DNA from: Clostridia bacterium
Lineage (GTDB): Bacteria; Bacillota; Clostridia; Christensenellales; DTU072
Length of the DNA stretch: 64,000 nt
Reading direction: 5' to 3'
NCBI GenBank assembly: GCA_017403145.1
Contig: JAFQOO010000005.1
Span: 107,141 to 171,140, forward strand
Shown here: piece by piece, positions 1 through 64,000 of the stretch
How the letters are laid out: each line of letters begins with the position of its first letter
How positions within the stretch are numbered: the first letter of the stretch is position 1
Program-made: the position numbers and the translations under genes
The notes under the pieces: generated by a model
What the model was told of the DNA's origin: nothing
What the model saw: the letters and a program-made list of their open reading frames with translations, nothing else
Database searches by the model: none

Positions 1-1
1 C

Positions 2-178
2 GGGCTTGGTAATATCGTTGATAGATTGATGTTCAATTACGTTCGTGATTGGATATATTTTGAACTAATAGATTTTGCAGTTTTTAATCTTGCTGATACG
101 GGACTTACCGTTGGTTGCGTACTTTTGATAATATACGTCATTTTCTGCTATAAACCGCAAGAAAAACCAAAAAAATAA
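2..178 (+). CDS. lspA: Lipoprotein signal peptidase (signal peptidase II), C-terminal fragment; the 5' end lies outside the window
   Basis: The frame is open from the window edge to TAA at 176-178. It reads GLGNIVDRLMFNYVRDWIYFELIDFAVFNLADTGLTVGCVLLIIYVIF..., which contains the GNxxDR and FNxAD motifs of signal peptidase II. lspA-rluD adjacency is typical of Firmicutes. Confidence 0.75.
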   Translation, partial: GLGNIVDRLMFNYVRDWIYFELIDFAVFNLADTGLTVGCVLLIIYVIFCYKPQEKPKK

Positions 179-179
179 T

Positions 180-1097
180 ATGGAAATTCGCACTTTTGTA
201 GCTTCTATAGAGGAAAAAGGGGAAAGGCTCGATACCTTTCTTGCTCAGTCAATCGAAAATATTACTCGTAGTAGGGTTAAAAATTCAATTGAAAAAGGGC
301 TTGTTAAAGTCAATAATAACGAGCAAAAAAAGAGCGGATATACCCTTAAAGAAGGCGACGTAGTGGAAATTATGTTTGAAGAGGCTACTACTCTTTCCGC
401 GGTTGCTCAAGATTTACCTATTGATATATTATATCAAGACGAAGATTTTTTAGTTATAAATAAAGCTCAAGGTATGGTTACTCATCCTGCTACCGGTTCG
501 CCCGACGGTACTTTGGTTAACGCACTTTTATATCACGTCAAGGACCTTAGTGGGATAAACGGAGTTTTGCGTCCCGGCATTGTTCATAGACTCGATAAAG
601 ATACCTCAGGCTTAATTATGGTTGCTAAAAACGATAGCGCACATTTATCACTTTCTAAGCAAATTGCGGAAAAATCAGCAAAAAGATACTATATTGCGTT
701 AGTAGATGGCAATATTAAGGAAGATAGCGGGATAATAGAGCAACCGATTGCAAGGCATCGTATCGATAGAAAGAAAATGGCTATTGATAAAGAGGGTAGA
801 TACGCAAAGACCGCTTTTAAAGTGTTGGAAAGATTCCAAAAGTACACCCTTGTCGAGTACGAATTGTTTACGGGAAGAACCCATCAAATAAGGGTACATT
901 CTAGTTTTATTCATCATCCGGTAGTTGGTGATTCCGTTTATGGTGGTAGCAATAAATTTGGTTTAGCAGGGCAGTTGCTACACGCGTTCAAGCTTGTTTT
1001 AGCCCATCCTAGAACGGGCGAAATTATGACTTTTGAAGCAAAAATCCCCGATTATTTTGAAACAGTTTTGAATAAGTTGAGAAAATCACTTGCGTAA
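180..1097 (+). CDS. rluD: 23S rRNA pseudouridine synthase, RluA/RluD family
   Basis: 305-aa ORF with an N-terminal S4-like segment. The catalytic motif HRLDKDTSGL and the GRTHQIRVH motif are present. Confidence 0.9.
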   Translation: MEIRTFVASIEEKGERLDTFLAQSIENITRSRVKNSIEKGLVKVNNNEQKKSGYTLKEGDVVEIMFEEATTLSAVAQDLPIDILYQDEDFLVINKAQGMVTHPATGSPDGTLVNALLYHVKDLSGINGVLRPGIVHRLDKDTSGLIMVAKNDSAHLSLSKQIAEKSAKRYYIALVDGNIKEDSGIIEQPIARHRIDRKKMAIDKEGRYAKTAFKVLERFQKYTLVEYELFTGRTHQIRVHSSFIHHPVVGDSVYGGSNKFGLAGQLLHAFKLVLAHPRTGEIMTFEAKIPDYFETVLNKLRKSLA

Positions 1098-1141
1098 TCG
1101 CGTATGCGTGTGTTAATATATACACGCTGAACGGCAATTAC

Positions 1142-1176
1142 TTGAGAGTGGTGAAAGCCGCTCTCAAATTATTTTG
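1142..1176 (+). terminator. Terminator-like hairpin in the rimP-nusA leader, a possible attenuator
   Basis: Positions 1142-1151 pair with 1158-1167 (TTGAGAGTGG/CCGCTCTCAA, one G-U pair). The stem is followed by AATTATTTT and lies immediately 5' of the rimP SD GGAGA (1176-1180). Confidence 0.4.
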
Positions 1177-1186
1177 GAGAGAAACT

Positions 1187-1684
1187 ATGCAATTTGAACT
1201 TTCAATTCAAGAACGCGCGGAAGAAGTTATTATCCCCGTGGTTGAAAAACTTGGCTACGAGGTAGTAGAAATAAAGTTCCAAAGAGTGGGCAAAAAGAAT
1301 ACTCTAACCGTTTTTGTTCATAAAAAGGGCGGAGTAACTTTGGACGATTGTATTATCGTCAACGATGCACTCGATTTACCTCTTGAAAGCGCCGATATTA
1401 CTAATGGAGTAGCTTACGACCTTAACGTATCTTCCCCGGGACTAGACCGTCCTATAGTAACCGACCGCGATTATATCCGTAATCAAGGCGAAATGGTAGA
1501 AGCTATTTACATCAAGCCTGTTGGTAAGGTTAAAAAAATAGTAGGCGAACTAGTAGGACACGACGAAGATAATATTATCCTTATTCCCAATGGCAAGGAT
1601 AAGGAAAACTTGGTTCCCAAGTCGAACGTTAAAGTGCTACAACCTTATATCGATATGAAAGGTCTAAAACACGCTAAAATCTAA
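1187..1684 (+). CDS. rimP: Ribosome maturation factor RimP
   Basis: The ORF-track entry 1142-1684 starts at TTG. ATG 1187 with GGAGA 6 nt upstream is the better start. Its position ahead of nusA and the MQFELSIQERAEEVIIPVVEKLGYEVVEIKF N-terminus fit RimP. Confidence 0.85.
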   Translation: MQFELSIQERAEEVIIPVVEKLGYEVVEIKFQRVGKKNTLTVFVHKKGGVTLDDCIIVNDALDLPLESADITNGVAYDLNVSSPGLDRPIVTDRDYIRNQGEMVEAIYIKPVGKVKKIVGELVGHDEDNIILIPNGKDKENLVPKSNVKVLQPYIDMKGLKHAKI

Positions 1685-1756
1685 TTAAATCCGTTCAAAA
1701 ATACTAAAAAATCAAAAAATTTAATATATTACAACTTAATAAGGAGAAAATCCACT

Positions 1757-2863
1757 ATGAAAAACAAAGAACTATTTTTAGCCCTTGAAGAAATGGCAGC
1801 AGCTTACAAGCTAGAAGAATCCCTTCTTATCGAATCCCTCGAAAAGGGTTTAGCAGCAGCTTTTAAGAAAGAAACCAGTGAAGCTCGCGCGGTTGCAGTT
1901 AAAATGAATCCTTTAACCTATACCATCGAGTTTTTTGCTTACCAAACCGTTGTTGACGGCGAACCTATGTCCGATAGCGAATTGAGTTTGGAAGAAGCTC
2001 GCGACATCAAGCCCGATGCACAAATAGGTGATATCATCGGCGAAAACGTTGACCCCGACGACCTTTCCAGAATTGCATCACAAACGGCTAAACAAGTTTT
2101 TACCCAAAACGTTAACGAAGCTAAACGCGCTCAAGTTATTAACGAAATGAAGGACCGTGAAGGACAACTTATGTCCGCTATGGTTCGTAGAGTAGAGCCC
2201 AATGGTACCATTTCCGTTGAAATCAGCGGTACCCAAATCGAAGGTATCCTCGGCACTCGCGACCAAGTTCGTGGCGAAAAATTGAGTGTTGGTGATAATA
2301 TCAAGGTATACGTTAAGAAAATTAACGAAGACCTCAACAAAGATGGTTCCAAGAAAGATGGTTCTAGAGTATTCGTTTCTAGAAGCTGTGCCGGTTTTGT
2401 TAAGAAACTATTCGAAATCGAAGTTCCCGAACTACGTACCGGTCTAGTAAAAGTAAAGAGCATCGTTCGTGAAGCTGGTATGCGTACCAAGATGAGCGTT
2501 TACTCCGAAGACCCCAATATTGATGCACAAGGTTCTTGCATTGGTCCTAAGGGCGCACGTGTTAACGCAATCGTTAACGAACTAAATGGTGAAAAGGTTG
2601 ACGTTATACCCTATAGCAGTAATCCTTCCGATTATATCGTCAAGGCACTTTCACCCGCTAAGGTACTAATGGTTCAATTGAACGAAACCGCTAAAGAAGC
2701 AAAAGTTATCGTTCCTAAGGATAAGCTATCGCTTGCTATCGGTAAGGGCGGTCAAAACGCTAAGCTTGCTGCAAAACTAACCGGATACAAAATCGACGTT
2801 AAGTCCGACGAAGAAGTATTTGCAGAAGACGATATGTATGAATATCTAGGAGAAGACGAATAA
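1757..2863 (+). CDS. nusA: Transcription termination/antitermination factor NusA
   Basis: 368-aa ORF with SD AAGGAG upstream. It has S1 and KH domain signatures (GIGPKGARV, IGKGGQNAKLA) and a conserved operon position. Confidence 0.95.
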   Translation: MKNKELFLALEEMAAAYKLEESLLIESLEKGLAAAFKKETSEARAVAVKMNPLTYTIEFFAYQTVVDGEPMSDSELSLEEARDIKPDAQIGDIIGENVDPDDLSRIASQTAKQVFTQNVNEAKRAQVINEMKDREGQLMSAMVRRVEPNGTISVEISGTQIEGILGTRDQVRGEKLSVGDNIKVYVKKINEDLNKDGSKKDGSRVFVSRSCAGFVKKLFEIEVPELRTGLVKVKSIVREAGMRTKMSVYSEDPNIDAQGSCIGPKGARVNAIVNELNGEKVDVIPYSSNPSDYIVKALSPAKVLMVQLNETAKEAKVIVPKDKLSLAIGKGGQNAKLAAKLTGYKIDVKSDEEVFAEDDMYEYLGEDE

Positions 2864-3117
2864 TGCACGAACCTATGAGAACTTGTTCCGTATGCAGGCG
2901 TAAAGCCAACAAATCGGAGTTTATTCGCATAGTGCGTGTAGGCGACCAAGTTCTCGTTGATGAGAGTGGAAAGGGACAAGGTAGGGGCGCATATATTTGT
3001 AATAATGCCGAGTGCATTAACAAATGTGTAGCCAAAAAACTTCTTAATAGAAGTTTCAAAATGCAGTTAAGTGAGGAATTATATGACTCTATCGCAAAGC
3101 TCGGTACAAAAAATTAG
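2863..3117 (+). CDS. ylxR: YlxR/RnpM (DUF448) small RNA-binding protein
   Basis: 84-aa ORF with the RTCSVCRRK...FIRIV...GRGAYIC motif. The start overlaps the nusA stop, the canonical position between nusA and infB. Confidence 0.8.
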   Translation: MHEPMRTCSVCRRKANKSEFIRIVRVGDQVLVDESGKGQGRGAYICNNAECINKCVAKKLLNRSFKMQLSEELYDSIAKLGTKN

Positions 3118-3400
3118 AACCTATATCGGTTTTGCTTTCAAAGCGGGCAAATGCGTACTTGGTGTTGATAATATCGTAAAGATAAAAAAACCGATGCTTA
3201 TATTGTATTCTACCTCGCTTTCCCAAAACTCTATAAAAAAAGTGCAGGAAAGTGCAGCCCAGAATAGCCAAAAATTTATTGGTATTCAAAATTTTAACGA
3301 AATCACACCCCGCGAGGGATGTAAGGCACTTGGCGTAAAGGATAAAAATCTAGCTAGTGCTATAATCGAACAACTAAATAATGAAAACACAACTAAATAA
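3083..3400 (+). CDS. ylxQ: L7Ae-family (YlxQ-like) RNA-binding protein
   Basis: ATG 3083 was preferred over the GTG 3071 of the track. The KAGKCVLGVDNIVK... segment and the position directly upstream of infB fit this family. Confidence 0.7.
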   Translation: MTLSQSSVQKIRTYIGFAFKAGKCVLGVDNIVKIKKPMLILYSTSLSQNSIKKVQESAAQNSQKFIGIQNFNEITPREGCKALGVKDKNLASAIIEQLNNENTTK

Positions 3401-3422
3401 TTAAGGGGAGGAGGACATAGAT

Positions 3423-6116
3423 ATGAAAAATGATAACGTTCGTAACCTTAACACAGAAGCAAACCAATTAGCAAATATCAATAAAATAAACGAATATCTA
3501 AAGCGTAATTACAGCGTATTGCAACAAATAAGCGATAAATTGCGCTCTCTTAACGATATAAGAGAACAAAATCGTGAAAAGAAAATTATTCTACAAAATG
3601 CCGAAGAAGAGAGAAAGGCTCTAGAAGAGGCACGTTTGAAGCAAGAAAGGGAAAAGGCAGAGGCTATAAAGCAAGCTACCGCAGCTCCCATTATTGAAGA
3701 GCCCGAAGTAAAAGAAGCGGTTAAAGAAGAGGTTGTAGAAGAAGTTATTTCCGAAAAAGTTGAGGATAAGGTTGAAATAGAAGAACCCGTAGTTGTTACC
3801 GAAGAAAAGGTTGTTGAACCTGTTAGGGTTGAAAAGCTCCAAAAGGTAGCAGAACCTGTTCAAGGACAACAAAAGGTAAATACTCCGGGTCAAGTTAAAG
3901 AGGAAGAAACCAGCCAAATGAAGGCTGCAAAGGCTGCCGCTCAACAAATTCTTAACAAGAGCAAGAAGCCCGTTGTTGAAAAGCCCGTTATTAGGGTTTA
4001 TAGACCTCCGGTCGAAGAACGTCGTCCTAAGCGCAATGAAAAACCCGCAGGCAATAATCAACAAAATCGCGATAAGAATAATGCTCAACAAAATGGTGGT
4101 ATGAACACCTTCCAAAGACAAAATACCATTGAGCATCTAAACAATTCTCCCGTGCTACAAAAGGATACCCAAAAGAAAAAGGTATTCGATAATGCTCCCG
4201 AAGAAAAGACCCAACTCGCTAAGAAAACCAAGCTCAAAAAGGGTATCGAAGGTGGTTCATCCGCACTCGTATTCGACGACGACGGCAACCTCAAGAAGAT
4301 TCGTACCAGAAAGACCGATAATAAAAACAAGGCTCCCGTTATAACCGAGGCTATAAAGATTGAACACGCAATCATTACTAAGGATAACGTAACCATTAAA
4401 GAGCTTTCGGAAAAAATTGGTAAGACCGGTAGCGAAATCATCAAGAGATTATTCCAACTTGGTATTATGAAAACCATCAATGATACCATTGATTTTGATA
4501 CCGCAGAACTCGTTGCTAGCGACCTAGGAGTTTCTTTGGAGCTACAACGTGAAGAGACCTCGGAAGAAAAATTACTATCCTACTTTGACCAAGATACCGA
4601 GGACGAATCTCAACTCGTACAACGTCCTCCCATCATTACCATTATGGGACACGTTGACCACGGTAAGACTTCTATTTTGGACTATATTAAGAAGTCTAAA
4701 GTAGCAGCAGGCGAAGCAGGTGGTATTACGCAACATATTAGTGCATATACCATTAACGTAAAGGGCTCGCAAATAAGCTTCCTTGATACCCCCGGACACG
4801 CAGCGTTCACCGCAATGCGCGCTCGTGGTGCTAACGTAACCGATATTATCGTTATCGTTGTTGCGGCAGACGATGGTATAATGCCCCAAACCGTTGAAGT
4901 TATCAACCACGCAAAGGCTGCAAAAGATTGTAAAATCGTTGTTGCTATCAACAAAATCGACAAGAATACCGCAGACCCCGACCGCGTTATGACTCAACTT
5001 ACCGAGTACGGACTTGTTCCCGAAGCTTGGGGTGGTACAATACCTGTTGTTAAAGTTAGTGCAAAGACGGGCGAAGGTATCGACGAGCTACTAGAAACGT
5101 TGGTTCTCGAAGCCGAAGTTATGGAACTCAAGGCAAATCCCAATCGTAAAGCAAAAGGTACCGTTGTTGAAGCAAGACTCGACAAAGGCAAAGGACCTCT
5201 TGCAACCATACTTGTTCAAACCGGTACTCTTAAAGTGGGCGACCATATAGTAGTAGGAACTACCACCGGTAAGATAAGAGCAATGCAAGACGACAAGGGC
5301 AGAAACGTAAAGAGTGCAGGACCTTCTACTGCAGTTATGATTTTCGGTTTGGACGAAGTTCCGGGTGCAGGCGACCAACTTATGGCGTTTGACGATGATA
5401 AACTACTCAAGAGCGTTGTAGCCGACCGTATTGCCGAGGAAAGAGAACGCAAGATAAATTCCGGTTCGGTAAGTCTAGAAGATTTGTATCGTAACATAGA
5501 AGAAGGCAAGATGAAGAACTTGAATATCATTATTAAAGCTGACGTTCAAGGCTCGGTTGAAGCAATTCGCGATTCCTTGCAAAAGCTAAGCACCGACGAA
5601 GTAAAGGTAACCGTTCCTCACGCAATGGTTGGTGCTATCAACGAAAGTGATATTATCCTTGCCGAATCTACAAGTTCGATTATCGTTGGCTTTAACGTTC
5701 GTCCCGATAACAACGCAAAGAAGCTAGCTGAAGAGAAGAAGATAGAAATTCGTTTACATCGCATAATTTACGATGCAATTGATGAAGTAACCGCCGCTAT
5801 CAAGGGCTTAAGCGCACCCAAGTATCGTGAAGAATATCTTGGTAAGGCAGAAGTTAGACAAACCTACAAGATTTCCAGCGTTGGTACTATCGCAGGTTGT
5901 ATGGTTCTTGATGGTAAAATCGTTCGTAATGCAAAGGTTAGACTTATCCGTGATAACATCGTTATCGCAGATACCTCCATCAACTCTCTAAAGCGTATGA
6001 AGGACAACGTAACCGAGGTTCTACATGGCTTTGAATGTGGTATCGGTCTAGATGGTTGGAACGATATTAAAGAAGGCGATATTATTGAAAGTTTCAATAT
6101 TGTAGAGGATAAGTAA
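3423..6116 (+). CDS. infB: Translation initiation factor IF-2
   Basis: 897-aa ORF with SD GGGGAGGAGG upstream. It has a long E/K/V-rich N-terminal region, then the GTPase motifs [14 protein letters not shown] and NKID. Confidence 0.97.
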
Positions 6117-6118
6117 GA

Positions 6119-6475
6119 ATGAACATAGAAAGAGTTAATTCCGAAATTATGAAGGAGCTTATGAGTTTGATTACCAACGAACTCAAAGACCCTCGTGTTA
6201 GGGATTGTAAAATGCTAAGCATTATGCGCGTTGATACCACAGGCGACCTCAAATACGCTAAGGTATACGTTAGCATAATGGGCAACGATAATCCCCAAGA
6301 AGTAATCAAAGGTTTAAATGCTAGCGCAGGATTTTTGCGCAATGCGTTATTTAACCGTCTTAAAATTAGGGCGGTACCTACTCTAATATTCGTATTAGAC
6401 GATAGCATCGATTATGGCTTTAAGATTGAAAAAATCCTAAAAGAAATCAATGCGAACGGAAATAAGGACGAGTAA
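6119..6475 (+). CDS. rbfA: Ribosome-binding factor A
   Basis: 118-aa ORF directly after infB. The VNSEIMKELMSLITNELKDPRV N-terminus is typical of RbfA. Confidence 0.9.
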   Translation: MNIERVNSEIMKELMSLITNELKDPRVRDCKMLSIMRVDTTGDLKYAKVYVSIMGNDNPQEVIKGLNASAGFLRNALFNRLKIRAVPTLIFVLDDSIDYGFKIEKILKEINANGNKDE

Positions 6476-7446
6476 TGTACGAAAGTATCACGAAAAAATT
6501 ATTTTCTGCCGAAACGGTTGCCGTGTTTATGCACGTCAACCCGGACGGTGATTGTGTAGGGAGCAGTCTTGCTCTCTATCATTATTTAAGGAACCTCGGC
6601 AAGGAAGTTTACGTTTTTACCGAGGTTAAAGAAGATATTAGGGAAAAATTATCCTTTTTGCCCTCAATAGAGGCTATAAACTCCAAGTCGCTAAAAAGAT
6701 ACGACTTGGGAATAGCTGTAGACTGCGGTAGCGCATCAAGAATGGGAAAAAACTGTTCGCTTATATTCTTTAACAAATGCGACGACCACGCTTGTTTTGA
6801 CCACCACGAAACCAGCGAACCATTTGTTGACGACCTTGTTTACGAAAACGTATCTTCTACTTGCGAAATTTTATATAAATTTATGGTGGAAAATGATGCT
6901 AGCGCAATTGACTATAACGTTGCGCTTTGTCTTTATACCGGTATGGTAACGGATAGCGGAGCATTCACTTTTAGTAATACTAGTGAAAAAACACTTGAAA
7001 TTGCTTCAAAATTGCTTAAATACGGCATAAATGGGCACCAAGTTATATATAAGGTTATCAAGGAAGAAACGCCTGAAATATTTGCACTAAAAGCTCGCAC
7101 GCTTGCAGGCGCACAATTTTATATGGATGGTCAAGTTGGTATCATTACCTTCCTAAAAGATGATTTTGAGAAGACGGGCACCTCGCCTAAGGATACCGAA
7201 GGTATCATAAATAATATAGTTAATATAAAGGGTGTTAAGCTAGCTATTTCCGTTGCCGAAATGGAAGACCAGCCTGCCTTTAAGATTGGCATACGTTCAA
7301 AAGATGGTGTTGATGCCGGTAAATTTGCTTCGTTATTCGGCGGTGGCGGACACTTTAACGCGAGCGGTTGTAGGATTTATGCAAATCTAACCGAAACTAT
7401 GGAAAAGCTATTAAGAGCTTCAAAACAAATACTCGAAAATGCTTAA
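6475..7446 (+). CDS. nrnA: DHH/DHHA1 phosphoesterase (NrnA-type oligoribonuclease / pAp phosphatase)
   Basis: Contains DHH-family motifs DGDCVGSS, DHH (FDHHETS) and the DHHA1 motif GGGGH. Confidence 0.8.
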   Translation: MYESITKKLFSAETVAVFMHVNPDGDCVGSSLALYHYLRNLGKEVYVFTEVKEDIREKLSFLPSIEAINSKSLKRYDLGIAVDCGSASRMGKNCSLIFFNKCDDHACFDHHETSEPFVDDLVYENVSSTCEILYKFMVENDASAIDYNVALCLYTGMVTDSGAFTFSNTSEKTLEIASKLLKYGINGHQVIYKVIKEETPEIFALKARTLAGAQFYMDGQVGIITFLKDDFEKTGTSPKDTEGIINNIVNIKGVKLAISVAEMEDQPAFKIGIRSKDGVDAGKFASLFGGGGHFNASGCRIYANLTETMEKLLRASKQILENA

Positions 7447-8311
7447 CGGATTTATAAACGTAAATAAAGAAAAGGGGATGAGCTCGGCTTTTGTCGTAAC
7501 TAAGCTAAAGCGAATTCTTCGTTCTCGCGGGATAGCCTTTGATAAAATTGGTCATACGGGAACGTTGGACCCCGATGGAGAAGGCGTACTTCCAATAGCT
7601 CTTGGCAAGGCGACTAGACTTTTCGATTATACGTTAGATAAGAAAAAGGTATATTATACCGAATTTGTGTTTGGCAAGGAAACGGACACGCTTGATGAAA
7701 GCGGAGTTGTTATAAAGGAATGCGATAAAGTGGTTGAAATAAACGATATTTTATCGGTTATACCCACTTTAAAGGGAGAAATAGACCAAATACCACCTTT
7801 GTATTCGGCAAAATCGGTTGATGGTAGGCGCGCCTACGACCTTGCGCGCGAGGGAAAAGAATTTACTTTGAAACCCAAAAGAATTACCATTTACGAAATC
7901 GAATATTTGGGTGTTAATAACGGAGCATATGCCTTTAGGATTACTTGTAGCGGTGGTACGTATATAAGAAGTATTGCGCGCGATATGGCTTATGCTATGG
8001 GCACGCTTGGATATATGAGATATATCAGGCGCGAGGCAAGTGGCCCATTTAATATTGAAAGAGCATATACTCTCAATGAGTTAGAAAGTATCGATATTGA
8101 GCAAAATTTAATCAAAATGGAAGAGATTTTGGTTGATATGCCTCGATTTGATGCTCCTAAAGGTGCGGAAAGATTGCTTGATAACGGAGTTAGAATGGCG
8201 CTAAAGGTTCCTGATGGCTCATTTAAAATGTATATTGACGATGAGCTAACTTGGATTGCAGAAAAGAACGAAAACGATGGTCGAATAGACTTTAAGGCTA
8301 GATTGAAATGA
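7439..8311 (+). CDS. truB: tRNA pseudouridine-55 synthase
   Basis: Has the GHTGTLDP catalytic-Asp motif and the conserved rbfA-truB-ribF order. Confidence 0.9.
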   Translation: MLNGFINVNKEKGMSSAFVVTKLKRILRSRGIAFDKIGHTGTLDPDGEGVLPIALGKATRLFDYTLDKKKVYYTEFVFGKETDTLDESGVVIKECDKVVEINDILSVIPTLKGEIDQIPPLYSAKSVDGRRAYDLAREGKEFTLKPKRITIYEIEYLGVNNGAYAFRITCSGGTYIRSIARDMAYAMGTLGYMRYIRREASGPFNIERAYTLNELESIDIEQNLIKMEEILVDMPRFDAPKGAERLLDNGVRMALKVPDGSFKMYIDDELTWIAEKNENDGRIDFKARLK

Positions 8312-9240
8312 TAAGCGGAAAATATAGGGAACAAGTTAAAACTCTTTATTTAACCTTCGGTGAAAGACCGAAGTATATGCTTGCGTTAGGATTTTTCGAT
8401 TGTTTGCACGTTGGGCATCGTAGCTTGATAGCTAATCTTTGTTCAGTTGCCGATTTGTATGGTTTAACTCCCGCGGTGCTTACGTTTGACGACAACTTTT
8501 TCAAGACTTTAGGAAAAACGGATAAGCTTGTTTATAATTTAGATGAACGCAAAAACATTCTTTTTGAAGAATTTGGCATAGAAAAGGTATTTGTTGGCGC
8601 ACCGACAAAAGAGTTTTTGAAGATGAGGGCGGAAGAATTTTTGGTTTATCTCGAAAAACTTGGAGTTGGTGGTATTATAGCCGGTGAAGACTTCCGTTTT
8701 GGTCTAAATGCCGAGGCCGGAATGAAAGAGTTGACTGCTTGGGCTATCAGGAATGGTATAATTTGTGTTACACAGCCGATTTTAGCGGAGTGTAACAAGA
8801 AAATATCCTCGACAGATATTCGAAAGTATCTTGAATATGGCGAAGTTGGTATAGCAAACTCGCTCCTTGGCAGTAGATATTTCTTTGAAGGCGAAGTTGT
8901 ACACGGCAGGGGCGTTGGGGCGACCTATGGTCTACCTACTGCCAATCTAAACGTGGGTGATGACAAAGTATTGCCTTTGGACGGTGTGTACGATACTCGC
9001 GTTTTGGTTGGTAAAGAGTGGTATAAGGGTGTAACTAACGTTGGCACTTGTCCAACCTTTGATTTCCATAAAAGAACGGTGGAAACCCATATTTTGGACT
9101 TTGATGCCGATATTTATGGTGAAATTATAAGGGTTGAGTTCGTTGAACGTATAAGATGCGTGGTAAAATTCAATTCTTTAGAAGAGCTAAAAGAACAAAT
9201 ACATAACGATATACAAAAGGTTAGGGAATCAAATGATTAA
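8308..9240 (+). CDS. ribF: Bifunctional riboflavin kinase / FAD synthetase
   Basis: 310-aa ORF. The N-terminal FAD-synthetase part has GFFDCLHVGH. The C-terminal riboflavin-kinase part has GRGVGATYGLPTANL. Confidence 0.9.
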   Translation: MISGKYREQVKTLYLTFGERPKYMLALGFFDCLHVGHRSLIANLCSVADLYGLTPAVLTFDDNFFKTLGKTDKLVYNLDERKNILFEEFGIEKVFVGAPTKEFLKMRAEEFLVYLEKLGVGGIIAGEDFRFGLNAEAGMKELTAWAIRNGIICVTQPILAECNKKISSTDIRKYLEYGEVGIANSLLGSRYFFEGEVVHGRGVGATYGLPTANLNVGDDKVLPLDGVYDTRVLVGKEWYKGVTNVGTCPTFDFHKRTVETHILDFDADIYGEIIRVEFVERIRCVVKFNSLEELKEQIHNDIQKVRESND

Positions 9241-10081
9241 ATTTGGCGTTGCAGGTAATTCAAATAGTTTTTATGATGAGGGCTATACCCAAACTTTAGA
9301 AGCAGCATCTTGGTGCAAAGCTAGGGGGATAGACGCTTTCGAGTATTCTTTTGGTAGAGGAATTACTTTGAATGAAAAGACTGCTATCAATATAGGTAAT
9401 AGGTTCAAAGAAGAGGGCGTGGAATTGACGGTACACGCACCTTATTATATAAACCTAGCAAACCCAGACCCCGAAATGATAAAGAAATCGTACGGATATA
9501 TTTTATCATCGTTAAAGAAGGTAAAAGATTTTGGCGGTGATAGAGTGGTTGTTCATCCTGCAACACAAGGCAAGATGACTAGGGAAGATGCTGTTGCGCT
9601 AATGGTGGAAAATGCGAGAGGGCTAATCGAGGTTTTGGACGAAGCAGGGTATGGCGAAGGCTATAAAGTTTGCTTTGAAACTATGGGCAAAAAAGCACAA
9701 CTTGGTACGGTAGAAGAAATCATCCAAGTTTGCTCGTTGGATTCTCGTTTTTATCCTTGTATAGACTTTGGACACATCAACGCGAGAGAACAGGGTATTC
9801 TAAAAAGTGCAACAAATTATAATACTATCATTCAAAAAATGAGCGATTTCTTGCCAAAATGCAAAGTTTCCAATATGCACGTACATTTTTCTAAAATTGA
9901 ATACGGTGCTAAAGGAGAGATTAGGCATTTGACTTTCCAAGACGAAAAATATGGTCCGGACTATGAACCTTTAATGGAAATCTTCCATAAAAATGCACTT
10001 GAACCCTACGTTATTTGCGAGTCGGACGGTACCCAAGCAGAAGATACTGTTGCAATGAAAAAGTACTTTTTCTCGCTATAA
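9233..10081 (+). CDS. Xylose-isomerase-like TIM-barrel protein (endonuclease IV / sugar-phosphate isomerase superfamily)
   Basis: 282-aa ORF overlapping the ribF stop by 8 nt. The pattern of His/Glu/Asp-bearing strands (VHAPYYINL, VVHPA, CFETMG, CIDFGH) resembles the AP-endonuclease-2 fold. Exact function was not assignable. Confidence 0.6.
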   Translation: MIKFGVAGNSNSFYDEGYTQTLEAASWCKARGIDAFEYSFGRGITLNEKTAINIGNRFKEEGVELTVHAPYYINLANPDPEMIKKSYGYILSSLKKVKDFGGDRVVVHPATQGKMTREDAVALMVENARGLIEVLDEAGYGEGYKVCFETMGKKAQLGTVEEIIQVCSLDSRFYPCIDFGHINAREQGILKSATNYNTIIQKMSDFLPKCKVSNMHVHFSKIEYGAKGEIRHLTFQDEKYGPDYEPLMEIFHKNALEPYVICESDGTQAEDTVAMKKYFFSL

Positions 10082-10105
10082 ATTTTATATGCCAATATCC
10101 TTTTT

Positions 10106-10138
10106 AACCGTAACTTTATAGTTGCGGTTTTTTGTTTT
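10106..10138 (+). terminator. Intrinsic terminator after the TIM-barrel gene
   Basis: AACCGTAAC (10106-10114) pairs with GTTGCGGTT (10121-10129), 9 bp with one G-U pair. The stem is followed by TTTTGTTTT. Confidence 0.6.
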
Positions 10139-10147
10139 ATAGAAACA

Positions 10148-10798
10148 TTAGGGTAGTAAATCGTAAATGTTATCGTCGCTAATTCCCGTAACGTAGTTAT
10201 CGGGTACTCTACCTTGAATAACGTCTTCGGCAATTAAAAAATCGTTCGATATTGTTATGTCTTCGGCTTTTACCGGTACTATAATTCTAACGGTTGTAGT
10301 AACTTTCAATACCAGTCTATGTAACGTTTGGTTAATTCCTTCGTGATAAAAATAGGAGTTTAGTTTTGTTTCTACAGCGCCTATAGGCATAACGTTAAGT
10401 TCTATTCCTTCGCCCTTATCTGCCAACCAGCTTGAACCGGTAAAAGCACCTGCTGGAATACTGATTTTATCGTTTTTTAGCGAATTTATGCAATTTTGTA
10501 TCTCTTTTTGTGCATAAACGTTCATTAAGTTTATGTTGCTAACGTTAGATTTTACAAGCACTATTTCACCCTGTGTATTTTTTTCGTATTGATAAAAATC
10601 GTCATAAAAAACTTGGTATGCTTTTAGCTTTATTGCGCCTTTGACTATCGCGTCTATCGCATATTTTTTAACTTCGGCTTCAGCTAAACTAACGACTAGT
10701 GGAGAAATAGTGCGGTTATAGTATATAACCGAGCTTAAAATTACGATTATCAATATCAATAGAATGGTTATGCCTTTACGATTTTTATTTTTCACCAT
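10148..10798 (-). CDS. yunB: Sporulation protein YunB-like (N-terminal membrane anchor)
   Basis: 216-aa ORF with a basic N-terminus plus TM segment (ITILLILIIVILSSVIY). Its size and composition recall the YunB family. The assignment is by recollection only. Confidence 0.55.
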   Translation of the reverse strand: MVKNKNRKGITILLILIIVILSSVIYYNRTISPLVVSLAEAEVKKYAIDAIVKGAIKLKAYQVFYDDFYQYEKNTQGEIVLVKSNVSNINLMNVYAQKEIQNCINSLKNDKISIPAGAFTGSSWLADKGEGIELNVMPIGAVETKLNSYFYHEGINQTLHRLVLKVTTTVRIIVPVKAEDITISNDFLIAEDVIQGRVPDNYVTGISDDNIYDLLP

Positions 10799-10826
10799 AT
10801 AAATATATGTTTTTGCCTTTAATAAA

Positions 10827-10856
10827 TTGCATACGCGCGCGCATTTATGATATAAT
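10827..10856 (+). promoter_or_regulatory. Sigma-A-type promoter of pheST
   Basis: TTGCAT (10827-10832), an 18-nt spacer, then an extended -10, TGaTATAAT (TATAAT at 10851-10856). The spacer contains ACGCGCGCGCA. Confidence 0.6.
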
Positions 10857-10888
10857 GCGTGCAGACTAATTTTATAATGGAGTTACCC

Positions 10889-11911
10889 ATGTTGAAAGAA
10901 AAAATCGAACTAATCACAGCACAAGGGTTGGAAGCTATCGAAAAAGCCTCTGTTTCTTCCGAACTTAACGATATTCGCGTTAAGTATCTAGGTAAAGCAG
11001 GCGAAATTACCGCTCTCCTTAAATCCCTAAAAGACGTACCCCCTCAAGAAAAACCCGCTATCGGTAAGCTCGTTAACGACGTTAGAGTTAAAATCGAAAG
11101 CGCACTCCAAGCAAAGATGCAAGCTATGGCTATTGCAGAACGCAAGGCTATCGAAGAAAAAGAACGCCTAGACGTTACACTTTCCACCAAAGAAGAAGAG
11201 CAAGGCGCATTGCATCCTTTAACTTTAGTTAAAAACGATATGTTAAATATCTTTATCGGCTTGGGATTTAGCGTTGCCGATGGTCCCGAAATAGAATATA
11301 CCAAGTATAATTTTGAAAACTTGAATATTCCCCAAGACCACCCTGCAAGAGATTTTGGCGATAGTTTCTATATTTCACCCGAAATTTTGTTACGTACCCA
11401 AACTTCTTGCGTACAAGCCCGCGTTATGGAAGAAACCAAACCGCCCATTAGAATCGTTTGTCCCGGCAAGGTTTATCGTCCCGACGACGATGCAACCCAC
11501 TCACCAATGTTCCAACAAATAGAAGGATTGGTAGTCGACGAGCATATTACTCTAGCCGACCTAAAAGGCACTCTAGAAGAGTTTGCAAAGAAGTTCTTCT
11601 CGAAAGAAACCAAAGTTCGTTTCCGTCCTTCATACTTCCCCTTTACCGAACCTAGCGTAGAAGTTGACCTTTCTTGTGCTATGTGCGGTGGCAAAGGTTG
11701 TCGTTTGTGCAAAGGAACCGGCTGGATAGAGCTTCTTGGTGCAGGCGTAGTTAACCCCGCTGTATTGGATATGTGTGGCATAGATTCCAAGAAATATAGT
11801 GGTTACGCATTTGGTGTTGGTGTAGAAAGAGCAACTATGATTAAGTATTCGATACCCGATATGCGTTTACTTTTCGATAACGACGTACGTTATTCTAAGC
11901 AATTTAAATAG
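10889..11911 (+). CDS. pheS: Phenylalanine-tRNA ligase alpha subunit
   Basis: ATG 10889 with GGAG 6 nt upstream was preferred over the GTG 10859 of the track. Class II aaRS motifs are present (HPARD, FRPSYFPFTEPS, GAGVVNP, GVGVERA). Confidence 0.95.
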   Translation: MLKEKIELITAQGLEAIEKASVSSELNDIRVKYLGKAGEITALLKSLKDVPPQEKPAIGKLVNDVRVKIESALQAKMQAMAIAERKAIEEKERLDVTLSTKEEEQGALHPLTLVKNDMLNIFIGLGFSVADGPEIEYTKYNFENLNIPQDHPARDFGDSFYISPEILLRTQTSCVQARVMEETKPPIRIVCPGKVYRPDDDATHSPMFQQIEGLVVDEHITLADLKGTLEEFAKKFFSKETKVRFRPSYFPFTEPSVEVDLSCAMCGGKGCRLCKGTGWIELLGAGVVNPAVLDMCGIDSKKYSGYAFGVGVERATMIKYSIPDMRLLFDNDVRYSKQFK

Positions 11912-11923
11912 GAGAAGATTGTT

Positions 11924-14329
11924 ATGTTAGTTCCCGTAAAATGGTTAAAAGATTTCGTAAATATAGATAATATTTCAATTCCAAAACTCGCAGACAAATT
12001 GGTTTCCTGTGGTTTTGAAATTGAAGCTGTAATAAATCAAGCTGATTTAGTAAAGGGAGTTAAGACCTGTAAAGTCGTTGCAGTCGAGAAACATCCCAAT
12101 GCAGATAAGCTTATCGTATGTAAAATTGATTTAAACGATGGTATCGAACGTCAAATAGTTACCAACAATCGTTGGATACAAGCAGGGGATATCGTTCCCG
12201 TAGCACTCGACGGAGCGAAACTCTTTAGCGGTATGGAAATCAAAGCGGGTGCATTGCGTGGCGTTCATAGTGATGGTATGTTCTGTGGCGGTTCGGAGCT
12301 TAACCTTACCGAAGCAGATTATAAAGGTGCAGGCGAAGATAAGGTACTAAAGCTTTTGGATAACACCCCCGTTGGCAAGGATATCAACGAGGTTATGGGT
12401 ACCGATGACGTTATTCTAGACGTTGGTATTACCGCAAACCGTACCGATGCCAATAGCATTTTGGGCATTGCAAGAGAGGTGGCCGCAGTAACCAATCAAC
12501 AACTCAAGATGCCGTCGGACTATGCAGAACTTCCCGTTGGCAACGATATCAACGCTAGTCTAGAGGTTCAAAATGAAGCAACCGATTTGTGTCCTAGATA
12601 CCTTGCAGGTATGCTTACCGACGTAGTTATTACCGAATCTCCCGAATACATCAAGAGAAGATTAAAGTCAAGCGGTCTACGTCCCATCAACAACATAGTT
12701 GACGTTACAAACTACGTTCTTTTAGAGGTTGGTCAACCTATGCACGCTTTCGACCTTCGCACCATTAAAGGAGGCAAAATCGTTGTAAGAAGGGCAAAAG
12801 ACGGCGAAAAGATAGTAGCTCTAGACGATAAAACCTATACTTTGAATAGTGAAAACCTTGCAATTTGTAACGCAGTCGAGCCTATGGCTATTGCAGGCGT
12901 TATGGGTGGTAAAGAATATTCAATTTTTGACGATACTAGCGTAATCGTACTAGAAAGTGCAAGATTTGCTCGTGATAATATAAGACGTACCTCTCGTACT
13001 TTAGGACTTCGTTCCGATAGTAGTGCTAGATTCGAAAAGGGTATCGACTTTATTTCCCAAGAATATGGTCTAAAGAAAGCTATCGGTATGATAGTCAATA
13101 ATGGTTGGGGTAAGCTCGTTAGCGGTACCGTTGATAATTATCCCGTTCCCGCTAAAACCTTGGAAATTGATTTTACTGCAAACGACGTAAATCGTATTTT
13201 AGGTATCACCGTTCCTCAAGAGCGCATTGTTGAAATACTAAATTCTCTAACCTTAACCACCACCGTTGACGGAGATAAGCTACACACCGTTATCCCCGGT
13301 TATCGTGAGGACATTGTAGGCGTAAACGATATCGCAGAAGAAGTTATTCGTATGTATGGTTACGATGCTATCGAAACCTCTTTGATGCCCGATGCCGAAA
13401 TGACTGCAGGTGGAAAGACCAAGAAGCAAGAATGTGCAGATAAGATTAAGAATTTCCTAGTAGGAAAGGGCGCTTATGAAATTTGTACCTATTCCTTCGT
13501 TAGCCCCAAGGCTTGGGATATGTTGCATTTGGAAGAAGATTCTATTTTACGTCGCAACGTTAAACTTCTTTCACCTCTTGGTGAAGATTATAGCGTAATG
13601 AGAACCACGCTTGCTCATAGTATGATAAAGACTATGGCAACCAACGTTCTACGTGGCAACAAGAAAGGTCGTTTCTTCGAAGTAGCAAAAACCTATATTC
13701 CTTATGAGCTTCCTTTGACTCGTTTACCTCTAGAAGAAAACAAACTTTGTTTAGGTGCATATGGCGATAAAGAAGATTTTTATAGCTTCAAGAGCATAAT
13801 TGAAGATTTGTTCGACGTTTTGCGTATTGACGTAAGATTCAAAGCAACCGATATAGCATATATGCATCCTTACCGCACTGCAGAAATCGTTACTAACGAG
13901 GGTAAAGTAGTCGGTTATATGGGCGAAGTTAAGTACGACGTTGCTAAGGAATACGACGTTGATAAGCGCCTCTACCTAGCAGAAATCGATGAAGAATATA
14001 TCGAAGATAATGCAAGAGTATTCTCTAGCTTCAAAGTAGTATCCAAATTCCCCGCAATGGAACGCGACCTTGCTCTTGTATGCGACCTATCTCTTGAAGC
14101 TGATACCTTGTTAGACACCATCAACGAAGCCGGTTCCGACCTCTTAATCGAAAGCAGAATATTCGACGTTTATAAGGGTGAAGCTTTGACTAAAATGGGT
14201 AAAATGAGTATTGCAGTTAAACTAACCTTCCAATCAAAGGATAGAACGCTAAAAGACGGCGACGTTAATAAGGAAATAGAAAATATTCTTTCCGCACTCA
14301 AAGAAAAACTAGGAATTGAACTAAGATAA
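11924..14329 (+). CDS. pheT: Phenylalanine-tRNA ligase beta subunit
   Basis: 801-aa ORF directly after pheS. The N-terminal tRNA-binding domain starts MLVPVKWLKDFV, followed by the B3/4, B5 and FDX-ACB regions. Confidence 0.95.
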   Translation: MLVPVKWLKDFVNIDNISIPKLADKLVSCGFEIEAVINQADLVKGVKTCKVVAVEKHPNADKLIVCKIDLNDGIERQIVTNNRWIQAGDIVPVALDGAKLFSGMEIKAGALRGVHSDGMFCGGSELNLTEADYKGAGEDKVLKLLDNTPVGKDINEVMGTDDVILDVGITANRTDANSILGIAREVAAVTNQQLKMPSDYAELPVGNDINASLEVQNEATDLCPRYLAGMLTDVVITESPEYIKRRLKSSGLRPINNIVDVTNYVLLEVGQPMHAFDLRTIKGGKIVVRRAKDGEKIVALDDKTYTLNSENLAICNAVEPMAIAGVMGGKEYSIFDDTSVIVLESARFARDNIRRTSRTLGLRSDSSARFEKGIDFISQEYGLKKAIGMIVNNGWGKLVSGTVDNYPVPAKTLEIDFTANDVNRILGITVPQERIVEILNSLTLTTTVDGDKLHTVIPGYREDIVGVNDIAEEVIRMYGYDAIETSLMPDAEMTAGGKTKKQECADKIKNFLVGKGAYEICTYSFVSPKAWDMLHLEEDSILRRNVKLLSPLGEDYSVMRTTLAHSMIKTMATNVLRGNKKGRFFEVAKTYIPYELPLTRLPLEENKLCLGAYGDKEDFYSFKSIIEDLFDVLRIDVRFKATDIAYMHPYRTAEIVTNEGKVVGYMGEVKYDVAKEYDVDKRLYLAEIDEEYIEDNARVFSSFKVVSKFPAMERDLALVCDLSLEADTLLDTINEAGSDLLIESRIFDVYKGEALTKMGKMSIAVKLTFQSKDRTLKDGDVNKEIENILSALKEKLGIELR

Positions 14330-16677
14330 TGCAAGAAAGAACTTTAAAGGCTTTGGAATTTAATAAGATTTTGGACTCGGTTGCCACTTACGCAAGTTCC
14401 GAGCCTGCCCGCGAAGCGGTTAGAGAAATTCGACCGATGCGGGAGCTTTCTTACGTAAACGAATTACTTCAAGAGGTTTACGAAGCAGATAAAATCGCAT
14501 TCGAGTATGCTACAAACTTGAGCTTTGCTTTTGATAATATAGATTTCGTATTGGAAAAAGCATCGGTTATGAGCGTGCTTACTATGGGTGAGCTTTTGAG
14601 GGTAGCACGTATGCTTCGCGTTGCGCGTAGTGTAAAATCTATTATAGCAAAGGTGCCCGATGATAATTTGAAGCTTATAAAAGGAATTGCAAATTCCATT
14701 TATACCGATAAATCTCTTGAAGAAGATATCGATAACGCAATTATATCCGATACCGAAATGCACGATAGGGCTTCGGATGAGCTTCGTTCTATAAGAATGC
14801 GAATAAAGAAGACGGGGGAACAAATCAAATCCAAGCTATATAGCTATTTGACAAGTCCCACTTATTCCAAATATTTGCAAGATAATATCGTTACCGTTAG
14901 GGGAGATAGATACGTTATTCCCGTTCGTGCCGAGTGTAAGAGTGCTATTCCCGGACTTATTCACGACCAAAGCGCATCGGGACAAACGTTATACGTTGAA
15001 CCTATGGCGGTCGTTGAACTCAATAACGTTTTGAAGACGCATATCCTCGAAGAACAAGCGGAAATCGAAAGAATTCTAAGAAGATTTACCGTTAGGGTAT
15101 CAACTTCGGTTGACCAAATCAAGGAAAGCTTTGATAAAATCGTTCGACTCGACGTTATTTTTGCAAAGGCATATTATGCTAACGCCACTCGCTCAGTTCG
15201 TCCTACCATAAATGAAAAAGGTATTGTAAGAATAGAGCGCGGTAGGCACCCTTTGATTGATAAAGATAAAGTTGTTCCCACAGATATTAGAGTGGGCGAC
15301 GACTTCGATTTACTATTTATAACAGGTCCCAATACGGGCGGTAAAACCGTTTCTTTAAAGCTAACAGGCTTGCTTTCCATTATGGGTGCTAGTGGACTAT
15401 ACGTTCCTGCAAGAGTTGCCGATATTGCACTTTTCGACGATATCTTTTGTGATATTGGGGACGAGCAAAGCATAGAACAAAATCTTTCTACTTTCTCATC
15501 ACATATTGCTAATATCGTTAATATTATTGATAATTTGAGCGAGAATTCTCTTGTATTATTGGATGAATTGGGCGCAGGTACCGACCCTACGGAAGGCGCA
15601 AGTCTTGCAATGAGCATTGCTACCTATATAAAAGAAAGCAAAGCCAAAGCGGTTATTACTACTCACTATAACGAATTGAAGGAGTATGCGGTTGTAACCG
15701 AGAGGTGCGAAAATGCTTCTATGGACTTTAACCCCGTTACCTATAGTCCTACCTATAAACTTATAGTTGGAACACCGGGTGCATCTAACGCACTTTTAAT
15801 AGCAAGAAAGCTGGGACTAAAAGAGTCCATAATAGAGCGAGCTCAAGCGGGAATACAAGATGGCAAGTTGGAGTTTGAAAACGTGCTTCAAGCACTAGAA
15901 ATTGCTCGTAGAAACGCCCTTGAAAACGAAGAAAAGACCGCTATTGCCCTAAAAGAAGCACAAGAAACCCAAAAATCAGTTGAACGCGAGCGCGATAGAT
16001 TATATGCTCAACGCGAAAGATTAAACGAGAACGTAAGGAAGGAAACCAAGAGACTCGTTGAAGATGCGATGGAAGAAGCCAACGAGATTATAAAAACCCT
16101 ACGTGATATTTTGGACGAACCTACCGAACAAAATCTATTCAAAGCAAGAAAACTACGTAAATCTTTGGAGAAATATATCGTTTTAGAAGACAACGAGTTT
16201 GAAGGCTTTGGTGAAGAAGATGATAGCGAAATCAAAATCGGTGATACCGTTTTGGTAAAATCGTTAAAGGTAGAGGGCGAGGTTGTAGAAATAACCAAAA
16301 ATAACGTGGTCGTAAGACTAGGTAAAATGAATAGTAACTTTAAGCTAGACGCATTGCAAAAGCTTAAATCACGTAAAAAAGAAACTAAAAAGGATATCGT
16401 ACCCACCACGCATACGTTACGTAACGAGGCGTTTAGTCCCGAACTGATGCTACTGGGAATGCGTTCTGACGAAGCTCTACACGCGCTTGAAGCCTATATA
16501 GACAAGGCATTGCTTGCAGGTGTTAACGAAGTTCGCATAGTGCACGGATACGGAACCGGAAAGCTACGCGAAGTGGTAAGAAATTGCCTCAAAAAGCATA
16601 GTTCTATCAAGGAATACCGCGATGGTATATATGGCGAAGGCGAAAGAGGGGTAACGATAGTTAAACTAAAGAGATGA
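14329..16677 (+). CDS. mutS2: Endonuclease MutS2 (MutS-family ATPase with C-terminal Smr domain)
   Basis: 782-aa ORF with Walker A GPNTGGKTV, a coiled-coil middle region and a C-terminal Smr domain (VRIVHGYGTGKLR). Confidence 0.92.
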   Translation: MQERTLKALEFNKILDSVATYASSEPAREAVREIRPMRELSYVNELLQEVYEADKIAFEYATNLSFAFDNIDFVLEKASVMSVLTMGELLRVARMLRVARSVKSIIAKVPDDNLKLIKGIANSIYTDKSLEEDIDNAIISDTEMHDRASDELRSIRMRIKKTGEQIKSKLYSYLTSPTYSKYLQDNIVTVRGDRYVIPVRAECKSAIPGLIHDQSASGQTLYVEPMAVVELNNVLKTHILEEQAEIERILRRFTVRVSTSVDQIKESFDKIVRLDVIFAKAYYANATRSVRPTINEKGIVRIERGRHPLIDKDKVVPTDIRVGDDFDLLFITGPNTGGKTVSLKLTGLLSIMGASGLYVPARVADIALFDDIFCDIGDEQSIEQNLSTFSSHIANIVNIIDNLSENSLVLLDELGAGTDPTEGASLAMSIATYIKESKAKAVITTHYNELKEYAVVTERCENASMDFNPVTYSPTYKLIVGTPGASNALLIARKLGLKESIIERAQAGIQDGKLEFENVLQALEIARRNALENEEKTAIALKEAQETQKSVERERDRLYAQRERLNENVRKETKRLVEDAMEEANEIIKTLRDILDEPTEQNLFKARKLRKSLEKYIVLEDNEFEGFGEEDDSEIKIGDTVLVKSLKVEGEVVEITKNNVVVRLGKMNSNFKLDALQKLKSRKKETKKDIVPTTHTLRNEAFSPELMLLGMRSDEALHALEAYIDKALLAGVNEVRIVHGYGTGKLREVVRNCLKKHSSIKEYRDGIYGEGERGVTIVKLKR

Positions 16678-17801
16678 TATTTTTTGATAACGCAAGCACG
16701 ACCAAATGCACCAAAGAAAGTGTGGAAATAGTAACCAAATATTTAACCGAGAATTATTATAATCCCTCGGCGCTTTACCATAACGCACTTTCCGTAAAGC
16801 AAGATTTGGAACGAGCAAGACAAACCATAATTAAAAAGTTGCGCGGAGAAGGTAAAATTATATTTACCGGCGGTGGTACCGAAAGTGATAATATTGCGCT
16901 ACTTGGCTCAAAAAAGATAAAGGGCGGTAGAGTGATTGTATCTAGTGCCGAGCACGCAGCTATTTACGCTACTGCAAACGAGCTTAAAGCAAGAGGTTAC
17001 GAAGTAGTTTTTGCTCCTGTAGATGGTAATGGAAAGGTAATAGAGGAAGAGTTTATAAAGTTATTAACACCCTCTGTTACTTTGGTATCCATAATTCACG
17101 TCAATAACGAAACGGGCGCTATGAACGATATTCAAAGACTATGCAAACTAGTTAAAAGCAAATGCCCCAGAGCGCTTTTCCACAGCGACGGGGTACAAGC
17201 TTTTGGTAAACTAGAGGTTAATTTGAGAGGTGCGGGCATAGATTTATATTCTATGAGCGCCCATAAAATAGGTGCACCCAAAGGTGTTGGCGCATTGTAT
17301 ATCGCTAAAGGCGTAAGTGTAAACCCAATAGTTTATGGTGGTGGACAAGAGGGCGGACTTCGTTCTTCTACCGAAAATACCGCTGGTATTCTTGCTTACG
17401 AAAAAGCTGTTATCGATAGATATGCAAAACTAGGTGAAACCGAGCAAAAATTGAAGGAAATTCGCTCTTATATAGCCGATAACCTTCAAAATATAGATGG
17501 AATAAAAATAATTTCTCCGTTAGATGGCTCACCATATATACTAACTTTCACTGTTCCAAGAGTACGTGGCGAGGTTATGCAACACGCACTTGAAAGACGT
17601 GGAATAATGGTAGGTACGGGTAGCGCTTGCGCATCTAATAAAGCATCTACGCGTATTGCCGAAGCACTTGGTTTGCAAGGCAAGTACGTTGACGGAGTAA
17701 CAAGACTAAGTTTCTTTATAGAAAACACAATGGAAGAAGCCGAAATATTCGTTAAAGAGTATTTCGACGTATACAAGGAGTTGGAAAAATATGGCAGTTG
17801 A
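16674..17801 (+). CDS. Cysteine desulfurase (class V aminotransferase, NifS/IscS-like), partner of ThiI
   Basis: Has the PLP-lysine motif SAHKIGAPKG and the active-site Cys in GTGSACAS. It overlaps and precedes thiI. Confidence 0.85.
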   Translation: MIFFDNASTTKCTKESVEIVTKYLTENYYNPSALYHNALSVKQDLERARQTIIKKLRGEGKIIFTGGGTESDNIALLGSKKIKGGRVIVSSAEHAAIYATANELKARGYEVVFAPVDGNGKVIEEEFIKLLTPSVTLVSIIHVNNETGAMNDIQRLCKLVKSKCPRALFHSDGVQAFGKLEVNLRGAGIDLYSMSAHKIGAPKGVGALYIAKGVSVNPIVYGGGQEGGLRSSTENTAGILAYEKAVIDRYAKLGETEQKLKEIRSYIADNLQNIDGIKIISPLDGSPYILTFTVPRVRGEVMQHALERRGIMVGTGSACASNKASTRIAEALGLQGKYVDGVTRLSFFIENTMEEAEIFVKEYFDVYKELEKYGS

Positions 17802-18966
17802 GTATAATTGTATTCTAATTAGATTTGGCGAAATCTTTTTGAAGGGAAATAATCGTAATTATTTTGAAAGTTTACTTATAAAGAATATCAAAAATTCTTT
17901 AAGTGGACTAAATTACAAATTCTCCAAAACGCAAGGTAGATATTATATCGAGGAGTTTGCGTCGGAAGATATGGACGAGATTATTTCTCGTTTGACTAAG
18001 GTTTTTGGCATACACTCCATCAGTCCTACTGTTAAGGTAAAAACCGACCTTGAAGAAATGTGCAAAATTGCTTATGCCATCAGTCCAACCGAAGGCACTT
18101 TTAGAGTAACCGTAAAGAGAGCAGATAAACGTTTCCCAATGACTTCTATGGAAATAGGAGCAAAAATAGGCGGTTATATGCTAAATAAGACGGGTGGAAG
18201 GTTAAAAGTTGACCTATTCGACTACGATTTTGAACTTTTCGTAGATTTGCGCGAAAGTGGATACTCATATCTTTTCTATGATAAGATTATGGGTGCGCAA
18301 GGTCTACCAACAGGTTGCTCCGGTAACGCAATGTTGCTTCTATCGGGCGGTATCGATAGCCCTGTAGCTGGTTACGTTATGGCAAAGCGCGGACTAAGAA
18401 TTTTTGCTATACACTACCATAGCTTCCCATATACTTCTGAGCTTGCTTTACAAAAGGTTAAAGATTTAGCGAAAAAGTTAACCGCATATTGTGGCGATAT
18501 CAAGTTAGCGGTCGTGCCTTTTACCGAAATACAATATGCAATTCACGAGCATTGCCCCGAGGAGTTTATGATTACGATAATGCGTAGATTTATGATGCGT
18601 ATTGCCGAAAGAATTGCTTTGAAGAACGATTGTGGCGCGATAATTACGGGTGAAGCACTTGGTCAAGTAGCAAGTCAAACGATGCAAAGCATACAAGTAA
18701 CCAATTCGGTTGTAACTCTTCCCGTATTTAGACCTCTAATTGGTTCGGATAAGGCGGAAATAATCGATATTGCTAACAAAATCGATACTTTTGATATTTC
18801 TATTCGTCCTTATGAAGATTGTTGCACGGTATTTTTACCCAAAAATCCTGTAATTAAGCCCAAGCTACAAGATGCTATAGAATACGAAAATAGGCTTGAT
18901 ATAGAAGCTCTAATTGAAAAAGCAGTTAACGATACCGTAACCGAGGTTATATCTGTAGAAGACTAA
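17791..18966 (+). CDS. thiI: tRNA 4-thiouridine synthase ThiI
   Basis: 391-aa ORF with a THUMP-type N-terminus and the PP-loop motif SGGIDSPVA. Confidence 0.92.
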   Translation: MAVEYNCILIRFGEIFLKGNNRNYFESLLIKNIKNSLSGLNYKFSKTQGRYYIEEFASEDMDEIISRLTKVFGIHSISPTVKVKTDLEEMCKIAYAISPTEGTFRVTVKRADKRFPMTSMEIGAKIGGYMLNKTGGRLKVDLFDYDFELFVDLRESGYSYLFYDKIMGAQGLPTGCSGNAMLLLSGGIDSPVAGYVMAKRGLRIFAIHYHSFPYTSELALQKVKDLAKKLTAYCGDIKLAVVPFTEIQYAIHEHCPEEFMITIMRRFMMRIAERIALKNDCGAIITGEALGQVASQTMQSIQVTNSVVTLPVFRPLIGSDKAEIIDIANKIDTFDISIRPYEDCCTVFLPKNPVIKPKLQDAIEYENRLDIEALIEKAVNDTVTEVISVED

Positions 18967-18973
18967 GTAGCTT

Positions 18974-18999
18974 ACAATCATAAAATACAATCATAAAAT
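18974..18999. repeat. Perfect tandem duplication of a 13-mer (ACAATCATAAAAT x2)
   Basis: Read directly: 18974-18986 equals 18987-18999. It lies immediately 5' of the SD GGAGG of the DUF4097 gene. Confidence 0.9.
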
Positions 19000-19014
19000 A
19001 GGAGGGTATTGACT

Positions 19015-19956
19015 ATGTTAAAATTACTAAAGATAATAATTACAATAATAATTATTCTTGCAGTATTAGCATTTGGTGTGTTTATTGCTTTGCTTGCGGT
19101 GAGTGATTGGGATATAAATAATTTGAAATACGAAAATCACGAATACGAAATTAGCGAAGCATTTGATAGTATTTCTATAGACGTAAAAGGGAGCTACGTA
19201 AAGTTGATTCCTTCTACCGATGGACAATGCAGAGTTGTTTGTTTTGAAAATAATAATTACAAACATTCTGTGAACGTAGAAAACGATACTTTGGTAGTAA
19301 CGTCAATTCACAAAAAAGTCTTCTTTGGGTATAAAAATACCCTAGTAACCGTCTATTTGCCGGAAAAAGAGTATAATTCGGTTGATGTCGTAACAACTTC
19401 GGGTGATATTGATGTTAAAAACCTAAGCGCAAAAAATATAAATTGTAACGTAGATACCGGCGATTTGGAACTTGAAAACGTTGTATGCTCCACTTTATCT
19501 TCGACGGGTGATACAGGGGACGTAGACTTTGAAAACGTAGTTACTGCGAATAATTTAACGATTAAAAGAGATACCGGTGAAATTGAAATATCGTTGCTTT
19601 CTTGCGGAGGGGACGCAATAGTTGAGGTTGATACCGGAGATATATCTATAGACTTGATAACTTGCAAAAACCTTTCGATTAAATCGGATACCGGTGAAGT
19701 TGAGGTCGATAACGCTAAGATTGATAATAAATTCACCTCAGTTATAGATACGGGGGATTTGAATTTTACCAAAATGGATGTTAATGAAGCGGAAATCACC
19801 TCCGACACAGGCGAAGTAAAAGGCTCGTTTACTTCGGACAAGATTTTTATTGTTCGTACCTCCACAGGAAAGGTTGACGTACCCGAAACTACTAGTGGTG
19901 GTGTATGTAAAATAACCACACATACGGGAGATATCATTATAAAAATCGGTAATTAG
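19015..19956 (+). CDS. DUF4097-type beta-strand-repeat protein with an N-terminal membrane anchor
   Basis: ATG 19015 lies 9 nt after GGAGG. A TM segment (IIITIIIILAVLAFGVFIALLAV) is followed by about 10 repeats of the (D/S)TG(D/E)(I/L/V) motif spaced about 20 aa apart. Confidence 0.7.
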   Translation: MLKLLKIIITIIIILAVLAFGVFIALLAVSDWDINNLKYENHEYEISEAFDSISIDVKGSYVKLIPSTDGQCRVVCFENNNYKHSVNVENDTLVVTSIHKKVFFGYKNTLVTVYLPEKEYNSVDVVTTSGDIDVKNLSAKNINCNVDTGDLELENVVCSTLSSTGDTGDVDFENVVTANNLTIKRDTGEIEISLLSCGGDAIVEVDTGDISIDLITCKNLSIKSDTGEVEVDNAKIDNKFTSVIDTGDLNFTKMDVNEAEITSDTGEVKGSFTSDKIFIVRTSTGKVDVPETTSGGVCKITTHTGDIIIKIGN

Positions 19957-22154
19957 TATAAGTTTATTATAATTTTTGGTTGTGATTTTTTGACCATAAC
20001 GTTATCTTCGGTATAAGCAACCAAATAGTACCATTCAAAACGACGATTAGGCTTTGGTAGGGTGATTTCCACTTTATTAGAGCCTTTTTCTATATTACAA
20101 ATGATGTTTCCTTGTGAATTTTCTATCTTAAAGCTAAATTTTGGATTGCGTGTTAGGGTTATAATAACTTCGCCGTCTCCGTTTATTGCCTCAAAGTCGC
20201 TTGGTAATGCATCATCAAAGTAATTGCTAGTAGGATAATAACGCTCAACGTTTGCAAGGATAGATTTTTTATATTCGATAGGAGTATTTTCGTTTGCAAG
20301 CATTAGAATATGATTATTCTCGTAACAATATTTGTCAATTTCAATATAATCTATAGTATGAGGAATAGTAAAATCTTTAGGTTTATCCATATTACTATGC
20401 ACGCATTTTGCACCGATTGTGGGATAACTACCACCGCTAACCGATAAATTTAGAGGTCTTTTATAATCTTTGCTACCATACCATACGCCTAACGTATGTG
20501 TGGTTGTAAAAGAAATATTCCAAGCATCGAAATTACCCTTATCATCACCGTTGGTTCCAGTTTTAGAGGCAATTTGAGTATCTAATACTCCTAGCTTTTT
20601 AGCAGTTCCACTTTTAGCGCAACCAATCAAAGAATCGGTAAGAAAATAGGCTGTTTCTTCGCTAATTATACGTTTTTCGTTGCTTTTGTGCCTGTATAAG
20701 CAGTTGCCTTTATCATCGTAAATAGTCTTGATAAAGGATAAATCTTTCTTCATTCCACCATTGGCTATTGTTGTATATGCGGTTAATAATTCGGGCATAG
20801 TATGTCCGTAGGTAGTCCCGCCGAGTGCGCTTGCAAGCCCGTCTTGTGAGGCGAAAGTCAACCCAAAATTGCGTGCAGTTTGGAAAGCATATTCATTACC
20901 AACCAAATTCATTAGCTTGATACTACAAGCATTGCTTGAAGTTGCTAAACTTTCTTTAATAGTTGTCCAACCTAAATAGGTATTCCTATAATTATTTGGT
21001 GAATATCCATTTATTTCGCATTTTTCATCTAATATAGGGCTATCTGGTATAATCAAACCTTGTTCAAAGGCTGGCGCATAGGAAATAATCGGCTTTATAG
21101 TTGAGGCACTTTGCCTTCTAAAATCGTGTGGTGAATAGTTTATGCTAGAAATATAGGCACATATTCCACCGCTCGCATTGTCAACAAGCATATAAGTTTT
21201 ATCAGCGCCTATAACCTCTAAATCTTTGTTATAGAAGGCAAAATCAAGTGATTTTTGTGCATTTTCATCAAAATAAGTAGAAATAATATATCCACCTGTG
21301 ATTATTTCACGTTCGCTTAAACCTAGTAAACGAGCGCTTTCGCTTATAACCACTTGAGTATAGGGGATATTTTTATTATGGGTTTCGTCTAACGTGGGTA
21401 TTTCATAGTTTTCGTTGATGGCACTTTCATATTGGCTTTCGTCAATATATCCTTGATTTAGCATAAGCTTCAAAACAAGGTTTCTTCTTGCAATTGCATT
21501 ATCTATCGAGTTAAGTGGCGAGTTTTTGAGAGGGTTTTTAACAATACCGGCTAAAATCGCACTTTCGCCAAGGCTAATATCTATCGGTTCCTTATTAAAT
21601 AACCTTTTACATGCGTCGCCAATACCATATAATGAGTGTCCAAAATATATTGTGTTTAGATATTTCGTTAGAATTTCTTCTTTTGAATAGGTTTTTTCAA
21701 TTTCTAAAGCCAATTTAGCTTCCTTTAGTTTTCGCTCAATTGTTTTCTCTTGTGTTAGTAATGAATTTTTAGCTAGTTGCTGTGTGATAGTAGAACCGCC
21801 TTCTTTAAAATATCCGGCTTTTAAATTATTAAAGCTAGCACCTAGTATACGTTTAAAGTCGATTCCGTTATGTTCATAAAACCTTTTGTCTTCAAGCGAA
21901 ACGAAAGCATAAATAGTGTAGGGGGAGATTTTTTCGTATGGAACGTTGCTTTTGATGGACGAAAAATAGTCCATATTTTTACCTTGAATATCGCTGATAA
22001 CAACTTTTTTGCTATTTGAGCGCTCTAGTGCGTTTTTGTCGAGTTTTATGCCATTTACGACCGAAAACGCATAAAAACTTACGCCGAGTATTATAAAAAA
22101 TACGATAAACAATAATACTAACGAGGTTATTTTAACTATTTTTTTTGCTTTCAT
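19953..22154 (-). CDS. Class A penicillin-binding protein (glycosyltransferase + transpeptidase)
   Basis: GT51 motifs are present (EDKRFYEHNGID, GGSTITQQLAKN). Transpeptidase motifs are STIKP (SxxK), SSN and KTGT. There is an N-terminal TM anchor. Confidence 0.9.
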   Translation of the reverse strand: MKAKKIVKITSLVLLFIVFFIILGVSFYAFSVVNGIKLDKNALERSNSKKVVISDIQGKNMDYFSSIKSNVPYEKISPYTIYAFVSLEDKRFYEHNGIDFKRILGASFNNLKAGYFKEGGSTITQQLAKNSLLTQEKTIERKLKEAKLALEIEKTYSKEEILTKYLNTIYFGHSLYGIGDACKRLFNKEPIDISLGESAILAGIVKNPLKNSPLNSIDNAIARRNLVLKLMLNQGYIDESQYESAINENYEIPTLDETHNKNIPYTQVVISESARLLGLSEREIITGGYIISTYFDENAQKSLDFAFYNKDLEVIGADKTYMLVDNASGGICAYISSINYSPHDFRRQSASTIKPIISYAPAFEQGLIIPDSPILDEKCEINGYSPNNYRNTYLGWTTIKESLATSSNACSIKLMNLVGNEYAFQTARNFGLTFASQDGLASALGGTTYGHTMPELLTAYTTIANGGMKKDLSFIKTIYDDKGNCLYRHKSNEKRIISEETAYFLTDSLIGCAKSGTAKKLGVLDTQIASKTGTNGDDKGNFDAWNISFTTTHTLGVWYGSKDYKRPLNLSVSGGSYPTIGAKCVHSNMDKPKDFTIPHTIDYIEIDKYCYENNHILMLANENTPIEYKKSILANVERYYPTSNYFDDALPSDFEAINGDGEVIITLTRNPKFSFKIENSQGNIICNIEKGSNKVEITLPKPNRRFEWYYLVAYTEDNVMVKKSQPKIIINLY

Positions 22155-22191
22155 AGTGTTGTTAGTATTCGGTTTTTTATTGGATTTATAC

Positions 22192-22220
22192 TTGATTATC
22201 GCGCGCGTATATTATATAAT
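22192..22220 (+). promoter_or_regulatory. Sigma-A-type promoter of miaB (mRNA probably leaderless)
   Basis: TTGATT (22192-22197), a 17-nt spacer containing CGCGCGCG, then TATAAT (22215-22220). The ATG at 22229 is only 8 nt downstream, with no SD. Confidence 0.6.
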
Positions 22221-22228
22221 AAATCCGT

Positions 22229-23587
22229 ATGGAAAATTTAATTACTTCAAACTTAGAAAACAAATATTATATCGAAACCTTTGGTTGCCAAATGAACGTC
22301 CACGAATCTGAGAAAGTGGCGGGCATTTTGGTTTCGCTTGGATACGAAGAAACCAAAGAAAGGGCACAAGCTAAAATTATAGTTTTTAACACTTGTTGCA
22401 TACGTGATACCGCAGAAAAAAAGATTTTTGGAAATATCGGTGAGTTGAAAATTTTAAAGAGACTTGATAAATCGCGTATTATCGTTATTTTCGGTTGTAT
22501 GACGCAACAAGAGGGTATGGCGGAGCTGGTTGCAAGCAAATTCCCATTTGTTGATATTATTTTAGGCACTTCGAACGTTCATCTTCTAGCCGATAAAATA
22601 AAAGAACTAGAAGAACGTCGCGCACGTAAAAGGGGTAAAGTTATCGATATAGACACTAACGAAAGACCTGCAGTCATAGAAGACGTTGTTCCTTATCGTA
22701 CTTCCTATCCCAATGCTTGGGTAAATATTATGTACGGATGCAATAACTTTTGTTCATATTGCATAGTTCCCTACGTTCGCGGTAGAGAAAGAAGTCGTAA
22801 TCCCGAGCTTATTTTAGAGGAAATAAACGCACTTTTGAAGGCTGGTTATAAAGAAATAACTTTGCTAGGTCAAAACGTTGATAGCTATGGCTCTGACCGT
22901 AACGATGGAGTGAATTTTTACACTTTACTCAATAAAATCGCGCAAATCGATACAAAATTCCGTTTGCGTTTTATGACTTCTCACCCCAAAGACCTTTCCG
23001 AAGAGGTTATAAAACTTATTGCGGAAACGCCTAATTTCTGTAACAATATCCATCTTCCCGTTCAAGCGGGTTCAAATGCGGTTTTGAAGGCTATGAACCG
23101 ACGTTATGACCGTGATAGATATTTTTATCTTATCGATTTGATAAAAAAATATATGCCGGACTGTGGCGTTACGTCCGATATAATGGTTGGTTTCCCCGGT
23201 GAAACGGAGGAAGATTTTTTGGATACTCTCGATTTGGTAAAAAAGGTACGTTATCACAATGCCTTTACCTTTATTTATTCACCTAGAAAGGGCACCGTTG
23301 CTGCCAAAATGGAGCAAATTCCCTATGCTATAAAGAGTGAACGCATAAAGAGGCTGATTGCTCTCCAAAACCAAATTACTTTAGAAATAAGCGAAACCTA
23401 CGTTGGTAAAATCAAAGAAGTTTTGGTCGAAGATGCTCCAAAAGAAGGTTATTTATGTGGAAGAACCGATTGCGGAAGGCTAGTTAACTTCAAGGGCAAC
23501 AAAGAAATGGTTGGTCAATTCGTTAACGTAAAGATAGAAAAAAATAAGGCTTCAGCCCTTATAGGAGAAATCGTAAATGAGTGTTAA
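22229..23587 (+). CDS. miaB: tRNA-i6A37 methylthiotransferase MiaB
   Basis: The N-terminal UPF0004 domain has YIETFGCQMN. The radical-SAM motif is CNNFCSYC, and a C-terminal TRAM domain follows. Confidence 0.93.
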   Translation: MENLITSNLENKYYIETFGCQMNVHESEKVAGILVSLGYEETKERAQAKIIVFNTCCIRDTAEKKIFGNIGELKILKRLDKSRIIVIFGCMTQQEGMAELVASKFPFVDIILGTSNVHLLADKIKELEERRARKRGKVIDIDTNERPAVIEDVVPYRTSYPNAWVNIMYGCNNFCSYCIVPYVRGRERSRNPELILEEINALLKAGYKEITLLGQNVDSYGSDRNDGVNFYTLLNKIAQIDTKFRLRFMTSHPKDLSEEVIKLIAETPNFCNNIHLPVQAGSNAVLKAMNRRYDRDRYFYLIDLIKKYMPDCGVTSDIMVGFPGETEEDFLDTLDLVKKVRYHNAFTFIYSPRKGTVAAKMEQIPYAIKSERIKRLIALQNQITLEISETYVGKIKEVLVEDAPKEGYLCGRTDCGRLVNFKGNKEMVGQFVNVKIEKNKASALIGEIVNEC

Positions 23588-26219
23588 ACAAAAATTATCC
23601 CCAATGATGGTGCATTATAAATCTCTAAAAGAGCAATATGCCGATACTATACTTATGTATAGATTGGGCGACTTTTACGAGATGTTTTTCGATGATGCGA
23701 TTGAGGCAAGCAAAATACTCGACCTAACCTTGACGGGGCGGGATTGTGGCTTGGACGAACGTGCTCCTATGTGTGGCGTTCCTTTCCACGCGGTAGATGG
23801 ATATATATCAAAACTAGTCAAAAATGGTAAAAAGGTTGCTATTTGCGAGCAACTCACTGCCCCCGGAGACCAAAAAGGAATGGTTAAACGCGACGTTATC
23901 AGAGTTATTACTCCGGGAACCGTTACCGATGACGAAATGTTAGATGCAACCTCTAATAGCTATCTTTTATCGGTTGTAATTGATAATAAAAATGCGGTAG
24001 GCCTAGCTTGGAGTGATATTTCAACGGGCGAAGTTTACGTTAAAGAACTACCCTCGACTTTTACTTTGGAAGATACCATTTTATCCATTTCTCCAAGTGA
24101 AATCATATCTAACACCAAGAGTTATACCCAAATTTTGGATTATGAATCGGTAAGTCTTGGCAAATTGCCTCGTCCTCAATCTTATTACGATTATTCGTTT
24201 GATAAGGAAGTTGCCGAAAAATCCATTTTGAATTTTTATAATATCAACAATCTTGGAGCGCTTGGTTTAGAAAAGGGTTCTTTGCTCGTGTCCGCTCTTG
24301 GAGGATTGCTTGATTACGTTAGCGGTACGCAAAAAAGAAAACTCAATCACGTGCGCGCGCCTAAAATTTTACGTGCTGGCGACAAGATGTTCATTGATTT
24401 TAACACCAAACGCAACCTTGAACTAACAAAAACCTTGTTTGATGGCTCAAAAATGGGTTCGTTGTTCTGGGTGCTAGATAGAACACGCACGTCAATGGGC
24501 GCAAGAGCACTTCGAAAAGCAATCGACGAACCTTTTTCGCGTATCGGTGATATTAACGAGCGTCTTGATGCTGTTGAAGAATTGTTCAAAAATGCTTCTA
24601 TGCGCGAAGAATTGGGCGAAGCTTTGTCTTCTATTCACGACGTGGAAAGGTTATGCAACCGTATTGCATATGGAACAATCACGCCAAGAGGGGCGCAATC
24701 TATAGCATTTTCGCTACAAAAACTCGTTAGTGTCGTCTATGCTCTTAGAAAAGCAAAAAGTCAAAGAGTGGTTATTTTGAGGGACCTCATAGACCCGATG
24801 GAAGACCTTGCAAACCATATTATGGGTGCTCTAGTTGATACACCGCCTATAACGATAAAAGATGGTGGTATTTTCCGCGACGGATATAGTGCCGAGCTTG
24901 ATAGCTATCGCAATGCAAGGAGCTCGGCTAAACGTTGGCTTTCGGAATATGAGGCAAAGGAGCGCGAAGCAACAGGCATCAAGCAGTTAAAGGTGGGCTA
25001 TAATAGGGTTTTTGGCTATTATATCGAAGTTTCCAATTCCAACCTACCTATGGTTCCCTATAGGTTCGAAAGAAAACAAACTTTAACGACCGGTGAAAGA
25101 TTTATCACCGAGGAACTAAAGAAAATGGAAGAAGTTATTCTTGGTGCCGAGGAAAAAGCCCTCAATCTTGAGAGCAGTTTATTTGGTGAAATCAAGAATA
25201 GCCTAATGGAAGTTGTTGCAATACTTCAAACCAATTCTAATGCTGTAGCGGAGTTGGATTTATTGTATTCACTTTCCACAACAGCTGTTGCAAACGGATA
25301 CGTTCGTCCTAAAATCAAAGAGAATTGCGAGGATATAGTTATAAAAGAGGGTAGACACCCGGTTGTTGAAGCACTAAAGCGCAAAAACTCCTTTGTTCCA
25401 AACGATACGATTATGACGTCGGATAGCAAAACTCTTATTATTACCGGACCGAATATGGCCGGTAAATCCACCTATATGCGTCAAGTTGCTCTAATCGTGC
25501 TTATGGCACACGTTGGTTGTTTCGTTCCAGCAAGAGAGGCGGAGATTTGTTTGGTTGACCGCATATTTACTCGTGTCGGAGCGAGTGATAACGTTGCCTA
25601 TGGTCAATCTACATTTATGGTAGAAATGACGGAAATGGCAAATATTCTAAACAATGCAACCTCGAAGAGCCTACTTATTCTAGACGAAATCGGTAGAGGA
25701 ACTTCTACGATAGACGGACTATCTATAGCTTGGGCGATTGTGGAGCATTTGGCGATAAAGCTAAAGGCAAAGACCTTGTTTGCAACGCACTATCACGAAC
25801 TTAGTGAACTTGAAAGCGAGCTCCCGGGACTAAAGAACTATCATATTTTGATAAAGGATACCGATGGAAAAATAACCTTCCTCTACAAAATCGCACGTGG
25901 GGGAGCTAATAAGAGTTTTGGTATCGAGGTCGCAACCCTTGCCGGTGTAAACGAGAAAATCACTAATCGTGCAAAAATGATTATGCAGTCTATAGAGGAA
26001 AGCCAAGAGGGTAAATTGAGCTCCAAAATTGGGGCAAAGGTATCGGAAGACGCTATACCCACAACTCAAATAGGCTTTTTCCAAGAAGATAGCAAATATG
26101 ATGAAATCGCGCGTATAATCAACGATATTGATTTAAACGATATTACTCCGTTGCACGCGCTCACAATACTCTCAAACCTACAAAAAATGACCAAACCTAG
26201 CGGGAAAAGGAAGAAATAA
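23577..26219 (+). CDS. mutS: DNA mismatch repair protein MutS
   Basis: 880-aa ORF with the N-terminal mismatch-binding motif (LGDFYEMFFDDA) and Walker A GPNMAGKST. Confidence 0.97.
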   Translation: MSVKQKLSPMMVHYKSLKEQYADTILMYRLGDFYEMFFDDAIEASKILDLTLTGRDCGLDERAPMCGVPFHAVDGYISKLVKNGKKVAICEQLTAPGDQKGMVKRDVIRVITPGTVTDDEMLDATSNSYLLSVVIDNKNAVGLAWSDISTGEVYVKELPSTFTLEDTILSISPSEIISNTKSYTQILDYESVSLGKLPRPQSYYDYSFDKEVAEKSILNFYNINNLGALGLEKGSLLVSALGGLLDYVSGTQKRKLNHVRAPKILRAGDKMFIDFNTKRNLELTKTLFDGSKMGSLFWVLDRTRTSMGARALRKAIDEPFSRIGDINERLDAVEELFKNASMREELGEALSSIHDVERLCNRIAYGTITPRGAQSIAFSLQKLVSVVYALRKAKSQRVVILRDLIDPMEDLANHIMGALVDTPPITIKDGGIFRDGYSAELDSYRNARSSAKRWLSEYEAKEREATGIKQLKVGYNRVFGYYIEVSNSNLPMVPYRFERKQTLTTGERFITEELKKMEEVILGAEEKALNLESSLFGEIKNSLMEVVAILQTNSNAVAELDLLYSLSTTAVANGYVRPKIKENCEDIVIKEGRHPVVEALKRKNSFVPNDTIMTSDSKTLIITGPNMAGKSTYMRQVALIVLMAHVGCFVPAREAEICLVDRIFTRVGASDNVAYGQSTFMVEMTEMANILNNATSKSLLILDEIGRGTSTIDGLSIAWAIVEHLAIKLKAKTLFATHYHELSELESELPGLKNYHILIKDTDGKITFLYKIARGGANKSFGIEVATLAGVNEKITNRAKMIMQSIEESQEGKLSSKIGAKVSEDAIPTTQIGFFQEDSKYDEIARIINDIDLNDITPLHALTILSNLQKMTKPSGKRKK

Positions 26220-28216
26220 TGAAGATAAACTTACTAGATAGTAGCATCTATAACTTAATTTCTGCGGGCGAGGTGGTCGAAAACCCCGCTTCGGTCGTAA
26301 AGGAGCTTGTAGAAAACTCTATTGATGCCGGTGCTAAAAATATCTCCGTATATATCGAAGATGGTGGCATAAAGAGTATCGAGGTTGTCGATGATGGTTG
26401 CGGTATTCTCAAAGAAGAATTGCCTAAGACCATTCTTCCACACGCAACAAGCAAGATTCAAGAGGCAAACGACCTTAATACTATTGCAACTTTAGGATTT
26501 AGAGGGGAAGCGCTTGCATCTATATCGGCTGTTTCCGAGTTCGAAATTCGTTCAAAGTATTTTGAAAGCGAGCACGGCGCATATTATTATTCAAAAAATG
26601 GTATAACCGAGCTAGGGGACTGTGCACATTCTCAAGGAACGGCTATCAAAGTATCCAATTTGTTTTATAACACACCCGCTAGATATAAATTCCTAGCCTC
26701 TAAGTCAACGGAGGAAGGATACGTAACCAAACATATTTTTAGGCTTATACTTGCCAATCCCGACGTTGCTATAAGTTATTACGTAGATGGCAATTTGGTG
26801 TATTCTTCAACCGGAGAGGGGTTAAAAAGTGCGGTAGAAAGCGTGTTTTTGCCCAAAATCTCACGTTCTCTAATAGAAATACAAGAGCCCGAAGTAACCG
26901 ATGGTATTCGTGTTACCGGTTATATTTCACCGGCTGAGATTTATAAAAATAATCGCAATTACCAAATAGTTATACTCAATGGAAGAGTAATCGTCGACCA
27001 AACGTTATCGGCAACCATTCAAAACGCATATGGCAGTAGGTTGATGAGCAGATGTTTCCCTATATACGTTCTAAATATCGTGATGCCCTTTGATGAGGTT
27101 GACGTAAACGTTCATCCCAACAAAAAAGAGGTGCGTTTCCAAAATGCACGCAAGGTTTACGGACATATTTATCGTGTAATTATGCGTGTTTTAGAAGGTT
27201 ATGAGTTCCAAAAACGCCAAAATTTGATTGCTGATTTTTCGGCTGTTTCTAACGAAAACGAAGAAAATCTTGCAAAAAACAATTCGATAGGGGAGAAAAA
27301 TAACGATAGGGGGCAATCTTCAAAGCCCGCTATGAGCTTCGAGGAAGCGATAAGCTTGGTTCGTGGAAAATCTAGTGCTCCAATTGGTAATCTTTCCGAG
27401 CCTAGCGTAAGCACTTTTACTTATGCTCAACCTACTTTCACTAGTTTTAATAATCAAAATAAGCCTAAAAGTAGTATCATAACCGAGCTTGACCCCTTTG
27501 TTGAGGAAAAAACGCCATCTATCCAAAGAGAAACAACTCTAAAAGAAGACGTAACCGAGCAAGTTTCCTTGATTGCTAACGATAGTTATATAGATTATGC
27601 CAAGGAAGAAAATGTGCAAAATCATGCGGAAAAGGTTAAAAATTATAAGGTTGTAGGTCAATTTTTCGATACATATTTGGCGATTGAATGTGAAGATAAA
27701 GTTGTTTTTATTGACCAACACGCAATGCACGAACGTATTTTGTTTGATAGACTTGTTGAAGCTTGGAAGGATAAAGCCCCAACCATTCAAACTTTAATGA
27801 TACCTTACGTTTATGAAAATGGTATAGACGAAATTGCATTACTAATGGAAAACAAAGAGGTTCTTTTAGAAATCGGTTTTGAAATCGAAGATTTTGGTGG
27901 TAATGCAATAAAGGTTTCGGGAGTGCCTGCTATCATAGCGGAAAATTTGGACGTTTGCGGTATGCTTAATGAAATCGCAAACGAGCTTAAGTTGGGCAAA
28001 ACCTCGTCTTTGGAAGAGCTTGGTAAAGATAAACTAGCTACTATTGCTTGCAAATCGGCAATAAAGGGCGGAAAAGCCTTTGATAACGAGCAAATTGAGC
28101 TTGTTATGGATTTCTTCAACAAAGGAAATATGCCGTTGCAATGCCCCCACGGAAGACCTACAGCGATAGTTTATACGCGTAAAGAGTTCGAAAAGTTATT
28201 TAGGAGACGTGTATGA
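26219..28216 (+). CDS. mutL: DNA mismatch repair protein MutL
   Basis: GHKL ATPase N-terminus (VVENPASVVKELVENSIDAG). The C-terminal dimerisation/endonuclease region has DQHAMHERI. Confidence 0.95.
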   Translation: MKINLLDSSIYNLISAGEVVENPASVVKELVENSIDAGAKNISVYIEDGGIKSIEVVDDGCGILKEELPKTILPHATSKIQEANDLNTIATLGFRGEALASISAVSEFEIRSKYFESEHGAYYYSKNGITELGDCAHSQGTAIKVSNLFYNTPARYKFLASKSTEEGYVTKHIFRLILANPDVAISYYVDGNLVYSSTGEGLKSAVESVFLPKISRSLIEIQEPEVTDGIRVTGYISPAEIYKNNRNYQIVILNGRVIVDQTLSATIQNAYGSRLMSRCFPIYVLNIVMPFDEVDVNVHPNKKEVRFQNARKVYGHIYRVIMRVLEGYEFQKRQNLIADFSAVSNENEENLAKNNSIGEKNNDRGQSSKPAMSFEEAISLVRGKSSAPIGNLSEPSVSTFTYAQPTFTSFNNQNKPKSSIITELDPFVEEKTPSIQRETTLKEDVTEQVSLIANDSYIDYAKEENVQNHAEKVKNYKVVGQFFDTYLAIECEDKVVFIDQHAMHERILFDRLVEAWKDKAPTIQTLMIPYVYENGIDEIALLMENKEVLLEIGFEIEDFGGNAIKVSGVPAIIAENLDVCGMLNEIANELKLGKTSSLEELGKDKLATIACKSAIKGGKAFDNEQIELVMDFFNKGNMPLQCPHGRPTAIVYTRKEFEKLFRRRV

Positions 28217-29124
28217 TTATCGTTGGTGGTGCTACTGCGACAGGAAAATCTACTCTTGCAATAGAGCTTGCAAAAAGGATAGGTGGAGAATTGATTTCCG
28301 CCGATTCTATGCAAATATATCGTGGAATGGATATTGGTACTGCAAAAGAGAAAAACGTAGCGGTTAACCAGCTTTTAATCGACGTTGTAGAGCCTAACGA
28401 ACCATTTACAGTAGTTGACTTCAAAGAGCGCGCGACAGAAGCGATTAAGGACATACGTAGTCGCGGTAAAGTGCCGATTATAGTTGGCGGTACGGGACTG
28501 TATATGGATTCCTTGCTATATAAAATGGAATATGGCGGTGGAAAGGATAATCCCGAACTAAAAGCGCAGTTACAAAGCGAATTGGAAGAAAAAGGTGCAG
28601 AGTATATGCACGCACGACTAAAGGAATTAGACCCAGTTAGTGCCGAAAAATACCATTATAATAATATGGTAAGGGTGCTGAGAGCCTTGTTTGTTGTGCT
28701 TAATACAGGAAAGCCTATTTCGTCGCAAAGTGCCGAGTTTGCTCCCGTTGAGCCCGTTACTATGTTTATAACAAAACGTGAGCGTAGCGTGCTTCGTGAA
28801 AGAATATCCCTTCGTATAGAACAAATGTTTAACGAGGGATTGGAAGAAGAAGTCAAAGCTCTTTTGGACAAAGGCTATGATTTTGAGCTACAATCTATGC
28901 AAGGTATTGGCTACAAAGAATGGAAAGGGTATTTTAAAGGAGAAATGACTCTCGATGAAGTAAAAGAGCAAATCGATATAAATACTCGCCAATACGCAAA
29001 ACGCCAAGACACTTGGTTTAACAATCGTTACAAAGATATTGCACGTTTTGTAGATATGGATAGTAACGATATACAAAAAATAGTTGACGACCTTGTTAAA
29101 GAGCATAAAAGTATTCTAAAATAA
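28213..29124 (+). CDS. miaA: tRNA dimethylallyltransferase MiaA
   Basis: Has the P-loop GATATGKST and the DSMQIYRGMDIGTAK motif. It follows mutL as usual. Confidence 0.93.
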   Translation: MIIVGGATATGKSTLAIELAKRIGGELISADSMQIYRGMDIGTAKEKNVAVNQLLIDVVEPNEPFTVVDFKERATEAIKDIRSRGKVPIIVGGTGLYMDSLLYKMEYGGGKDNPELKAQLQSELEEKGAEYMHARLKELDPVSAEKYHYNNMVRVLRALFVVLNTGKPISSQSAEFAPVEPVTMFITKRERSVLRERISLRIEQMFNEGLEEEVKALLDKGYDFELQSMQGIGYKEWKGYFKGEMTLDEVKEQIDINTRQYAKRQDTWFNNRYKDIARFVDMDSNDIQKIVDDLVKEHKSILK

Positions 29125-29152
29125 AGCATAATTTATAATGTAGGAAGATAAA

Positions 29153-30394
29153 ATGAGCAGGAAAACACTAGAAATCATCGAAAAAGCAGAAAAACTATCA
29201 GAACCACTTTTTAAGATAATCGATAACGATATATCACTTTATAATCAAAAAAAAGTGTTAAACGCATTCCGTGAACACCGCGTTGCAACCAGACATTTTG
29301 CAGGAACGTCGGGCTATGGATACGATGACGTTGGTAGAGATACGTTGTGCAATTTGTTTGCAACAATCTTTGGTGCCGAGAGCGCCATAGTTTCGCCGAA
29401 CATTGTTTCGGGTACTCACGCGCTTACGGTTGCATTGTTTGGGTTGCTTCGTCCTAACGACGTTTTATTATGTATCACAGGCGCTCCGTATGATACCCTT
29501 AGAGAAGTTATTGGTGGAGAAAATATTGGTTCTCTTAAAGATTATGGTGTAAAATACGATGAAATCGCACTAAAAAATTACGAAATTGATTTTGAAGCAA
29601 TAGGTAACTATTTAGAAAATAATGCGCCAAAGGTAATTATGATTACTCGCTCACGCGGTTATGAATGGCGCGATGCGTTATCGATTGATGATATACAAAA
29701 GACCATTGATTTCGTAAGAAAATACAATAAAAATGCAGTTATTATGGTTGATAATTGCTATGGTGAATTTATTGATAAGCTTGAACCCACTCAAGTTGGT
29801 GCAGATATTTGTGTTGGTTCACTTATTAAAAACGCAGGTGGTGGTATCGCACCTACGGGTGGATATATCGTAGGTAAAAAACAATGGGTTGACCAAGTTG
29901 GATATCGTTTAACAGCGCCCTCAATTGGAATGGAGGTTGGTTCTTATAACGCCTCGTATATGCCTTTTTACGAAGGTTTGTTCCTAGCTCCTGTAACCGT
30001 TGCAAATGCGGTAAAAGGAACGATTTTGGCTACAAATGCCTTCAATTTGATGGGTTATGACGTTAAACCATCTCCAAATACTTTGCCTAAAGACGTAATT
30101 TGTTCAATAAGATTTAATACCGCAGAAGAGCTTATCACCTTTATACAAGGTGTACAATATTCCTCGCCTGTAGATTCGTATGTAACTCCCGAACCTTGGG
30201 CTATGCCCGGCTATGACCACGAAGTCATTATGGCAGCAGGAACCTTTGTTCAAGGCGCGTCTATAGAACTTTCCGCCGATGCACCTATAAAGGAGCCATA
30301 TATAGCATATTTGCAAGGTGGACTTACGTACCAACATTTTAAAATAGCTTTGACCGAATGTATTGACCGAATATGTATCGACAATGGCAATTGA
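29153..30394 (+). CDS. YnbB-like PLP-dependent enzyme (aluminium-resistance / methionine gamma-lyase-related family)
   Basis: 413-aa ORF with SD AGGAAG. The family was recognised from the overall N-terminal pattern (FREHRVATRHFAGTSGYGYDDVGRD) and from its position in the mutSL-miaA neighbourhood of Clostridia. Confidence 0.75.
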   Translation: MSRKTLEIIEKAEKLSEPLFKIIDNDISLYNQKKVLNAFREHRVATRHFAGTSGYGYDDVGRDTLCNLFATIFGAESAIVSPNIVSGTHALTVALFGLLRPNDVLLCITGAPYDTLREVIGGENIGSLKDYGVKYDEIALKNYEIDFEAIGNYLENNAPKVIMITRSRGYEWRDALSIDDIQKTIDFVRKYNKNAVIMVDNCYGEFIDKLEPTQVGADICVGSLIKNAGGGIAPTGGYIVGKKQWVDQVGYRLTAPSIGMEVGSYNASYMPFYEGLFLAPVTVANAVKGTILATNAFNLMGYDVKPSPNTLPKDVICSIRFNTAEELITFIQGVQYSSPVDSYVTPEPWAMPGYDHEVIMAAGTFVQGASIELSADAPIKEPYIAYLQGGLTYQHFKIALTECIDRICIDNGN

Positions 30395-30563
30395 CAAATA
30401 AATATAACATTTTGCCTAAAACTGCGGAAAAATGCTAAAAAATCAATAGGGGAATCAAAAATTCAAAGCCCTACTGGTATTTTTGGCATAAAAATTCAAG
30501 GAGCCGGATGTGAAAAAGCCTTATCAAAGCATCATATTAACGTTTGTTTTATAATTTACTTGC

Positions 30564-30782
30564 TTGGTGGGTTATTTAGAATGGCATCAAACTCAGTTCA
30601 ATCCGGTTTCTTTGACGTTTTGCTTAGTAGGTTTTGTTCTTGGGTTAGTATTTTCGGCTTTATCAATAAGAACTTTATTAAAAAATGGCATAAAATTACA
30701 TAGGATAGTTTTGCTAATTTCAAGTGTCGGAGCATTTGCATTGAACTCTATAACCATTGTAAAATTGTTAACGTATTTGTAA
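30564..30782 (+). CDS. Hypothetical two-TM mini-protein (doubtful)
   Basis: 72-codon ORF with a TTG/GTG start and no recognisable SD. It has two hydrophobic stretches and is kept only as a possibility. Confidence 0.2.
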   Translation: MVGYLEWHQTQFNPVSLTFCLVGFVLGLVFSALSIRTLLKNGIKLHRIVLLISSVGAFALNSITIVKLLTYL

Positions 30783-31069
30783 GGCGCAAAATTCGTAATC
30801 TTCTAAAATGAATTGTGGGGCAAAACTTGAAAAAATAGTATTAAAATTTCTCAGCAAAAATGCGGGCAATCGTTCATATAAATTTATAAGCAAATTAATA
30901 AAATGGATTTAAGTTCCAGCAAAATAAAAATCAAAAAAATCATCAATTTCTCTAAAAGATTATAGCTTGAATTTTTATAAAATCAACGACTGATAATACG
31001 AATAATTTATTAAATTCAAATGTCTGAGAAAAATTTTACGAATAGATTTGAAATTTTTTTTAAATTTTT

Positions 31070-31115
31070 CGAAATCGTTAGGTTTTACCGAAATATTTGA
31101 GAAAATCACCGAAAT
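31070..31115. repeat. Three phased CGAAAT words (spacing 19 and 21 bp)
   Basis: CGAAAT occurs at 31070-31075, 31089-31094 and 31110-31115. The last two are embedded in ACCGAAAT. The set lies directly left of the 28-bp palindrome. Confidence 0.5.
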
Positions 31116-31137
31116 CTACCCCTCTCGTTTTGCTATC

Positions 31138-31165
31138 TATTCGCAAAATCGGTGTTTTGCGAATA
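31138..31165. other. Perfect 28-bp palindrome with 11-6-11 architecture; candidate Xer/dif-type recombination core site
   Basis: TATTCGCAAAA (31138-31148), TCGGTG (31149-31154), TTTTGCGAATA (31155-31165). The arms are exact reverse complements. Confidence 0.5.
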
Positions 31166-31276
31166 AATGCACACGTGTAAAGGTGATAAAAATCCTTGCT
31201 CCCTACCCAATTTAATCAAAATTTATCACCACCTTTTCTTATTTTTATAAGAACGTACGTTGAAGTAGGAACACTT

Positions 31277-31402
31277 TTACCCTACCAAACGAAAGCAAAG
31301 CCAAGACCGGCAATAGTTCCAGCTAATAGAACTAAAAAAAACAAGAGCTACTACAATAGCAATAGTATTCTTTTTCTTATTTGACACGTTTTTGTAATTC
31401 AT
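31277..31402 (-). CDS. Mini-ORF A, 41 codons (MNYKNVSNKKKNTIAIVVALVFFSSISWNYCRSWLCFRLVG); probably a frameshifted copy of a hydrophobic peptide gene
   Basis: SD AAGGAG lies 7 nt upstream of ATG 31402, and the stop is at 31277-31279. An A8 run at 31334-31341 shifts the frame relative to copy B. Confidence 0.35.
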   Translation of the reverse strand: MNYKNVSNKKKNTIAIVVALVFFSSISWNYCRSWLCFRLVG

Positions 31403-31429
31403 ATTTTTCTCCTTTTAAGGTTTTAATTG

Positions 31430-31458
31430 TTGACAAATAAAGTTATTAAATATATAAT
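31430..31458 (+). promoter_or_regulatory. Consensus sigma-A promoter of small RNA A
   Basis: TTGACA (31430-31435), exactly 17 nt, TATAAT (31453-31458). Confidence 0.75.
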
Positions 31459-31464
31459 CATTAA

Positions 31465-31560
31465 TAGTGAATTAACACTTATTTCGCTTCCTATACAGCG
31501 ATTAGTAAGCATAGTGCCTTACACCAAGCAATGGTCCAATAAACCATTGCTTTTATTTTT
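31465..31560 (+). ncRNA. Candidate small RNA A (about 96 nt, no ORF)
   Basis: The start is inferred about 7 nt after the -10 element. Internal short hairpins are CGCT/AGCG and GTAAG/CTTAC. The terminator AAGCAATGG (31526-31534) / CCATTGCTT (31544-31552) is followed by TTATTTTT. Confidence 0.6.
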
Positions 31561-31655
31561 ATATAAATCTTTAATTTTTCGTTTATCATTTTCTTATTTT
31601 TATAAGAACGTATGTTGAAGTAGGAACACTTTTACCCTACCAAACGAAAGCAAAG

Positions 31656-31760
31656 TCAAGACCCGGCAATAGTTCCAGCTAATAGAACTAAAGAAAGAAC
31701 AAGAGCCACTACCAATAGAGCAGTATTCTTTTTCTTATTTGACACGTTTTTGTAGTTCAT
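31656..31760 (-). CDS. Mini-ORF B, 34 codons (MNYKNVSNKKKNTALLVVALVLSLVLLAGTIAGS); basic N-terminus plus one TM-like segment
   Basis: SD AAGGAA lies upstream of ATG 31760, with TGA at 31656-31658. An extra G relative to copy A (GACCCGGC vs GACCGGC) cuts off the shared hydrophobic tail. Confidence 0.4.
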   Translation of the reverse strand: MNYKNVSNKKKNTALLVVALVLSLVLLAGTIAGS

Positions 31761-31786
31761 TTTTTTTCCTTTTAAGGTTTTGATTG

Positions 31787-31815
31787 TTGACAAATAAAGT
31801 TATTAAATATATAAT
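31787..31815 (+). promoter_or_regulatory. Consensus sigma-A promoter of small RNA B
   Basis: TTGACA (31787-31792), 17 nt, TATAAT (31810-31815). The spacer is identical to promoter A. Confidence 0.75.
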
Positions 31816-31821
31816 CATAAA

Positions 31822-31915
31822 TAGTGAGTTTACACTTAAAGCGCTTATTTAGCGGTGAGAAGTAATACCACACACTTCCATGCAATGGTTTAATAGCCAT
31901 TGCTTTTATTTTTAT
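31822..31915 (+). ncRNA. Candidate small RNA B (about 94 nt), a diverged paralogue of A
   Basis: It shares the 5' AATAGTGA..ACACTTA segment with A. Its hairpins are CGCT/AGCG and GAAGT/ACTTC. The terminator GCAATGG (31882-31888) / CCATTGC (31897-31903) is followed by TTTTATTTTT. Confidence 0.6.
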
Positions 31916-31975
31916 AAAGATTTTTAATCTTTCTCTTATCATTTTCTTATTTTTCCCCTTTTAAGGTTCTAATTG

Positions 31976-32005
31976 TTGACATATACATATTCAAATGATT
32001 ATAAT
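31976..32005 (+). promoter_or_regulatory. Consensus sigma-A promoter of small RNA D
   Basis: TTGACA (31976-31981), 18 nt, TATAAT (32000-32005). The upstream flank is homologous to units A and B, but the peptide ORF is missing. Confidence 0.7.
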
Positions 32006-32011
32006 AATTGA

Positions 32012-32089
32012 TGTGAGAGTCAGGTTCATCTGACCGTGATAATTAAATCCCACTCACAAGAGAGCATTTAATTGCTCTCTTTATTTTTT
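32012..32089 (+). ncRNA. Candidate small RNA D (about 78 nt)
   Basis: TGTGAG (32012-32017) pairs with CTCACA (32053-32058), enclosing the hairpin GTCAG/CTGAC. The terminator AGAGAGCA (32059-32066) / TGCTCTCT (32073-32080) is followed by TTATTTTTT. Confidence 0.55.
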
Positions 32090-32126
32090 ATTTCGATGTT
32101 TAGTAGAAATTTTCTTCATATCCCAC

Positions 32127-32267
32127 TTAAAGTCGGTTTGGTTGGTAATCGGTATCAGCTACAAGTTCGATATTCTTACCCATTACGTCTTTAACGAACA
32201 GTTTCTTCGTTACTCTATCATTTTCCTCATTTACAACCGCTTTAGTTAAAAATTTAATCTTACTCAT
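32127..32267 (-). CDS. Hypothetical 46-codon ORF (MSKIKFLTKAVVNEENDRVTKKLFVKDVMGKNIELVADTDYQPNRL); doubtful
   Basis: It is shorter than the smallest entry in the ORF track and was found by manual translation. There is no recognisable SD. Confidence 0.15.
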   Translation of the reverse strand: MSKIKFLTKAVVNEENDRVTKKLFVKDVMGKNIELVADTDYQPNRL

Positions 32268-32283
32268 AATTGCAATTTTTATC

Positions 32284-32312
32284 TTGACTTTTTGTGAATA
32301 ATTGAATATACT
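32284..32312 (+). promoter_or_regulatory. Sigma-A-type promoter of small RNA E
   Basis: TTGACT (32284-32289), 17 nt, TATACT (32307-32312). Confidence 0.65.
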
Positions 32313-32318
32313 AATAAT

Positions 32319-32385
32319 GACAAAAGTAAATATTAAATTTCTTTTCCCACAGGGCAGTAATAATAACCTGTGGGATTCTTTTTTA
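32319..32385 (+). ncRNA. Candidate small RNA E (about 67 nt)
   Basis: CCCACAGG (32346-32353) pairs with CCTGTGGG (32367-32374) and is followed by ATTCTTTTTT. It converges on the 3' end of the minus-strand ORF 32383-32565. Confidence 0.5.
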
Positions 32386-32565
32386 ATTTATTTTTCTTTT
32401 TGCAAAAGCTTTAATAGAATCTGATTGCTTCTTGCTTAAATGCCTTTTTGAAATTTCATTAACATTAGAATCTTGTAAATTAATAGGTTTACCATTTATG
32501 TTTTTATCATAAAAAGAATTATGTACACCGGATACAACTTCAAATTCCTTAAACTTCATCGGCAT
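32383..32565 (-). CDS. Hypothetical small basic protein, about 60 aa (MPMKFKEFEVVSGVHNSFYDKNINGKPINLQDSNVNEISKRHLSKKQSDSIKAFAKRKIN)
   Basis: The track ORF 32383-32640 was shortened because a TTGACT-17-TATACT plus-strand promoter occupies its first 25 codons. ATG 32565 has a weak AAAGG upstream. Confidence 0.3.
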   Translation of the reverse strand: MPMKFKEFEVVSGVHNSFYDKNINGKPINLQDSNVNEISKRHLSKKQSDSIKAFAKRKIN

Positions 32566-32616
32566 AATAAAACCTTTGCTTACTTGTTGAAATCTCTTTT
32601 TATCTTTAGTATATAC

Positions 32617-32645
32617 TTGACTTATATATGCTATTAGCATATACT
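32617..32645 (+). promoter_or_regulatory. Sigma-A-type promoter of small RNA F
   Basis: TTGACT (32617-32622), 17 nt, TATACT (32640-32645). These are the same hexamers as promoter E. Confidence 0.65.
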
Positions 32646-32651
32646 ATCAAT

Positions 32652-32717
32652 AAAGACAGTGGCCTGCCGTGAAAACGGATGTGAGCATCGGAAGTATTTT
32701 CGGCTGTCTTATTTTTT
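32652..32717 (+). ncRNA. Candidate small RNA F (about 66 nt, one closed three-way structure)
   Basis: AAGACAG (32653-32659) pairs with CTGTCTT (32704-32710) and is followed by ATTTTTT. Inside are CCGT-GAAA-ACGG (a GNRA tetraloop hairpin) and CGGAA/TTTCG. Confidence 0.5.
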
Positions 32718-32764
32718 ATGCCTTTTTATCAACTCTTTATCATAATCACTTCTTAAAGCAAATA

Positions 32765-32935
32765 AAAGATAGCCGAGGCTCTCCAGCCCTCTATGCGTTT
32801 GAAGTGAGGATTCTGGCAAGTATAGTGGTCTTGCCAACACGGGGCACAAGGGAGTGTCCCTTGAGGCATAACAGGGACCACCTCTTGGTCTTCTTAACTC
32901 CCCTTTTGTCGGTGTCGCTTGCGCGCGAGAGTATA
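32765..32935. ncRNA. GC-rich, multi-hairpin element of unknown class (candidate structured RNA; strand unresolved)
   Basis: This is a sharp GC-rich patch in AT-rich intergenic DNA. Perfect hairpins lie at 32814-32820/32830-32836 (7 bp), 32847-32853/32857-32863 (7 bp) and 32874-32880/32886-32892 (7 bp, two of them G-U on the plus strand). Possible closing helices are 32801-32810/32892-32901 and 32772-32776/32909-32913. Terminator-like hairpins flank it on both strands. Confidence 0.4.
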
Positions 32936-32971
32936 AAAAAAGACAGGCTCTTGTGTCCTGTCTTAATTTTT
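32935..32971. terminator. Bidirectional intrinsic terminator
   Basis: AAGACAGG (32940-32947) pairs with CCTGTCTT (32957-32964). An A7 run lies upstream, giving a U7 tail on the minus strand after the 91-aa ORF. AATTTTT lies downstream on the plus strand. Confidence 0.65.
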
Positions 32972-33245
32972 AATCCACTATTGGATATTCTATATAATCA
33001 ATAATTTCAATTAAAGGTTTATTATTTATTTTAAATTCTAAAAGTAAAGCATCTATTGTATTAAACGTTTTATTATAAATCTCGTTTATATAAATATCTA
33101 CACCTTTCCCATCTTTAGTTATAATTAAATAATCTTTATGATTATATTGAAAATCAATTGAATACGAGCTTTTAAAGCTATCATATAACATATTAATAAA
33201 ATCTATTGAGTCTTGAACATCAGTGTATTTTTTAATATCAATCAT
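32970..33245 (-). CDS. Hypothetical acidic 91-aa protein (immunity/antitoxin-like second gene of a decayed bicistron)
   Basis: A clean ORF with GGAG 12 nt upstream and a strong terminator directly after the stop. The start ATG is embedded in ATGA with one reading frame of the upstream decayed gene. No recognisable family. Confidence 0.5.
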   Translation of the reverse strand: MIDIKKYTDVQDSIDFINMLYDSFKSSYSIDFQYNHKDYLIITKDGKGVDIYINEIYNKTFNTIDALLLEFKINNKPLIEIIDYIEYPIVD

Positions 33246-33554
33246 TTTATCACAAATCTCCTTTTCTTTTTAGCTTTATCAAATTCACGTTGCTCTTTTT
33301 TGTTAATTTCCTTTCTGAAGAACGAATAGGACCATTATAATCATGAGTATGGTCACTATTATTATGATTATTATGAGGTCTATTATATTCTTTATTCAAG
33401 GAACCTTTATCACCGACTTTCTTTCGCTGAATCCAGTTTTACTATGATAAACATCTATATTAGTATTAGGCTCTCCATAAATAGGCATCCTCGAAACAAT
33501 TTTTTTCAAACCTTTTGCATTAATTAATAATAAATCGTGTTTATGCTTTGACAT
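33242..33554 (-). pseudogene. Frameshifted small basic protein gene upstream of the 91-aa ORF
   Basis: Strong SD AAGGAG lies 7 nt before ATG 33554. Frame 1 (MSKHKHDLLLINAKGLKKIVSRMPIYGEPNTNIDVYHSKTGFSERKSVIKVP) stops at 33396. The -1 frame stays open across that stop (..VGDKGSLNKEYNRPHNNHNNSDHTHDYNGPIRSSERKLTKK..) and continues to 33250. A third frame ends in the ATGA overlap at 33242-33245. Confidence 0.45.
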
Positions 33555-33612
33555 AATTATACTCCTTTTGTGTCATAAAATCAATATGGTAAATCATCGT
33601 TATTATCATCAA

Positions 33613-33706
33613 CCGGCAATAGTTCTAGCTAGAGAACTAAAGAAAAACAAGAGCTACTACAATAGCAATAGTATTTTTTCTTATTTGACACGTTTTTTAA
33701 TTCATA
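33613..33706 (-). pseudogene. Dead third copy of the hydrophobic-peptide mini-gene
   Basis: It is homologous to ORF A and B, but ATG AAT TAA gives a stop at codon 3 through a 1-nt deletion. There is a further 2-nt deletion, and the 3' end is truncated at 33613. Confidence 0.5.
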
Positions 33707-33734
33707 TTTTTCTCCTTTTTAAGGTTTTAATTGT

Positions 33735-33763
33735 TGACAAATAAAAATATTAGATATATAATC
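33735..33763 (+). promoter_or_regulatory. Consensus sigma-A promoter of small RNA C
   Basis: TTGACA (33735-33740), 17 nt, TATAAT (33758-33763). Confidence 0.75.
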
Positions 33764-33769
33764 ATTAAT

Positions 33770-33866
33770 AGTGAATTAACACTTATTTCGCTTCTCACAG
33801 CGATTAGTAAGCATTGTGCCTTACACCAAGCAATGGTCCAATAAACCATTGCTTTTATTTTTTATA
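33770..33866 (+). ncRNA. Candidate small RNA C (about 97 nt), a near-identical paralogue of A
   Basis: It differs from A only in a hairpin loop (TCTCAC vs TCCTATACA) and one other base. The terminator AAGCAATGG (33829-33837) / CCATTGCTT (33847-33855) is followed by TTATTTTTT. Confidence 0.6.
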
Positions 33867-33897
33867 AGCATCCCCTATTTTTTTATTGTTTAGTATT

Positions 33898-33928
33898 TTA
33901 AGCAAAAATTCATTGTATTTTGCGAATA
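33898..33928. other. Degenerate copy of the 28-bp site, abutting the recombinase gene
   Basis: TTTAGCAAAAA (33898-33908), a 9-nt spacer TTCATTGTA, then TTTTGCGAATA (33918-33928). The right arm is identical to 31155-31165. Confidence 0.35.
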
Positions 33929-33941
33929 GTCGTGTTATTAT
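33913..33941 (+). promoter_or_regulatory. Putative extended -10 promoter of the recombinase gene (leaderless mRNA)
   Basis: TTGTAT (33913-33918), 17 nt, TGtTATTAT (hexamer at 33936-33941). ATG 33948 begins 7 nt after the hexamer, with no SD. The right arm of the site lies in the spacer. Confidence 0.4.
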
Positions 33942-33947
33942 TTTAGT

Positions 33948-35018
33948 ATGGCAAACGAAAGATATTACGACCAATTTAATAGAGAAAAATATGAGAAATT
34001 TAACTCCATCGTTGAAGAACTTCCCTATTTTTGCAATGAGTACTTTACCGGTATAGATTCCACTACTTCGGTGCTTACTAAACTTAACTATGCAACCGAT
34101 TTATCCATTTTCTTTGACTTTTTGGTGCATAAAGTACACGGTTTTGTCGGTAAGCAAATTGCTGATATTACTTTAAAAGATATTGACGAATATATATCAG
34201 CTACCGAAATTGAATATTTTTTAAGATATTTATCCTTCTATACTTTCAAAGGAAAGCCCTATCGTAATGCAGAAAAGGCTAAGGCAAGAAAGTTGAGTGC
34301 TGTTAGGTCCCTATTCAAATATTTTTATAATAAGGATAAACTTAGTCAAAACGTTACTGCAAAAGTTGCAACGCCCAAGCTTCACGAGAAAGCTATTGTT
34401 CGTTTGGACGATAACGAAGTGGAAAAAATGCTTGATACTGTAGAAAGTGAGCAAAAATTTGTTTCAAAATTCCAAAATAGTTATAATATGAACACGCGCG
34501 ACCGCGATATTGCTATAGTTACGTTATTTTTAGGTACGGGAATTCGTGTTAGCGAGTTGGTTGGTATAAATCTTGATGACCTTGATATAAAGAATAACGC
34601 ATTTAAAGTTACTAGGAAAGGCGGAAACGTATCTGTTCTATATTTCTCCGAAGAAGTAAAAGATGCGCTTGAATACTACCTAGAATGGCGTGAGCAAAGA
34701 CTCCTCAAGGCCAATCGATTGGATAAAGAAAACGCACTATTTATTTCTTTGCAAAACAAGCGCATAACCGTTAGAGCTGTTGAGAATTTGGTAAAAAAGT
34801 ATACGGGCGTTGTCAATCCTTTAAAATCGGTATCTCCGCATAAACTACGTTCCACCTATGGTACCGCTCTTTACCGCCAAACCAAGGATATTTATATGGT
34901 TGCAGAAGTGCTTGGTCATCGAGACGTTAATACCACAAAGAAACACTATGCTGCAATAGACGAAGATATAAAGCGCGAAGCATCTACCAAGGTTAAGTTG
35001 CGTAAAAACGACGATTAA
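33948..35018 (+). CDS. Tyrosine site-specific recombinase, Xer family (XerS-like single recombinase)
   Basis: 356-aa ORF. Catalytic residues are in GTGIRVSEL (Arg), HKLRST (His-x-x-Arg), LGHRDVNTT (His) and KKHY (Tyr). The N-terminal core-binding domain has LPYFCNEYF...FFDFL, and a VTRKGGN motif is present. Length and motifs match my recollection of XerS. Confidence 0.85.
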   Translation: MANERYYDQFNREKYEKFNSIVEELPYFCNEYFTGIDSTTSVLTKLNYATDLSIFFDFLVHKVHGFVGKQIADITLKDIDEYISATEIEYFLRYLSFYTFKGKPYRNAEKAKARKLSAVRSLFKYFYNKDKLSQNVTAKVATPKLHEKAIVRLDDNEVEKMLDTVESEQKFVSKFQNSYNMNTRDRDIAIVTLFLGTGIRVSELVGINLDDLDIKNNAFKVTRKGGNVSVLYFSEEVKDALEYYLEWREQRLLKANRLDKENALFISLQNKRITVRAVENLVKKYTGVVNPLKSVSPHKLRSTYGTALYRQTKDIYMVAEVLGHRDVNTTKKHYAAIDEDIKREASTKVKLRKNDD

Positions 35019-35101
35019 ATAGAATTATATCCCCTATTTTCGGGTTATAATTCTAAAAAGTTTTTTAAAATAGAGTAAACTTCGGTATAATAAGTGTAAA
35101 A

Positions 35102-35121
35102 ATGCAAACTTTTGTTTGCAT
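35102..35121. promoter_or_regulatory. Perfect 8-4-8 palindrome, candidate operator (LexA or PadR) overlapping the -35 of lexA promoter P1
   Basis: ATGCAAAC-TTTT-GTTTGCAT. The core CAAAC-N4-GTTTG resembles the Firmicutes LexA box CGAAC-N4-GTTCG but carries A/T in place of the conserved G/C. Confidence 0.45.
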
Positions 35122-35144
35122 TTTTTGTCATATCGTGATAGAAT
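35116..35144 (+). promoter_or_regulatory. lexA promoter P1 (extended -10)
   Basis: TTGCAT (35116-35121), 17 nt, TGaTAGAAT (hexamer at 35139-35144). Confidence 0.45.
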
Positions 35145-35177
35145 ATAAACAAGTAAGTAGAATTTTTGTCAAGCCCA

Positions 35178-35206
35178 TTGCTTAATTGTTCTAATTATAT
35201 TATAAT
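35178..35206 (+). promoter_or_regulatory. lexA promoter P2
   Basis: TTGCTT (35178-35183), 17 nt, TATAAT (35201-35206). SD GGAG is at 35213-35216 and the ATG at 35225. Confidence 0.6.
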
Positions 35207-35224
35207 TATCACGGAGTTACACTT

Positions 35225-35857
35225 ATGACCAAAAACGTCGAGATGCAACAAAAAATGGAGATGATTAAAAACTATATCTACGAAACCGTAGATGAGCGCG
35301 GTTGTCCCCCTACGATTAGAGAAATTTGCTACAAGTTCGATATTAAATCGACCTCTAGCGCTTCCTACTATCTACGTAAGCTTGAAGATGCAGGTGAGCT
35401 CCGTATCAACAAACAAAAAAGTCGTGGGTTAGAAGTAACGGGTAAACGTTTAACTTCCAGAGACGTTATAAGAGTGCCTCTAGTCGGCTCGGTTACCGCG
35501 GGTATTCCCAAGCTTGCAGTGGAAGATAACGACGAATCTGTCTACCTACCCCAAAATTTGTTTACTCGCGTGGACGAAAACACCTTTATGCTAGCTGTAG
35601 AAGGAACTTCTATGATAGATATTGGTATTAATGATGGTGATAAAATCATCGTTAAGCAACAACCCACCGCTCGTAATGGTCAAGTTATAGTTGCCCTTAT
35701 CGGCGACGAAATGAGTACCGTTAAGCGTTTCTATCTGGAAAATGGCAAGGTAAGACTTCACCCCGAAAACAAATATATGCAAGATAAGTTCTATAATCCC
35801 GAAGAAATAAAGATTTTGGGCGTGGTTGTAGGTCTTATTCGTACCGAAATTCATTAA
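35225..35857 (+). CDS. lexA: SOS repressor LexA
   Basis: 210-aa ORF with an N-terminal wHTH domain and an S24 peptidase domain. The catalytic Ser is in VEGTSMIDIGI and the Lys in TVKRF. Confidence 0.93.
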   Translation: MTKNVEMQQKMEMIKNYIYETVDERGCPPTIREICYKFDIKSTSSASYYLRKLEDAGELRINKQKSRGLEVTGKRLTSRDVIRVPLVGSVTAGIPKLAVEDNDESVYLPQNLFTRVDENTFMLAVEGTSMIDIGINDGDKIIVKQQPTARNGQVIVALIGDEMSTVKRFYLENGKVRLHPENKYMQDKFYNPEEIKILGVVVGLIRTEIH

Positions 35858-35865
35858 GGATTTTT

Positions 35866-37641
35866 ATGGATACTGTTAACACAGAACTAATTAGAGGACA
35901 CGTTGATACCATAATTTTAAACTCACTTGCCGAGCGAGACCGTTATGGTTACGAAATTTTGGATATTATTGCCGATTTGAGCGAAGGTCGTTACGAAATA
36001 AAGCAACCTACTCTTTATTCTTGCTTAAAAAGACTAGAAAAGCAAGGTTTTATCGATTCCTACTTTGGCGACGAATCCAATGGTGGCAGAAGAAGATATT
36101 ATAAGCTTACCGATAAAGGCAGAGAAACTCTTGAGCAAGACCAACGTGAATGGGAGTTTTCCAGAACGATTATCAATCGTCTTTTATCGGATAGAGAAAT
36201 AGATTTAAAGACCGTAGAAGCCCCTTTTAATCCTAACGAATTGCGTCCTTTAACTCGTAGAGTTAAAGCTCACGAGTCTGGCGAAGAGGTTGCTGCAACC
36301 GATATACCCGCTCAAAACGTCGAACCGATTATAAAGTACGTATACGTTCCACAATACATACAAGTTCCTGTAGGCAGTCCCCTACCTCAAAATGGTGTTT
36401 TGCCCGAAGGAGCTGTTCTTGCAAATCCCGACGAGATTCCGGAAGAAGTTAGAGCCGAAAATATTATACAACAACCACAAATTGTAGAAGAAAACGTCGT
36501 TCAAAACGGGGTTGCACTCAATAACGTTGGTGTAGAACAAAGCGTAATTCAAAATAACGTTAACGTTGTCGAGCAAAATGCCATTGAAAACAATATTTTG
36601 AGAAACACCAACTATTTTTCATTCCTTCAAAACGAAGATGAAATAAATATCCCCACTCCTACTGAGCAAGAAGCTTTGAACGCACTTTATTCTTTGCCTA
36701 CGGATAATAATGTTATTAACAATAACGTTATCGTTGAAGAGCAAGTTAATACGATTTCGAGCCAAAACGTTGAAGAACAAATAGTTGATGAAGCTGTTGA
36801 ACAAGTTGTTCAAACTAACGAAATCGACGAAGAAACTGCGTTAACAATCAAAGAACAACAAACAAAGGCAAGCAGATTGCTTGGTATAGGTGAATTTGCT
36901 ACCCATCGCAATTTAATAGAAGACCCTGTCGTTGCTGAAAACGAGAACGACGTGGTAAATTCCTCTCAAAATAACGTTGATTCCTACAATAATGATAATA
37001 ATGGTGATAACGTAATAAATTATCGCGAAGCGCTTTCTGCATTCTTTGGAACGACCAATGCAAACAATACTTTGGTTCAACAAGCTAGCCTAAATAACCA
37101 AGCCGAGGCAGAGCGTATAGAAAATACTACCAAGGCTCGTCATTTTGGCGACGTAAAGCAATCTTTATACGAAGATGGGTTCAAGCTAAAGGTTTATCAA
37201 AAGGCAAACACCCTAAACCACTATTATCTCAAGTTTATATATAGTAACCGCATAAATCGTGATACAGCCTTACTTACATATTTAGTTTTGGTTATCGAGC
37301 TATTGGTTATGATAATAGCTAAAAAGGTATTCGGCACCCCTATTACCTACGTTATTATTGGTGCAGTTGGCGTATTGCTACCACTTATTCCCACTCTAGT
37401 ATGGGTGTTGAATCCAACGAAACGCATACGAGCGCAATTCAATCTTACTCAATCGCTTACAAACGCGGGAATTGCATTTATTATAATATCCGCAATAACC
37501 ATTGTAGTAAGTTTATTGCTAGATGCGAATATGAAATCCGGTGTTACTTATGCTCCTATCATAATTGCTCTAAATATTCCTATTAGCGTTGTCATTTATG
37601 GTATCCTTTATAAGAGCAACAATTACCATTTGAAGAAATAA
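35866..37641 (+). CDS. PadR-family wHTH regulator fused to a long N/Q/V/E-rich linker and a C-terminal multi-TM domain
   Basis: The N-terminal 105 aa form a typical PadR domain (IRGHVDTIILNSLAERDRYGYEI...PTLYSCLKRLEKQGFI...RRYYKLTDKGRE). Residues around 170-390 are low complexity (NNV/EQ-rich). The last roughly 130 aa contain 4 hydrophobic helices. The start is 8 nt after the lexA stop. Confidence 0.8.
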   Translation: MDTVNTELIRGHVDTIILNSLAERDRYGYEILDIIADLSEGRYEIKQPTLYSCLKRLEKQGFIDSYFGDESNGGRRRYYKLTDKGRETLEQDQREWEFSRTIINRLLSDREIDLKTVEAPFNPNELRPLTRRVKAHESGEEVAATDIPAQNVEPIIKYVYVPQYIQVPVGSPLPQNGVLPEGAVLANPDEIPEEVRAENIIQQPQIVEENVVQNGVALNNVGVEQSVIQNNVNVVEQNAIENNILRNTNYFSFLQNEDEINIPTPTEQEALNALYSLPTDNNVINNNVIVEEQVNTISSQNVEEQIVDEAVEQVVQTNEIDEETALTIKEQQTKASRLLGIGEFATHRNLIEDPVVAENENDVVNSSQNNVDSYNNDNNGDNVINYREALSAFFGTTNANNTLVQQASLNNQAEAERIENTTKARHFGDVKQSLYEDGFKLKVYQKANTLNHYYLKFIYSNRINRDTALLTYLVLVIELLVMIIAKKVFGTPITYVIIGAVGVLLPLIPTLVWVLNPTKRIRAQFNLTQSLTNAGIAFIIISAITIVVSLLLDANMKSGVTYAPIIIALNIPISVVIYGILYKSNNYHLKK

Positions 37642-37651
37642 TTTAGTATTA

Positions 37652-37690
37652 TGCCCAGCTTCTTTAGCAAGTTGGGCAGTTTTAACTTTA
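37652..37690 (+). terminator. Intrinsic terminator of the lexA-padR unit
   Basis: TGCCCAGCTT (37652-37661) pairs with AAGTTGGGCA (37669-37678), 10 bp with one G-U pair. It is followed by GTTTTAACTTT. Confidence 0.7.
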
Positions 37691-37710
37691 TCCATTAAAG
37701 CTACACCTTG

Positions 37711-37737
37711 TAAAAAATCCTCGTTGTTACGAGGATT
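37711..37737 (-). terminator. Intrinsic terminator after rnhA
   Basis: On the minus strand ATCCTCGT-AACA-ACGAGGAT (8 bp) is followed by TTTTTTAC. It lies 6 nt beyond the rnhA stop. Confidence 0.7.
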
Positions 37738-37742
37738 TCAAA

Positions 37743-38192
37743 TTATATACTTGATTTTTGAATTTTGGCAATTTCATCGCGAGCAATTTCATCGCATCGA
37801 TTATTGTTTTCGTTATCGCTATGCCCCTTCACTTTTATAAAGGTTACTTGGTGTTTGCTCATCAAATCTACCAATTTTTCCCATAGGTCTACGTTTTTAA
37901 CGTCATCTTTACTCTTTGTACGCCAACCGTGCGACATCCAATACGTGAGCCAACCTTTCATAATAGCATCAACTGCGTATTGTGAATCGCTATACACTCT
38001 AACCTCGCAGGGCTCTTTTAGTGCTTCTAGTGCCTTTATGATGGCTGTTAGCTCCATTCTATTGTTGGTTGTTAGCGCTTCACCGCCGGAGATTATTTTT
38101 TCCACTCCTTTATAAATTAGTATCGAACCCCAACCACCAACGCCGGGATTACCCGAGCAAGCTCCATCTGTATAAATTTCTACTCTTTTCAT
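37743..38192 (-). CDS. rnhA: Ribonuclease HI
   Basis: 149-aa ORF with VEIYTDGACSGNPGVGGWG, NNRMELTA and GHSDNENNNRCDEIA motifs. Confidence 0.92.
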   Translation of the reverse strand: MKRVEIYTDGACSGNPGVGGWGSILIYKGVEKIISGGEALTTNNRMELTAIIKALEALKEPCEVRVYSDSQYAVDAIMKGWLTYWMSHGWRTKSKDDVKNVDLWEKLVDLMSKHQVTFIKVKGHSDNENNNRCDEIARDEIAKIQKSSI

Positions 38193-38998
38193 AATTTTTC
38201 ACTCAAAAGCTTGGATTTTTCTCTACAAGCATCGACACCTTCAATAATTATTTCTGCTAGTCCTTTATCTTTAAAAACGTTTATAGCTTCTATAGTTGTA
38301 CCACCTTTACTGCATACGCGCTCTACGAGCGTAGATAACTCGTATTCGGCAACTCCGGCATACGAAGCGCTACCCTCAAGTGTTTTAAGCGTAAGAAGCT
38401 TGCTTTCCTCTTCGGTAAGTCCACCTTTAACACCTGCTTTAACCATTGCATCGGCAAAAGCATATACGTAAGCAGGTCCACTACCGCTAATAGAAGTTAC
38501 AGCGTCAAATTTGCTTTCTTCGATAACTAACGTCGTGCCACAGGTATTTAATAATGATAATATAAAACTTTGTGTTTCGTTAGCGCATTTATCAAAAGTA
38601 ACCGCCATAACGCCTTTACCAATAGTACAAGGAGTGTTTGGCATAATTCTAGTAATACCTACTTCGTTACCGAGATAGTTTCTCAAAGTAGCGATTTTAA
38701 CGCCAGCCATAATGGAAATTATGGTTTTAGCATTGATTGTAGATGTATTTGATAGTATTTCGGCATAAAATTGAGGTTTAACACCGAGGACAACAATATT
38801 TGCATTTTCAAAAATTTCATTAGTAGACGAGCCTTTAACAACGCCTTTATTTGCAAATTCGTTAAGCTTATTTTCGTCGAGGTCATAAGCAATAATTTCG
38901 TTTGCGGAAAGGTCAAGGGTATCGATAGCACTAAGAATACGATTGATAATCGCGCCCGCCATAACACCTGTGCCGATAAAACCTATTTTATATTTCAT
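38189..38998 (-). CDS. proC: Pyrroline-5-carboxylate reductase
   Basis: 269-aa ORF with the Rossmann motif IGFIGTGVMAGAI and the C-terminal SKGGTTIEA motif. Confidence 0.9.
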   Translation of the reverse strand: MKYKIGFIGTGVMAGAIINRILSAIDTLDLSANEIIAYDLDENKLNEFANKGVVKGSSTNEIFENANIVVLGVKPQFYAEILSNTSTINAKTIISIMAGVKIATLRNYLGNEVGITRIMPNTPCTIGKGVMAVTFDKCANETQSFILSLLNTCGTTLVIEESKFDAVTSISGSGPAYVYAFADAMVKAGVKGGLTEEESKLLTLKTLEGSASYAGVAEYELSTLVERVCSKGGTTIEAINVFKDKGLAEIIIEGVDACREKSKLLSEKL

Positions 38999-39024
38999 AA
39001 TTACTCCTTTTTAGGTAATAATGA

Positions 39025-39053
39025 TTGACTTAAACAAAATATTTGTTTATAAT
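39025..39053 (+). promoter_or_regulatory. Sigma-A promoter of tRNA-Trp
   Basis: TTGACT (39025-39030), 17 nt, TATAAT (39048-39053). The tRNA 5' end is 16 nt downstream. Confidence 0.7.
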
Positions 39054-39068
39054 AGCAATGTTGAATTT

Positions 39069-39143
39069 AGGGGAGTGGCTCAATGGTAGAGCAACGGTCT
39101 CCAAAACCGTCGGTTGCGTGTTCGACTCGCGTCTCCCCTGCCA
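39069..39143 (+). tRNA. trnW: tRNA-Trp (anticodon CCA), encoded CCA end
   Basis: Acceptor stem AGGGGAG (39069-39075) pairs with CTCCCCT (39133-39139). The D-arm has GCTCAATGGTAGAGC, the anticodon loop is CT-CCA-AA, and the T-arm is GCGTGTTCGACTCGC. Discriminator G is followed by CCA. Confidence 0.93.
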
Positions 39144-39174
39144 AAGCACTTGTTTACAAGTGCTTTTTATTTTA
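39144..39174 (+). terminator. Intrinsic terminator after tRNA-Trp
   Basis: AAGCACTTG (39144-39152) pairs with CAAGTGCTT (39157-39165), with loop TTTA, followed by TTTATTTT. Confidence 0.8.
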
Positions 39175-39263
39175 TAACTATTTTACACTACGTTAAGACA
39201 TAAGTCAAGGAAGATTCTTTTAGCTTAAAATAATATGCTCTAAACTTTGGGCTCGAAATAATC

Positions 39264-39295
39264 TAAATAAAAAGGCTACTCTTTCGAGTAGCCTT
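39264..39295 (-). terminator. Intrinsic terminator after the ispH-S1 gene
   Basis: On the minus strand AAGGCTACTC-GAAA-GAGTAGCCTT (10 bp) is followed by TTTATTTAG. Confidence 0.75.
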
Positions 39296-39315
39296 ACATT
39301 TTGATTTAGAATAAA

Positions 39316-41577
39316 TTATTCAGCATCATCAGTGAATTGGGTAAGGTCAAGACCTTTGAATAGGTCAGCCATGGTTGCACCATTGGTGGTAGAAACGTAT
39401 TCATGGGGTTCGTCATCCTCAACCTTTTCTTTTCTAGCTTTCTTTTCGCCCTTGTCTTCTGCTTTAGCAGCGCGCTTGTTGAAGCGGTCGGTACGGCTAG
39501 CTTTTTCTTCTTTACCTTCTTCTGCAACAACTTCTTCAACTACGGGAGCTTCGATAAGTGCTTTGATAGAAAGGGTAATCTTGTTCTTTTCGAAGGAGAT
39601 AATCTTAGCTTCTACTTCGTCGCCAATCTTGAGAGCTTCGTTAGCATTGCTAATCCACTTGTGGCAGATTTCACTTACGTGTACTAAGCCGTCAATACCG
39701 GGTTCGATGCTAATGAATGCACCAAAGTCCTTGATTCTTTCAACTTTGCCCTTAACAACGTCGCCAACGTGATATTTTTCAGCAGCGAGTTCATAGGGTT
39801 GCTTTTGGAGTTGCTTGTAGCCAAGAGAAACTTTATCAGCATCTCTATCAGCTTTAAGAACTACGAATTCATATTTCTTGTTGAGTTCGAGAACGGTGCT
39901 GGGGTCATCAACTTTGGTCCAGCTCAAATCACTGATGTGGAGCAAGCAATCTTTGTTCATGATGCTTACGAAAATGCCAAAGTATTTGTCATCTTTCTTA
40001 GCGAAACGCTTAACTTTACCTTCAACGATGTTGTTAACTTGCATTGCATCCCAGAAAGCGTCTTCTTTAGCAAGCTTTTCCTCTTCGAGGATAATACGTT
40101 GAGAAGCAACGATTCTCTTGGGGTTAGCCTTTTTAGCTTCTTCTTCCTTGGGGGGAAGTATGCGAAGACGTAGCTTTTTGCCTACGTACTCTTCTAGGTT
40201 CTTAACGTAGCCGATTCTAATTTGGCTTGCGGGAACGAAGATGGAATATGAGCCGATTTTACCAAGCAAACCGCCCTTGATTGCGCTTTGGATGGTAAGA
40301 TTGAATTCTTCGCCTTCTTTGATTGCTTTAACAGCTTCGTCAGCAACCAAGATTTCGTCGAACTTTTTCTTAGAAAGGTTGATAGCCTTTAGTTTAGCGT
40401 CGGTCTTGGGGATAATGATTGCTTGGAGATTATCGCCGATAGCATATTTAGACATATCATAGGTTCCGTCGATTTCCATTTCATCAGCAGCGATGAAGCC
40501 GGAATCGTTTTTGCCGTTTAGGTTTACGAATACAGTAACGCCGGTGGGGTCGATAGTTTGGATAGTAGCTTTAACAGTCATACCTTCGCGATATGAACGG
40601 GGAGCGAAACCATGCTTAAGAGCTTCTTCCATGGTGGTGATTTCGACCTCTTTTTTAGCGGTCTTTACTTCTACGGGTTCAGCAGTAACAACTGCTTCGG
40701 TTTTGACTTCAACTTCGTTGACGTCAACAGTGTTGATGTTTTGTTCCATTATGTTGATAACCTCCATAACCAACTCTTTGGGAGTTGATGCGCCCGATAG
40801 TATTGTGGGCATTGTGATATTGTATTTTGCAATCGACTTCAAGTCGTTTACATTCTCTATAATGTAGGCGGGTTTATCGAAAGACCGAGCAATTTGTAAA
40901 AGCTTGTTTACGTTAGCGCTTTTTTTATCGCCGACGACTAAAACCAAGTCGGCATTTTTGCATAACTCACGTGCTTCGAGTTGCCTACGTATGGTAGTAT
41001 AACAAATAGTATTTAATATTACAACTATTTTTTTAAGGTTGCTAAGTAAATTTTCTATTTTTTTTGATATAAATTCATACTTATCACTCTGTAGAGTGGT
41101 TTGCGCGACGATAACGTATTTATCATAGTCGGTGGGTACTATAATTTCGTCGTCTGCACCTATGATGGTGTAGCTTTTTGCGTAGGAAACAACCCCTTTT
41201 ACTTCGCGATGATTTTTATCGCCTATCATTATCAAATGATAGCCTTTGGAGGAATAACTCTCTACTTCGTTATGAATTTTTATGATTGATGGACAGGTTG
41301 CGTCAATAAGATTTATTCCCCTTTCCGTTGCTAAAGAATAAACCTCTTTTTTGCAACCGTGAGCGGAAATAACGAGGGTATCACCACTCGCTAATTCATC
41401 AATATTTTCCACTACGAAAACGTTGTTTTTTTCTAGCAAATCAACTATATTCTTATTGTGGGCAATAGGACCTAAAGAGTACGACTTTTTGTCGTTTTTT
41501 GAGGAAAGAGCTAGTTTTATGGCCCTCTCGACACTGCTACAAGGTCCTATAAATTCACTTATTATAGGTCTTTGCAT
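39316..41577 (-). CDS. ispH: Fusion protein: 4-hydroxy-3-methylbut-2-enyl diphosphate reductase (IspH/LytB) + ribosomal protein S1 repeats
   Basis: 753-aa ORF. The N-terminal roughly 285 aa carry the three IspH cluster cysteines (GPCSSV, ATCPS, NTICY). The C-terminal part has about four S1 domains (e.g. GDVVKGKVERIKDFGAFISI...GLVHVSEI). Confidence 0.9.
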   Translation of the reverse strand: MQRPIISEFIGPCSSVERAIKLALSSKNDKKSYSLGPIAHNKNIVDLLEKNNVFVVENIDELASGDTLVISAHGCKKEVYSLATERGINLIDATCPSIIKIHNEVESYSSKGYHLIMIGDKNHREVKGVVSYAKSYTIIGADDEIIVPTDYDKYVIVAQTTLQSDKYEFISKKIENLLSNLKKIVVILNTICYTTIRRQLEARELCKNADLVLVVGDKKSANVNKLLQIARSFDKPAYIIENVNDLKSIAKYNITMPTILSGASTPKELVMEVINIMEQNINTVDVNEVEVKTEAVVTAEPVEVKTAKKEVEITTMEEALKHGFAPRSYREGMTVKATIQTIDPTGVTVFVNLNGKNDSGFIAADEMEIDGTYDMSKYAIGDNLQAIIIPKTDAKLKAINLSKKKFDEILVADEAVKAIKEGEEFNLTIQSAIKGGLLGKIGSYSIFVPASQIRIGYVKNLEEYVGKKLRLRILPPKEEEAKKANPKRIVASQRIILEEEKLAKEDAFWDAMQVNNIVEGKVKRFAKKDDKYFGIFVSIMNKDCLLHISDLSWTKVDDPSTVLELNKKYEFVVLKADRDADKVSLGYKQLQKQPYELAAEKYHVGDVVKGKVERIKDFGAFISIEPGIDGLVHVSEICHKWISNANEALKIGDEVEAKIISFEKNKITLSIKALIEAPVVEEVVAEEGKEEKASRTDRFNKRAAKAEDKGEKKARKEKVEDDEPHEYVSTTNGATMADLFKGLDLTQFTDDAE

Positions 41578-42227
41578 AGATTGATAACAGCGCTTGCAAC
41601 TTCGTCTATCGTCATATAAGAAGTATCAATTACCGTTGCACCATCAGCGACTTTTAGAGGAGCGAAATCACGATTCATATCTTGGTAATCGCGAGCCTTA
41701 ATATCTTCTAAAATTTCCTCGTAAGTATGGCTAAAATCGCCTTTGCCTTCGAGGTCCCCCTTTCTTCTTATTGCTCTTACTTCTGCGCTAGCATCCATAT
41801 AAATTTTAACGTTAGCATTGGGAAGAACAAAGCTACCAATATCTCTTCCATCAAGTACGCAATCGGTCTTTTTTGCTATTTGACGTTGTAGGTCGGCAAG
41901 CTTTAATCTAACTGCGTGTATTTTGGATATGGTTGAAGCAGCCATAGAGATATGATGCTCGCGGATAAAGGGAGTAACGTCTTCACCGTTAACTATTACT
42001 TTTTGACCGTTTTCGTTATATTCAATATCCATTGAAACAGTATCGAGCAAAGGTAAAACTTTGGCCTCGTCGTTGGGTTCTACTCCGTTTTTGAGAGCAA
42101 AATATGCTAGTCCCCTATACATTGCGCCGGTATCAAGATAGGTTATACCCATATTTTTAGCAATTAGCTTGGCAATCGTGCTTTTTCCTGCGCCGGAAGG
42201 TCCGTCAATAGCGATGTTTAATGTCAT
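41562..42227 (-). CDS. cmk: Cytidylate kinase
   Basis: 221-aa ORF with the P-loop IAIDGPSGAGKST. Confidence 0.93.
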   Translation of the reverse strand: MTLNIAIDGPSGAGKSTIAKLIAKNMGITYLDTGAMYRGLAYFALKNGVEPNDEAKVLPLLDTVSMDIEYNENGQKVIVNGEDVTPFIREHHISMAASTISKIHAVRLKLADLQRQIAKKTDCVLDGRDIGSFVLPNANVKIYMDASAEVRAIRRKGDLEGKGDFSHTYEEILEDIKARDYQDMNRDFAPLKVADGATVIDTSYMTIDEVASAVINLCKDL

Positions 42228-42239
42228 TTGTTATCTCCT

Positions 42240-43496
42240 TTATATGTTAGTGCCGGCTGAATAACCGGTAGATAAGGCAATTTGTATATTAAAGCCACCC
42301 GTATATGCATCGACGTCAATCATTTCGCCAGCGAACGAAAGATTGGGAATAAGGGTACTTTTCATAGTCTTTGGATTGATTTCTTTAGTTGATACTCCGC
42401 CAGCAGTAATGATAGCGCGGTCGATATCGGCAAGTCCGCTCATTACAAAGGTAAGTTCTTTTAGTGCGTTTAATAGTCTTGTGCGTTCTTCTTTAGTTAT
42501 AGAGTTAACGACCTTTTCTTTTGGAATTCTCGTAACCGAAATTACGTAAGGAATAAGGCTCTTTGGAAGCAGGCCAGATAGCGCGTTTATAAAGGTGCGG
42601 TTTGCTTGCGCGCTAAAATCAGACAATATGCGTTTATCCAGAGTTTGGTTATCAAGTGCAGGTTTTAGGTCGATTTTGGCTAAAATCGTATTGAAATCAG
42701 CCCTATTGATACGCGACGAGGTCGTTAAAGCTATGGGACCTGATAGCCCATTATCGGTAAACAACATTTCACCAAATTCTCTAGAAAGTTCTTTACCATT
42801 ATCCTTATTGACTATGCTTAACGCAACGTTTTTTAATGAAAGACCTTCGGGTAGAAGAACTTCTTTTATAGGAATAAGAGAACCCTTATAATCGAGCACT
42901 CCTTTTACTATAATCTCGTTTAGTCCACTAACGGGTTTAATAATCGTATGACCTAGCTTTTTTGCAATATTCAAGCCCTTTCCATCACTGCCCGTTTTGT
43001 GGTAAGAAAGTCCCCCGGTTGCTAACACTAAATGGTCGCAGTCAAGCTTTCCTTTGTTGGTAATTACCTTAGTTACGAAACCATTTTCTACTATAACGTC
43101 GCTTAGTTCGGTTTCGAACTTAACGTCAACGTGGTTTTGCTTTAGTGCTTTAAGAAGACCATCGATAATGTCTGAGGATTTGTCGCTAAGAGGAAAAACG
43201 CGATTACCACGCTCAATTTTTAGTTTTACACCCAATTCTTCAAAGAATTCTTGGGTGGCGTCGGTATCGAAGGCTCTTATTGAACTCATCATAAATTTAG
43301 GGTTCGAAACAACGTTTTGGATAAATTCACGACAATCACAAGCATTGGTTACGTTGCATCTACCTTTGCCTGTTATGTATAGTTTTCGCCCTATTTTAGC
43401 GTTTTTTTCTAATAAAACGACCTCGTTACCATTTTTGCTTGCCATTATAGCAGACATAATGCCAGCGGGTCCGCCTCCAACAACTATAACTTTCAT
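42240..43496 (-). CDS. HI0933/BaiN-like FAD-dependent flavoprotein
   Basis: 418-aa ORF with the dinucleotide-binding N-terminus VIVVGGGPAGIMSA and the motif GKGRCNVTN, typical of the family. Confidence 0.8.
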   Translation of the reverse strand: MKVIVVGGGPAGIMSAIMASKNGNEVVLLEKNAKIGRKLYITGKGRCNVTNACDCREFIQNVVSNPKFMMSSIRAFDTDATQEFFEELGVKLKIERGNRVFPLSDKSSDIIDGLLKALKQNHVDVKFETELSDVIVENGFVTKVITNKGKLDCDHLVLATGGLSYHKTGSDGKGLNIAKKLGHTIIKPVSGLNEIIVKGVLDYKGSLIPIKEVLLPEGLSLKNVALSIVNKDNGKELSREFGEMLFTDNGLSGPIALTTSSRINRADFNTILAKIDLKPALDNQTLDKRILSDFSAQANRTFINALSGLLPKSLIPYVISVTRIPKEKVVNSITKEERTRLLNALKELTFVMSGLADIDRAIITAGGVSTKEINPKTMKSTLIPNLSFAGEMIDVDAYTGGFNIQIALSTGYSAGTNI

Positions 43497-44245
43497 TCGT
43501 TCACCTTTCTTTTAAGAATTTTCAAAGCGGTAAACATTGTATTGTCGGAAGTTAGCGGTGTAATCGTAGCGTATCCCTTTTGGTACCAGGTAACGTCGCA
43601 ATCTTCAACGTTAGCTATTGGTAAAGGATTTCCAACAAGTTTATGGGGAATGCCATTCTCGTCGCCTTCGCCAACAAGATAAATATCGCTAAAAATTCTA
43701 ACGCCGATGGGTGTAAGCTTATGGGCGATATTACCTATTTTTTCATTGTTTATGTTTACGTTTAGAGCATATTCAACTGAACAAAGTGATAAATAATAAT
43801 CTAAATGCTCTATAAAATAGTTGATTATATAATCAAAATCTTCGTCGCAAGTGGGATTGCCTGATACGGCGATTGCTTTATATCCTAAAATAGTAGCTTC
43901 CATTGCTGCATTTGCAGTACCGCTATAAACTATCGTAGTGCCGATATTTGGCTCGTTGTTTATTCCTGAAATTATAAGGTCCGGAGGGTTTTGGACCATT
44001 AGCTCGGTACCTAATTTTACACAGTCGGCCGGAGTGCCGGAAACCGAGTAACAATCGTAGTTTTCGTTAGGATTTGATATTTTTTTTAGATAAATTGGCT
44101 TGCCAAAGGTCATGGCGTGCGCCATGCCGGAATTGCATTTGAGCGGTGCAATAACCGTTACTTCGTGGCGTTTAGAAAGCTCTTTAGCAAGATTTCTTAT
44201 GCCAATAGAAGTGTATCCGTCGTCGTTAACGATAAGTATTTTCAT
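43493..44245 (-). CDS. surE: 5'/3'-nucleotidase SurE
   Basis: 250-aa ORF with the N-terminus MKILIVNDDGYTSIGI and the motifs GINNEPNIG and YSGT. Confidence 0.92.
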   Translation of the reverse strand: MKILIVNDDGYTSIGIRNLAKELSKRHEVTVIAPLKCNSGMAHAMTFGKPIYLKKISNPNENYDCYSVSGTPADCVKLGTELMVQNPPDLIISGINNEPNIGTTIVYSGTANAAMEATILGYKAIAVSGNPTCDEDFDYIINYFIEHLDYYLSLCSVEYALNVNINNEKIGNIAHKLTPIGVRIFSDIYLVGEGDENGIPHKLVGNPLPIANVEDCDVTWYQKGYATITPLTSDNTMFTALKILKRKVNE

Positions 44246-44248
44246 TGA

Positions 44249-44956
44249 TTATAGCCTTTTTAAAATATCAATTTCTTTATCGGTAAGATATCTAGACATA
44301 CCCCTACCCAAACCGCCGAGTTTCAAATCGCCGATTTTAGTGCGTTTAAGGAAGATTACGTTTGCACCGATATACTCGAACATACGTCTTACTTGGCGAT
44401 TTTTCCCCTCGTATATGGTGATTTCTACGCGAGTGATACCTTCTTCTTCGCCCAAAATCTTTACTTTTGAACGATGTGTCATAACTCCGTCAAGAGGAAC
44501 ACCGTTTCTAAGCTTAGCTATATCTGCTTCTGCAAGCGTACCTTCTACCTTTGCAACGTACGTTTTGGGGATTTCGTTAGATGGATGTGTTAATTTATAT
44601 GCTAAATCGCCATCGTTTGTTAAAATTACCAAGCCTTCCGTGTCGTAGTCAAGACGACCGATTGGGAAAAGTCTTTTGTCTTTAACGGAAATATAATCCA
44701 TAACGGTTTTGCGACCTTTATCATCTTTAACTGTGGTAACGCAACCCTTTGGTTTATTTAAAACTATGTAAATATCTCGTCTAACGAGCGCTATTTTGCG
44801 CTCGTCGACCATAACCGTATCGTTATATTCGTTTATTTCGGTGCCCAAGGTGGTAACGGTTTTGTTATTGACTTTAACCTTACCTTCGGTAATGAGTTTA
44901 TCTGCACCCCTACGCGAAGCAACCCCACATTCGGCAATATACTTGTTTAATCTCAT
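44249..44956 (-). CDS. rluB: rRNA pseudouridine synthase, RsuA/RluB family
   Basis: ATG 44956 with GGAG 6 nt upstream was preferred over the track start 44968. There is an S4 domain (MRLNKYIAECGVASRR) and the catalytic motif GRLDYDTEGL. Confidence 0.85.
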   Translation of the reverse strand: MRLNKYIAECGVASRRGADKLITEGKVKVNNKTVTTLGTEINEYNDTVMVDERKIALVRRDIYIVLNKPKGCVTTVKDDKGRKTVMDYISVKDKRLFPIGRLDYDTEGLVILTNDGDLAYKLTHPSNEIPKTYVAKVEGTLAEADIAKLRNGVPLDGVMTHRSKVKILGEEEGITRVEITIYEGKNRQVRRMFEYIGANVIFLKRTKIGDLKLGGLGRGMSRYLTDKEIDILKRL

Positions 44957-44958
44957 TG

Positions 44959-46119
44959 CTAACTCCAAAAATCACTAATACTAAATTTCTTCTCTATATT
45001 ATATATAGTATATAATTTTTCGTCAAATTTCAAGTGGTTACCGATATAAATTTTTATAGTACCGCAAGAAGTTTCCACGTTATGTGGTGCAACGAGCTTA
45101 TCTATGGTTTCAATTTTAGTATCAATTACTTCGCTACCATCTTTTTTTAATGGGTAAAAAATATCGTTTTTAGCATAAAGTTCAGCTTTTTTTAATTTTC
45201 CGCCCTTCTTTACGTCTATAGTAGCGTATGGTTTTGTTTTGTCTACTACTTTTTGCATTTGATAATTATCGTATGCGTAATCCATAAGACGAGAACATAA
45301 ATCGAAATAATCGTAGTGATTTATAGCTACTGCTATAACTTGCATACCATTCCGTTCACTACTTGCTATAAGGCATCTACCAGCTTCGGTTGTATAACCG
45401 GTTTTGATACCATTGCCACCATTATAGTTATATAAAATGCGGTTTTTATTGGCAAAATATCTGTTTTCTTCCTCATTATCGCATTTGATAACGTGTAGCT
45501 TGGTACCAACGATTTCCTTGAAGGTTGCGTTATTCATTGCATATGAGGCAATAATTGCAAGGTCGTATGCCGAAGTATAATGTCCGTTTGCCGATAATCC
45601 GTGAGGGTTTTTAAAGCAAGTGTTTTTTAGCCCCAATTGTTCAACTTTTTTGTTCATTAGAGCTACGAATTTATCTATTGAACCTGCGGTATGAATAGCA
45701 AGGGCAACCGCACTATCGTTTCCGGAGCGCAACATTAAACCGTATAAAAGGTCTTTAACCGATAGTTTTTCGCCTTTTTTTAAATAAATAGAGCTACCTT
45801 CGACACCTACCGCTTCAGTTGGTATTGTTACAATATCGCTCAATTTTGCGTTTTCGATAACGATTATTGCTGTCATAGCTTTAGTGGTGCTTGCCATTGG
45901 CAATCTAGCGTGTTCATTATCGGCTTTCAATACGCGATTTGTGCTTTGCTCGATTAAAACGTAAGAGCTGTTATTGCTTTTAGCGATTGCTTGACTGCTT
46001 TTATCACGATTGATTGTAAAACCGCATAAAACGAATGATAAGCAAAATATTATAGCTAATAAGGCTATCCCTATTTTACTTTTATCATTTTTATAAACTT
46101 TTGAGCTACGTCTAAACAT
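44959..46119 (-). CDS. D-alanyl-D-alanine carboxypeptidase (peptidase S11, DacB-like)
   Basis: Has an N-terminal anchor and the motifs STTKAMT (SxxK), SGND (SxN) and KTGYT (KTG). Confidence 0.85.
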   Translation of the reverse strand: MFRRSSKVYKNDKSKIGIALLAIIFCLSFVLCGFTINRDKSSQAIAKSNNSSYVLIEQSTNRVLKADNEHARLPMASTTKAMTAIIVIENAKLSDIVTIPTEAVGVEGSSIYLKKGEKLSVKDLLYGLMLRSGNDSAVALAIHTAGSIDKFVALMNKKVEQLGLKNTCFKNPHGLSANGHYTSAYDLAIIASYAMNNATFKEIVGTKLHVIKCDNEEENRYFANKNRILYNYNGGNGIKTGYTTEAGRCLIASSERNGMQVIAVAINHYDYFDLCSRLMDYAYDNYQMQKVVDKTKPYATIDVKKGGKLKKAELYAKNDIFYPLKKDGSEVIDTKIETIDKLVAPHNVETSCGTIKIYIGNHLKFDEKLYTIYNIEKKFSISDFWS

Positions 46120-46225
46120 TTTTCCAGGTTGGATTCATCGCATCCACAATTACAATTTTTTGTTAAACAACTTTTTGACTTTTCGTCTTTTCTACTTTTG
46201 GATAAATCTAAATTTACACTAAACG

Positions 46226-46723
46226 TTACTTCCATAATTTTTCCTCCTTGTTGTTTTTTAGTATCTGGTAAAGGTAAAAAATTATACCTTTTAGATGAAA
46301 TTTTACTTTAAAACTAGTACACGTACTAATATTTTCGAGAAACAAGATTATTGGCGATTTTTGCCCTTTTTCTTCAAAAATCGACTTGCAAGTATTCTTG
46401 ATTAAGTCGAAAAATAGAATTAAGTGTATTTTTGATGGTGCTTTTGAGTAATAAAAAATTTGGTTTTGGATACATACCAAAAGTGATGCCCCACTCTTGA
46501 AAAAAGTGCAAACGTATTCGCTTGGATTGGGCAAATTTATGTTCTCTTTACTCTTCGTTTTACTTTTGTTTTGATTGAAAAAAATTCTATTCTTTTTAGA
46601 TTTGGTTATAAGAATAACTCCATTGCTATCTAATAATAAATCTAAACGTAAAGTAAGTCCAAATATTTTGATTTCTAGGAAAGCCTGATTACCTATTGTT
46701 TTAATTCTAAAAAAAACTGCCAT
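46226..46723 (-). CDS. Hypothetical protein; start uncertain, possibly a degenerate YtfI/DUF2953-like remnant
   Basis: 165-codon ORF. Its only ATG lies inside the terminator stem of the upstream giant gene, and there is no SD. It is Lys/Ile/Phe-rich with low complexity. Confidence 0.35.
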   Translation of the reverse strand: MAVFFRIKTIGNQAFLEIKIFGLTLRLDLLLDSNGVILITKSKKNRIFFNQNKSKTKSKENINLPNPSEYVCTFFKSGASLLVCIQNQIFYYSKAPSKIHLILFFDLIKNTCKSIFEEKGQKSPIILFLENISTCTSFKVKFHLKGIIFYLYQILKNNKEEKLWK

Positions 46724-46742
46724 ACCTTTTTTAGTATGGCAG
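46709..46742 (-). terminator. Strong intrinsic terminator after the 2755-aa gene
   Basis: On the minus strand CTGCCATAC-TAAAAAAG-GTATGGCAG (9 bp) is followed by T8. Confidence 0.8.
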
Positions 46743-46778
46743 TAATTTTAGTTATAATGCAAATTGGTATTATCTGTA

Positions 46779-49700
46779 TTATTTCTTTTTACCCATCATT
46801 TGCTTTCTGATGGTACGTTTTGCAACACCGCGCGTAATCGCCTTGTAGTTGGCTATTTTTACTAGGTAACCTATTAGGAATATTAGGCCTATTCCGCCTA
46901 CTGCAGAGCCTGCTACGACGTAAGGAGTAATGTTGGGCTTATCTTCATTGGGAGATTCGTATACTATGGTATATACTCCGTTGAAGTAATTGAATGAATA
47001 GTTTTCATCGTATCCTTCGTTAAACTCGATTACGTTGACGCCTACTTTACCGCTGGTAAGCTTGGGTGTGGGTAGAACAGCTATATCTTCTACACCTTCG
47101 TTTTCAACAAAGCCTTCGTATATTAGGTTAATCTTAGGTGCAATACCAGCATAAGTTGTGATATTTGCAGGGGTTGAAACCTTTAGTACCTTTTTAGCGA
47201 TTGTAAACTCAACCGAGTTAGAACCGGAAATGGTGTATGAAGAATTGGAGGGTGTTACGATTAGTCTATAGGTACCTGCATCACGAATGGTATCAACGTT
47301 GAAGATTTTAACAGGTTCACAGTTGTCTCCGACGATTACTCCATTGAAGTAAACCTTAACGTCGTCGTTGCGGGTATAACCATTGTAAACAAGGTTTTTG
47401 TATCCGTCGAACGATACGCTAATAGTCTTGGTCTTAATTTGGATGCTTTGAGTGCCTTCTACGTCGAGATAGTCGTTGGTTTCTTCAAATGAAGCGGATA
47501 CGGTGTGTCTACCTGCCGGGGGGAATGCGGGCAATGTACCATCTTCATTTTCAAATGAATAGCGAACGTCTATAGCTTTTTCTAGACCGGGAGCCTTGAC
47601 GGAAGCGTTGATTGCTGTAAACGAGCCATAGGTTTGAGTAAAGGTTCCGGTAAAGTACAAGGTGGGAGTTACCTTATTTATAACCATTTCGGTGCTAGCG
47701 AGCAAGCGATATTTAGAGATATCTTGTTCGTCGCTTTCGTGGTAGAAATAGCAATTTATAGTATAAACACCGGCAGATTTAGGTGCGCTAGTTTGTAGTA
47801 GATAGTCTTTACCATCGTAACGTCTACCTTCATATTTTAGAATGTATTTAACGTTTTCTTGGATGGAATCCTCTTCGATAATGGGTTCAACTGTTTTAGC
47901 GGTGTTATCAAAATCGAAGGAGTAGGATTTACTTCCAAACTTAACTATAGCAAGTTCCTTGATTTCGGCGGGAATTATAACGATTCTACTATCTTCGTTG
48001 GCGGGGAGCTTATAGTTGTCGCTATGAGTTCCTTCGAGAGCGTTGATAGTCATAACAACCGTAGTTTTACCGGGGTCGGCTGAGGTTAGTACAGCCTTAT
48101 AATTGACCTTTAGAGCACCCGTAGTATTGGCATCGCGTTCAATCAAGCCGTTTATTACGTAGTTTTCTTGGGTGATTTCCGCATAAGTAGTACCATCAAC
48201 GGTCTTAACGAAGGTTGAACCTGCGCTAATAGTAACCTCTCTAGGAGTAATGTTAACGTCTTGTTCTGCAGCGATTTCGCCCATTTGAACAACCACTAAA
48301 TCACCCCTTTCGTTTTTCTTAACGATATTATAATTGGTGTAGCTTTCTTTATCGTTTATTATTACGATGGTGTGTTTGCTTGCACTCATTATAGTTTCGA
48401 CGTTGCCTTCGCCGGATAGATAGTTTTCTTTGTAATTGATGTATACCTTTATGCCGACGTTTGCGCTATCGGGAGTTTCGTTGTTAACGAATCCTTTATA
48501 TATAATGTTAGGATATGCAATATCAAATTCGTCAACTACGTTTTGTGAATAATGTTCACCGTATACCAAATCGTAATCGCCTTGACCGAACGTTAAGGTA
48601 AGGTTTACTTTATCGATAATAGCTTGGTCGGTATATTTTAGAATACCATCGGTCTTTTGAACGCCATTTTCGCCTATTTCACCGGGCAATACGTAGTTGT
48701 TTGCATATTCGTCGACCTTGAACTTATAAATTATATTTATAATCTTATTTTGACCTGCATTTGCGTTATCGTACTCAGCATAAACGGAAAGTTGGTGATT
48801 TAGGAACCTTTCGGGTATGTTTGTCTTGCTGGGGTCGATGGAAGCGGTTTTGGTACCGTCATAGGGCTTTTGAATGGTTACACTAGGACGTGTAGCATCG
48901 TTACCAACGTTAAATACGGTGTTCAAATTGAATTTATTAACGAATAGCCTATAATTTACGTTGTTACCATTTTCATCGATAGCACGATAGTTTTTATCAA
49001 CTATAAATTCACCGTTATCTAGTTTCTTTAGGAATTCTATGGTAAGAGCATAACCGCTTTCTTTATAGGGAATACCGCCTATATCGTAGGAAGAAGTGAT
49101 GGCTTCACGAGTAATGCGAACGTATTGCTTAAAGTTTTCTTCGGTAATATTTGCATCACATTTTTCAAAGTCGATTAGTAGACCATTGTAGTAATCGGGG
49201 TCATAAGATGTTATATCGTTTCCTTGAGTGTCTTTATAGGTGAAGGTCTCGCCAAAGGTAATATAGTAAGTGTTGTTATCAAATGCGTAAATATGGTTAT
49301 TGTTTAGGGTTACCTTAACGCTTCTACCGACAATAACAATTTTACCCTTATTGGTGCCTTCGTTCATCTTACATACAACGTTAGAGTTGTTATCGGTGCA
49401 CGAAGTCGATAAGTCGTAAGAGCCTGCATCGGTACCCTCTTTTATTGTGTTAGAATTGATGGGCTCCATTGCAACGATAACCGTATATTCGCCCAATACA
49501 GGTGAATATAATCTAATCTCTTGAACTAGATTTATAATGGGAGTCATATAGTCGAATTCGAAGCGTTTTGCATCGAAATAAACTTCCAACTCATCAATTC
49601 TAAACGTGTCGTTAGCACCATCATAGCCAAAGTAGTTAATATTATAGTTGCTGTTTGCTTCACTAGAATTTGCTATTTCATAGGAAACGTTGTTGTTTTC

Positions 49701-52700
49701 ATCTACTACTTTATTAACAAGATTGAAACCGGTATAACGATAATCACCTACGGTTTCACCGCTTTGGCGAAGCAATTTAACGTAGATTTCGTCCCCTTCC
49801 AATATACCCGTGGTGTTTTGAGTGTTAAGAGCTAGTATCAATGAACCATCTTCGTCGCCATAAGTCTTTTTAAACTTGACGGAGCTGGTTTTAAAGGTAA
49901 TGTCTTTGGGGTTGATAACTATTGTTGCCGTGGTGGGATATCTTTCTTGATTATCCTCGTAGATTAGGTAGTTTTTGTTGATGGGGTTGTTTGCGTCAAG
50001 AGTTACGGTGGCGGTATAGGTACCAACGTCTTTTATACTCTCTATTTGATATTCATCACTAATAATTGAGCCTTTATATAGTTTAACAATAAAAGACACT
50101 TTTTCTGCGGAAAGGTTAAGGTCGAGCATAACGCCACTCTTGTCATAGTAGCCTGCGTCTTCAATACGACCATAGTTATCACCGATTTCGGCACCGACTA
50201 CCATAGTAGTACCATCGTAGTAGTATGTATTAGCATTACTATTCTTATCGAATTTAGCGAATATGTATCTAGGCATTATAGTGAATGAATCACTAAACGC
50301 GGTGCTGTAGTTATCGTTAGCGTTAATAATATAGTAGTTTTTAGCAACTTCTACGTTCGTGGGAAGTTCGGCCGATACTTTATAGGTACCTGCATTGATA
50401 CAATCGTTTATAGAAGCACCGCTTTCATCGTAATATTTTACTACGAGATTTATTTCGTCGCTTCCTAAAGTGGTGTTGGGAGCAACAAACGTATAGGAGA
50501 TAGTTCTCTTATTAGCTTCGTAGTTATAAATACCACCATTTTGTAGGTTAAACCTGATTTCTAGAGGAGCTTTGGCAATAACGAAGTTTTGTACTTGCTT
50601 GGTATCGGTAGTGTAGTTTGCGTTACCTACTCTAGCAGAAATTTGATAATTACCTACGTTTACGGGATTACCTATAATATCAGAGTCGGTGTCCATATTT
50701 CTATAAGACAAGCTAATTACAGGGTCTTCTGCAATTATAGGAGTGCTTGCTGATATCGAGTAAGATGCGGTTTTAGCTTCTGCCGAATAAACGTGGCTTA
50801 CCGTAGATAAATCGTATTCTAATGCGATTAGATATTTTGCAATTTCGAACTTAACGGGATTTATACTATTAGAACTGATAGCATAGTTGGAGTTACCGCT
50901 TAGAGTTGCAGTTGCAGTATATACACCTGCGTTTCTAGGTTCTTCTTCCCTCTTTGTAGCATCGAATATAAAGGTAATATTTAGCTCAAGCGTATCACCT
51001 TCACAAATATACTCGGGATTCTTGAAAGCAACCTTTATGCCGTCGGGGTTGGTTAGAGCGTCATACTTATGGTTCGTACCATCATAGGTAAGGTTGCTGT
51101 AACCGCTAAATCCGATTTCAAGAGTCTTTTGGGTTATTTCAAAGTTGAATTGTCTATCTTTAATATTATCAGAAAGAACGTAGTTTGCAGGAGCGCTGGT
51201 AAAGTTTACGGTAGCGGTATATCTACCATAATCTTTGGGAGTCTTGCCACCATAATCAATAGTCATTCCAATTTCACCATCTTGAGCTTTATAACCAATA
51301 AACTCGGCGGTTACAGCTTGAGTTTTTCCGTTATAGGGCAACGTGGTTGGAGAAGTAAATCTTACGTTCAAAAGTGCCTTTGTAATAGTGAAAGTGGTTT
51401 CAATAGAGCCTTTGAAGTTCTTTTGACCGGATATTGTTACGTTTGCAGTACCTGCATTGGTATTATTGCTAATATAAACCGTATAGTTTTCGGCTTGCAT
51501 AATGGTTTCGCCGAATCTTACTACGATATTAAGTAACTTTTCGTTAGGATTATTGGGATTTATAGTACTTTGATTTATTTCGTAACCAATATATTCAATA
51601 TCTGCAATCTTATCAATCGAAACAACGCTATTCGCCTTTTCCATATCGTATTGAGTGATGGTAAGAACGTGAGAGTCATAGCCCGTTTTAATAGTATAGT
51701 TGGGGTTGCGTAGTGAGTATCTAACGGTATATGAGCCGGCATCAATTGCAGTCGTGGGGTTGTAATTGGAGTCGTAAACTTGGTCTATAACGGTTACGAT
51801 ATCATTACCACAAAGTGTTTCACCAACGTATCCTACTACGGTATGTGAGGAACCATCATACTCATAACTATCGGTGTCGTAGGTTAGCATAATAGCACGA
51901 GGAACAATGGTAACCGATTGTTGTGCGTTACTAATCGAGTAATTGGTTAAAACGATAGAATCGTCGGGATTTTCGTAGCTTTCTACGAGCGATGCGGTAG
52001 CGGTATAGGTACCAACTATAATCATATCACCGCTATAAGTAATATCGATGTTGTCGTCTATCAAGCCTTTACCTTGCGATGCGGGAGCAAGTTTTGCGTG
52101 TAAACCATTAGCATCTTTATTGTAGGTGGTGCCTTGATATACCAAATCGTATACGTCGTTGGAAGAAGAGTCAGTTCCGGTATAGAACACTACGCTAATA
52201 TCAATAGGAGTTATTCTAATATCGCTAAAAGTAGCAGTTGCGCTATTTAGCGAGTAGTTTTCGTTAGTAATAGTCGCAGTAGCAACGTAGGTACCGGCAT
52301 TCTTTAGAGGAACGTTATTCGTTGCAGTTTCGTTATGATAGTAAGAAATAACTATACCAACTTCATCACCTGCTGCAATAACTGTATTTGCATTGGTTAC
52401 CACACAAGTTACTTCTTGGTTTTCATTAGAGAATCCTTTATTGAAAGCGGTCCAAGTGAGCCCTATTTCCTTTTTATAAACGTACATATGCTCTTGGATA
52501 TATCCGTCTCTTAGTTTATAGTTCGGGTTGGAAGCGATTGTTGCTCTAACGACGTAATAGTCGTCATCCCCTTTTGAACCATCTTTAACGGTAGTTTTGG
52601 TTACCTCTGTTCCGCTGATAGCATCGTTGATAGTATTGTATACTGCATAGTTAAATACAACACTATCGCCACCAATCAAGTTAGTAGCCGTAACGCTTGG

Positions 52701-55046
52701 TTCAAGTTTGTTTCCATTGTAGGTTTGATGTAGATGGGACCATTCGCAATCTAGCGTTCTTTCGGTAATTTTACAATTATAAAGGGTAAGAGAAGTGCCG
52801 GAGTTAGCAGATAGCACGTAGTTACCGGTAACGTTCAAGCCCGATATTTTAACTACCTTATTGGAACCAACTGAGCCATCGAGTAATGCGCCGGTGCTAT
52901 CGTAGAAGTTACCTGCACCAATAGTGAATGTAGGCGTATCTAGAGGAGCATTATTTGTGCCTGCAAGATAGAATCCGTAGTGTAATCTATAGGTAAGGTC
53001 GTTACCATCAACGTTAGAGGTACCATCGTATTCTCTTGTGTATGATGCCGAAAGTTGTACCAAGTCAACTTCTGCGCGAGAAATAGTATATTTGTAATTT
53101 TGAGCTTTGGTTGCGTCGAATAGGTAAATCTTGGAAGGAGCATTGGCATTGTTAACGCCCAAGCTTTCTCCATCTTGAACTTTGGTAGATTGACCTGTTT
53201 TGGAGTCGTAACGATATAGAACCATAGAATAGGTTCCAACGTTAGCACCGGTAGTAATTTGTGCGCTACCCATATCACCTATAATATTGTTGGTGGAATC
53301 CGTATCGTGTTCGGCGACCCAGTACAAATTGCTCAACAAATTGTTGCTGGTTGCACTCGGAGCACCTTGGAAAAAGATACCGGTTGTGTCGTAAATTTTA
53401 TTTCCGTCGCATACAACGTACAAAGATTTTTCGGTTGTTGCAAGTATGACGCGGAATTCATGACAATTTATTGGGATTTGATAGCTTTCGTCAAAGGTTA
53501 CGTGAGTGGTTTGTGCTACGTTATAGTAATTTTTGGTAGAAAATGCACCATTGTTAACCATATTATAGGTTAATGCAGAAATCAGATAATTTTGGTCGTC
53601 CGACTTAGCTTCAACAACAAGGGCGCCGTTATTTGCAGTATAATCGCTAAATTTGATGTTTTTAACAATACCACTACCAAAAGTTACGGAGCCATCCGCA
53701 GATTCAGCTTCAGCATAATATGCTTTAGGAGTATATTCTCTGAGTGTGTTTACCGTTAAAGAACCTTCAGTGCCTTTATAAACACTGCTTATAGAACCAC
53801 TGCCAATAGAATTTTTAATAGTTAAAGATGAAGCACCTGTCTTTGAAGGGCCGGAAGTTGAACTATAGTAATTGTAAATGCCAACGCCACTATTTTTAGA
53901 TGCATCAGCGGTGCTTCTCCATAATCCGTTTATAGTGGTTCCATTACCTACACCAACGATAGTACCTGCATTCATAGCGGAGCCGGCAAGTTCTTTAACG
54001 TAACATCTACCTTGGTATTCGTAAAGTAAGCCATGTATAGTTAAAGTACCACCATAATTGTAACCGAGTAGACCTCCAGCTAAATTTATGGTATGTAAAT
54101 ATTGTGCATTACTAGCATCTACGTAGTTATTTCTACCGGTTGCGGCAGCTCCTACGTATCCGTCGCCTTTGAAAACCAAACCATAAACTTCGGTTGAACC
54201 ACTTTGTGTTTCCCCTATCATTCCACCTGCTACCGCTCTATCGGCACGAGTGTTGGGGGAGGAGAGCATAACTGTTGCACCCTTTTTACTAGCACCAGCA
54301 CTAACGTTTTGACCACGAGCCCAAACGGAGCCATTGTTGTTGAACGTGATGTTTCTTAATTTAGCGCCTTGAGACCTACCAATCATTGCACCAACGACAG
54401 CACCTTGACCACCGGAGCAATTTTCATGGTCTGCACTATCGTCAATACCTACACCGGCAATCGTGCTATTAAGGTTGAAAGTTAGGTTTTCTATTTTTGC
54501 ACCACTATAAGCTAGTCCACATAAACCGCCTACGTAAATGGTAGTACTACCTTCACCGGAATATGTGTTAGAGGATGACTTGCTATTACCTGCAAGCATA
54601 GTCCAATATGCGTTCCATTCTATAGTCAAATTTTTGACAACCGCACTTGCACCCAATCTTCCAAAAACAGCACCAACGTAGTAGTCGTTGTTAGCACCTA
54701 TCCTATAGGAATCCGAACCGCTAACGGTGATTTTATGACCATTACCGTCAAAGGTTCCGCTAAACGTAGCAATATTTACCGTATCATTGTTAATAGAGAT
54801 GGTAATATCGCTATCTAGCTTGTATTCTCCCGTTACGGTGCCGGAACTACCGTTTAGTTGAATTACGCTACGGTAGTTATCCGAGGTAATAGTTGTTGCT
54901 GCGCTAGCCACAATGGTGTCTCCGTTATCGGAAACTTGTGGAAGAGTCGCGGTTAGGGCGAAACCTAAGGCAAACAAACATATTATCACCATAATTGAGA
55001 TAATCGCGCGTGAGTTAAACTTAATGTTAGTAAATATTTTTTGCAT
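46779..55046 (-). CDS. Giant (2755 aa) cell-surface repeat protein: N-terminal GLUG-type beta-helix-like region + many MBG-type repeats + C-terminal TM anchor
   Basis: SD AAGGAG lies 7 nt before ATG 55046. There is an N-terminal signal/anchor (IISIMVIICLFALGFALTA). The first roughly 450 aa have FDGNGHKITV and repeated GG(L/M)xG motifs (GGLCGL, AGGMIGE, AGGLLGY). At least 12 modules then follow with the Y(D/N)G...(A/V)G(T/S/V)Y...NY signature (e.g. YEYDGSSHTV...DAGSYTVRYSLRNPNYTI). The protein ends with a TM segment (VVAGSAVGGIGLIFLIGYLV) plus a basic tail, and there is no LPXTG motif. Confidence 0.9.
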   Translation of the reverse strand: MQKIFTNIKFNSRAIISIMVIICLFALGFALTATLPQVSDNGDTIVASAATTITSDNYRSVIQLNGSSGTVTGEYKLDSDITISINNDTVNIATFSGTFDGNGHKITVSGSDSYRIGANNDYYVGAVFGRLGASAVVKNLTIEWNAYWTMLAGNSKSSSNTYSGEGSTTIYVGGLCGLAYSGAKIENLTFNLNSTIAGVGIDDSADHENCSGGQGAVVGAMIGRSQGAKLRNITFNNNGSVWARGQNVSAGASKKGATVMLSSPNTRADRAVAGGMIGETQSGSTEVYGLVFKGDGYVGAAATGRNNYVDASNAQYLHTINLAGGLLGYNYGGTLTIHGLLYEYQGRCYVKELAGSAMNAGTIVGVGNGTTINGLWRSTADASKNSGVGIYNYYSSTSGPSKTGASSLTIKNSIGSGSISSVYKGTEGSLTVNTLREYTPKAYYAEAESADGSVTFGSGIVKNIKFSDYTANNGALVVEAKSDDQNYLISALTYNMVNNGAFSTKNYYNVAQTTHVTFDESYQIPINCHEFRVILATTEKSLYVVCDGNKIYDTTGIFFQGAPSATSNNLLSNLYWVAEHDTDSTNNIIGDMGSAQITTGANVGTYSMVLYRYDSKTGQSTKVQDGESLGVNNANAPSKIYLFDATKAQNYKYTISRAEVDLVQLSASYTREYDGTSNVDGNDLTYRLHYGFYLAGTNNAPLDTPTFTIGAGNFYDSTGALLDGSVGSNKVVKISGLNVTGNYVLSANSGTSLTLYNCKITERTLDCEWSHLHQTYNGNKLEPSVTATNLIGGDSVVFNYAVYNTINDAISGTEVTKTTVKDGSKGDDDYYVVRATIASNPNYKLRDGYIQEHMYVYKKEIGLTWTAFNKGFSNENQEVTCVVTNANTVIAAGDEVGIVISYYHNETATNNVPLKNAGTYVATATITNENYSLNSATATFSDIRITPIDISVVFYTGTDSSSNDVYDLVYQGTTYNKDANGLHAKLAPASQGKGLIDDNIDITYSGDMIIVGTYTATASLVESYENPDDSIVLTNYSISNAQQSVTIVPRAIMLTYDTDSYEYDGSSHTVVGYVGETLCGNDIVTVIDQVYDSNYNPTTAIDAGSYTVRYSLRNPNYTIKTGYDSHVLTITQYDMEKANSVVSIDKIADIEYIGYEINQSTINPNNPNEKLLNIVVRFGETIMQAENYTVYISNNTNAGTANVTISGQKNFKGSIETTFTITKALLNVRFTSPTTLPYNGKTQAVTAEFIGYKAQDGEIGMTIDYGGKTPKDYGRYTATVNFTSAPANYVLSDNIKDRQFNFEITQKTLEIGFSGYSNLTYDGTNHKYDALTNPDGIKVAFKNPEYICEGDTLELNITFIFDATKREEEPRNAGVYTATATLSGNSNYAISSNSINPVKFEIAKYLIALEYDLSTVSHVYSAEAKTASYSISASTPIIAEDPVISLSYRNMDTDSDIIGNPVNVGNYQISARVGNANYTTDTKQVQNFVIAKAPLEIRFNLQNGGIYNYEANKRTISYTFVAPNTTLGSDEINLVVKYYDESGASINDCINAGTYKVSAELPTNVEVAKNYYIINANDNYSTAFSDSFTIMPRYIFAKFDKNSNANTYYYDGTTMVVGAEIGDNYGRIEDAGYYDKSGVMLDLNLSAEKVSFIVKLYKGSIISDEYQIESIKDVGTYTATVTLDANNPINKNYLIYEDNQERYPTTATIVINPKDITFKTSSVKFKKTYGDEDGSLILALNTQNTTGILEGDEIYVKLLRQSGETVGDYRYTGFNLVNKVVDENNNVSYEIANSSEANSNYNINYFGYDGANDTFRIDELEVYFDAKRFEFDYMTPIINLVQEIRLYSPVLGEYTVIVAMEPINSNTIKEGTDAGSYDLSTSCTDNNSNVVCKMNEGTNKGKIVIVGRSVKVTLNNNHIYAFDNNTYYITFGETFTYKDTQGNDITSYDPDYYNGLLIDFEKCDANITEENFKQYVRITREAITSSYDIGGIPYKESGYALTIEFLKKLDNGEFIVDKNYRAIDENGNNVNYRLFVNKFNLNTVFNVGNDATRPSVTIQKPYDGTKTASIDPSKTNIPERFLNHQLSVYAEYDNANAGQNKIINIIYKFKVDEYANNYVLPGEIGENGVQKTDGILKYTDQAIIDKVNLTLTFGQGDYDLVYGEHYSQNVVDEFDIAYPNIIYKGFVNNETPDSANVGIKVYINYKENYLSGEGNVETIMSASKHTIVIINDKESYTNYNIVKKNERGDLVVVQMGEIAAEQDVNITPREVTISAGSTFVKTVDGTTYAEITQENYVINGLIERDANTTGALKVNYKAVLTSADPGKTTVVMTINALEGTHSDNYKLPANEDSRIVIIPAEIKELAIVKFGSKSYSFDFDNTAKTVEPIIEEDSIQENVKYILKYEGRRYDGKDYLLQTSAPKSAGVYTINCYFYHESDEQDISKYRLLASTEMVINKVTPTLYFTGTFTQTYGSFTAINASVKAPGLEKAIDVRYSFENEDGTLPAFPPAGRHTVSASFEETNDYLDVEGTQSIQIKTKTISVSFDGYKNLVYNGYTRNDDVKVYFNGVIVGDNCEPVKIFNVDTIRDAGTYRLIVTPSNSSYTISGSNSVEFTIAKKVLKVSTPANITTYAGIAPKINLIYEGFVENEGVEDIAVLPTPKLTSGKVGVNVIEFNEGYDENYSFNYFNGVYTIVYESPNEDKPNITPYVVAGSAVGGIGLIFLIGYLVKIANYKAITRGVAKRTIRKQMMGKKK

Positions 55047-55096
55047 CGTTTGGCTCCTTAATCGATGTCAATAATTTTGTGTTTGTGTTCCTAGAA

Positions 55097-55795
55097 CTAA
55101 TCTATTTCAACGATATCTTCACCGTCTAGGAAATCGGGGATATCGTCGTCTTCATCACCGAAAAATTCGTCTTCGGGGAAGTCGCCTTCTCCGTCGTCGT
55201 TATCTTCGGGGTGAGTCATATCAATATTACGGTCGCGGAACAAGGTGCTTTCCTTCGCATAATATTTTTCAAAGTTGTTCTTTATCTTTAGCATCAAGTC
55301 GTCGTAGTCGGGAAGCTCTTCAAGACTTTCAAGACCGAATTTCTTTAGAAACTCGTTGGTCGTGCCATATAAAATAGGTTTACCTATGGTTTCCTTTCTA
55401 CCAACCGCTTCGATAAGATTTAACTTTAGTAGCATAGCAATAACGTAATCACTACCAACGCCACGCAAATCTTCGATTTCCGTTCTGGTAACGGGCTGTT
55501 TGTAGGCAACGATTGCCAAAACCTGCAACAAGGTTTTGGATAACTGACGTTCTCTTGTTTCAAGTAACAAGTCGGCAAGTAAATCACCGTGAGCGGGATT
55601 TGATTGGAATTGATATACGTTATTTGCAACGATAAGATGTATTCCGCGTTCTCCGGAATATTGTTTCTTTAGGGTTTCTAGAGCTTTTTCAATATCTTTT
55701 TTAGCATATTGCTCTTTGAGTCCCTTTATAATATCGTCGCGGTGCATACCGTGTCCGCTTGCGAAAATCAAGGACTCAATTATATTCAACGGCAT
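55097..55795 (-). CDS. scpB: Segregation and condensation protein B, with a long acidic C-terminal tail
   Basis: 232-aa ORF with the wHTH pattern (IESLIFASG..., LAIVAYKQPVTRTEIEDLRGV). It overlaps the scpA stop. Confidence 0.9.
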   Translation of the reverse strand: MPLNIIESLIFASGHGMHRDDIIKGLKEQYAKKDIEKALETLKKQYSGERGIHLIVANNVYQFQSNPAHGDLLADLLLETRERQLSKTLLQVLAIVAYKQPVTRTEIEDLRGVGSDYVIAMLLKLNLIEAVGRKETIGKPILYGTTNEFLKKFGLESLEELPDYDDLMLKIKNNFEKYYAKESTLFRDRNIDMTHPEDNDDGEGDFPEDEFFGDEDDDIPDFLDGEDIVEID

Positions 55796-56657
55796 CGTTT
55801 AATACGTCCTCCTGTACGTTAAATGTATCTGTTGTAGCAGTTGCTTCCACGAAGATTTCTGCCTCGGCATTTTCTTGTGCTATGGTTGCAACTTGTTGTT
55901 TGCATAGTTCTAAAACAGCAAGGAAGGTGTTTATTATCTCTAGCTTACTGAAATCGGGGTCGAATAAGTCTATAAGCTTCAATCTACGATATACGCGTAG
56001 TGCCTCAACGACGTCGATAACCCTATCTGCAACGGTAAAACGTTCGTTGGGAATGGTTTTTTCAACGTGTTTATCCTCTTCAAATTCCGCTCTTTCCAAC
56101 ATTCTGGAGAATGCGTCTATCATCTTTTGTAGGGAGAAATCTTTAATAACCAATTTATATTCGTTTTCACCAAAAACAGGTTCACGATAAAAACGGTTTA
56201 GGATTTCCAACTCCTGCATCTTTTCCGCTGCATTCCTATAGGCTGCGTATTCCTCCGCGCGCCTAAAGAATAATTCTTCGTCGGAAATAAACTCGTCAAG
56301 GTCGCTGTCGTCAAAGTCCAAATTTGGAAGTAGTGAGTTTGCTTTGAACTCAATTAGAGTGGCTGCAAGAACCAAAAAGTCGGCGATATCGTCGTAATTA
56401 CGTTCGTCTTTTGTCAATTCAACGACGTAATCAAGGTATTGTTGTGTAATATCGGAAATAAAAATATCGCGAATTGCAACTTTATTTTGCTTACAAATAT
56501 CGAGTAATTTATCAAGAGCAACGTCCTCTTCGTACAAATGATACGAGAGGTTTAGAAATGATAATTTGGAAGAGCTTACTTCGGTGTCGATTTCAACGAC
56601 TTCTTCTACCTTTTCCCTAAGTATTTCTTCGTTTGTAGTGATATTTTCTTCAGCCAT
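55776..56657 (-). CDS. scpA: Segregation and condensation protein A (kleisin)
   Basis: 293-aa ORF directly upstream of scpB. The typical LDLLLxLI-type N-terminal block appears here as LDKLLDICKQNKVAIRDIFISDITQQYL. Confidence 0.9.
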   Translation of the reverse strand: MAEENITTNEEILREKVEEVVEIDTEVSSSKLSFLNLSYHLYEEDVALDKLLDICKQNKVAIRDIFISDITQQYLDYVVELTKDERNYDDIADFLVLAATLIEFKANSLLPNLDFDDSDLDEFISDEELFFRRAEEYAAYRNAAEKMQELEILNRFYREPVFGENEYKLVIKDFSLQKMIDAFSRMLERAEFEEDKHVEKTIPNERFTVADRVIDVVEALRVYRRLKLIDLFDPDFSKLEIINTFLAVLELCKQQVATIAQENAEAEIFVEATATTDTFNVQEDVLNDAVEYN

Positions 56658-56658
56658 A

Positions 56659-57393
56659 TTACATTAAGAATATTTTTATCGATTGTAACGTTACTTTACT
56701 TATCATATCCGATATCAAATCGCCGAATAAATTGAATATATTCAGCCATCTAATACCGAAAATATTGCCTATATTTCCAATCAAAATTAGTCCGATTAGA
56801 ATAAAAGAGCCATATCTAACCATAATTTTTTGGAATTTGTTACCATAAGGTAAAAAGGTATTTATCATATTGAATCCGTCTAGCGGATATATGGGTAAAA
56901 TGTTAAAAAATGCTAGCATAAAGTTGATTTGAACGCCTAAAATCAATAAAGAATAGACGAAATTCATCAAAACGCTAACAATTGCGTTGGTGCCGGAAGC
57001 GTACATTGTTTTTACGATAACGGGATATAAAAGGAAATGTAAAAGCAAGCAAAAGCCTGCAACGATTAGATTTGCAGATATGCCGGCAATAGATACCGTA
57101 AAAATACCCCTTTTGCGATTGGTAAAGTTATTGGGATTGATTGGTACGGGTTTAGCCCAACCGAACCCAACTAAAAGCATCATAGCTACTCCGATTGGGT
57201 CTAAGTGTGCAGTGGGGTTGAGAGTCAATCTTCCCCTATCTTTTGCAGTTAAATCACCATTTAGCTTTGCAACGTAACCGTGAGCTACTTCGTGAATAAC
57301 GATAGAAAAAGTAGCTACCAAAACGAATGCAAGTGCAACTATGATTTTATCCGAAATACTGCCTTCGGCTCTTAACAAATTAAAAATGAACAT
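56659..57393 (-). CDS. Site-2 protease family (peptidase M50) membrane metalloprotease
   Basis: 244-aa multi-TM ORF with HEVAHG (HExxH) in TM1 and LDG in a later helix. Confidence 0.8.
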   Translation of the reverse strand: MFIFNLLRAEGSISDKIIVALAFVLVATFSIVIHEVAHGYVAKLNGDLTAKDRGRLTLNPTAHLDPIGVAMMLLVGFGWAKPVPINPNNFTNRKRGIFTVSIAGISANLIVAGFCLLLHFLLYPVIVKTMYASGTNAIVSVLMNFVYSLLILGVQINFMLAFFNILPIYPLDGFNMINTFLPYGNKFQKIMVRYGSFILIGLILIGNIGNIFGIRWLNIFNLFGDLISDMISKVTLQSIKIFLM

Positions 57394-57421
57394 AATAACC
57401 TATTTTTGCTTTTATGGACAC

Positions 57422-57450
57422 ATTATATAATAAATACGTGCGCGTGTCAA
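57422..57450 (-). promoter_or_regulatory. Consensus sigma-A promoter of the M50-scpAB(-giant gene) unit
   Basis: On the minus strand: TTGACA (57450-57445), a 17-nt spacer CGCGCACGTATTTATTA, then TATAAT (57427-57422). Confidence 0.65.
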
Positions 57451-57470
57451 TACGTGCTCGCACATAATTT

Positions 57471-57503
57471 AACATAAAATAAAGCGCGTGCATACACACG
57501 CGC
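57471..57503 (-). terminator. Intrinsic terminator after the DacF-like gene
   Basis: On the minus strand GCGCGTG-TGTATG-CACGCGC (7 bp) is followed by TTTATTTTATG. Confidence 0.7.
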
Positions 57504-57532
57504 CTAATATTTTACTAAAATTATACTGAAAC

Positions 57533-58729
57533 CTATTTTCCTAAAAACCAATTTTGAAGAATTTCATCTAGTCCATCAAGATAAGATTTGCTTTCTATAT
57601 CATTCAATGCAACAAGATTGACTTGGTCTTTTAGCTCTTTAGTTTTTTTATCAATGAGTTTTACAACCCCTATTTTACTTCCTTTATCAATGGGTGCTTT
57701 TAGGTTGTCGTCAATGATAATTTCAACGTCAAAATCGGGTTTTTCGCCTTTCTTTGCAAGAATAAAAACGTCTTTATCAACCATTACTTCGCATTTACTA
57801 GATTTAGCACCTTTAACGTTGATTTCCGTTGGAATTGCTTTGCCTTTTTCTAACAGACATATTGTTCGAAAGTTTGCAAAAGCATAGTTGAATAAATCGG
57901 TTATTTCTTTATTCCTTTCTTTGCTACTTGGTGCGCCCAAAACCGTTGCGATTACTCTAGTATTATCACGCTTAGCGGTCGCGGAAAGACAAAACATTGC
58001 TTCCGAAGTAAATCCCGTTTTACCACCGTCGCAACCTTTATAAAATCGTACCAATTTGTTAGTGTTTGTTAGCTCGGTAGTACGACCATCAGGGTGAGTA
58101 TAGTTTTCTAGATATATGGTAGAAAAATCATAATATTTGGGGTGTTTTAGTAAGTTTTTCATCATTTTTGAAACGTCTCGCGCAGTACTATATTGCCCCT
58201 CTTGAGGTAGTCCGGTAACGTTTACAAAGCGTGTGTTTTGCATACCGAATTCATTTGCTTTTTCGTTCATCAAATCGATAAAAACGTCAACCGAGCCACT
58301 TATTTTTTCCGCTAAAGCAACGCTGGCATCGTTTGCTGAAACAACGGTTACACCTTTGATTAAATCGGAAATTGAATACTCTAAACCTGCGTCTAGGAAC
58401 ATCTGGGAACCACCCATACCCGATGCGTTTTCGCTAATAACGATTTTTTCGTCAAAAGATAAATGTCCCTTTTCTATTTCGTCGAAAACGATATTCAAAG
58501 TCATAATTTTAACCATACTTGCTATTGGATACTTAGCATCGGCATTTCTTTCAAACAATACTTGCTCTGTATCATAATCTATAACGTATGCAGACCTAGA
58601 ATTATAGTTACCTATTTTCTTTTGAACGTTAGTATTATTTTCGGGCTTAGCACTAGCCACGACCGTAGGAGTCAAGGCTAGAATTATAGCAAAACTGATA
58701 GCACATATAAATATAATAAATTTCTTCAT
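57533..58729 (-). CDS. D-alanyl-D-alanine carboxypeptidase (peptidase S11, DacF-like)
   Basis: Has a signal peptide and the motifs SMVKIMT (SxxK), SANDAS (SxN) and KTGFT (KTG), plus the C-terminal PBP5-type domain. Confidence 0.85.
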   Translation of the reverse strand: MKKFIIFICAISFAIILALTPTVVASAKPENNTNVQKKIGNYNSRSAYVIDYDTEQVLFERNADAKYPIASMVKIMTLNIVFDEIEKGHLSFDEKIVISENASGMGGSQMFLDAGLEYSISDLIKGVTVVSANDASVALAEKISGSVDVFIDLMNEKANEFGMQNTRFVNVTGLPQEGQYSTARDVSKMMKNLLKHPKYYDFSTIYLENYTHPDGRTTELTNTNKLVRFYKGCDGGKTGFTSEAMFCLSATAKRDNTRVIATVLGAPSSKERNKEITDLFNYAFANFRTICLLEKGKAIPTEINVKGAKSSKCEVMVDKDVFILAKKGEKPDFDVEIIIDDNLKAPIDKGSKIGVVKLIDKKTKELKDQVNLVALNDIESKSYLDGLDEILQNWFLGK

Positions 58730-58788
58730 TTTATACCTCTTGGACTAGTATGCCGAGAGGAGTGATTTTTATGCTAAAACTTTCGAAT

Positions 58789-59400
58789 TTATATAAAAAT
58801 TATCAAAATCAAATAGAAAATAAGCCAATAAACAAATATGAATAAGCTTACCAAAATCCATATTGGCGTGATGGCTTTTTGTATGCTTTTTTTATGAAAC
58901 GAGAGATTGATTAGGCTCTTTCTATTGCAATTATAATTGAGTAAATAATATATTTCTTTAAGCGCGCAAATAAAACCTACTAGGACTATCAATGCGGTTG
59001 GTAAAAGATACAAAAGCGTAAAAATCAAACCGCTTAGGGTATGCACTACTATTGCTTTGAATGCGTAAACGAAAACAAAATATGTAATAAGCAAAATGCT
59101 ACCGTAACCGATGACTATAAACGATATAAAATGTATTGCGGTAATAAACCATATTGCATAGAATACCGCGCACCAAAGAATTAGTCGAATGATTTGTGGA
59201 ATGGGCGAGGAATTTCCGCTAAATATGGCATAAACAAAGTTATTTGTATCGGTAATGTCGCTAAAATCCTTGCTTAGTGCAAGCAAAATCCCAATCGCAA
59301 AAGCGCCTAAACAGATATATAAGTGCAGTTTATTCTCTAAAATACACTTTTTGAGGGAGTAAATATTATCTTTTATGTAGCAACCAAGTTTTTTAAGCAT
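58789..59400 (-). CDS. Integral membrane protein (5 predicted TM), possibly SpoIIM-like
   Basis: 203-aa ORF. Hydrophobic helices follow a short cytoplasmic N-terminus. Size, topology and the sporulation-gene neighbourhood suggest SpoIIM, but no motif was verified. Confidence 0.5.
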   Translation of the reverse strand: MLKKLGCYIKDNIYSLKKCILENKLHLYICLGAFAIGILLALSKDFSDITDTNNFVYAIFSGNSSPIPQIIRLILWCAVFYAIWFITAIHFISFIVIGYGSILLITYFVFVYAFKAIVVHTLSGLIFTLLYLLPTALIVLVGFICALKEIYYLLNYNCNRKSLINLSFHKKSIQKAITPIWILVSLFIFVYWLIFYLILIIFI

Positions 59401-59435
59401 ATAAAAATATACTCAAAAGACTTGGTTTTTATGCT

Positions 59436-60467
59436 CTAAAAGAGCCAATCTATATATACCCCGTAACCAATAGTGGAATCATTTAGAAAGACGTGAGTTA
59501 CCGCGCCGATGAGTTTATCATCTTGGATTATAGGAGAGCCACTCATTCCTTGCACGATGCCACCGCTTGCTTCTAAAAGTTGCTTATCGGTAACGCGGAT
59601 TACCATACTTTTAATATCGGGTTTATCTTGATTGTATGCTTTTACGATTTCGATTTGATATCTTTTAGGTTGCGAACCCTCTATGGTTGTATAGATATAA
59701 GCTTTCCCCGGTTTAACGTCGATTTTTGAACCTATTTTAACCTTTTTATCCAATTTTAGCGCATTTTTATTGGGTATAATACCATATACACCAAACTCGC
59801 AATTCCTGATAGTCGAACCGATTTCGGACGCATTTTTATCAAAAGTACCCTTTAGCGCCCCGGCTTCATCTTTGCTACCTTTGTATACGCCAATTACGTT
59901 TGCATTATAAATTTTACCGCATTGATAAAGAGCTTGATTGTTAAGGTTAGGGTCGCAAATTTTATGCCCAAGCGAGCAATAATTACCATTATTATCGACG
60001 TAAGTGAGCGTTCCTATGCCGGAAATATCATTTTTTACTATTAAACCTAGTTTACGTGCGCCGGCAAGAGGGTCAAAGACGGGCGATGCTAATAGTTCAA
60101 TTTCATTTTCAGCGCGTTTTGCTACTAATTTAACAGTGTTATCTGCATTAGAAATAGCGTTTTGTAAATCAACGGGAGTTTTTACAACCTTGTCATTTGT
60201 TTTTATAATCATATCCCCTACCTGCAAGCCACAATCTTTTGCTGGACAAAGGTTTCCGCTTGCAGTGATTATGGGTTTAAAGTCGATGACTATCAGTCCA
60301 TCGCTATTTATGTTTAACCCAATTGGTTGACCGCCAAGGTAGACTTCTTTTTCTTGTGCAAAAGTAACGTCGTGGTGGTTGAATATTGCAAAGGAAAATG
60401 TTGATATAAATAATAAAACTAGGATGATAAGTAAGCTTTTAAATTTGATGTTTTTTCGCTCTAACAT
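59436..60467 (-). CDS. spoIVB: SpoIVB serine peptidase (S55) with PDZ domain
   Basis: ATG 60467 lies 7 nt after GGGAGG. There is a TM anchor and a PDZ domain (GLQVGDMIIKTNDK). The motifs are GIGTLTYVD...SLGH and the catalytic GMSGSPII. Confidence 0.88.
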   Translation of the reverse strand: MLERKNIKFKSLLIILVLLFISTFSFAIFNHHDVTFAQEKEVYLGGQPIGLNINSDGLIVIDFKPIITASGNLCPAKDCGLQVGDMIIKTNDKVVKTPVDLQNAISNADNTVKLVAKRAENEIELLASPVFDPLAGARKLGLIVKNDISGIGTLTYVDNNGNYCSLGHKICDPNLNNQALYQCGKIYNANVIGVYKGSKDEAGALKGTFDKNASEIGSTIRNCEFGVYGIIPNKNALKLDKKVKIGSKIDVKPGKAYIYTTIEGSQPKRYQIEIVKAYNQDKPDIKSMVIRVTDKQLLEASGGIVQGMSGSPIIQDDKLIGAVTHVFLNDSTIGYGVYIDWLF

Positions 60468-60567
60468 AAAATTACCTCCCAATTATTTTGTGATAAAGGA
60501 AGGTAATTATGCTAAAATATTATTCTAAAATATGTTAAAATTTATAATACTCGAAAGCTTAAATGTG

Positions 60568-62271
60568 CTATTTCTTCGAGTTTTTATAACTTTTTGCCCA
60601 ATTTTTCAATTCTAGGGCATTTTGCTCACCTACTATGCTTGTAGCATCGCTACCGGCAAGGCGCATAACTTCTTTTACCGAACCAAGCTCGTCTAAAAGG
60701 TGAACTTCTGTAATGGTTTGTCCCTCTTTTTCGTACTTGGTTATAAGGTAATGATGGTCCGCCATAGAAGCTAATTGAGGTAAGTGCGTAACCGCTAAAA
60801 CTTGTCTATTTTTAGAAACGTCGCTAAGCTTTTGTGCCACTACTTTTGCTATGAGTCCGCTTATGCCCGTATCGATTTCGTCAAAGACCAAAGTATCGAT
60901 TTCTTCAAGTTCGGCAGTAATATTTTTTAGACCAAGCATAAATCTACTCATTTCTCCACCCGAAGCAATTTTGGATAAAGGTTTTAGAGGTTCACCCAAG
61001 TTTGGAGAAATTAGGAACCTTACGGAGTCAGCGCCATTTTCGTTTGCGGTAGACAAAATACAATCTTTGTTTTCGGGGAAAATTATTTCCGCTTCAAAGG
61101 TGGTATTTTTCATACCAAGTTCTTTCAAATTCTTAACTATTGCATTGTTAAAAGATTTAGCAACCTTGACTCTTTCGTCGTGGAGTTTCAAGGCATAATC
61201 TATTGCTAAATTCCCCTCTTCGATTTTTATTTGTTCAAGCTCTAGAATTTTTTGTTCGGCATTCTTTAGGTTTTCAAGTTCACGATAGGTTCTTTCTAAA
61301 AATTCGGGAAGCTCTTCAATGGTACCGTAGCGTTTTTTAATCTTTCTAATTTCGGCAATGCGTTCTTCAATTTGTTCTAGCTCACGTGGATTGTAGGAAA
61401 GTGCTTCGATTTCGTTAGAAAGTTCGTCTGCGATATCGCGTAGTTCGATTTTTACCGATTCCAAGCGTTCGGAAAGGTTTTCGAATTTATTGTCAAAGCG
61501 CAAAACCGCGTTAATTTCACGAATTGCAATTTGCGTTAGATTTATCGCGCCAAAGCTTTCTTCGCCATCTAGGGCGGTATATGAAGCCGACAAAGCGTTT
61601 GCAATGCGTTCGGAGTTTTGGAACTTGTTTCGTTGGGTAATAAGATTATCTTCTTCGCCTATTTGCGGATTTACGCGTTCAATTTCGGCAATTTGATACT
61701 CTAAGCTATCGATTTTTCTAGTGCGAGCACTTTCGTCCTCGAAGGCATCGATTTCTTCCTTAGCTTTTAGGTATGCGTTAAAGTGAACGTTAAACTTTTC
61801 CTTTAGAGTTAGGATAGATTTACCATATTTATCTAAAATAAGGATATGATTTGCTTCGTTTAGAAGTGCTTGATTTTCGTGTTGAGAGTGAATATCGACC
61901 AAATGTGCAACGAGCTTACGTAGTTGAGAAAGAGTTACCGCTCTACCATTAACACGACAATCGCTACGACCATTTTCGCTCATAGTACGTTTTACGATAA
62001 GATTTTCTTCCCTATCGATGCCAAACTCTTCTAAAACTGCAATAACGTTCTTATTGTTGTTATCGTTAAAGATAGCCTCAACGGTAGCGCTAGATTGTCC
62101 GTGTCTAATTAAAGATTTATCAGCTCTATCGCCGAGAACAAAATTGAGTGAATCTATAATAATAGATTTACCTGCACCTGTTTCGCCACTCAAAACGTTG
62201 AGTCCCTCTGCAAATTCTAGGGTATGCTCACGAATAAGAGCAATATTTTTTATGTATAACGAGGTAATCAT
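60568..62271 (-). CDS. recN: DNA repair protein RecN
   Basis: 567-aa SMC-like ORF with Walker A GETGAGKSIII, a coiled-coil middle region, the signature ASGGEMSR and Walker B LVFDEID. Confidence 0.95.
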   Translation of the reverse strand: MITSLYIKNIALIREHTLEFAEGLNVLSGETGAGKSIIIDSLNFVLGDRADKSLIRHGQSSATVEAIFNDNNNKNVIAVLEEFGIDREENLIVKRTMSENGRSDCRVNGRAVTLSQLRKLVAHLVDIHSQHENQALLNEANHILILDKYGKSILTLKEKFNVHFNAYLKAKEEIDAFEDESARTRKIDSLEYQIAEIERVNPQIGEEDNLITQRNKFQNSERIANALSASYTALDGEESFGAINLTQIAIREINAVLRFDNKFENLSERLESVKIELRDIADELSNEIEALSYNPRELEQIEERIAEIRKIKKRYGTIEELPEFLERTYRELENLKNAEQKILELEQIKIEEGNLAIDYALKLHDERVKVAKSFNNAIVKNLKELGMKNTTFEAEIIFPENKDCILSTANENGADSVRFLISPNLGEPLKPLSKIASGGEMSRFMLGLKNITAELEEIDTLVFDEIDTGISGLIAKVVAQKLSDVSKNRQVLAVTHLPQLASMADHHYLITKYEKEGQTITEVHLLDELGSVKEVMRLAGSDATSIVGEQNALELKNWAKSYKNSKK

Positions 62272-62274
62272 ATA

Positions 62275-62718
62275 CTAATTCAAGAAATCGTTTAGTAGTT
62301 TTACTATTTTAACCACTTCGTCTTTTGTTTTAACGAGCATAAAAATGGTGTCGTCGCCTGCGATAGTACCCATAATTTCGGGATTTTCGAGGTGGTCTAG
62401 AAGCATAGCTGCGCTATTAGCGGAGCCACCGAGGGTTTTTATGACTATAAAATTTTCGGTATAGTCGATAGAAAGAACAGATTGGTGGAACAACATACGC
62501 AAACGTTGTAGTCTTGGGTCAAGAGGTTTAACGTATCTTGATTTTTGACCGACGGAAGCGGTCTTTATTAAGCCCAGCTCTTGAATATCACGAGAAACGG
62601 TTGCTTGTGTAACCTTGAAGCCCTCGCTCAAAAGGATATCTGTCAATTCTTGTTGAGTTTCGATATCTTTTTCTTCGATTAGTTTTAAAAGTCTATTTTG
62701 TCTTTCTTGTCTACTCAT
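62275..62718 (-). CDS. argR: Arginine repressor
   Basis: ATG 62718 with AGAGG 7 nt upstream was preferred over the track start 62742. The wHTH region has QQELTDILLSEGFKVTQATVSRDIQEL, and the C-terminal oligomerisation domain has GTIAGDDTIF. Confidence 0.9.
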   Translation of the reverse strand: MSRQERQNRLLKLIEEKDIETQQELTDILLSEGFKVTQATVSRDIQELGLIKTASVGQKSRYVKPLDPRLQRLRMLFHQSVLSIDYTENFIVIKTLGGSANSAAMLLDHLENPEIMGTIAGDDTIFMLVKTKDEVVKIVKLLNDFLN

Positions 62719-62720
62719 AA

Positions 62721-63581
62721 TTAAACCTCTATTGAACTCCAATAACGCATTTTTTCTAGTAGTTTTTCATAAAAGTTAAAGTTAGGTCTGCGAATAAAGT
62801 CGACCGACAAGTTTGAATCGGTTATTTCGACCTTAGTTTCGTTAAAGATGCTTTGAATGTTATTGCCATCCACGTTAACGTTTGCGGAGGGTTCTGCGGA
62901 AAGCAATTTAACGCTAACGGTGCTAGAGCTTGATACTATTAGTGGACGTGAGTGCAAGCTATGTGCGCAAATGGGCGAAATTATAAAGCAAGAAACGTCG
63001 GGAGCGACAATGGGACCGCCGGCGGAAAGGCTATAAGCGGTAGAACCCGTAGGAGTCGCGATAATTATACCATCGGAGGTATATTTATCAACCAACGTTC
63101 CGTTGACGGTAATTTCGGCTTTCATAATGCGCGAGCAAAGTGATTGTGCAACGACAACCTCGTTTAGTGCATAGTATTCTTGGGTGGAATTTTCGATTTT
63201 AACCTTTAGGAACTTGCGTTTATCAAGGATATAATTACCGCTAAATAGGTCGTTAAAATCTTGTTCCAAGTCTTCCTTATTGACCTCGCTTAGGAAACCT
63301 TTATGCCCCATATTTACAGCAAAAATTGGGGTATTGAAAGTGGCACATTCTTTAGCGATAGCAAGAATAGTACCATCTCCGCCAAGAACGATGACAACGT
63401 CGCTTTCTTTTGCGAGCGAGTAGTTGTCGTAGCTAATAGCAATATTAGAACCAAAGTCGATACCCATAAGGTCGTTTGAAATATAGATAGTAGCATTCTT
63501 TTCCTTGAGAATGTTATAAACAGCCTTAGTATAGCGGGCATCGGGGTCCCTAGTTAAATTTGAATATAGTCCTATTTTCAT
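62721..63581 (-). CDS. nadK: NAD kinase
   Basis: Contains the GGDGT motif and TPTGSTAYSLSAGGPI. ATG 63581 was taken as the start, but TTG 63599 or GTG 63596 remain possible. Confidence 0.9.
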   Translation of the reverse strand: MKIGLYSNLTRDPDARYTKAVYNILKEKNATIYISNDLMGIDFGSNIAISYDNYSLAKESDVVIVLGGDGTILAIAKECATFNTPIFAVNMGHKGFLSEVNKEDLEQDFNDLFSGNYILDKRKFLKVKIENSTQEYYALNEVVVAQSLCSRIMKAEITVNGTLVDKYTSDGIIIATPTGSTAYSLSAGGPIVAPDVSCFIISPICAHSLHSRPLIVSSSSTVSVKLLSAEPSANVNVDGNNIQSIFNETKVEITDSNLSVDFIRRPNFNFYEKLLEKMRYWSSIEV

Positions 63582-63667
63582 AGGACTATGATACACCAAA
63601 TATAAATTTTATACAAGAGATTTTAATAAAATATACAATTATAATAGAAATGTTGCAAAAAATTTGA

Positions 63668-64000
63668 TTATTTATGCAAAAGAACAAGATATTCCTTGTT
63701 TTTATTTTCAAAGGGGTGCGGAGCCTCGATAACGCTTTCGTGATAAAGGCCGATTGCGGAAGCGAAATCGATTATTTTCTTTATAGCTTGGTCGGTAGCC
63801 TTTTGGTTTTTGACTATGCCTGTTTTGGTTAAAGAAGCCCTACCGACCTCGAACTGAGGCTTTATAAGTGCAATAATAGCGGTGTTGTCGGTGGTGAACT
63901 GCATAAGAGCGGGCAAAATCATAGTAAGAGATATAAAAGAAACGTCAATGGTTATAATATCGGCTTTTATACCTATGTCTTCGAACGTGAGGTACCTTGC
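63668..64000 (-). CDS. tlyA: TlyA-family rRNA 2'-O-methyltransferase, C-terminal part; the 5' end lies outside the window
   Basis: The frame stays open to the window edge. Manual translation upstream of the track ORF gives ARYLTFEDIGIKADIITIDVSFISLTMILPAL..., and DVSFISL is the conserved TlyA/FtsJ-fold motif. The order tlyA-nadK-argR-recN is conserved in Firmicutes. Confidence 0.85.
   Translation of the reverse strand, partial: ARYLTFEDIGIKADIITIDVSFISLTMILPALMQFTTDNTAIIALIKPQFEVGRASLTKTGIVKNQKATDQAIKKIIDFASAIGLYHESVIEAPHPFENKNKEYLVLLHK

Follow-up and report, generated by a model that had tools for sequence, protein, structure and literature searches.

A perfect palindrome upstream of a tyrosine recombinase gene in an uncultured gut Clostridia bacterium raises the question whether it serves as the site of this recombinase and how the AT-rich island between the two arose. 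A first-pass annotation of the 64-kb stretch of DNA analysed here (the window) had read the palindrome as a Xer/dif-type site and the island as the product of an element exploiting Xer recombination (IMEX), bracketed by one good and one degenerate site. Sequence comparison with related loci leads us to a modified view, which we hold with good though not full confidence: the palindrome would be the dif-type site of a single XerS-like recombinase at the replication terminus, the island the remnant of an element, and the supposed second site a separate operator.

Core site and recombinase gene

31138..31165, unstranded: dif-like core site, 28 bp (exact repeat, window-unique, conserved upstream of the orthologous gene)
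31166..31249, unstranded: right flank of the core site, ~84 bp (alignment of eight flanks and match to an element's left end)
33948..35018, + strand: XerS-like tyrosine recombinase, 356 aa (NCBIfam model, catalytic residues, core synteny)

The sequence TATTCGCAAAA-TCGGTG-TTTTGCGAATA at 31138-31165 is indeed a perfect 11-6-11 inverted repeat with TCGGTG as 6-bp spacer, and it occurs only once in the window even if three mismatches are allowed (0 expected). The 356-aa ORF at 33948-35018 is, as annotated, the sole tyrosine recombinase encoded in the window and possesses the complete set of catalytic residues (R200, K224, H298, R301, H324 and Y334), which are invariant in 25 homologs. In 52 of 80 species-level loci the arrangement TATTCGCAAAA-N6-TTTTGCGAATA was detected once, and upstream of the orthologous gene, with a single stray match; the recombinases of these loci share just 50–63% identity with that of the window. 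The proposed Xer/dif nature of the palindrome is thereby corroborated. Its arms co-vary at position 5 (45 concordant versus 13 discordant sites) and at position 8 (53 versus 5), and the spacer varies freely (30 variants in 54 sites). Arms that are identical and change in concert speak in favor of a single protein that binds both. Together with the crossovers of integrated elements in relatives, which map inside the 28 bp (see below), these comparisons support the palindrome as a real, deeply conserved Xer/dif-type core site of the adjoining XerS-like recombinase. The linkage between site and gene is not universal, since 57 of 80 metagenome contigs carrying the exact arms of the 28-mer, many of them short, have no recombinase gene nearby.

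On a half-site matrix, on which real arms score 17.9 bits, at least 17 bits are reached at just four places in the window (31034, 31138, 31155 and 33918); the right-arm 11-mer with one mismatch allowed is by itself not rare (8 occurrences versus 4.3 expected). The flank at 31166-31249 is homologous to its counterparts at the empty sites of relatives as well as to the left end of the integrated element (92.5% match between 31211-31249 and L133 14129-14091), and an alignment of eight right flanks contains an invariant CCCTA ~37 bp from the arm.

The element in relatives and its remnant in the window

Comparison of empty and occupied genomes directly shows, in relatives, an integrase-less element that exploits Xer (IMEX) and leaves one perfect and one degenerate site. 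The empty site of L001 and L003 reads TATTCGCAAAA-CTCGCG-TTTTACGAATA; set against it were the junctions of occupied genomes, taken from one contig, namely attL with TATTCGCAAAA-CTCGCG-TTTTGCGAATA (L133) and attR with GCTATTAAAAA-CTCGCG-TTTTACGAATA (L002, L004). A single base serves as marker, as the host right arm carries an A that is retained in attR and the element arm a G that is found in attL. The element between attL and attR comprises 17,188 bp and encodes a CRESS-type Rep above the Pfam cut-offs for the Viral_Rep and helicase domains; no recombinase family was recorded among its genes. A near-conspecific strain harbors this element at the very site that is present in the window, and in L124 the same element arm is linked to the spacer, right arm and right flank known from the window. 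L086 possesses two full sites around a 1.84-kb island, and the island of the near-conspecific L113 corresponds to the same element minus 13 kb internally, with an intact attL-type junction. A free circular form with attP was not found among the sequences.

These junctions also bear on the view that the palindrome is a transcription-factor operator (e.g. of LexA or PadR-type) or a terminator whose dif resemblance is coincidental. Perfect palindromes of this size are typical of operators, genes for LexA and for a PadR-family protein follow closely downstream, and isolated promoter half-sites (see below) look regulatory as well. However, the element junctions fall inside the palindrome with one arm exchanged, which indicates recombination and not regulation. 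Moreover, the site follows the recombinase gene even without an adjacent lexA (L109), it does not resemble the LexA box of Firmicutes (CGAAC-N4-GTTCG) in sequence, and the stem lacks a subsequent T-run and is conserved in arm sequence rather than in mere pairing. We consider such a regulatory origin extremely unlikely.

The island itself is composed of the following features:

31250..33873, unstranded: island, derived from the 17-kb Rep element by erosion and rearrangement (block matches to the intact element)
31234..31954, unstranded: two tandem modules of ~356 bp each (repeat families D1-D6, promoters, terminators)
31277-31402 and ~31656-31760, - strand: first module part, 5' stub of the element membrane-protein gene (MNYKNVSNKKKNT...)
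Promoters 31430 and 31787, terminators 31526-31552 and 31882-31903, + strand: second module part, divergent small transcription unit
31944-32095: partial third unit after the two tandem modules
32128..32250, - strand: fragment of the element's 149-aa gene (matches to L002, L124 and L133)
32605..32768, + strand: small promoter-plus-terminator unit (TTGACT-17-TATACT at 32617)
32771..32964, - strand: GC-rich, strongly structured conserved element (four-copy alignment, DNA fold)
32970-33245, - strand: homolog of the element's 88-aa gene, 91-aa ORF (translations compared by eye)
33250-33554, - strand: homolog of the element's 111-aa gene, frameshifted (translations compared by eye)
33575..33612, - strand: 3'-end stub of the Rep gene (97% identical to L124 3990-4028)
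33612..33867, unstranded: fourth stub-plus-small-unit module (promoter 33734, terminator 33828-33854)

The AT-richness noted earlier is borne out by a GC content of 0.30 versus about 0.39 on either side. All island blocks map onto the intact element in L002, L124, L125 and L133, with collinear matches, and the comparison therefore supports the 2.6-kb island as a decayed copy of this element which has lost the Rep gene and attR. Window positions 31248-31592 are 95.7% identical to L125 6407-6756, where the ORF runs on to 204 aa; the window stub has a TAG stop at the place where the full-length element gene reads TGG. The mini-ORFs are thus truncated 5' ends of membrane-anchored element proteins of 204-239 aa, and the postulated small-RNA/mini-toxin cargo has to be abandoned. 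The small units of the tandem modules are equipped with perfect TTGACA-17-TATAAT promoters and with terminators. The fragment at 32128-32250 is 90-93% identical to L002 1282-1398, L124 10056-10165 and L133 4345-4454, and the unit at 32605-32768 is likewise present inside the intact element (95.8% identical to L124 9605-9770). The region 32970..33554 gives collinear blastn matches to L002 7267-7326 and 7579-7636, the latter being 95% identical to window 33546-33603. The structured element at 32771-32964, without a match in Rfam, maps to L002 6771-6978 and L124 4047-4255, with a column identity of 91% over four copies and a DNA fold z-score of -6.3; as its counterpart in the intact element directly follows the Rep gene on the 3' side, it is a candidate for a rolling-circle origin or a structured RNA.

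The island is not bracketed by two sites as originally described. It begins ~84 bp beyond the right end of the palindrome instead of at the crossover point, and no attR-like GCTATTAAAAA-spacer-right arm is present in the window. Remnants positioned right of ~45 bp of native-type flank require an extra assumption, namely that the element was an older variant or that a rearrangement followed later. Strains with 99-100% identical recombinases differ in island content and module order, and share island boundaries at about 31249 and 33874-33889. An assembly of the island from repeated cassettes, by homologous recombination and tandem duplication in a terminus-proximal hot spot, with no Xer integration here and true Xer-exploiting elements in relatives only, would conform to the displaced start, the lost attR and the tandem modules of 356-bp period whose order differs among strains. 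Such an origin is nevertheless very unlikely in our judgment: island and element run collinearly and in the same orientation from the left-end sequence to the Rep 3' stub, L113 represents an intermediate decay stage, and L124 uses this very site in the same lineage. This scenario deals with the later history and can for the most part be reconciled with an origin of the island from the element.

Half-sites and the recombinase promoter

33918..33928, + strand: isolated half-site, right-arm sequence TTTTGCGAATA (recurrence in relatives and across species)
33913..33947, + strand: putative recombinase promoter (read from the sequence, geometry shared with relatives)
31034..31044, + strand: extra isolated half-site TTTTACGAATA (17.2 bits, 93 bp left of the core site)

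The right arm recurs exactly at 33918-33928, as reported, and ends 19 nt before the ATG at 33948. The degenerate second site built on it did not withstand closer inspection, as the partner arm is actually TTTAAGCAAAA at 33897-33907, separated by a gap of 10 nt and scoring 0.9 bits versus 17.9 for real arms. This is no better than random, so that one half-site recurs and not a second site. Its position is kept in relatives with and without islands. The island-free L001, L003 and L005-L007, which display the predicted empty arrangement of ynbB-like gene, one site, about 240 bp and recombinase gene, contain the half-site together with the surrounding promoter sequence. Hence, of the IMEX proposal, the derivation of the island from an integrase-less element holds, but the gene-side copy is not its scar.

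An attR-type scar of the insertion creating the island, formed by the half-site and its degenerate partner, would be in keeping with an element family that does leave one perfect and one degenerate site. In many species the half-site is followed by exactly 6 nt, the -35 box, located where a spacer would sit, a geometry that might derive from a full site; elsewhere a full site lies as little as 37-60 bp from the recombinase gene, and an ancient insertion could have split one. For the present island this scenario is already contradicted by the island-free relatives, by the score and the gap of the partner arm (10 nt, not 6), and by a real attR having GCTATTAAAAA plus the host spacer. In addition, about half of the promoter half-sites of other species are in the opposite orientation, which a left-side insertion scar cannot produce, and the half-site is kept in species without a full site within 6 kb (e.g. 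L012, L058, L059 and L066). Overall, we regard a scar as unlikely.

An isolated half-site within ~110 bp upstream of the recombinase gene was found in 37 of 80 species compared with 3 of 400 control segments. Since such a half-site directly adjoins a -35 box in 15-17 species, the half-site at 33918-33928 is probably an autoregulatory operator of the recombinase, apart from the island. The putative promoter, whose spacer accommodates the half-site, consists of TTGTAT (33913-33918), a 17-nt spacer and TATTAT (33936-33941), a geometry shared by L001, L005 and L008, and other species have clearer TTGACA/TATAAT versions. The A of the ATG is located 7 nt after the -10 box and a Shine-Dalgarno sequence is absent, suggesting that the recombinase mRNA is probably leaderless. 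The half-site at 31034-31044 is conserved in L001, L005, L008 and L113 and absent from distant species, and is therefore clade-specific.

Probable terminus position, proposed mechanism and relation to known recombinases

37641..37743, unstranded: gene-orientation convergence point (ORF strands and skews)

Large ORFs are all on the + strand up to 37641 and all on the - strand from 37743. The cumulative GC skew has its maximum at about 30-32 kb, and the AT skew switches sign at about 36-38 kb. Of 48 species-level loci, 42 have a GC skew and 40 an AT skew that falls across the recombinase gene and site, and genes converge on them in 30 of the 48; the site also lies between convergent genes in six of ten long metagenome contigs that carry it without an adjacent recombinase gene. 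In the right half of the window the GC skew is weak and returns to positive values at 46-54 kb, and the assignment thus relies on the orientation of genes, the AT skew and the cross-species comparison. On this basis, recombinase gene and site are probably located at the replication terminus.

This position is also relevant for the notion that the recombinase is a mobile-element or prophage integrase and the palindrome its attachment site, unrelated to dimer resolution. A tyrosine recombinase beside its own site and a variable island is typical of integrative elements, and the protein scores below the XerS, XerC and XerD model cut-offs. Yet the gene resides in the conserved core synteny mutS-mutL-miaA-ynbB / xer-lexA down to ~50% recombinase identity, occupies the same place in loci with no island, a small island or a replaced one, and tracks, with its site, the convergent, skew-switch position; the integrated element lies beyond the site and is devoid of a recombinase. 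An integrase therefore appears highly improbable.

For the XerS-like recombinase acting at a dif-type site we propose the following scenario. In analogy to the known chemistry of the family, each identical 11-bp arm would be bound by one recombinase monomer, two sites would synapse, and strand exchange at the borders of the 6-bp spacer would resolve chromosome dimers to monomers. The attP of the element has one good and one poor arm (GCTATTAAAAA-spacer-TTTTGCGAATA), and its integration generates a perfect attL on the ynbB side, presumably still working as dif, and a crippled attR on the recombinase side. The island of the window is what deletions and the tandem duplication of one 356-bp module left of such an element. 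The promoter half-site most likely allows the recombinase to repress its own synthesis.

In the literature searched, no description of this site/recombinase/element system was found. The closest solved structures to the recombinase are XerD, XerA and XerH. Among NCBIfam models, XerS (NF003462) ranks first for the window protein and likewise for each of the 25 homologs tested, collinear over the full length. The suggested kinship with XerS therefore stands as a full-length resemblance, and not as formal membership: the window recombinase is XerS-like from end to end, yet with 192 bits it remains under the NCBI XerS cut-off of 267 bits.

The palindromic site and its recombinase gene

The sequence TATTCGCAAAA-TCGGTG-TTTTGCGAATA at 31138-31165 forms a perfect 11-6-11 inverted repeat, as described in the first-pass annotation, and the 28-mer has no other match in the window at up to three mismatches (0 expected). 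An exact second copy of the right arm at 33918-33928, likewise recognized at first reading, is located 19 nt ahead of the ATG of the 356-aa recombinase ORF (33948-35018). This copy had been interpreted as part of a degenerate second site. However, on a half-site matrix derived from 58 related sites the proposed partner arm TTTAAGCAAAA, separated by a gap of 10 nt, reaches 0.9 bits and is indistinguishable from random sequence; the recurrence near the gene is therefore a half-site and not a second site. Scores of at least 17 bits are obtained at just four positions of the window, namely both palindrome arms, 33918 and 31034-31044. The last of these is an extra isolated half-site, TTTTACGAATA, 93 bp left of the palindrome, and the conserved sequence GTTTTACCGAAATATTT lies between the two at 31083-31099. 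Both are found in the close clade (loci L001, L005, L008, L113 and L136 of relatives) and are absent from distant species. As general accessory sites, this half-site and the TTTACCGAAA motif were rejected owing to their restriction to the close clade.

The recombinase is the sole one of the window, as first noted, no second recombinase being found in the 64 kb. Its top NCBIfam model is XerS (NF003462, equivalog; 192.4 bits), with residues 15-350 of the 356-aa protein aligned to model positions 7-357 of 360. Alignment to the models of XerC and XerD, both devoid of the XerS-type N-terminal extension, starts only at residue 39, and the scores for XerC, XerD and archaeal XerA, at 145-154 bits, are likewise under the cut-offs of these models. 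XerS ranks first for all 25 homologs tested (best E-value among them 1.4e-61). The likeness to XerS noted at first reading thus holds with respect to the top model, full-length collinearity and protein size; however, the curated XerS cut-off of 267 bits is not reached, which by this test places the recombinase outside XerS proper. R200, K224, H298, R301, H324 and Y334, the full R-K-H-R-H-Y set, are invariant in the alignment. The closest solved structures are those of XerD (1a0p, E=1e-21), XerA (5hxy, E=1e-15) and XerH (5jjv, E=1e-9). The protein is a Xer-group enzyme of XerS-like architecture.

Close relatives, whose recombinases are 88-91% identical, share the synteny mutS-mutL-miaA-ynbB / recombinase-lexA-padR, and every one of them has the site with another spacer, e.g. 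CTCGCG, CTCGGG or CAAGGG. A distant set contained one locus per species from 80 species with 50-63% identical recombinases, drawn from Clostridia bins including Candidatus Stercoripulliclostridium, Caccovivens, Gallimonas and "Christensenella sp.". The strict core pattern NNNNCGNAAAR-N6-YTTTNCGNNNN occurs in 52 of these 80 loci, upstream of the gene every time at a distance of 37-3869 bp, with one stray match elsewhere in ca. 0.9 Mb of related loci; near-variants of the site are present in several of the remaining loci. Arm variation is symmetric (e.g. TATGCGTAAAA...TTTTACGCATA), with 45 concordant and 13 discordant cases at position 5 and 53 and 5 at position 8. Identical arms changing together are expected where one protein reads both. 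The spacer varies freely (30 variants among 54 sites). Four loci with the identical recombinase P0009 (L005, L006, L007 and L008) have the spacers CAAGGG, CTCGGG or CTCGCG, and this unusually fast turnover may be linked to integrating elements. In a further relative (L111; ena:ERZ27316754:k141_778751) the mutS-mutL-miaA-ynbB block is inverted with respect to xer-lexA, and lexA and ynbB converge, as if the region had rearranged about the site or the terminus.

Public metagenomes, scanned for exact matches to both arms, gave at least 120 stretches, 80 of which were taken as loci. Among the matches listed, 23 of the 80 loci carry a recombinase homolog, with the site 35-4751 bp upstream in all 23, and 57 carry none, many of them short contigs. 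Gene-site linkage is not universal. Ten of those 57 gene-less loci among the matches listed extend at least 2.5 kb to each side, the site being located between convergent genes in six; the neighbours of the gene-less sites, again among the matches listed, are unrelated housekeeping genes. The possibility that the 28-mer is a generic repeat was checked against these contexts, and it is not one. The whole 28-mer including the spacer GACAAC is shared by 18 of the 80 loci among the matches listed; L197 has a recombinase homolog, and the other 17, mostly from termite-gut metagenomes, have none (L141, L149, L158, L160, L168, L172, L177, L179, L180, L184, L190, L193, L196, L204, L213, L214 and L217). 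The gene contexts of these loci differ, and two long ones have divergent flanking genes.

With regard to chromosomal position, the large ORFs of the window are all on the plus strand up to 37641 and all on the minus strand from 37743. Cumulative GC skew has its maximum at ca. 30-32 kb and AT skew changes sign at ca. 36-38 kb. To the right, GC skew is weak and becomes positive once more at 46-54 kb, and hence the window by itself is not conclusive on a terminus. Full flanks were available for 48 species-level loci. The left side has the higher GC skew in 42 of them (means +0.034 left, -0.086 right); AT skew behaves likewise in 40 of 48 species-level loci, and genes converge on the recombinase gene and site in 30 of 48. 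Gene convergence and skew thus give, by proxy, the signature of a non-coding site at the replication terminus. A 2.39-Mb scaffold encoding a 58% identical recombinase homolog has an arbitrary start and hence offers no guide to the origin distance. The window contains no FtsK gene; its largest gene, a 2755-aa ORF on the minus strand (46779-55046), matches no Pfam family at E<=1e-5.

The half-site in the probable recombinase promoter

The copy near the gene had also been regarded as the boundary of an insertion. The same half-site together with its surrounding sequence is present in relatives without an island, and it is therefore not a scar of the island in the window. Of 80 species, 37 have an isolated half-site of at least 12 bits no more than ca. 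110 bp ahead of the gene, in either orientation, versus 3 of 400 control segments, and the promoter half-site is kept in species without a full site within 6 kb. In 15-17 species a -35 box directly adjoins the half-site on its inner side, taking up the next six bases, and in ten it reads exactly TTGACA.

Promoter layouts
Layout 1: TTGACA / TTTTGCGAATA / 6 nt / TAAAAT or TATAAT
Layout 2: TATTCGTAAAA / TTGACA / 17 nt / TATAAT
Window: TTGTAT (33913-33918), 17-nt spacer, TATTAT (33936-33941)

At the start of the recombinase gene (33936-33950) the A of the ATG follows 7 nt past the TATTAT -10 box and a Shine-Dalgarno sequence is lacking, close relatives being alike. This short distance and the missing Shine-Dalgarno sequence suggest a leaderless mRNA. 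A recombinase monomer bound to the promoter half-site would occlude the promoter and in this way regulate its own synthesis. Autoregulation through the half-site appears to be the most economical reading.

Integrated elements and the island of the window

The comparison with close relatives, for which an empty site had been anticipated, revealed such a site in loci L001 and L003. Occupied and empty states were compared between two assemblies with an identical recombinase.

States of the site in close relatives
Empty site (L001, L003): TATTCGCAAAA-CTCGCG-TTTTACGAATA
attL, the junction adjoining ynbB (L133): TATTCGCAAAA-CTCGCG-TTTTGCGAATA
attR, the junction 242 bp ahead of the recombinase gene (L002, L004): GCTATTAAAAA-CTCGCG-TTTTACGAATA

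The flank beyond attR is identical to the empty-site flank. The A/G marker in the right arm indicates that the host arm stayed in attR and the element arm moved to attL. From these junctions we infer an attP of the form GCTATTAAAAA-spacer-TTTTGCGAATA and a crossover in or at the spacer. In two hosts of different spacers, both junctions have the spacer of the host, and the left arm of attR matches at 5 of 11 positions (-18.7 bits). The junctions are 17,188 bp apart after merging of L002 and L133, which overlap by 5,745 identical bases (contig ena:ERZ27317415:k141_116745). A search with the YnbB protein of the window returned window-like contigs only, and the left junction was reached via a membrane-protein homolog on the L002 contig.

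The Rep protein of the element exceeds the Pfam cut-offs for the Viral_Rep and superfamily-3 helicase domains (CRESS-type). Other genes code for HTH regulators and a block of proteins of ca. 214-735 aa with N-terminal membrane or lipobox/lipoprotein-like leaders. No integrase, resolvase or transposase family appears in the gene tables of the 17.2-kb element, in which several small ORFs carry no annotation. Pfam and PHROG scans of the larger element proteins classified only Rep and the HTH proteins and gave no PHROG structural matches. Within gut Clostridia, it may represent a membrane-containing virus without a tail or, alternatively, a plasmid-like element. Relatives of Rep in IMG/VR are 38-40% identical and without a dif-like site, the exact attP pattern is absent from IMG/VR, and no free circular form was recovered.

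The element family comprises L002 with L133, L124, L125, L127 and L136-L138. In another species a related element is found at the same place, with TATTCGCAAAA-CTCGGG-TTTTGCGAATA as attL. Locus L086 has full sites at 3939-3966 and 5805-5832 (spacers GTTGCC and TATTTG) around a 1.84-kb island with three small unannotated ORFs between ynbB and the recombinase gene, and L064 and L018 have attR-like sites with a degenerate left arm. The flanks of L124 are 94-98% identical to the window, indicating the same or a very close species; its junction reads GCTATTAAAAA-TCGGTG-TTTTGCGAATA, followed by the right flank of the window, with the Rep element on the far side. L124 also has an older window-like island from the junction to the recombinase gene and thus combines a fresh element with an old remnant in tandem. 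In L113 and L114, with 99% identical recombinases, the window palindrome passes directly into left-end sequence of the element, beyond which a 13-kb internal deletion is followed by HTH/zinc-ribbon genes and the GC-rich element. These junctions (L001 versus L133/L002; L124 in the window's own site) bear out the initial idea that integrase-less elements exploit the Xer site. In the relatives, a crossover inside the core and one intact plus one degenerate site, as characteristic of an IMEX, are evident from the aligned junctions, and integration would depend on the host Xer recombinase.

The DNA between the palindrome and the 33918 half-site is AT-rich, as first noted (GC 0.30 versus ca. 0.39 on either side). 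All blocks of the island map to the intact element, in element order.

Element-derived blocks of the island
31211-31249: left-end sequence of the element
31248-31592: membrane-protein gene stub plus small divergent transcription unit (duplicates at 31603-31945 and 33612-33866)
32128-32250: fragment of the element's 149-aa gene
32605-32768: small transcription unit
32771-32964: GC-rich element, behind Rep in the intact element
32970-33554: homologs of the 88-aa and 111-aa genes, the latter frameshifted
33575-33612: Rep 3'-end stub

Strains with 99-100% identical recombinases differ in the blocks retained and in block order, and share island boundaries near 31249 and 33874-33889. Judged from these alignments, the island is a decayed, rearranged and strain-variable element which has lost Rep and attR. 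The interpretation as an IMEX insertion therefore stands with regard to its origin from an element but not to its right-hand bounding site; with attR absent from the window, the island is a remnant and not a bounded element. A "native-type" flank of ca. 45 bp separates the palindrome from the remnant. Right flanks of empty sites can be aligned over ca. 85 bp to left ends of elements, with CCCTA invariant ca. 37 bp from the arm. The 45-bp flank may be the left end of an older element variant or, alternatively, a conserved accessory region. With the former reading, every integration would leave the left end of the element beside the working site.

The cargo of small RNAs and mini-toxins postulated at first reading did not withstand comparison with the intact element. 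The mini-ORFs (MNYKNVSNKKKNT...) correspond to the first 41-45 codons of genes reaching 204, 239 and 223 aa there, the mini-ORF of the window having a TAG stop in place of a TGG codon, and the small units start ca. 25 nt upstream of the ribosome-binding site of the ORF and run away from it without overlap. A type I toxin-antitoxin system, in which a small hydrophobic toxin is paired with an overlapping antisense RNA, was rejected on the basis of these truncated ORFs and non-overlapping units. Six promoter-then-terminator units are discernible, all on the plus strand (31430-31560, 31787-31910, 31976-32090, 33734-33860, 32284-32400 and 32617-32720), four of them with perfect TTGACA-17/18-TATAAT promoters; small units also occur inside the intact element (L125, 6450-6600; L124, 9605-9770), and their products would be ca. 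70-110 nt long. The GC-rich element of ca. 200 bp is present in the window (32771-32964), L124 (4047-4255), L002 (6771-6978) and L113 (6542-6754) with 91% column identity over the four copies. It folds strongly as single-stranded DNA (z = -6.3) and contains the hairpin GGCAAG-ACCACTATA-CTTGCC with a 9-nt loop. Located just 3' of Rep in the intact element, it is a candidate for a rolling-circle origin or a structured RNA. The only Rfam matches (window at gathering thresholds, island at E<=1) were a tRNA located elsewhere and chance hits to snoRNA/miRNA families; neither the small units nor the GC-rich element belong to a known Rfam family.

The comparison of loci shows site-gene linkage, a terminus-like position, exchange of one arm, lack of a detectable integrase and successive stages of element decay. 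By analogy with tyrosine recombinase chemistry, one monomer would bind per arm, four monomers would hold two sites in synapse, cleavage would occur at the arm/spacer borders 6 bp apart, and chromosome dimers would be resolved at cell division. After integration attL would remain a perfect site and maintain dif function, and attR, crippled by its poor left arm, would hinder excision.

Significance and relation to known Xer systems

The main part of the initial observation is real, and its interpretation, i.e. a Xer site, integrase-less exploitation and an element-derived island, right in kind on the sequence evidence; two specifics were wrong, namely the "site" on the right-hand side and the cargo of small RNAs and mini-toxins. 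On balance, we lean towards a joint reading of the data as an undescribed single-recombinase Xer/dif system widespread in uncultured gut Clostridia (Christensenellales-like), in which the recombinase is related to XerS, has a perfectly symmetric 11-6-11 site as its substrate and is likely to repress its own leaderless promoter via an isolated half-site. The system would be exploited by ca. 17-kb integrase-less CRESS-type Rep elements, with no earlier example for a XerS-like system or in Firmicutes, and the spacer hypervariability among strains with identical recombinases may reflect an arms race.

In the literature searched, bacteria have three single-recombinase systems, XerS/difSL, XerH/difH and XerL/dif, each of them notable when found, and archaea have XerA (PMC5357621, PMC9765430); the Legionella system, the most recent one, was also uncovered through an integrated element (PMC9765430). 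Nothing relevant on a clostridial single-recombinase Xer system, a Xer-exploiting element in Firmicutes or the arm sequences was found in the open-access literature searched. Work on XerS raised the possibility that two-recombinase systems were selected for serving horizontal transfer and that single ones are perhaps less suited (PMC2965235). LME-1 of Legionella is one counter-example (PMC9765430); the elements described here would be the second, and the first involving a XerS-like enzyme. This idea is directly addressed by a XerS-like system whose integrations are clear, repeated and datable. The empty, occupied, tandem and decayed states supplied by metagenomes constitute natural material suited for asking how one recombinase handles an attP with one poor arm, whether both strand pairs exchange and how the host keeps a working dif. 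The promoter half-site would provide Xer autoregulation, a simple control. Moreover, the 28-mer is a probable terminus marker for many Clostridia whose genome bins are fragmented, and it flags an integration hot spot which prophage finders miss because the elements lack an integrase.

Among known systems, XerS/difSL of streptococci and lactococci (Le Bourgeois 2007, PMC1914069; Nolivos 2010, PMC2965235) shares the single 356-aa recombinase, the Firmicutes host and a site adjoining the gene upstream as one module near the terminus. However, the module is not always intact here, as the site also occurs without an adjacent gene. DifSL is 31 bp long, its central region spans 11 bp and its arms are unequal and imperfect (PMC5357621, PMC2965235), in contrast to the 28 bp, 6-bp spacer and identical 11-bp arms of the present site, and the arm sequences differ (TTCGCAAAA here, TTTCCGAAAA in difSL). 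The system thus fails two tests of XerS/difSL membership, the model cut-off and the asymmetric 31-bp/11-bp site. No element was known at difSL as of 2010 (PMC2965235), whereas integrated elements are present here. XerH/difH of Helicobacter and Campylobacter and archaeal XerA/dif also combine one recombinase with a ca. 28-bp 11-6-11 site, gene and site being linked for XerH as here; both proteins are weaker matches than XerS and XerD, and their arm sequences are different. The symmetric arms resemble XerL and XerA sites. XerL/dif of Legionellales likewise has a single recombinase and long uninterrupted inverted-repeat arms and was recognized via a mobile element, LME-1, carrying a site mimic and integrating there (PMC9765430). 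However, xerL is more than 400 kb away from its dif (PMC9765430), compared with usually 0.04-4 kb here, and recombinase lineage, host phylum and element are all unrelated.

Acinetobacter pdif modules are similar as small accessory cassettes of strain-variable content at Xer sites; the cassettes of the window differ in being fragments of one larger element and, given only four strong half-sites, are not individually site-flanked. The IMEX CTX-phi, VGJ-phi and TLC-phi of Vibrio and the gonococcal genetic island resemble the elements described here in having no integrase of their own and an attP with one good and one poor arm. Since the host system uses one recombinase, the XerC-first and XerD-first pathways of these IMEX are inapplicable, and compared with them the element is distinguished by its size of ca. 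17 kb, a CRESS-type HUH-plus-helicase Rep and the lack of recognizable filamentous-phage genes. In both cases one functional site is restored upon integration at dif, a degenerate one stays behind, and successive insertions and remnants accumulate beside dif.

Follow-up and report, generated by a model that had tools for sequence, protein, structure and literature searches.

Predicted small-RNA genes in a strain-variable island between dif and xerS of a clostridial chromosome

Introduction

Small RNA genes residing on islands derived from mobile elements are known from Staphylococcus aureus, where the Spr RNAs are encoded on pathogenicity islands. Constitutive antisense or immunity RNAs are also made by plasmids and phages, examples being plasmid countertranscripts, lambda OOP, P1/P7 c4 and P4 CI. 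The locus described here is a strain-variable island of 2.7 kb, between a dif-like site and an xerS-like gene, in a 64-kb window (the whole stretch of DNA analysed, 64,000 nucleotides), and the six small transcription units predicted in it, U1 to U6, resemble both groups in part. As with the Spr RNAs, the products are short, each gene has a strong promoter and a terminator to itself, the genes are clustered in horizontally acquired, strain-variable DNA, and some of them adjoin small membrane-peptide ORFs. The present units differ in their much higher density (six within 2.4 kb, with 10 or more RNA types across strains), in their uniform orientation and fixed dif-xerS location, and in that the neighbouring ORFs are gene stubs; as far as we are aware, neither sequence nor Rfam family connects the two sets. 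With the plasmid and phage antisense RNAs they share a length of 60-100 nt, stem-loops, a strong constitutive promoter, an intrinsic terminator and a direction against element genes, but no complementary target was found here and the units were not seen in an intact element.

Two further kinds of system bear comparison. Type I toxin-antitoxin (TA) loci with divergent small-RNA antitoxins, such as zorO-orzO (PMC3919570), have been reviewed (PMC4147584, PMC6563280), and the present locus is like them in having a small hydrophobic ORF beside a divergent small RNA gene with a much stronger promoter, in duplicated copies. However, the ORF here is only the truncated start of a longer gene and shows no sign of purifying selection, a region of 15-20 nt complementarity was not found, and three of the six units lack a hydrophobic partner. 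In integrative mobile elements exploiting Xer (IMEX) and in the dif modules known from Acinetobacter plasmids (PMC5357621, PMC6449649) foreign DNA likewise gathers at a Xer site, and XerS/difSL systems have a site with genetic linkage to one recombinase (PMC1914069, PMC2965235), as dif has here. The Rep-bearing element described below is joined precisely within dif in other strains; unlike IMEX and dif modules, the island has no two bounding dif-like sites, and what it carries is for the most part small RNA units, not genes for proteins.

The dif site, xerS and an integrating element

The dif-like site (ATCTATTCGCAAAA-TCGGTG-TTTTGCGAATAAAT) lies at 31135..31168, and the gene for a XerS-like tyrosine recombinase of 356 aa at 33948..35018 on the plus strand; among NCBIfam models the protein fits XerS best, with 192 bits where the cut-off is 267. 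A switch in gene strand and a GC-skew maximum nearby place the replication terminus here. Among 41 related loci, with XerS proteins 52-91% identical, 31 carry the palindrome TATTCGCAAAA-N6-TTTTGCGAATA upstream of xerS, at distances of 91 to 7,706 bp. A dif-like inverted repeat is thus linked to a recombinase gene at the terminus, the linkage by which single-recombinase systems of the XerS/difSL type are recognised (PMC1914069, PMC2731167).

In other strains (L001-L004, L049, L052, L056 and L057, by our locus numbers), the chromosome is interrupted precisely where arm and centre of dif meet by an element that carries a PF02407 Rep gene and measures at least 11 kb. The junction reads ...gtacaacaCAAAATCGGTGTTTTGCGAATAAAT in L001, against ...tatttattcgCAAAATCGGTGTTTTGCGAATAAAT at the empty site in L005. 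With its junction inside dif and one arm replaced by element sequence, the Rep element conforms to an IMEX at the one junction seen. The island itself was rejected as an IMEX or dif module, which requires two bounding Xer sites, one dif and one hybrid: the only exact dif arms are those at 31138, 31155 and 33918, no second dif-like site is found inside the island, and the copy at 33918 is conserved in species without an island. Comparison with L008 suggests that the island may begin not at dif but 57 bp to its right.

Six promoter-terminator units

The original prediction of six near-consensus sigma-A promoters on the plus strand within 2.4 kb was borne out by a promoter scan. TTGACA-17-TATAAT occurs at 31430, 31787 and 33734 (previously given as 33735), TTGACA-18-TATAAT at 31976 and TTGACT-17-TATACT at 32284 and 32617, so that four match the consensus at 12/12 positions and two at 10/12. 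Shuffles predict 0.04 perfect TTGACA-N16-18-TATAAT promoters for the 64-kb window; there are five, and the island contains four of these. Of the TTGACT/TATACT form the window has two (0.02 expected), both of them island promoters.

An RNA of ~98 nt (alpha subtype) is predicted from U1 (31430..31562, plus strand, as are all six), ending at a terminator at 31526-31552 with a U-run. The promoter of U2 (31787..31913) is identical to that of U1 and would drive a beta-subtype RNA of ~92 nt that ends at the terminator 31882-31903, while U3 (31976..32092) would yield ~81 nt (terminator 32058-32081) and U6 (33734..33865), ~80 nt upstream of xerS, an alpha RNA of ~97 nt (terminator 33828-33854). These four terminators were found by scanning, and those of the two shortest units in folds: U4 (32284..32384; ~66 nt) ends at 32384 with CCCACAGG...CCUGUGGG plus a U-run, and U5 (32617..32716; ~65 nt) at 32716 with AAGACAG...CUGUCUU plus a U-run. 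Each promoter is accordingly followed by a terminator 65-100 nt downstream, and no ATG ORF with a Shine-Dalgarno sequence lies between the two in any of the six units, again as predicted. Five of the six RNAs fold more stably than shuffles (z -3.6 to -5.2), the exception being that of U5 (z only -1.2). A promoter-plus-terminator finder run over the whole window on both strands returned 12 units, five of them in the island (U5 is missed); one of those outside is a tRNA gene at 39025. We infer from these signals that RNAs would be made from all six units.

The units are not mutually independent. One module of ~356 bp is present in three copies (31234-31590, 31589-31945 and 33610-33866), which contain U1, U2 and U6, and U3 shares the upstream part of the module, being homologous to U1 and U2 through the -35 hexamer with an RNA body unrelated to theirs. 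Only about four units are therefore independent; the shared 5' segment had already been recognised.

Recurrence and constraint in related loci

Across the window and loci L005, L049, L050, L052 and L013, which represent strains of the window's species and one other species (L013), there are 27 units of at least 10 distinct RNA types, all on the plus strand, and their order differs among strains of the same species. The search of related loci recovered homologues of U4 (7814-7925, 85% identity) and U5 (7085-7172, 94% identity) in L013, and U5 is present too in L050 and L052. In the sister species L008, L009, L011 and L012 the gap between dif and xerS is just 242-298 bp and holds no unit, and the dif-xerS intervals of more distant relatives have essentially none.

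Within the duplicated module, the gene stub beside the RNA differs by ~15% between the U1 and U6 copies, with at least three indels, against ~5% for promoter and RNA, where changes are confined to the promoter spacer and hairpin loops. The U4 RNA body stands behind TTGACT-17-TATACT in the window and TTGACT-18-TATAAT in L013, and the promoter spacer of U5 also differs between the two. One compensatory change, C-G to U-A, is seen in the U4 terminator stem of the L013 homologue; the stems of the alpha/beta family never vary, and hence their structure is not proven. All 27 units are complete, whereas each type of neighbouring ORF is broken in some locus. Recent horizontal transfer, and not selection, may explain why U4 and U5 are so alike across species.

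Decayed mobile-element DNA around the units

The island DNA neighbouring the units is of mobile-element origin, and its ORFs are all on the minus strand, as originally described. Three of its pieces are 5' stubs of a gene for an MNYK membrane anchor: 31249..31402, with a frameshift in a T8 run and former codons that continue past the TAG; 31604..31760, in which an extra C causes truncation at 34 codons; and the heavily degraded 33612..33706, in which codon 3 is a stop. The hydrophobic ORFs 31277-31402 and 31656-31760, together with the remnant 33612-33706, are thus nonsense- or frameshift-truncated beginnings of a gene whose intact form encodes a membrane-anchored protein of 204-258 aa. The small peptide corresponds to residues 1-40 of these proteins, and its apparent stop and 3' UTR are coding sequence of the longer gene in the same frame, with a TGG-to-TAG change. 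The stubs show a dN/dS of ~1 or higher and several indels. Their sole conserved promoter candidate, GTGTTA/TGTAAA-17/18-TATATT, scores 8/12, so that a sigma-A promoter for the stubs was rejected, and its -10-like element, the only one conserved, overlaps the -10 of the small RNA.

Further pieces on the minus strand are the 3'-end remnant of a Rep gene (PF02407) with the DNA just after it (33562..33612) and a two-gene module (32970..33554) comprising a 91-aa gene and a 106-aa gene, ORF 33242-33554 being a frameshifted copy of the latter. The module is intact in L052, and its relatives adjoin Rep_1 and Zot in L059 and a phage integrase in L060. A GC-rich non-coding block at 32771..32964, including a minus-strand terminator, shares 88% identity with a stretch of non-coding DNA within the Rep element. 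ORFs 32127-32267 and 32383-32565 found no support in Pfam, NCBIfam or PHROGs; the U4 RNA (RNA E of the original prediction) does end on the stop codon of the second. Among the small ORFs the sole match in these three databases was that of the 91-aa protein to phrog_3711, of unknown function. The small peptides had no toxin-family match in Pfam or NCBIfam, only weak and unrelated ones, and none in PHROGs at E up to 0.01.

Searches for targets and families

Complementarity between the RNAs and their cognate stub ORFs is not significant, with duplex energies and longest runs within shuffled and genomic nulls and a best core of ~7 nt by eye; transcripts from the candidate starts of stub and small RNA would not overlap. 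When each RNA was paired in trans with the island ORFs, xerS, the Rep elements and the rest of the window, nothing rose above the nulls except trivial A/U-run matches and the physical overlap of U4 with ORF 32383-32565. A pairing of U5 with ORF60, a long mismatched alignment, failed the energy test and was rejected. In L013, a variant RNA matches the gene stub over 11-12 nt, which is borderline after multiple testing. Searches of the sampled parts of the Rep elements and of the 64-kb window gave no antisense target; in those sampled parts and in L059-L063 no unit was seen either. Rfam matches with E below 1 were limited to chance snoRNA and miRNA ones; a sub-threshold istR match (30.4 bits against a threshold of 45) was confined to L013. 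A peptide search of GTDB genomes was empty, the promoter/Shine-Dalgarno block had one unrelated match in JGI metagenomes, and the RNA cores and the protein family had no matches in IMG/VR.

Discussion

The anatomy of the units, their repeat structure and their recurrence in one orientation are direct observations, and the mobile-element origin of the adjoining DNA is likewise established. To account for them we tentatively favour, at somewhat less than even confidence, small-RNA genes that arrived with mobile elements and were kept intact, probably as repressors. The units would be genes for non-coding RNAs of 65-100 nt, each with a near-consensus sigma-A promoter and an intrinsic terminator, in an island built of decayed mobile-element pieces, from elements of which at least one kind integrates at dif. 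Such elements would have brought in the RNAs, whose role there was probably that of constitutive repressor or antisense RNAs, as for immunity or copy control, with predicted transcription opposite to the element genes; both this origin and what the RNAs repress are deduced indirectly. A regulatory function is plausible, and in the chromosome the RNAs would have stayed intact while the surrounding protein genes decayed. Local action seems most likely for U1, U2 and U6: their perfect promoter stands 27 bp from the stub start codon and overlaps the sole -10-like element (TATATT) of the other strand, so that bound RNA polymerase would block leftward expression, with or without pairing.

It is possible, if on balance doubtful, that the units are inert debris, namely orphan promoter-leader-terminator pieces whose downstream genes were deleted, such as attenuated leaders or constitutive short transcripts like those ahead of phage late operons, and which are intact through youth and have no present function. 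The rest of the island is decaying mobile-element DNA, and neither a target nor a known family emerged. Moreover, the minus-strand terminator at 32923-32963, itself debris, is 90% identical in L013, which shows that cross-species identity need not mean selection. Against this, promoter and RNA in the duplicated module are markedly better kept than the adjoining stub, every one of the 27 units is complete beside ORFs of which each type is broken somewhere, and RNA bodies recur behind promoters that differ and are always near-consensus. The units also face against the element genes and are therefore not leaders of those genes. A host-side role, in which terminated strong units shield dif or the xerS promoter against transcription entering from outside, or set local supercoiling, and the RNA sequence is irrelevant, strikes us as very unlikely. 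It would fit the uniform orientation from dif towards xerS, the terminator always just before the xerS promoter, and a XerS half-site in the spacer of the putative xerS promoter with a near copy in that of U4. Most related species manage without such units, however, and the RNA bodies keep their sequence except in the loops, conservation that an insulator does not need.

The suggestion of an RNA-based regulatory or addiction cargo in the original prediction is partly borne out, in that dedicated small non-coding units do occur at unusual density in a foreign island. Addiction would take the form of type I TA, with the 33-41-aa membrane peptides as toxins, U1, U2 and U6 as divergent antitoxins and the other units having lost their toxins. 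In the peptide a basic N-terminus precedes ~25 transmembrane residues, the predicted RNA gene lies 27 bp from its start codon on the other strand, divergent type I loci such as zorO-orzO are known (PMC3919570), and of the several copies all have an intact RNA but many a broken peptide gene; in L014 and L010, other small membrane-protein genes take the stub's place. We nevertheless dropped this as the lead answer and consider it unlikely: the peptide is the N-terminal anchor of longer proteins and not the product of a dedicated small toxin gene (under ~60 aa), its dN/dS of ~1 and indels are those of a decaying stub, it has neither a toxin-family match nor a convincing promoter, and the candidate transcripts would not overlap in cis, nor was pairing of ~15 nt or more in trans found.

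The favoured reading, of RNAs that came with elements and were retained, would mean, provided that these RNAs are transcribed and do act on dif-integrating elements, that a host keeps invaders' regulatory RNAs at the invaders' own site of entry, in a compact, sequence-readable case from a widespread, uncultured group of gut Clostridia. A bolder extension, which we regard as distinctly unlikely, is that the dif-xerS stretch in this genus is an accretion array of RNA genes from successive Xer-integrating elements, the RNAs serving as antisense "immunity" against re-infection by, or expression of, related elements; this would amount to an RNA-based chromosomal record of past invaders beside their integration site. 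Read conservatively, the analysis defines the dif site and XerS-type system of Christensenellales-like Clostridia, shows a Rep-bearing element using that site, and illustrates how what looks like a convincing "type I toxin" can turn out to be a longer gene cut short. As a separate observation, one member of the stub protein family, in L064, has a same-strand promoter ahead of it; this apparently chimeric contig was otherwise left out.

Promoter-terminator units

Between a dif-like site (31135-31168) and the recombinase gene xerS (33948..35018, plus strand) lies a strain-variable 2.7-kb island carrying six small predicted transcription units (U1-U6). A consensus scan recovered the near-consensus sigma-A promoters of the original prediction, scoring 12/12 at 31430 (U1), 31787 (U2), 31976 (U3, with an 18-bp spacer) and 33734 (U6) and 10/12 at 32284 (U4) and 32617 (U5), all on the plus strand. 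Perfect TTGACA-N16-18-TATAAT sites number five in the 64-kb window, where shuffles predict 0.04; four of the five are inside the island, and TTGACT-17-TATACT occurs in the window at the island's two sites only. As predicted, a hairpin and U-run follow all six promoters, giving predicted RNAs of ~98, 92, 81, 66, 65 and 97 nt (U1-U6) that would start about 7 nt past the -10 and end at 31562, 31913, 32092, 32384, 32716 and 33865. Five of them are more stably folded than their shuffled controls (z -3.6 to -5.2), the exception being U5 (z -1.2). It also held that no unit contains an ATG-initiated ORF having a Shine-Dalgarno sequence, and that the minus strand encodes every ORF of the island; the RNA then called "E" is apparently U4, judged by listing order. 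A promoter-plus-terminator census of both strands of the window returned 12 units, five of them in the island (the finder used missed U5); a tRNA gene at 39025, among the units outside it, provides a positive control.

The six units cannot be counted as independent: U1, U2 and U6 lie in copies of a single ~356-bp module (31234-31590, 31589-31945 and 33610-33866). This module runs from a minus-strand ORF across 27 bp of spacer to the promoter, RNA and terminator, and closes with a short spacer. Upstream of U3, the sequence up to and including the -35 is homologous to the corresponding part of the module, but the U3 RNA body is different. The module RNAs are of an alpha (U1, U6) or a beta (U2) subtype, with three common hairpins. 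In eight distinct copies from several strains the stems are invariant, and differences are confined to the loops or to the segment forming a subtype-specific hairpin, a pattern that fits a structured RNA, short of proof by covariation.

The unit RNAs have no match among Rfam families. Units were absent from IMG/VR and JGI metagenome searches, and none were found in those portions of the Rep elements (described below) that were sampled or in five further loci (L059-L063); protein-gene remnants under the units were likewise not found. One unit of roughly 120 nt in another species (L013, 7203-7339) matched istR, the antitoxin RNA of tisB, below threshold (30.4 bits vs a gathering score of 45, E = 0.026), probably by chance.

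Replication terminus and dif site

The coding strand switches from plus (up to 37.6 kb) to minus (from 38 kb on, with a 2,755-aa ORF at 46779-55046), and the cumulative GC skew has its maximum near 30 kb, which puts the replication terminus within the window. Flanking the island are a miaA-like gene (PF01715 on the identical L053 copy), a gene of the Met-gamma-lyase family, the gene for the XerS-like recombinase, and LexA and PadR genes. XerS is the top NCBIfam model for the recombinase, with a score below the cut-off, and its nearest relatives (84-91% identity, L008-L013) place the window in an uncultured gut bacterium of the Clostridia, genus Candidatus Stercoripulliclostridium; Christensenellaceae-like MAGs come next (52-59%). 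The 34-bp palindrome at 31135-31168 (ATCTATTCGCAAAA-TCGGTG-TTTTGCGAATAAAT) has a core, TATTCGCAAAA-N6-TTTTGCGAATA, that recurs upstream of xerS in 31 of 41 related Christensenellales-like loci at distances of 91 to 7,706 bp, its arms conserved and its centre variable. Linkage of a recombinase gene to its own dif-like site is a hallmark of the XerS/difSL system (PMC1914069, PMC2731167, PMC2965235), and the palindrome appears to behave as the dif site of such a single-recombinase system.

Mobile-element debris and the membrane-protein stubs

In further strains of this species (L001-L004, L049, L052, L056, L057), dif is occupied by a Rep-bearing (PF02407) element at least 11 kb long. The element is joined at the boundary of the left arm and the centre, reading ...gtacaacaCAAAATCGGTGTTTTGCGAATAAAT with the element vs ...tatttattcgCAAAATCGGTG... 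at the empty site of L005, an integration known from one junction only. Pieces of it (L001 6265-12123; L056 9900-21017; also L049 and L052) encode the circovirus-type Rep, Zn-ribbon and HTH proteins and a series of proteins with no Pfam match. Relatives of the Rep family in the database exceed 1,800, many of them on 2-8-kb contigs.

The hydrophobic ORFs of the module (31277-31402 and 31656-31760, in stubs spanning 31249..31402 and 31604..31760; a third stub lies at 33612..33706) resemble type I toxins at first sight, with MNYKNVSNKKKNT followed by a membrane span, and metagenomes hold intact 39-41-aa versions. Their reading as type I toxin genes changed when 1.84 billion representative proteins were searched with a profile: the 40 residues are the N-terminal anchor of 204-258-aa proteins (P0135, E = 5e-21; P0138-P0142). 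An intact 204-aa gene (in L062) has the same ribosome-binding region as the island copies and reads ...FAFDWWGKSVPTSTYVL... vs ...FAFVW*GKSVPTSTYVL in these, so that an apparent conserved 3' UTR is the old reading frame of the longer gene. Differences between the stubs comprise non-synonymous substitutions, in-frame indels and frameshifts, and dN/dS among the intact ones is ~1 or higher, at few sites. The frameshift in the first stub (31320-31345) lies in a homopolymer, a plus-strand A8 vs 9-10 mixed bases in other copies, and is not a local sequencing error, because the same frameshifted product (P0008) is present on ten contigs. One member of the family, of 238 aa, is encoded ~10 kb into the Rep element, and a syntenic gene set is found in an integrase-bearing element (L063). 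The family (L062 29-1021; L056 19976-20692; L063 6001-6777) is acidic, with the anchor MNYKxVxxKKKNT, a membrane span, the motif DWW...PTSTYN and no Pfam domain; its genes are found as tandem paralogs and within mobile elements.

The remaining island DNA is likewise debris of mobile elements, and the common minus strand of the island ORFs is the orientation of the integrated element's main gene set. One piece (33562-33612) matches the Rep 3' end. Another (32970-33554) is a module of a frameshifted 106-aa gene and a 91-aa gene that travels with differing mobile elements, with relatives (106-108 aa plus 88-91 aa) in L052 (5157-5749), directly after the Rep_1 gene of a Zot-bearing element (L059 5001-5592) and beside a phage integrase (L060 758-1344). 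The 91-aa protein matches phrog_3711, and the two genes are possibly a toxin-immunity or type II toxin-antitoxin pair. A GC-rich non-coding block of ~190 nt (32771-32964; about 55% GC vs about 30% locally) shares 88% identity with a non-coding stretch of the Rep element, has no Rfam match, and folds better than shuffles on the plus strand (z -2.3) and not on the minus strand (z -0.8); it could be an RNA or the structure of an origin or single-strand origin. Pfam, NCBIfam and PHROGs gave no family for ORFs 32127-32267 and 32383-32565, and the former has no recognisable Shine-Dalgarno sequence.

Variation among strains and species

The distance from dif to xerS is 2,780 bp in the window vs 242-298 bp, with no units, in sister species (L008, L009, L011, L012), and the island is an accretion zone. 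Its arrangement in the window is real, recurring in L053 and four similar places, and the frameshifted ORF (P0008) is on ten contigs. Other strains have the same pieces in different orders, plus further unit types: beta, C', alpha in L005; beta, U3, G in L049; alpha, beta, U3, U5 in L050; and alpha, C', D', U5, beta, U3, G in L052. A search of other genomes, as originally proposed, found units in strains of the same species and in L013, and essentially none in more distant relatives. L013, from a different species (84% XerS identity), carries a separate 1.3-kb island of four plus-strand units, including homologs of U5 (94% identical) and of U4 (85% identical, a terminator-stem pair changing from C-G to U-A). 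In total there are 27 units of at least 10 RNA types, 27 of 27 on the plus strand.

Possible functions of the units

We tentatively favour, at somewhat under even odds, the reading that the units are sRNA genes imported by mobile elements and preserved in the debris beside dif, probably as constitutive repressors; U1, U2 and U6 would repress the membrane-protein gene next to them, at the least by blocking its start region. A rather unlikely alternative is that they are inert young debris, and their identity between species may indeed reflect recent transfer because the other debris is equally similar. Against this, divergence between the copies at U1 and U6 is ~15% with at least three indels in the stub and only ~5% in promoter plus RNA, where it is limited to the promoter spacer and the loops of hairpins. 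The units are also complete in all cases, every neighbouring ORF type is broken somewhere, and homologous RNA bodies recur behind differing promoters that are all near-consensus, although these signs of function rest on small samples.

The toxin-like stubs suggest a type I toxin-antitoxin relationship, with the truncated anchor peptide as toxin. This is improbable: the peptide is the N-terminus of a longer protein, its dN/dS is as noted, and no complementarity of the unit RNAs reached significance, whether with the stubs, the island's other ORFs, xerS, the elements or the remainder of the window. Nor is there a convincing promoter for the stubs; the sole conserved candidate scores 8/12, its -10 (TATATT) overlaps the sRNA -10, and the predicted transcript would not overlap the sRNA. 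An RNA-based immunity array directed at Xer-integrating elements is quite doubtful, and insulation of dif or xerS by the units is very improbable indeed. Small RNA genes on horizontally acquired islands are known in kind; the density, single orientation, RNA-type diversity and fixed place beside dif are unusual here.

Sequences upstream of xerS

Two additional single-arm dif copies (31034-31047 and 33917-33930) are likewise conserved. One of them sits in the spacer of a putative xerS promoter (TTGTAT-17-TATTAT), and no Shine-Dalgarno sequence is visible ahead of the xerS start codon, so that autoregulation and a leaderless mRNA are possible. In other species of the genus, different small membrane-protein genes (63 and 70 aa, with a basic C-terminus) lie on the minus strand directly upstream of xerS (L014 7636-7826 and L010 168-380), and in L014 the start of the gene is flanked by overlapping divergent promoter-like sequences, TTGATT-17-TATAGT and TTGACT-17-TAAAAT.

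Follow-up and report, generated by a model that had tools for sequence, protein, structure and literature searches.

Single-strand origins are orientation-specific stretches of ~160 nt that are highly structured as single-stranded DNA (ssDNA). Most often they are found just upstream of the double-strand origin, and they are hot spots for recombination (PMC5703833; PMC4595007). For sso1 of ICEBs1, orientation-dependent conversion of ssDNA to dsDNA was assayed with an sso-less plasmid as cloning vector and with blots of ssDNA (PMC4595007). Another structured motif, GEBRO (GC-Enriched, Between Replication Origins), is known from plasmid pUA140 and was reported by Weinberg et al. in 2017, who proposed that it may act as ssDNA (PMC5737381). 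Bacterial CRESS-like Reps are found mostly on site-specifically integrated elements (PMC6668415). Integration at dif via Xer recombinases is common among inoviruses, and in Lactococcus and Streptococcus the difSL site immediately adjoins xerS (PMC5357621).

We analyzed a 64-kb stretch of Clostridia DNA (the window) containing a GC-rich, multi-hairpin patch at 32765-32935, which a first-pass annotation had read as a candidate structured RNA gene. The relatives compared are strains of the same uncultured Clostridia species, all represented by metagenome contigs (loci L002, L111 and so on). The patch is probably a non-functional relic: the origin-proximal structured domain of an eroded rolling-circle CRESS-like Rep replicon that integrated at the replication terminus. 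GC-rich hairpins that stand out from AT-rich DNA need not mark an RNA gene; this patch would be debris of a mobile-element origin. The features of the locus are these:

31140..31163, no strand: perfect dif-like palindrome, TTCGCAAAA-TCGGTG-TTTTGCGAA (exact-site search)
32128..32250, minus strand: N-terminal remnant of the element's 149-aa gene (blastn; 70% protein identity over 50 aa)
32605..32768, minus strand: mid-element fragment (blastn, L111 16905-17070)
32617-32645, plus strand: promoter TTGACT-17-TATACT, one of the intergenic promoters (promoter scan)
32653-32710, within the 32605..32768 fragment: hairpin of the 107-aa gene
32762-32712, stop at 32711-32709, minus strand: last 17 codons of the 107-aa gene, ALRSDYDKELIKRHKK (tblastn)
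32769..32770, no strand: deletion junction (blastn collinearity with L111; L002)
32771..32935, minus strand: truncated GC-rich multi-hairpin domain, first two-thirds (identity to L002, L111, L022 and L020; covariance model)
32936..32971, minus strand: intrinsic terminator, AAGACAGG...CCTGTCTT then U7 (ends the 91-aa gene; directly before the domain in every copy)
32970..33554, minus strand: three small genes of 91, 49 and 52 aa (ORFs between rep remnant and terminator)
33578..33612, minus strand: rep 3' remnant, last 11 codons, ..DDNNDDLPY plus stop (tblastn, Rep P0001 residues 332-342)
33900..33926, no strand: difSL-like site AAGCAAAAAT-TCATTGT-ATTTTGCGAA, 21 nt upstream of the recombinase gene
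33948..35018, plus strand: XerS-like tyrosine recombinase, 356 aa (Pfam Phage_integrase; NCBIfam NF003462)

The GC content of the patch is 53.2%, compared with 38% for the whole window and 28% for the surrounding variable island, and is the maximum among all 171-nt stretches in the 64 kb. The patch is as conspicuous as first described; the description of its surroundings as extremely AT-rich fits the local island and not the genome as a whole. All three annotated 7-bp hairpins are present. On inspection of the sequence, pairing is perfect in hairpin 1 (TGGCAAG/CTTGCCA, 32814-20/32830-36) and in hairpin 2 (CAAGGGA/TCCCTTG, 32847-53/32857-63, loop GTG), and hairpin 3 (GGGACCA/TGGTCTT, 32874-80/32886-92) has five Watson-Crick and two G-U pairs on the plus strand. 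The terminator (32940-32971) and both of the small hairpins that flank the patch are likewise in place. The proposed long-range helix (8 of 10 positions paired) and the outer helix GCCGA/UCGGU can both be drawn in the sequence, but neither is kept in the intact homologues. Measured against dinucleotide-preserving shuffles (n = 200), the plus strand folded as RNA reaches −58.1 kcal/mol (z = −0.85, with 37 of 200 shuffles equal or better), and the minus strand with DNA parameters gives z = −1.32 (23 of 200 equal or better). The overall fold of the window copy is no stronger than that of composition-matched shuffles on either strand.

Searches for known relatives of the patch gave little. At the gathering score, Rfam 15 (4227 models) matches the 64-kb window solely at a tRNA-Trp (39069) and nowhere at the patch; at E≤10, the interval 32300-33300 returns only snR70 and HOTAIR_3, both chance matches, with GEBRO not among them. 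Neither the patch nor an intact copy had a blastn match among phages and plasmids, exact-pattern scans among viral contigs gave zero matches, and a two-block pattern scan of metagenome contigs found nothing. The genome-contig scan with CCCCGTGKTGGCAAGACCAC produced one match, by chance, inside a coding gene of Levilactobacillus. Open reading frames cross the patch (111 aa on the plus strand; 46 and 42 aa on the minus strand), and a Pfam search of the ORF spanning it matched no family. A 39-aa ORF with a Shine-Dalgarno-like sequence in the L002 homologue is not intact in the other copies: in L020 only five codons precede a stop, and the window copy has lost the start to a deletion. Judged by these reading frames, the patch is non-coding.

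Homologues of the patch were found in other strains. Read along the minus strand, 32771-32964 shares 88% identity with L002 8620-8828, L108 3281-3488 and L111 11055-11263, 80% with L022 and 72-86% with L020, and the family covariance model scores the window patch at 118.5 bits. A covariance model built on 128 conserved positions (R1) returned no additional relatives from 80 Rep-family loci, and as far as these sequence searches reach the family is confined to this lineage. In the intact homologues (L002, L020, L022, L108 and L111) the domain lies downstream of a Rep gene with PF02407 and PF00910, between a gene terminator and a nick-site hairpin carrying TAGTATTAC, and ends 60-110 nt 5' of that hairpin on the rep-sense strand. 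The terminator and the domain follow rep or accessory genes in this order in L002, L022, L108 and L111; in L022 and L108 the complete order is rep, 108/111 aa, 93/88 aa, terminator, domain. With its terminator, the domain's initial ~60 nt are repeated after different genes, in three places in L002 and also in L008, L010 and L111. Assembly could account for some of the mosaicism among the metagenome contigs compared.

The intact copies fold far better than their shuffles, both as RNA (z of −3.3 to −3.7) and as DNA on the rep-sense strand (z of −3.9 to −6.0). Each fold is closed by CACCGC/GCGGTG, and the distal hairpin and the GC palindrome retain their structure despite sequence differences. 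Hairpins 2 and 3 are kept among the relatives with a few compensatory changes (hairpin 1 is missing in L022 and L020). The covariation count is not significant. RNAalifold places a compensatory change at 9 of 80 pairs; over 131 conserved columns, both sides have changed in 2 of 30 pairs, a level matched by 53 of 500 shuffles, and these counts rest on five distinct sequences. Neither folding nor alifold energy gives a clear preference between the rep-sense strand and its complement, so that the intact domain may act as RNA on either strand or as a double-stranded protein-binding platform. The strand that carries the nick is the minus strand of the window, not the plus strand that the G-U pairs had been taken to favor. 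No promoter is conserved among L002, L022 and L020. The intact L111 copy has no Rfam match at the gathering score, and GEBRO is not among the matches of L111 10950-11600 at E≤10. What survives of the RNA-gene proposal is a non-coding patch that descends from a conserved structured element; an Rfam match, a conserved promoter and a conserved architecture were not found.

The window is collinear with the intact element in L111 (blastn), and the alignment locates the damage precisely. At the 32769/70 junction, L111 11263, in the GC domain, is joined to L111 16905, at the 3' end of a gene; the comparison with L002 places the breakpoint at 32769/70 again. A deletion would have removed the ~5.6 kb absent across this junction, and with it the domain's distal third, the GC palindrome, the hairpin of the nick site (stem, TAGTATTAC, stem) and roughly twelve genes. 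The supposed minus-strand terminator, a hairpin plus CUUUUAUUU, straddles the deletion junction and is therefore fortuitous. What the window retains is the terminal 35 nt of rep together with three small genes, the terminator and the domain's first two-thirds. The flanks align closely: 32605-32768 is 95% identical to L111 16905-17070, 32128-32250 is 91% identical at the DNA level to L111 17356-17475, and 33578-33612 is 100% identical to L111 10998-11032. The 91-, 49- and 52-aa genes stand where L022 and L108 have their accessory genes, and they match nothing in Pfam or NCBIfam. Beyond the 35-nt remnant the rep gene is absent from the window, as is a nick hairpin near the patch; the sole TAGTATTAC of the window, at 6974-6982, is at chance level (0.89 expected). 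The intact arrangement occurs in four independent assemblies (L002, L108, L111 and L112) and the window arrangement in at least six, with the relic 99-100% identical; versions in other strains are truncated elsewhere, at 32803, 32838 and 32899. The window copy lacks the closing helix and the distal hairpin of the intact domain. Because it is identical in several samples and sits 3' of a good plus-strand promoter (32617-32645), the relic may be transcribed, and it may have acquired a secondary, domesticated role.

One feature of the intact homologues is repeated throughout a large Rep family. The Rep of L002 (P0001) combines an HUH nuclease (PF02407) with an SF3 helicase (PF00910) and has 1586 homologues at E≤1e-5; by its domains, the rep product is classed as a CRESS-like HUH plus SF3-helicase protein. 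Among Rep relatives, 45 distinct origins were compared: GC content in the 300 nt lying 5' of the nick hairpin exceeds the locus average by 6.6 points, and none of the downstream regions shows such enrichment. At 48 origins, the 250 nt 5' of the hairpin have a median z of −3.5, compared with −0.5 downstream (p = 3e-6). Structure and GC enrichment immediately 5' of the nick site thus form a family-wide pattern. In two relatives, an Rfam motif, RAGATH-8, follows rep on the same strand at a distance of ~400 nt. Contigs of close relatives tested for circularity have no terminal overlaps, and hence an extrachromosomal form was not seen among them.

These observations suggest how the domain may once have worked. 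Rep elements would integrate at dif-like sites beside the XerS-like recombinase gene at the replication terminus, and in the window lineage one such element would have eroded until only the last 35 nt of rep remained. In an intact element, Rep would nick the rep-sense strand (the window's minus strand) at TAGTATT/AC, and leading-strand synthesis would displace the nicked strand. The domain, directly 5' of the nick, would become single-stranded last and could then form a closed multi-hairpin structure. This structure would serve as a single-strand origin at which host RNA polymerase or primase starts the complementary strand; were the element packaged as ssDNA, it could also be used as a packaging signal. 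On grounds of position, structure and analogy, the domain most likely served originally as a single-strand origin, in the form of ssDNA. The window copy, which has no rep, no nick site and no complete fold, is incapable of that role.

The start of the complementary strand is poorly known in CRESS-type replicons, and the intact homologues, rather than the window copy, offer a concrete candidate. We put forward tentatively, as a possibility we would not bet on, that the intact ~210-nt domain represents an undescribed class of single-strand origin or packaging signal, possibly a structured RNA, of Xer-exploiting CRESS-like Rep elements in gut Clostridia that integrate at dif-like sites next to a XerS-like gene. 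In that case the family-wide structured DNA 5' of TAGTATTAC, perhaps including RAGATH-8, would supply what has long been missing for CRESS-like replicons of bacteria, an origin for the complementary strand, and the relic itself might keep some activity, as a recombination hot spot or a transcribed fragment.

It is instructive to set the domain beside the known systems. It resembles the sso elements (ssoA, ssoU, ssoT, ssoW as well as ssoL) in being non-coding, ~160-230 nt long and rich in intrastrand hairpins. An sso is situated on the nicked strand, immediately upstream of the double-strand origin, and is exposed last, an arrangement found in the homologues and lost with the origin in the window. 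In sso elements structure outweighs sequence, and recombination and the shuffling of cassettes have hot spots there (PMC5703833, PMC4595007); the intact homologues are sso-like in position, size, structure and mosaic breakpoints. They differ in that neither the window patch nor the intact L002 copy has a blastn match (word size 11) among 72,556 PLSDB plasmids, and in that the initiator is a CRESS-like HUH plus SF3-helicase Rep with a TAGTATTAC nick loop, not Rep_1, Rep_2 or Rep_trans. The window copy departs further: it is truncated and orphaned, without the in-cis HUH Rep and nick site of L002, L020, L022, L108 and L111, and the extensive ssDNA structure (z = −1.32 in the window) is confined to the intact copies. 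GEBRO, too, is a GC-enriched structured motif; it sits between or beside the origins of a rolling-circle replicon whose host is a low-GC Firmicute. The resemblance is functional only: its covariance model matches neither the patch nor the L111 copy, even at E≤10, and the Rep family is another one.

Filamentous phages and CRESS replicons provide further points of comparison. On the viral strand, the intergenic region of the Ff phages runs from a gene end through a terminator and several hairpins to the nick site, the same order as in the intact domain. Rep relatives with 40-47% identity occur in GenBank genomes classified as Inoviridae (ssDNA phages). A further parallel is the common use of dif and Xer recombinases by inoviruses for integration (PMC5357621). 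The intact element, which may be a plasmid, a phage or a satellite, exceeds 11 kb, has no Zot or coat-protein homologues in PHROGs or Pfam, and shares Rep alone with the inovirus record (PHROGs, Pfam and record comparison). The element also has one weak tail-chaperone match (E = 0.015). The nick-site hairpin beside the intact domain is of the kind described by the ssNA-helicase motif RF03070 and by the origin stem-loop of CRESS-DNA viruses and pCRESS. RF03070 hits the nick hairpin at the gathering score in 16 of the 40 Rep-family loci scanned, and that of L111 at 16.8 bits against a threshold of 41.5. That hairpin is a neighbor of the GC domain rather than the domain itself, and is absent from the patch. 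As in pCRESS-type replicons, the Rep of L002 joins HUH and SF3 domains, of which the window retains the last 11 codons only.

Since the patch is non-coding and the GC maximum of the window, with hairpins 2 and 3 conserved, a promoter (10/12, sigma-70-like) upstream and a terminator downstream on the plus strand, and a relic 99-100% identical in at least six assemblies, it could be read as a free-standing small RNA gene of a new class, expressed either by a weak promoter of its own on the minus strand or within a ~320-nt plus-strand transcript, as its 3' portion (promoter 32617-32645 to terminator 32940-32971). We judge this improbable. The plus-strand promoter comes from an unrelated segment that the 5.6-kb deletion brought alongside, the two being far apart in intact elements; shuffles fold as well on both strands, Rfam is empty of matches even at E≤10, the closing helix and distal hairpin are gone, and the truncations at 32803, 32838 and 32899 form a pattern of decay, unlike that of a conserved gene. 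Less improbable, though still unlikely, is that the intact domain acts as structured non-coding or regulatory RNA (in copy number, rep expression or lysogeny) and that the window holds a dead copy. Conserved structure with some compensatory changes suits RNA and ssDNA alike, energies cannot tell the strands apart, and RAGATH-8, a different large motif, lies ~400 nt past rep in two relatives. Weinberg et al. (2017) held that bioinformatics alone cannot assign such motifs to RNA or ssDNA (PMC5737381). The rep-sense domain, however, starts immediately after a strong terminator and has no promoter conserved among L002, L022 and L020. Copy-control antisense RNAs of rolling-circle plasmids act at the rep leader, and the domain lies outside it. 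The position 5' of the nick, and the family-wide structure and GC enrichment despite unrelated sequences, fit a DNA-level replication signal better.

The tyrosine recombinase gene 1 kb away, the repetition of the first ~60 nt and terminator behind different genes, and the strain breakpoints inside the patch would suit a site-specific recombination site, either the attachment site of that recombinase or an integron-like attC hairpin. This is very improbable, as the breakpoints fall at four different positions in the patch and are not site-specific, and integrated Rep elements have their junctions elsewhere, at dif-like sites of the form TTCGCAAAA-N6-TTTTGCGAA outside the GC domain. The recombinase is Xer-like: XerS (NF003462) is its best NCBIfam model (E = 9e-57), at 192 bits against a 267-bit cut-off and thus below it, compared with 56.7 bits for the integron integrase model TIGR02249 (cut-off 265). 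The attC reading was rejected on this ground, there being no IntI. The chance that the patch is a remnant of a higher-GC protein-coding gene seems negligible, even though open frames span it and the L002 copy has a 39-aa ORF with a Shine-Dalgarno-like sequence. Protein-coding homology, named at first pass as a possible refutation, was not found: Pfam is empty, and the small ORF is broken in L020 and has lost its start in the window. The coding reading was accordingly dropped; protein similarity was seen to the 107-aa protein of L111 alone, and it falls in the flank, at 32712-32762, outside the GC patch.

The locus is the replication terminus and carries a XerS-like recombinase gene and dif-like sites; the strand bias of genes switches at 37.7 kb, and the cumulative GC skew has its maximum at 30-32 kb. 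The recombinase has the length of XerS (356 aa), and its gene is directed away from the small minus-strand genes. The terminal position, the XerS-like gene with its adjacent difSL-like site, the hybrid dif-like sites at element junctions and the arrays of elements and relics recall IMEX and the XerS/difSL module. The likeness concerns the context and not the patch, with the recombinase under the XerS cut-off and one junction seen. In L002, L111, L017 and L108, a hybrid site TTCG[C/T]AAAA-N6-TTTTTAATAGC lies ~100 nt upstream of rep, observed as one junction per integrated element. CRESS-like Rep elements are thus seen at dif-like sites beside a XerS-like gene at a Clostridia replication terminus. 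Exact TTCGCAAAA sites occur only twice in the window, at 31140..31163 and at 33918, and the former appears to be an unoccupied attachment site for Rep elements. Strain-to-strain variation starts immediately left of the 33900..33926 site.

The GC-rich, multi-hairpin patch at window positions 32765-32935, which the first-pass annotation took as a candidate RNA gene, is real as a sequence feature: its GC content is 53.2%, compared with 38% for the window and 28% for the variable island, and no other 171-nt stretch in the whole 64 kb matches this value. The pairings described for it are readable in the sequence, with two perfect 7-bp hairpins, a third containing two G-U pairs on the plus strand, a long-range helix pairing at 8 of 10 positions, small flanking hairpins and the hairpin at 32940-32971. 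Folded as RNA on the plus strand, the whole patch is no more stable than dinucleotide-preserving shuffles (z -0.85; 37 of 200 shuffles equal); as minus-strand DNA it reaches z -1.32, and a larger 326-nt region around it behaves similarly against shuffles. The patch matches no Rfam family, whether the limit is the gathering score or E<=10, contains no tRNA or tmRNA, and has no similar DNA among 50,697 phage and 72,556 plasmid records.

The patch sits in a 3.5-kb gene-poor island of the host, an uncultured Clostridia MAG, and the several small minus-strand ORFs of this island are without a family match.

Features of the island and its flanks (window coordinates)
30400-33900: gene-poor island
31140-31163: perfect dif-like palindrome, TTCGCAAAA-TCGGTG-TTTTGCGAA
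31234-31600, 31590-31950 and 33612-33867: three ~355-nt repeats
33900-33926: imperfect inverted repeat resembling difSL, AAGCAAAAAT-TCATTGT-ATTTTGCGAA, located 21 nt 5' of the recombinase start codon
One flank: mutL, miaA and a methionine gamma-lyase-family gene
Other flank: 356-aa tyrosine recombinase (33948-35018), lexA and a PadR-domain gene

Across strains of the same species, of which 16 contigs were retrieved through exact look-ups of neighbouring proteins, the island is a mosaic with breakpoints within the patch at 32768/71, 32803, 32838 and 32899. A full copy, 88% identical to window 32771-32964, lies in contig L002 directly after the gene for a Rep initiator that combines a Viral_Rep (PF02407) with an SF3 helicase (PF00910) domain. 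On the rep-sense strand (window minus strand), the order in L002 is rep, an intrinsic terminator, a ~210-nt GC-rich multi-hairpin domain, a perfect GC palindrome and a stem-loop whose loop carries TAGTATTAC, the sequence at which CRESS-type Reps canonically nick. Contigs L108, L111 and L112 (99% identity to L002) share this arrangement, as do L022 (Rep 80% and domain 81% identical) and L020 and L021 (Rep 68%, domain 72%); in L017, where Rep is 56% identical, the analogous region has 51% GC and is unalignable. The intact element of L111 reaches >11 kb past rep (11582-21029) and carries Zn-ribbon and HTH genes in divergent orientation together with ~17 ORFs that all point the same way. Pfam and PHROG families match almost none of these ORFs (there is one weak match, to Phage_TAC_5, at E 0.015).

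The decisive evidence on the origin of the patch comes from comparing the window minus strand with this intact integrated element.

Window minus strand and its counterparts in L111
33578-33612 = L111 10998-11032: last 35 nt of rep, 100% identity
33554-32970: three small genes without L111 counterpart, placed where L022 and L108 have their accessory genes
32964-32771 = L111 11055-11263: terminator and first two-thirds of the domain, 87.6%
32768-32605 = L111 16905-17070: final 17 codons of a 107-aa gene with its hairpin, plus intergenic promoters, 95%
32250-32128 = L111 17356-17475: N-terminal part of a 149-aa gene, 91%

The deletion join at window 32769/70 implies that ~5.6 kb is missing from the window. 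The lost DNA includes the domain's distal third, and with it the closing helix's 3' half, as well as the GC palindrome, the hairpin bearing the nick site, the divergently oriented Zn-ribbon and HTH genes and some ten more ORFs. No rep gene is present in the window, and TAGTATTAC occurs there once, at 6974, which is the chance level. Judged from this alignment, the window copy is a truncated relic of the domain of an integrated Rep element. The earlier reading as a new RNA gene thus gives way: most likely the patch is a decayed piece of the structured region that lies beside the origin of an integrated rolling-circle element. The deletion also accounts for two signals noted previously, since the plus-strand promoter at 32617-32645 and the U-run of the minus-strand hairpin plus CUUUUAUUU both come from the foreign flank. 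This promoter (TTGACT-17-TATACT) holds in its spacer a perfect palindrome, ATATGCTA-T-TAGCATAT, that may be an operator, and downstream of it come a 58-nt hairpin at 32653-32710 and a U6 run (segment 32617-32717); the same DNA lies inside the L111 element (16905-17070), overlapping the stop codon of the 107-aa gene.

In each intact copy the domain is closed by CACCGC/GCGGTG, with several hairpins inside. Compared with shuffles, intact copies on the rep-sense strand reach z values of -3.3 to -3.7 as RNA and -3.9 to -6.0 as DNA; values for the complementary strand are similar, so that energy gives no strand choice. Hairpins are retained between L002 and L020 with altered sequence, as in AAGAGGACCAA-GAG-TTGGTCCCTCTT vs TTAAGGACAA-GAG-TTGTCCTTAA and CAAGGGA-CAC-TCCCTTG vs CGAGGGA-CGC-TCCCTCG, and the distal hairpin and GC palindrome likewise keep their structure while their sequences differ. 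The covariation check proposed for the patch gave a formally weak signal, because there are only five distinct sequences: both partners have changed in 2 of the 30 pairs of the conserved part, a count that 53 of 500 shuffles equal. RNAalifold on three full copies finds compensatory change in 9 of 80 pairs. Since the 39-aa ORF of L002 shows no conservation in relatives, the domain is non-coding.

In the Ff phage intergenic region, terminator, hairpins and nick site follow one another, an order mirrored by the surroundings of the intact domain. Single-strand origins are ~160 nt long, highly structured as ssDNA and orientation-specific; their usual place is immediately upstream of the double-strand origin, so that they are exposed last. 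What defines them is structure more than sequence, and they act as hot spots of recombination (PMC5703833; PMC4595007). Because all of these properties fit, the intact domain most likely serves as a single-strand origin. Its setting also resembles that of GEBRO, a GC-enriched motif beside the origins of a rolling-circle plasmid, for which action as ssDNA was suggested (PMC5737381). The GEBRO covariance model gave no match at E<=10 to the patch or to the L111 copy, and neither the patch nor an intact copy resembled known sso sequence types (blastn, 72,556 plasmids), so that our claim is limited to working like these elements rather than belonging to them. That the intact domain acts as RNA is a live alternative to the single-strand origin.

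We retrieved 80 metagenome loci with Rep relatives at 40-50% identity from a family of 1586 homologues (E<=1e-5). A stem-(N)AGTATTAC-stem hairpin occurs on the rep strand in most of them. In 16 of the 40 loci scanned (L030-L113), the nick-site hairpin with TAGTATTAC is hit at gathering score by the Rfam family RF03070 (ssNA-helicase); this family, listed as an 'sRNA', thus seems to represent the origin stem-loop of replicons with a CRESS-like Rep. Among the 80 loci, the GC-domain sequence itself was not found outside close relatives. GC content in the 300 nt 5' of the hairpin exceeds that of the locus by 6.6 points on average, with an excess of >5 points at 26 of 45 origins vs 0 of 45 downstream. 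Folding of the 250 nt on the same side gives a median z of -3.5 vs -0.5 downstream (n=48, p = 3e-6). Structured, GC-enriched DNA 5' of the nick hairpin is a general property of the family. Rep relatives (40-47% identity) also occur in GenBank 'bajarodino virus' genomes classed as Inoviridae, in one of which Zot adjoins rep and the origin hairpin is of the same type; in a comparison with one inovirus record, Rep alone is common to it and the element studied here. In two loci (L043 2011-2286 and L044 2946-3221; 313 and 257 bits), the orphan Rfam motif RAGATH-8 follows a Rep homologue on the same strand at a distance of ~400 nt, a placement comparable to that of the GC domain. RAGATH-8 could thus be an ssDNA or RNA element with a role in the replication of these Rep replicons.

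The replication terminus lies within the window: large genes run on the plus strand to 37641 and on the minus strand from 37743 (among the latter a very long ORF of 2755 aa, 46779-55046), and the cumulative GC skew peaks at ~30-32 kb, where the AT skew changes sign. The 356-aa recombinase, directly upstream of lexA, is Xer-like (best model XerS, 192 bits, cut-off 267 bits; integron integrase model only 56.7 bits, cut-off 265). Its gene and the difSL-like site, whose left arm varies between strains (AAGCAAAAA vs ATGAAAAAA), are arranged as in XerS/difSL, where the dif site adjoins the recombinase gene (PMC5357621). A hybrid site, TTCG[C/T]AAAA-N6-TTTTTAATAGC, lies ~100 nt upstream of rep in L002, L111, L017 and L108; in these strains the left arm and spacer of the dif-like palindrome are joined to a different right arm, TTTTTAATAGC. 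Given this arm swap, the window counterpart, the intact palindrome at 31140-31163, looks like an unoccupied attachment site. Together, the hybrid sites, the terminus location and the XerS-like gene suggest that Rep elements integrate via the host Xer system in an IMEX-like manner, with one junction seen per element; no circular form of the element was found. This setting agrees with bacterial CRESS-like Reps being mostly on site-specifically integrated elements (PMC6668415).

Copies of the terminator together with the domain's first ~60 nt stand behind unrelated genes as well (L002 5112-5195 and 6290-6370; L111 9203-9297; also in contigs L008 and L010). Two independent junctions of these core copies fall at one nucleotide, after GGGGAGTTAAGA, and the copies differ in whether they have an 18-nt segment flanked by two GAAGGGGAG direct repeats; the recurrence and shared junction may reflect hairpin-promoted deletion or an unrecognised site. 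Between the difSL-like site and a core copy (L002 4945-5112, L111 9030-9200) lies a segment absent from the window, with a promoter-like TTGACA...TATAAT followed by ~150 nt of non-coding DNA with a hairpin end.

At window 31944-32100, a TTGACA-17-TATAAT promoter precedes a putative small hairpin RNA and terminator, where Rfam gave chance-level matches only (snoZ103, mir-46). The same promoter sequence occurs in each ~355-nt repeat, divergent from a small hydrophobic minus-strand ORF (MNYKNVSNKKKNT...) and ahead of a different, predicted ~90-nt plus-strand hairpin/terminator RNA. By this layout the repeats resemble type I toxin-antitoxin modules. Those of the window seem to have suffered frameshifts or truncation; an intact 40-aa form of the ORF is found at L017 3639-3761.
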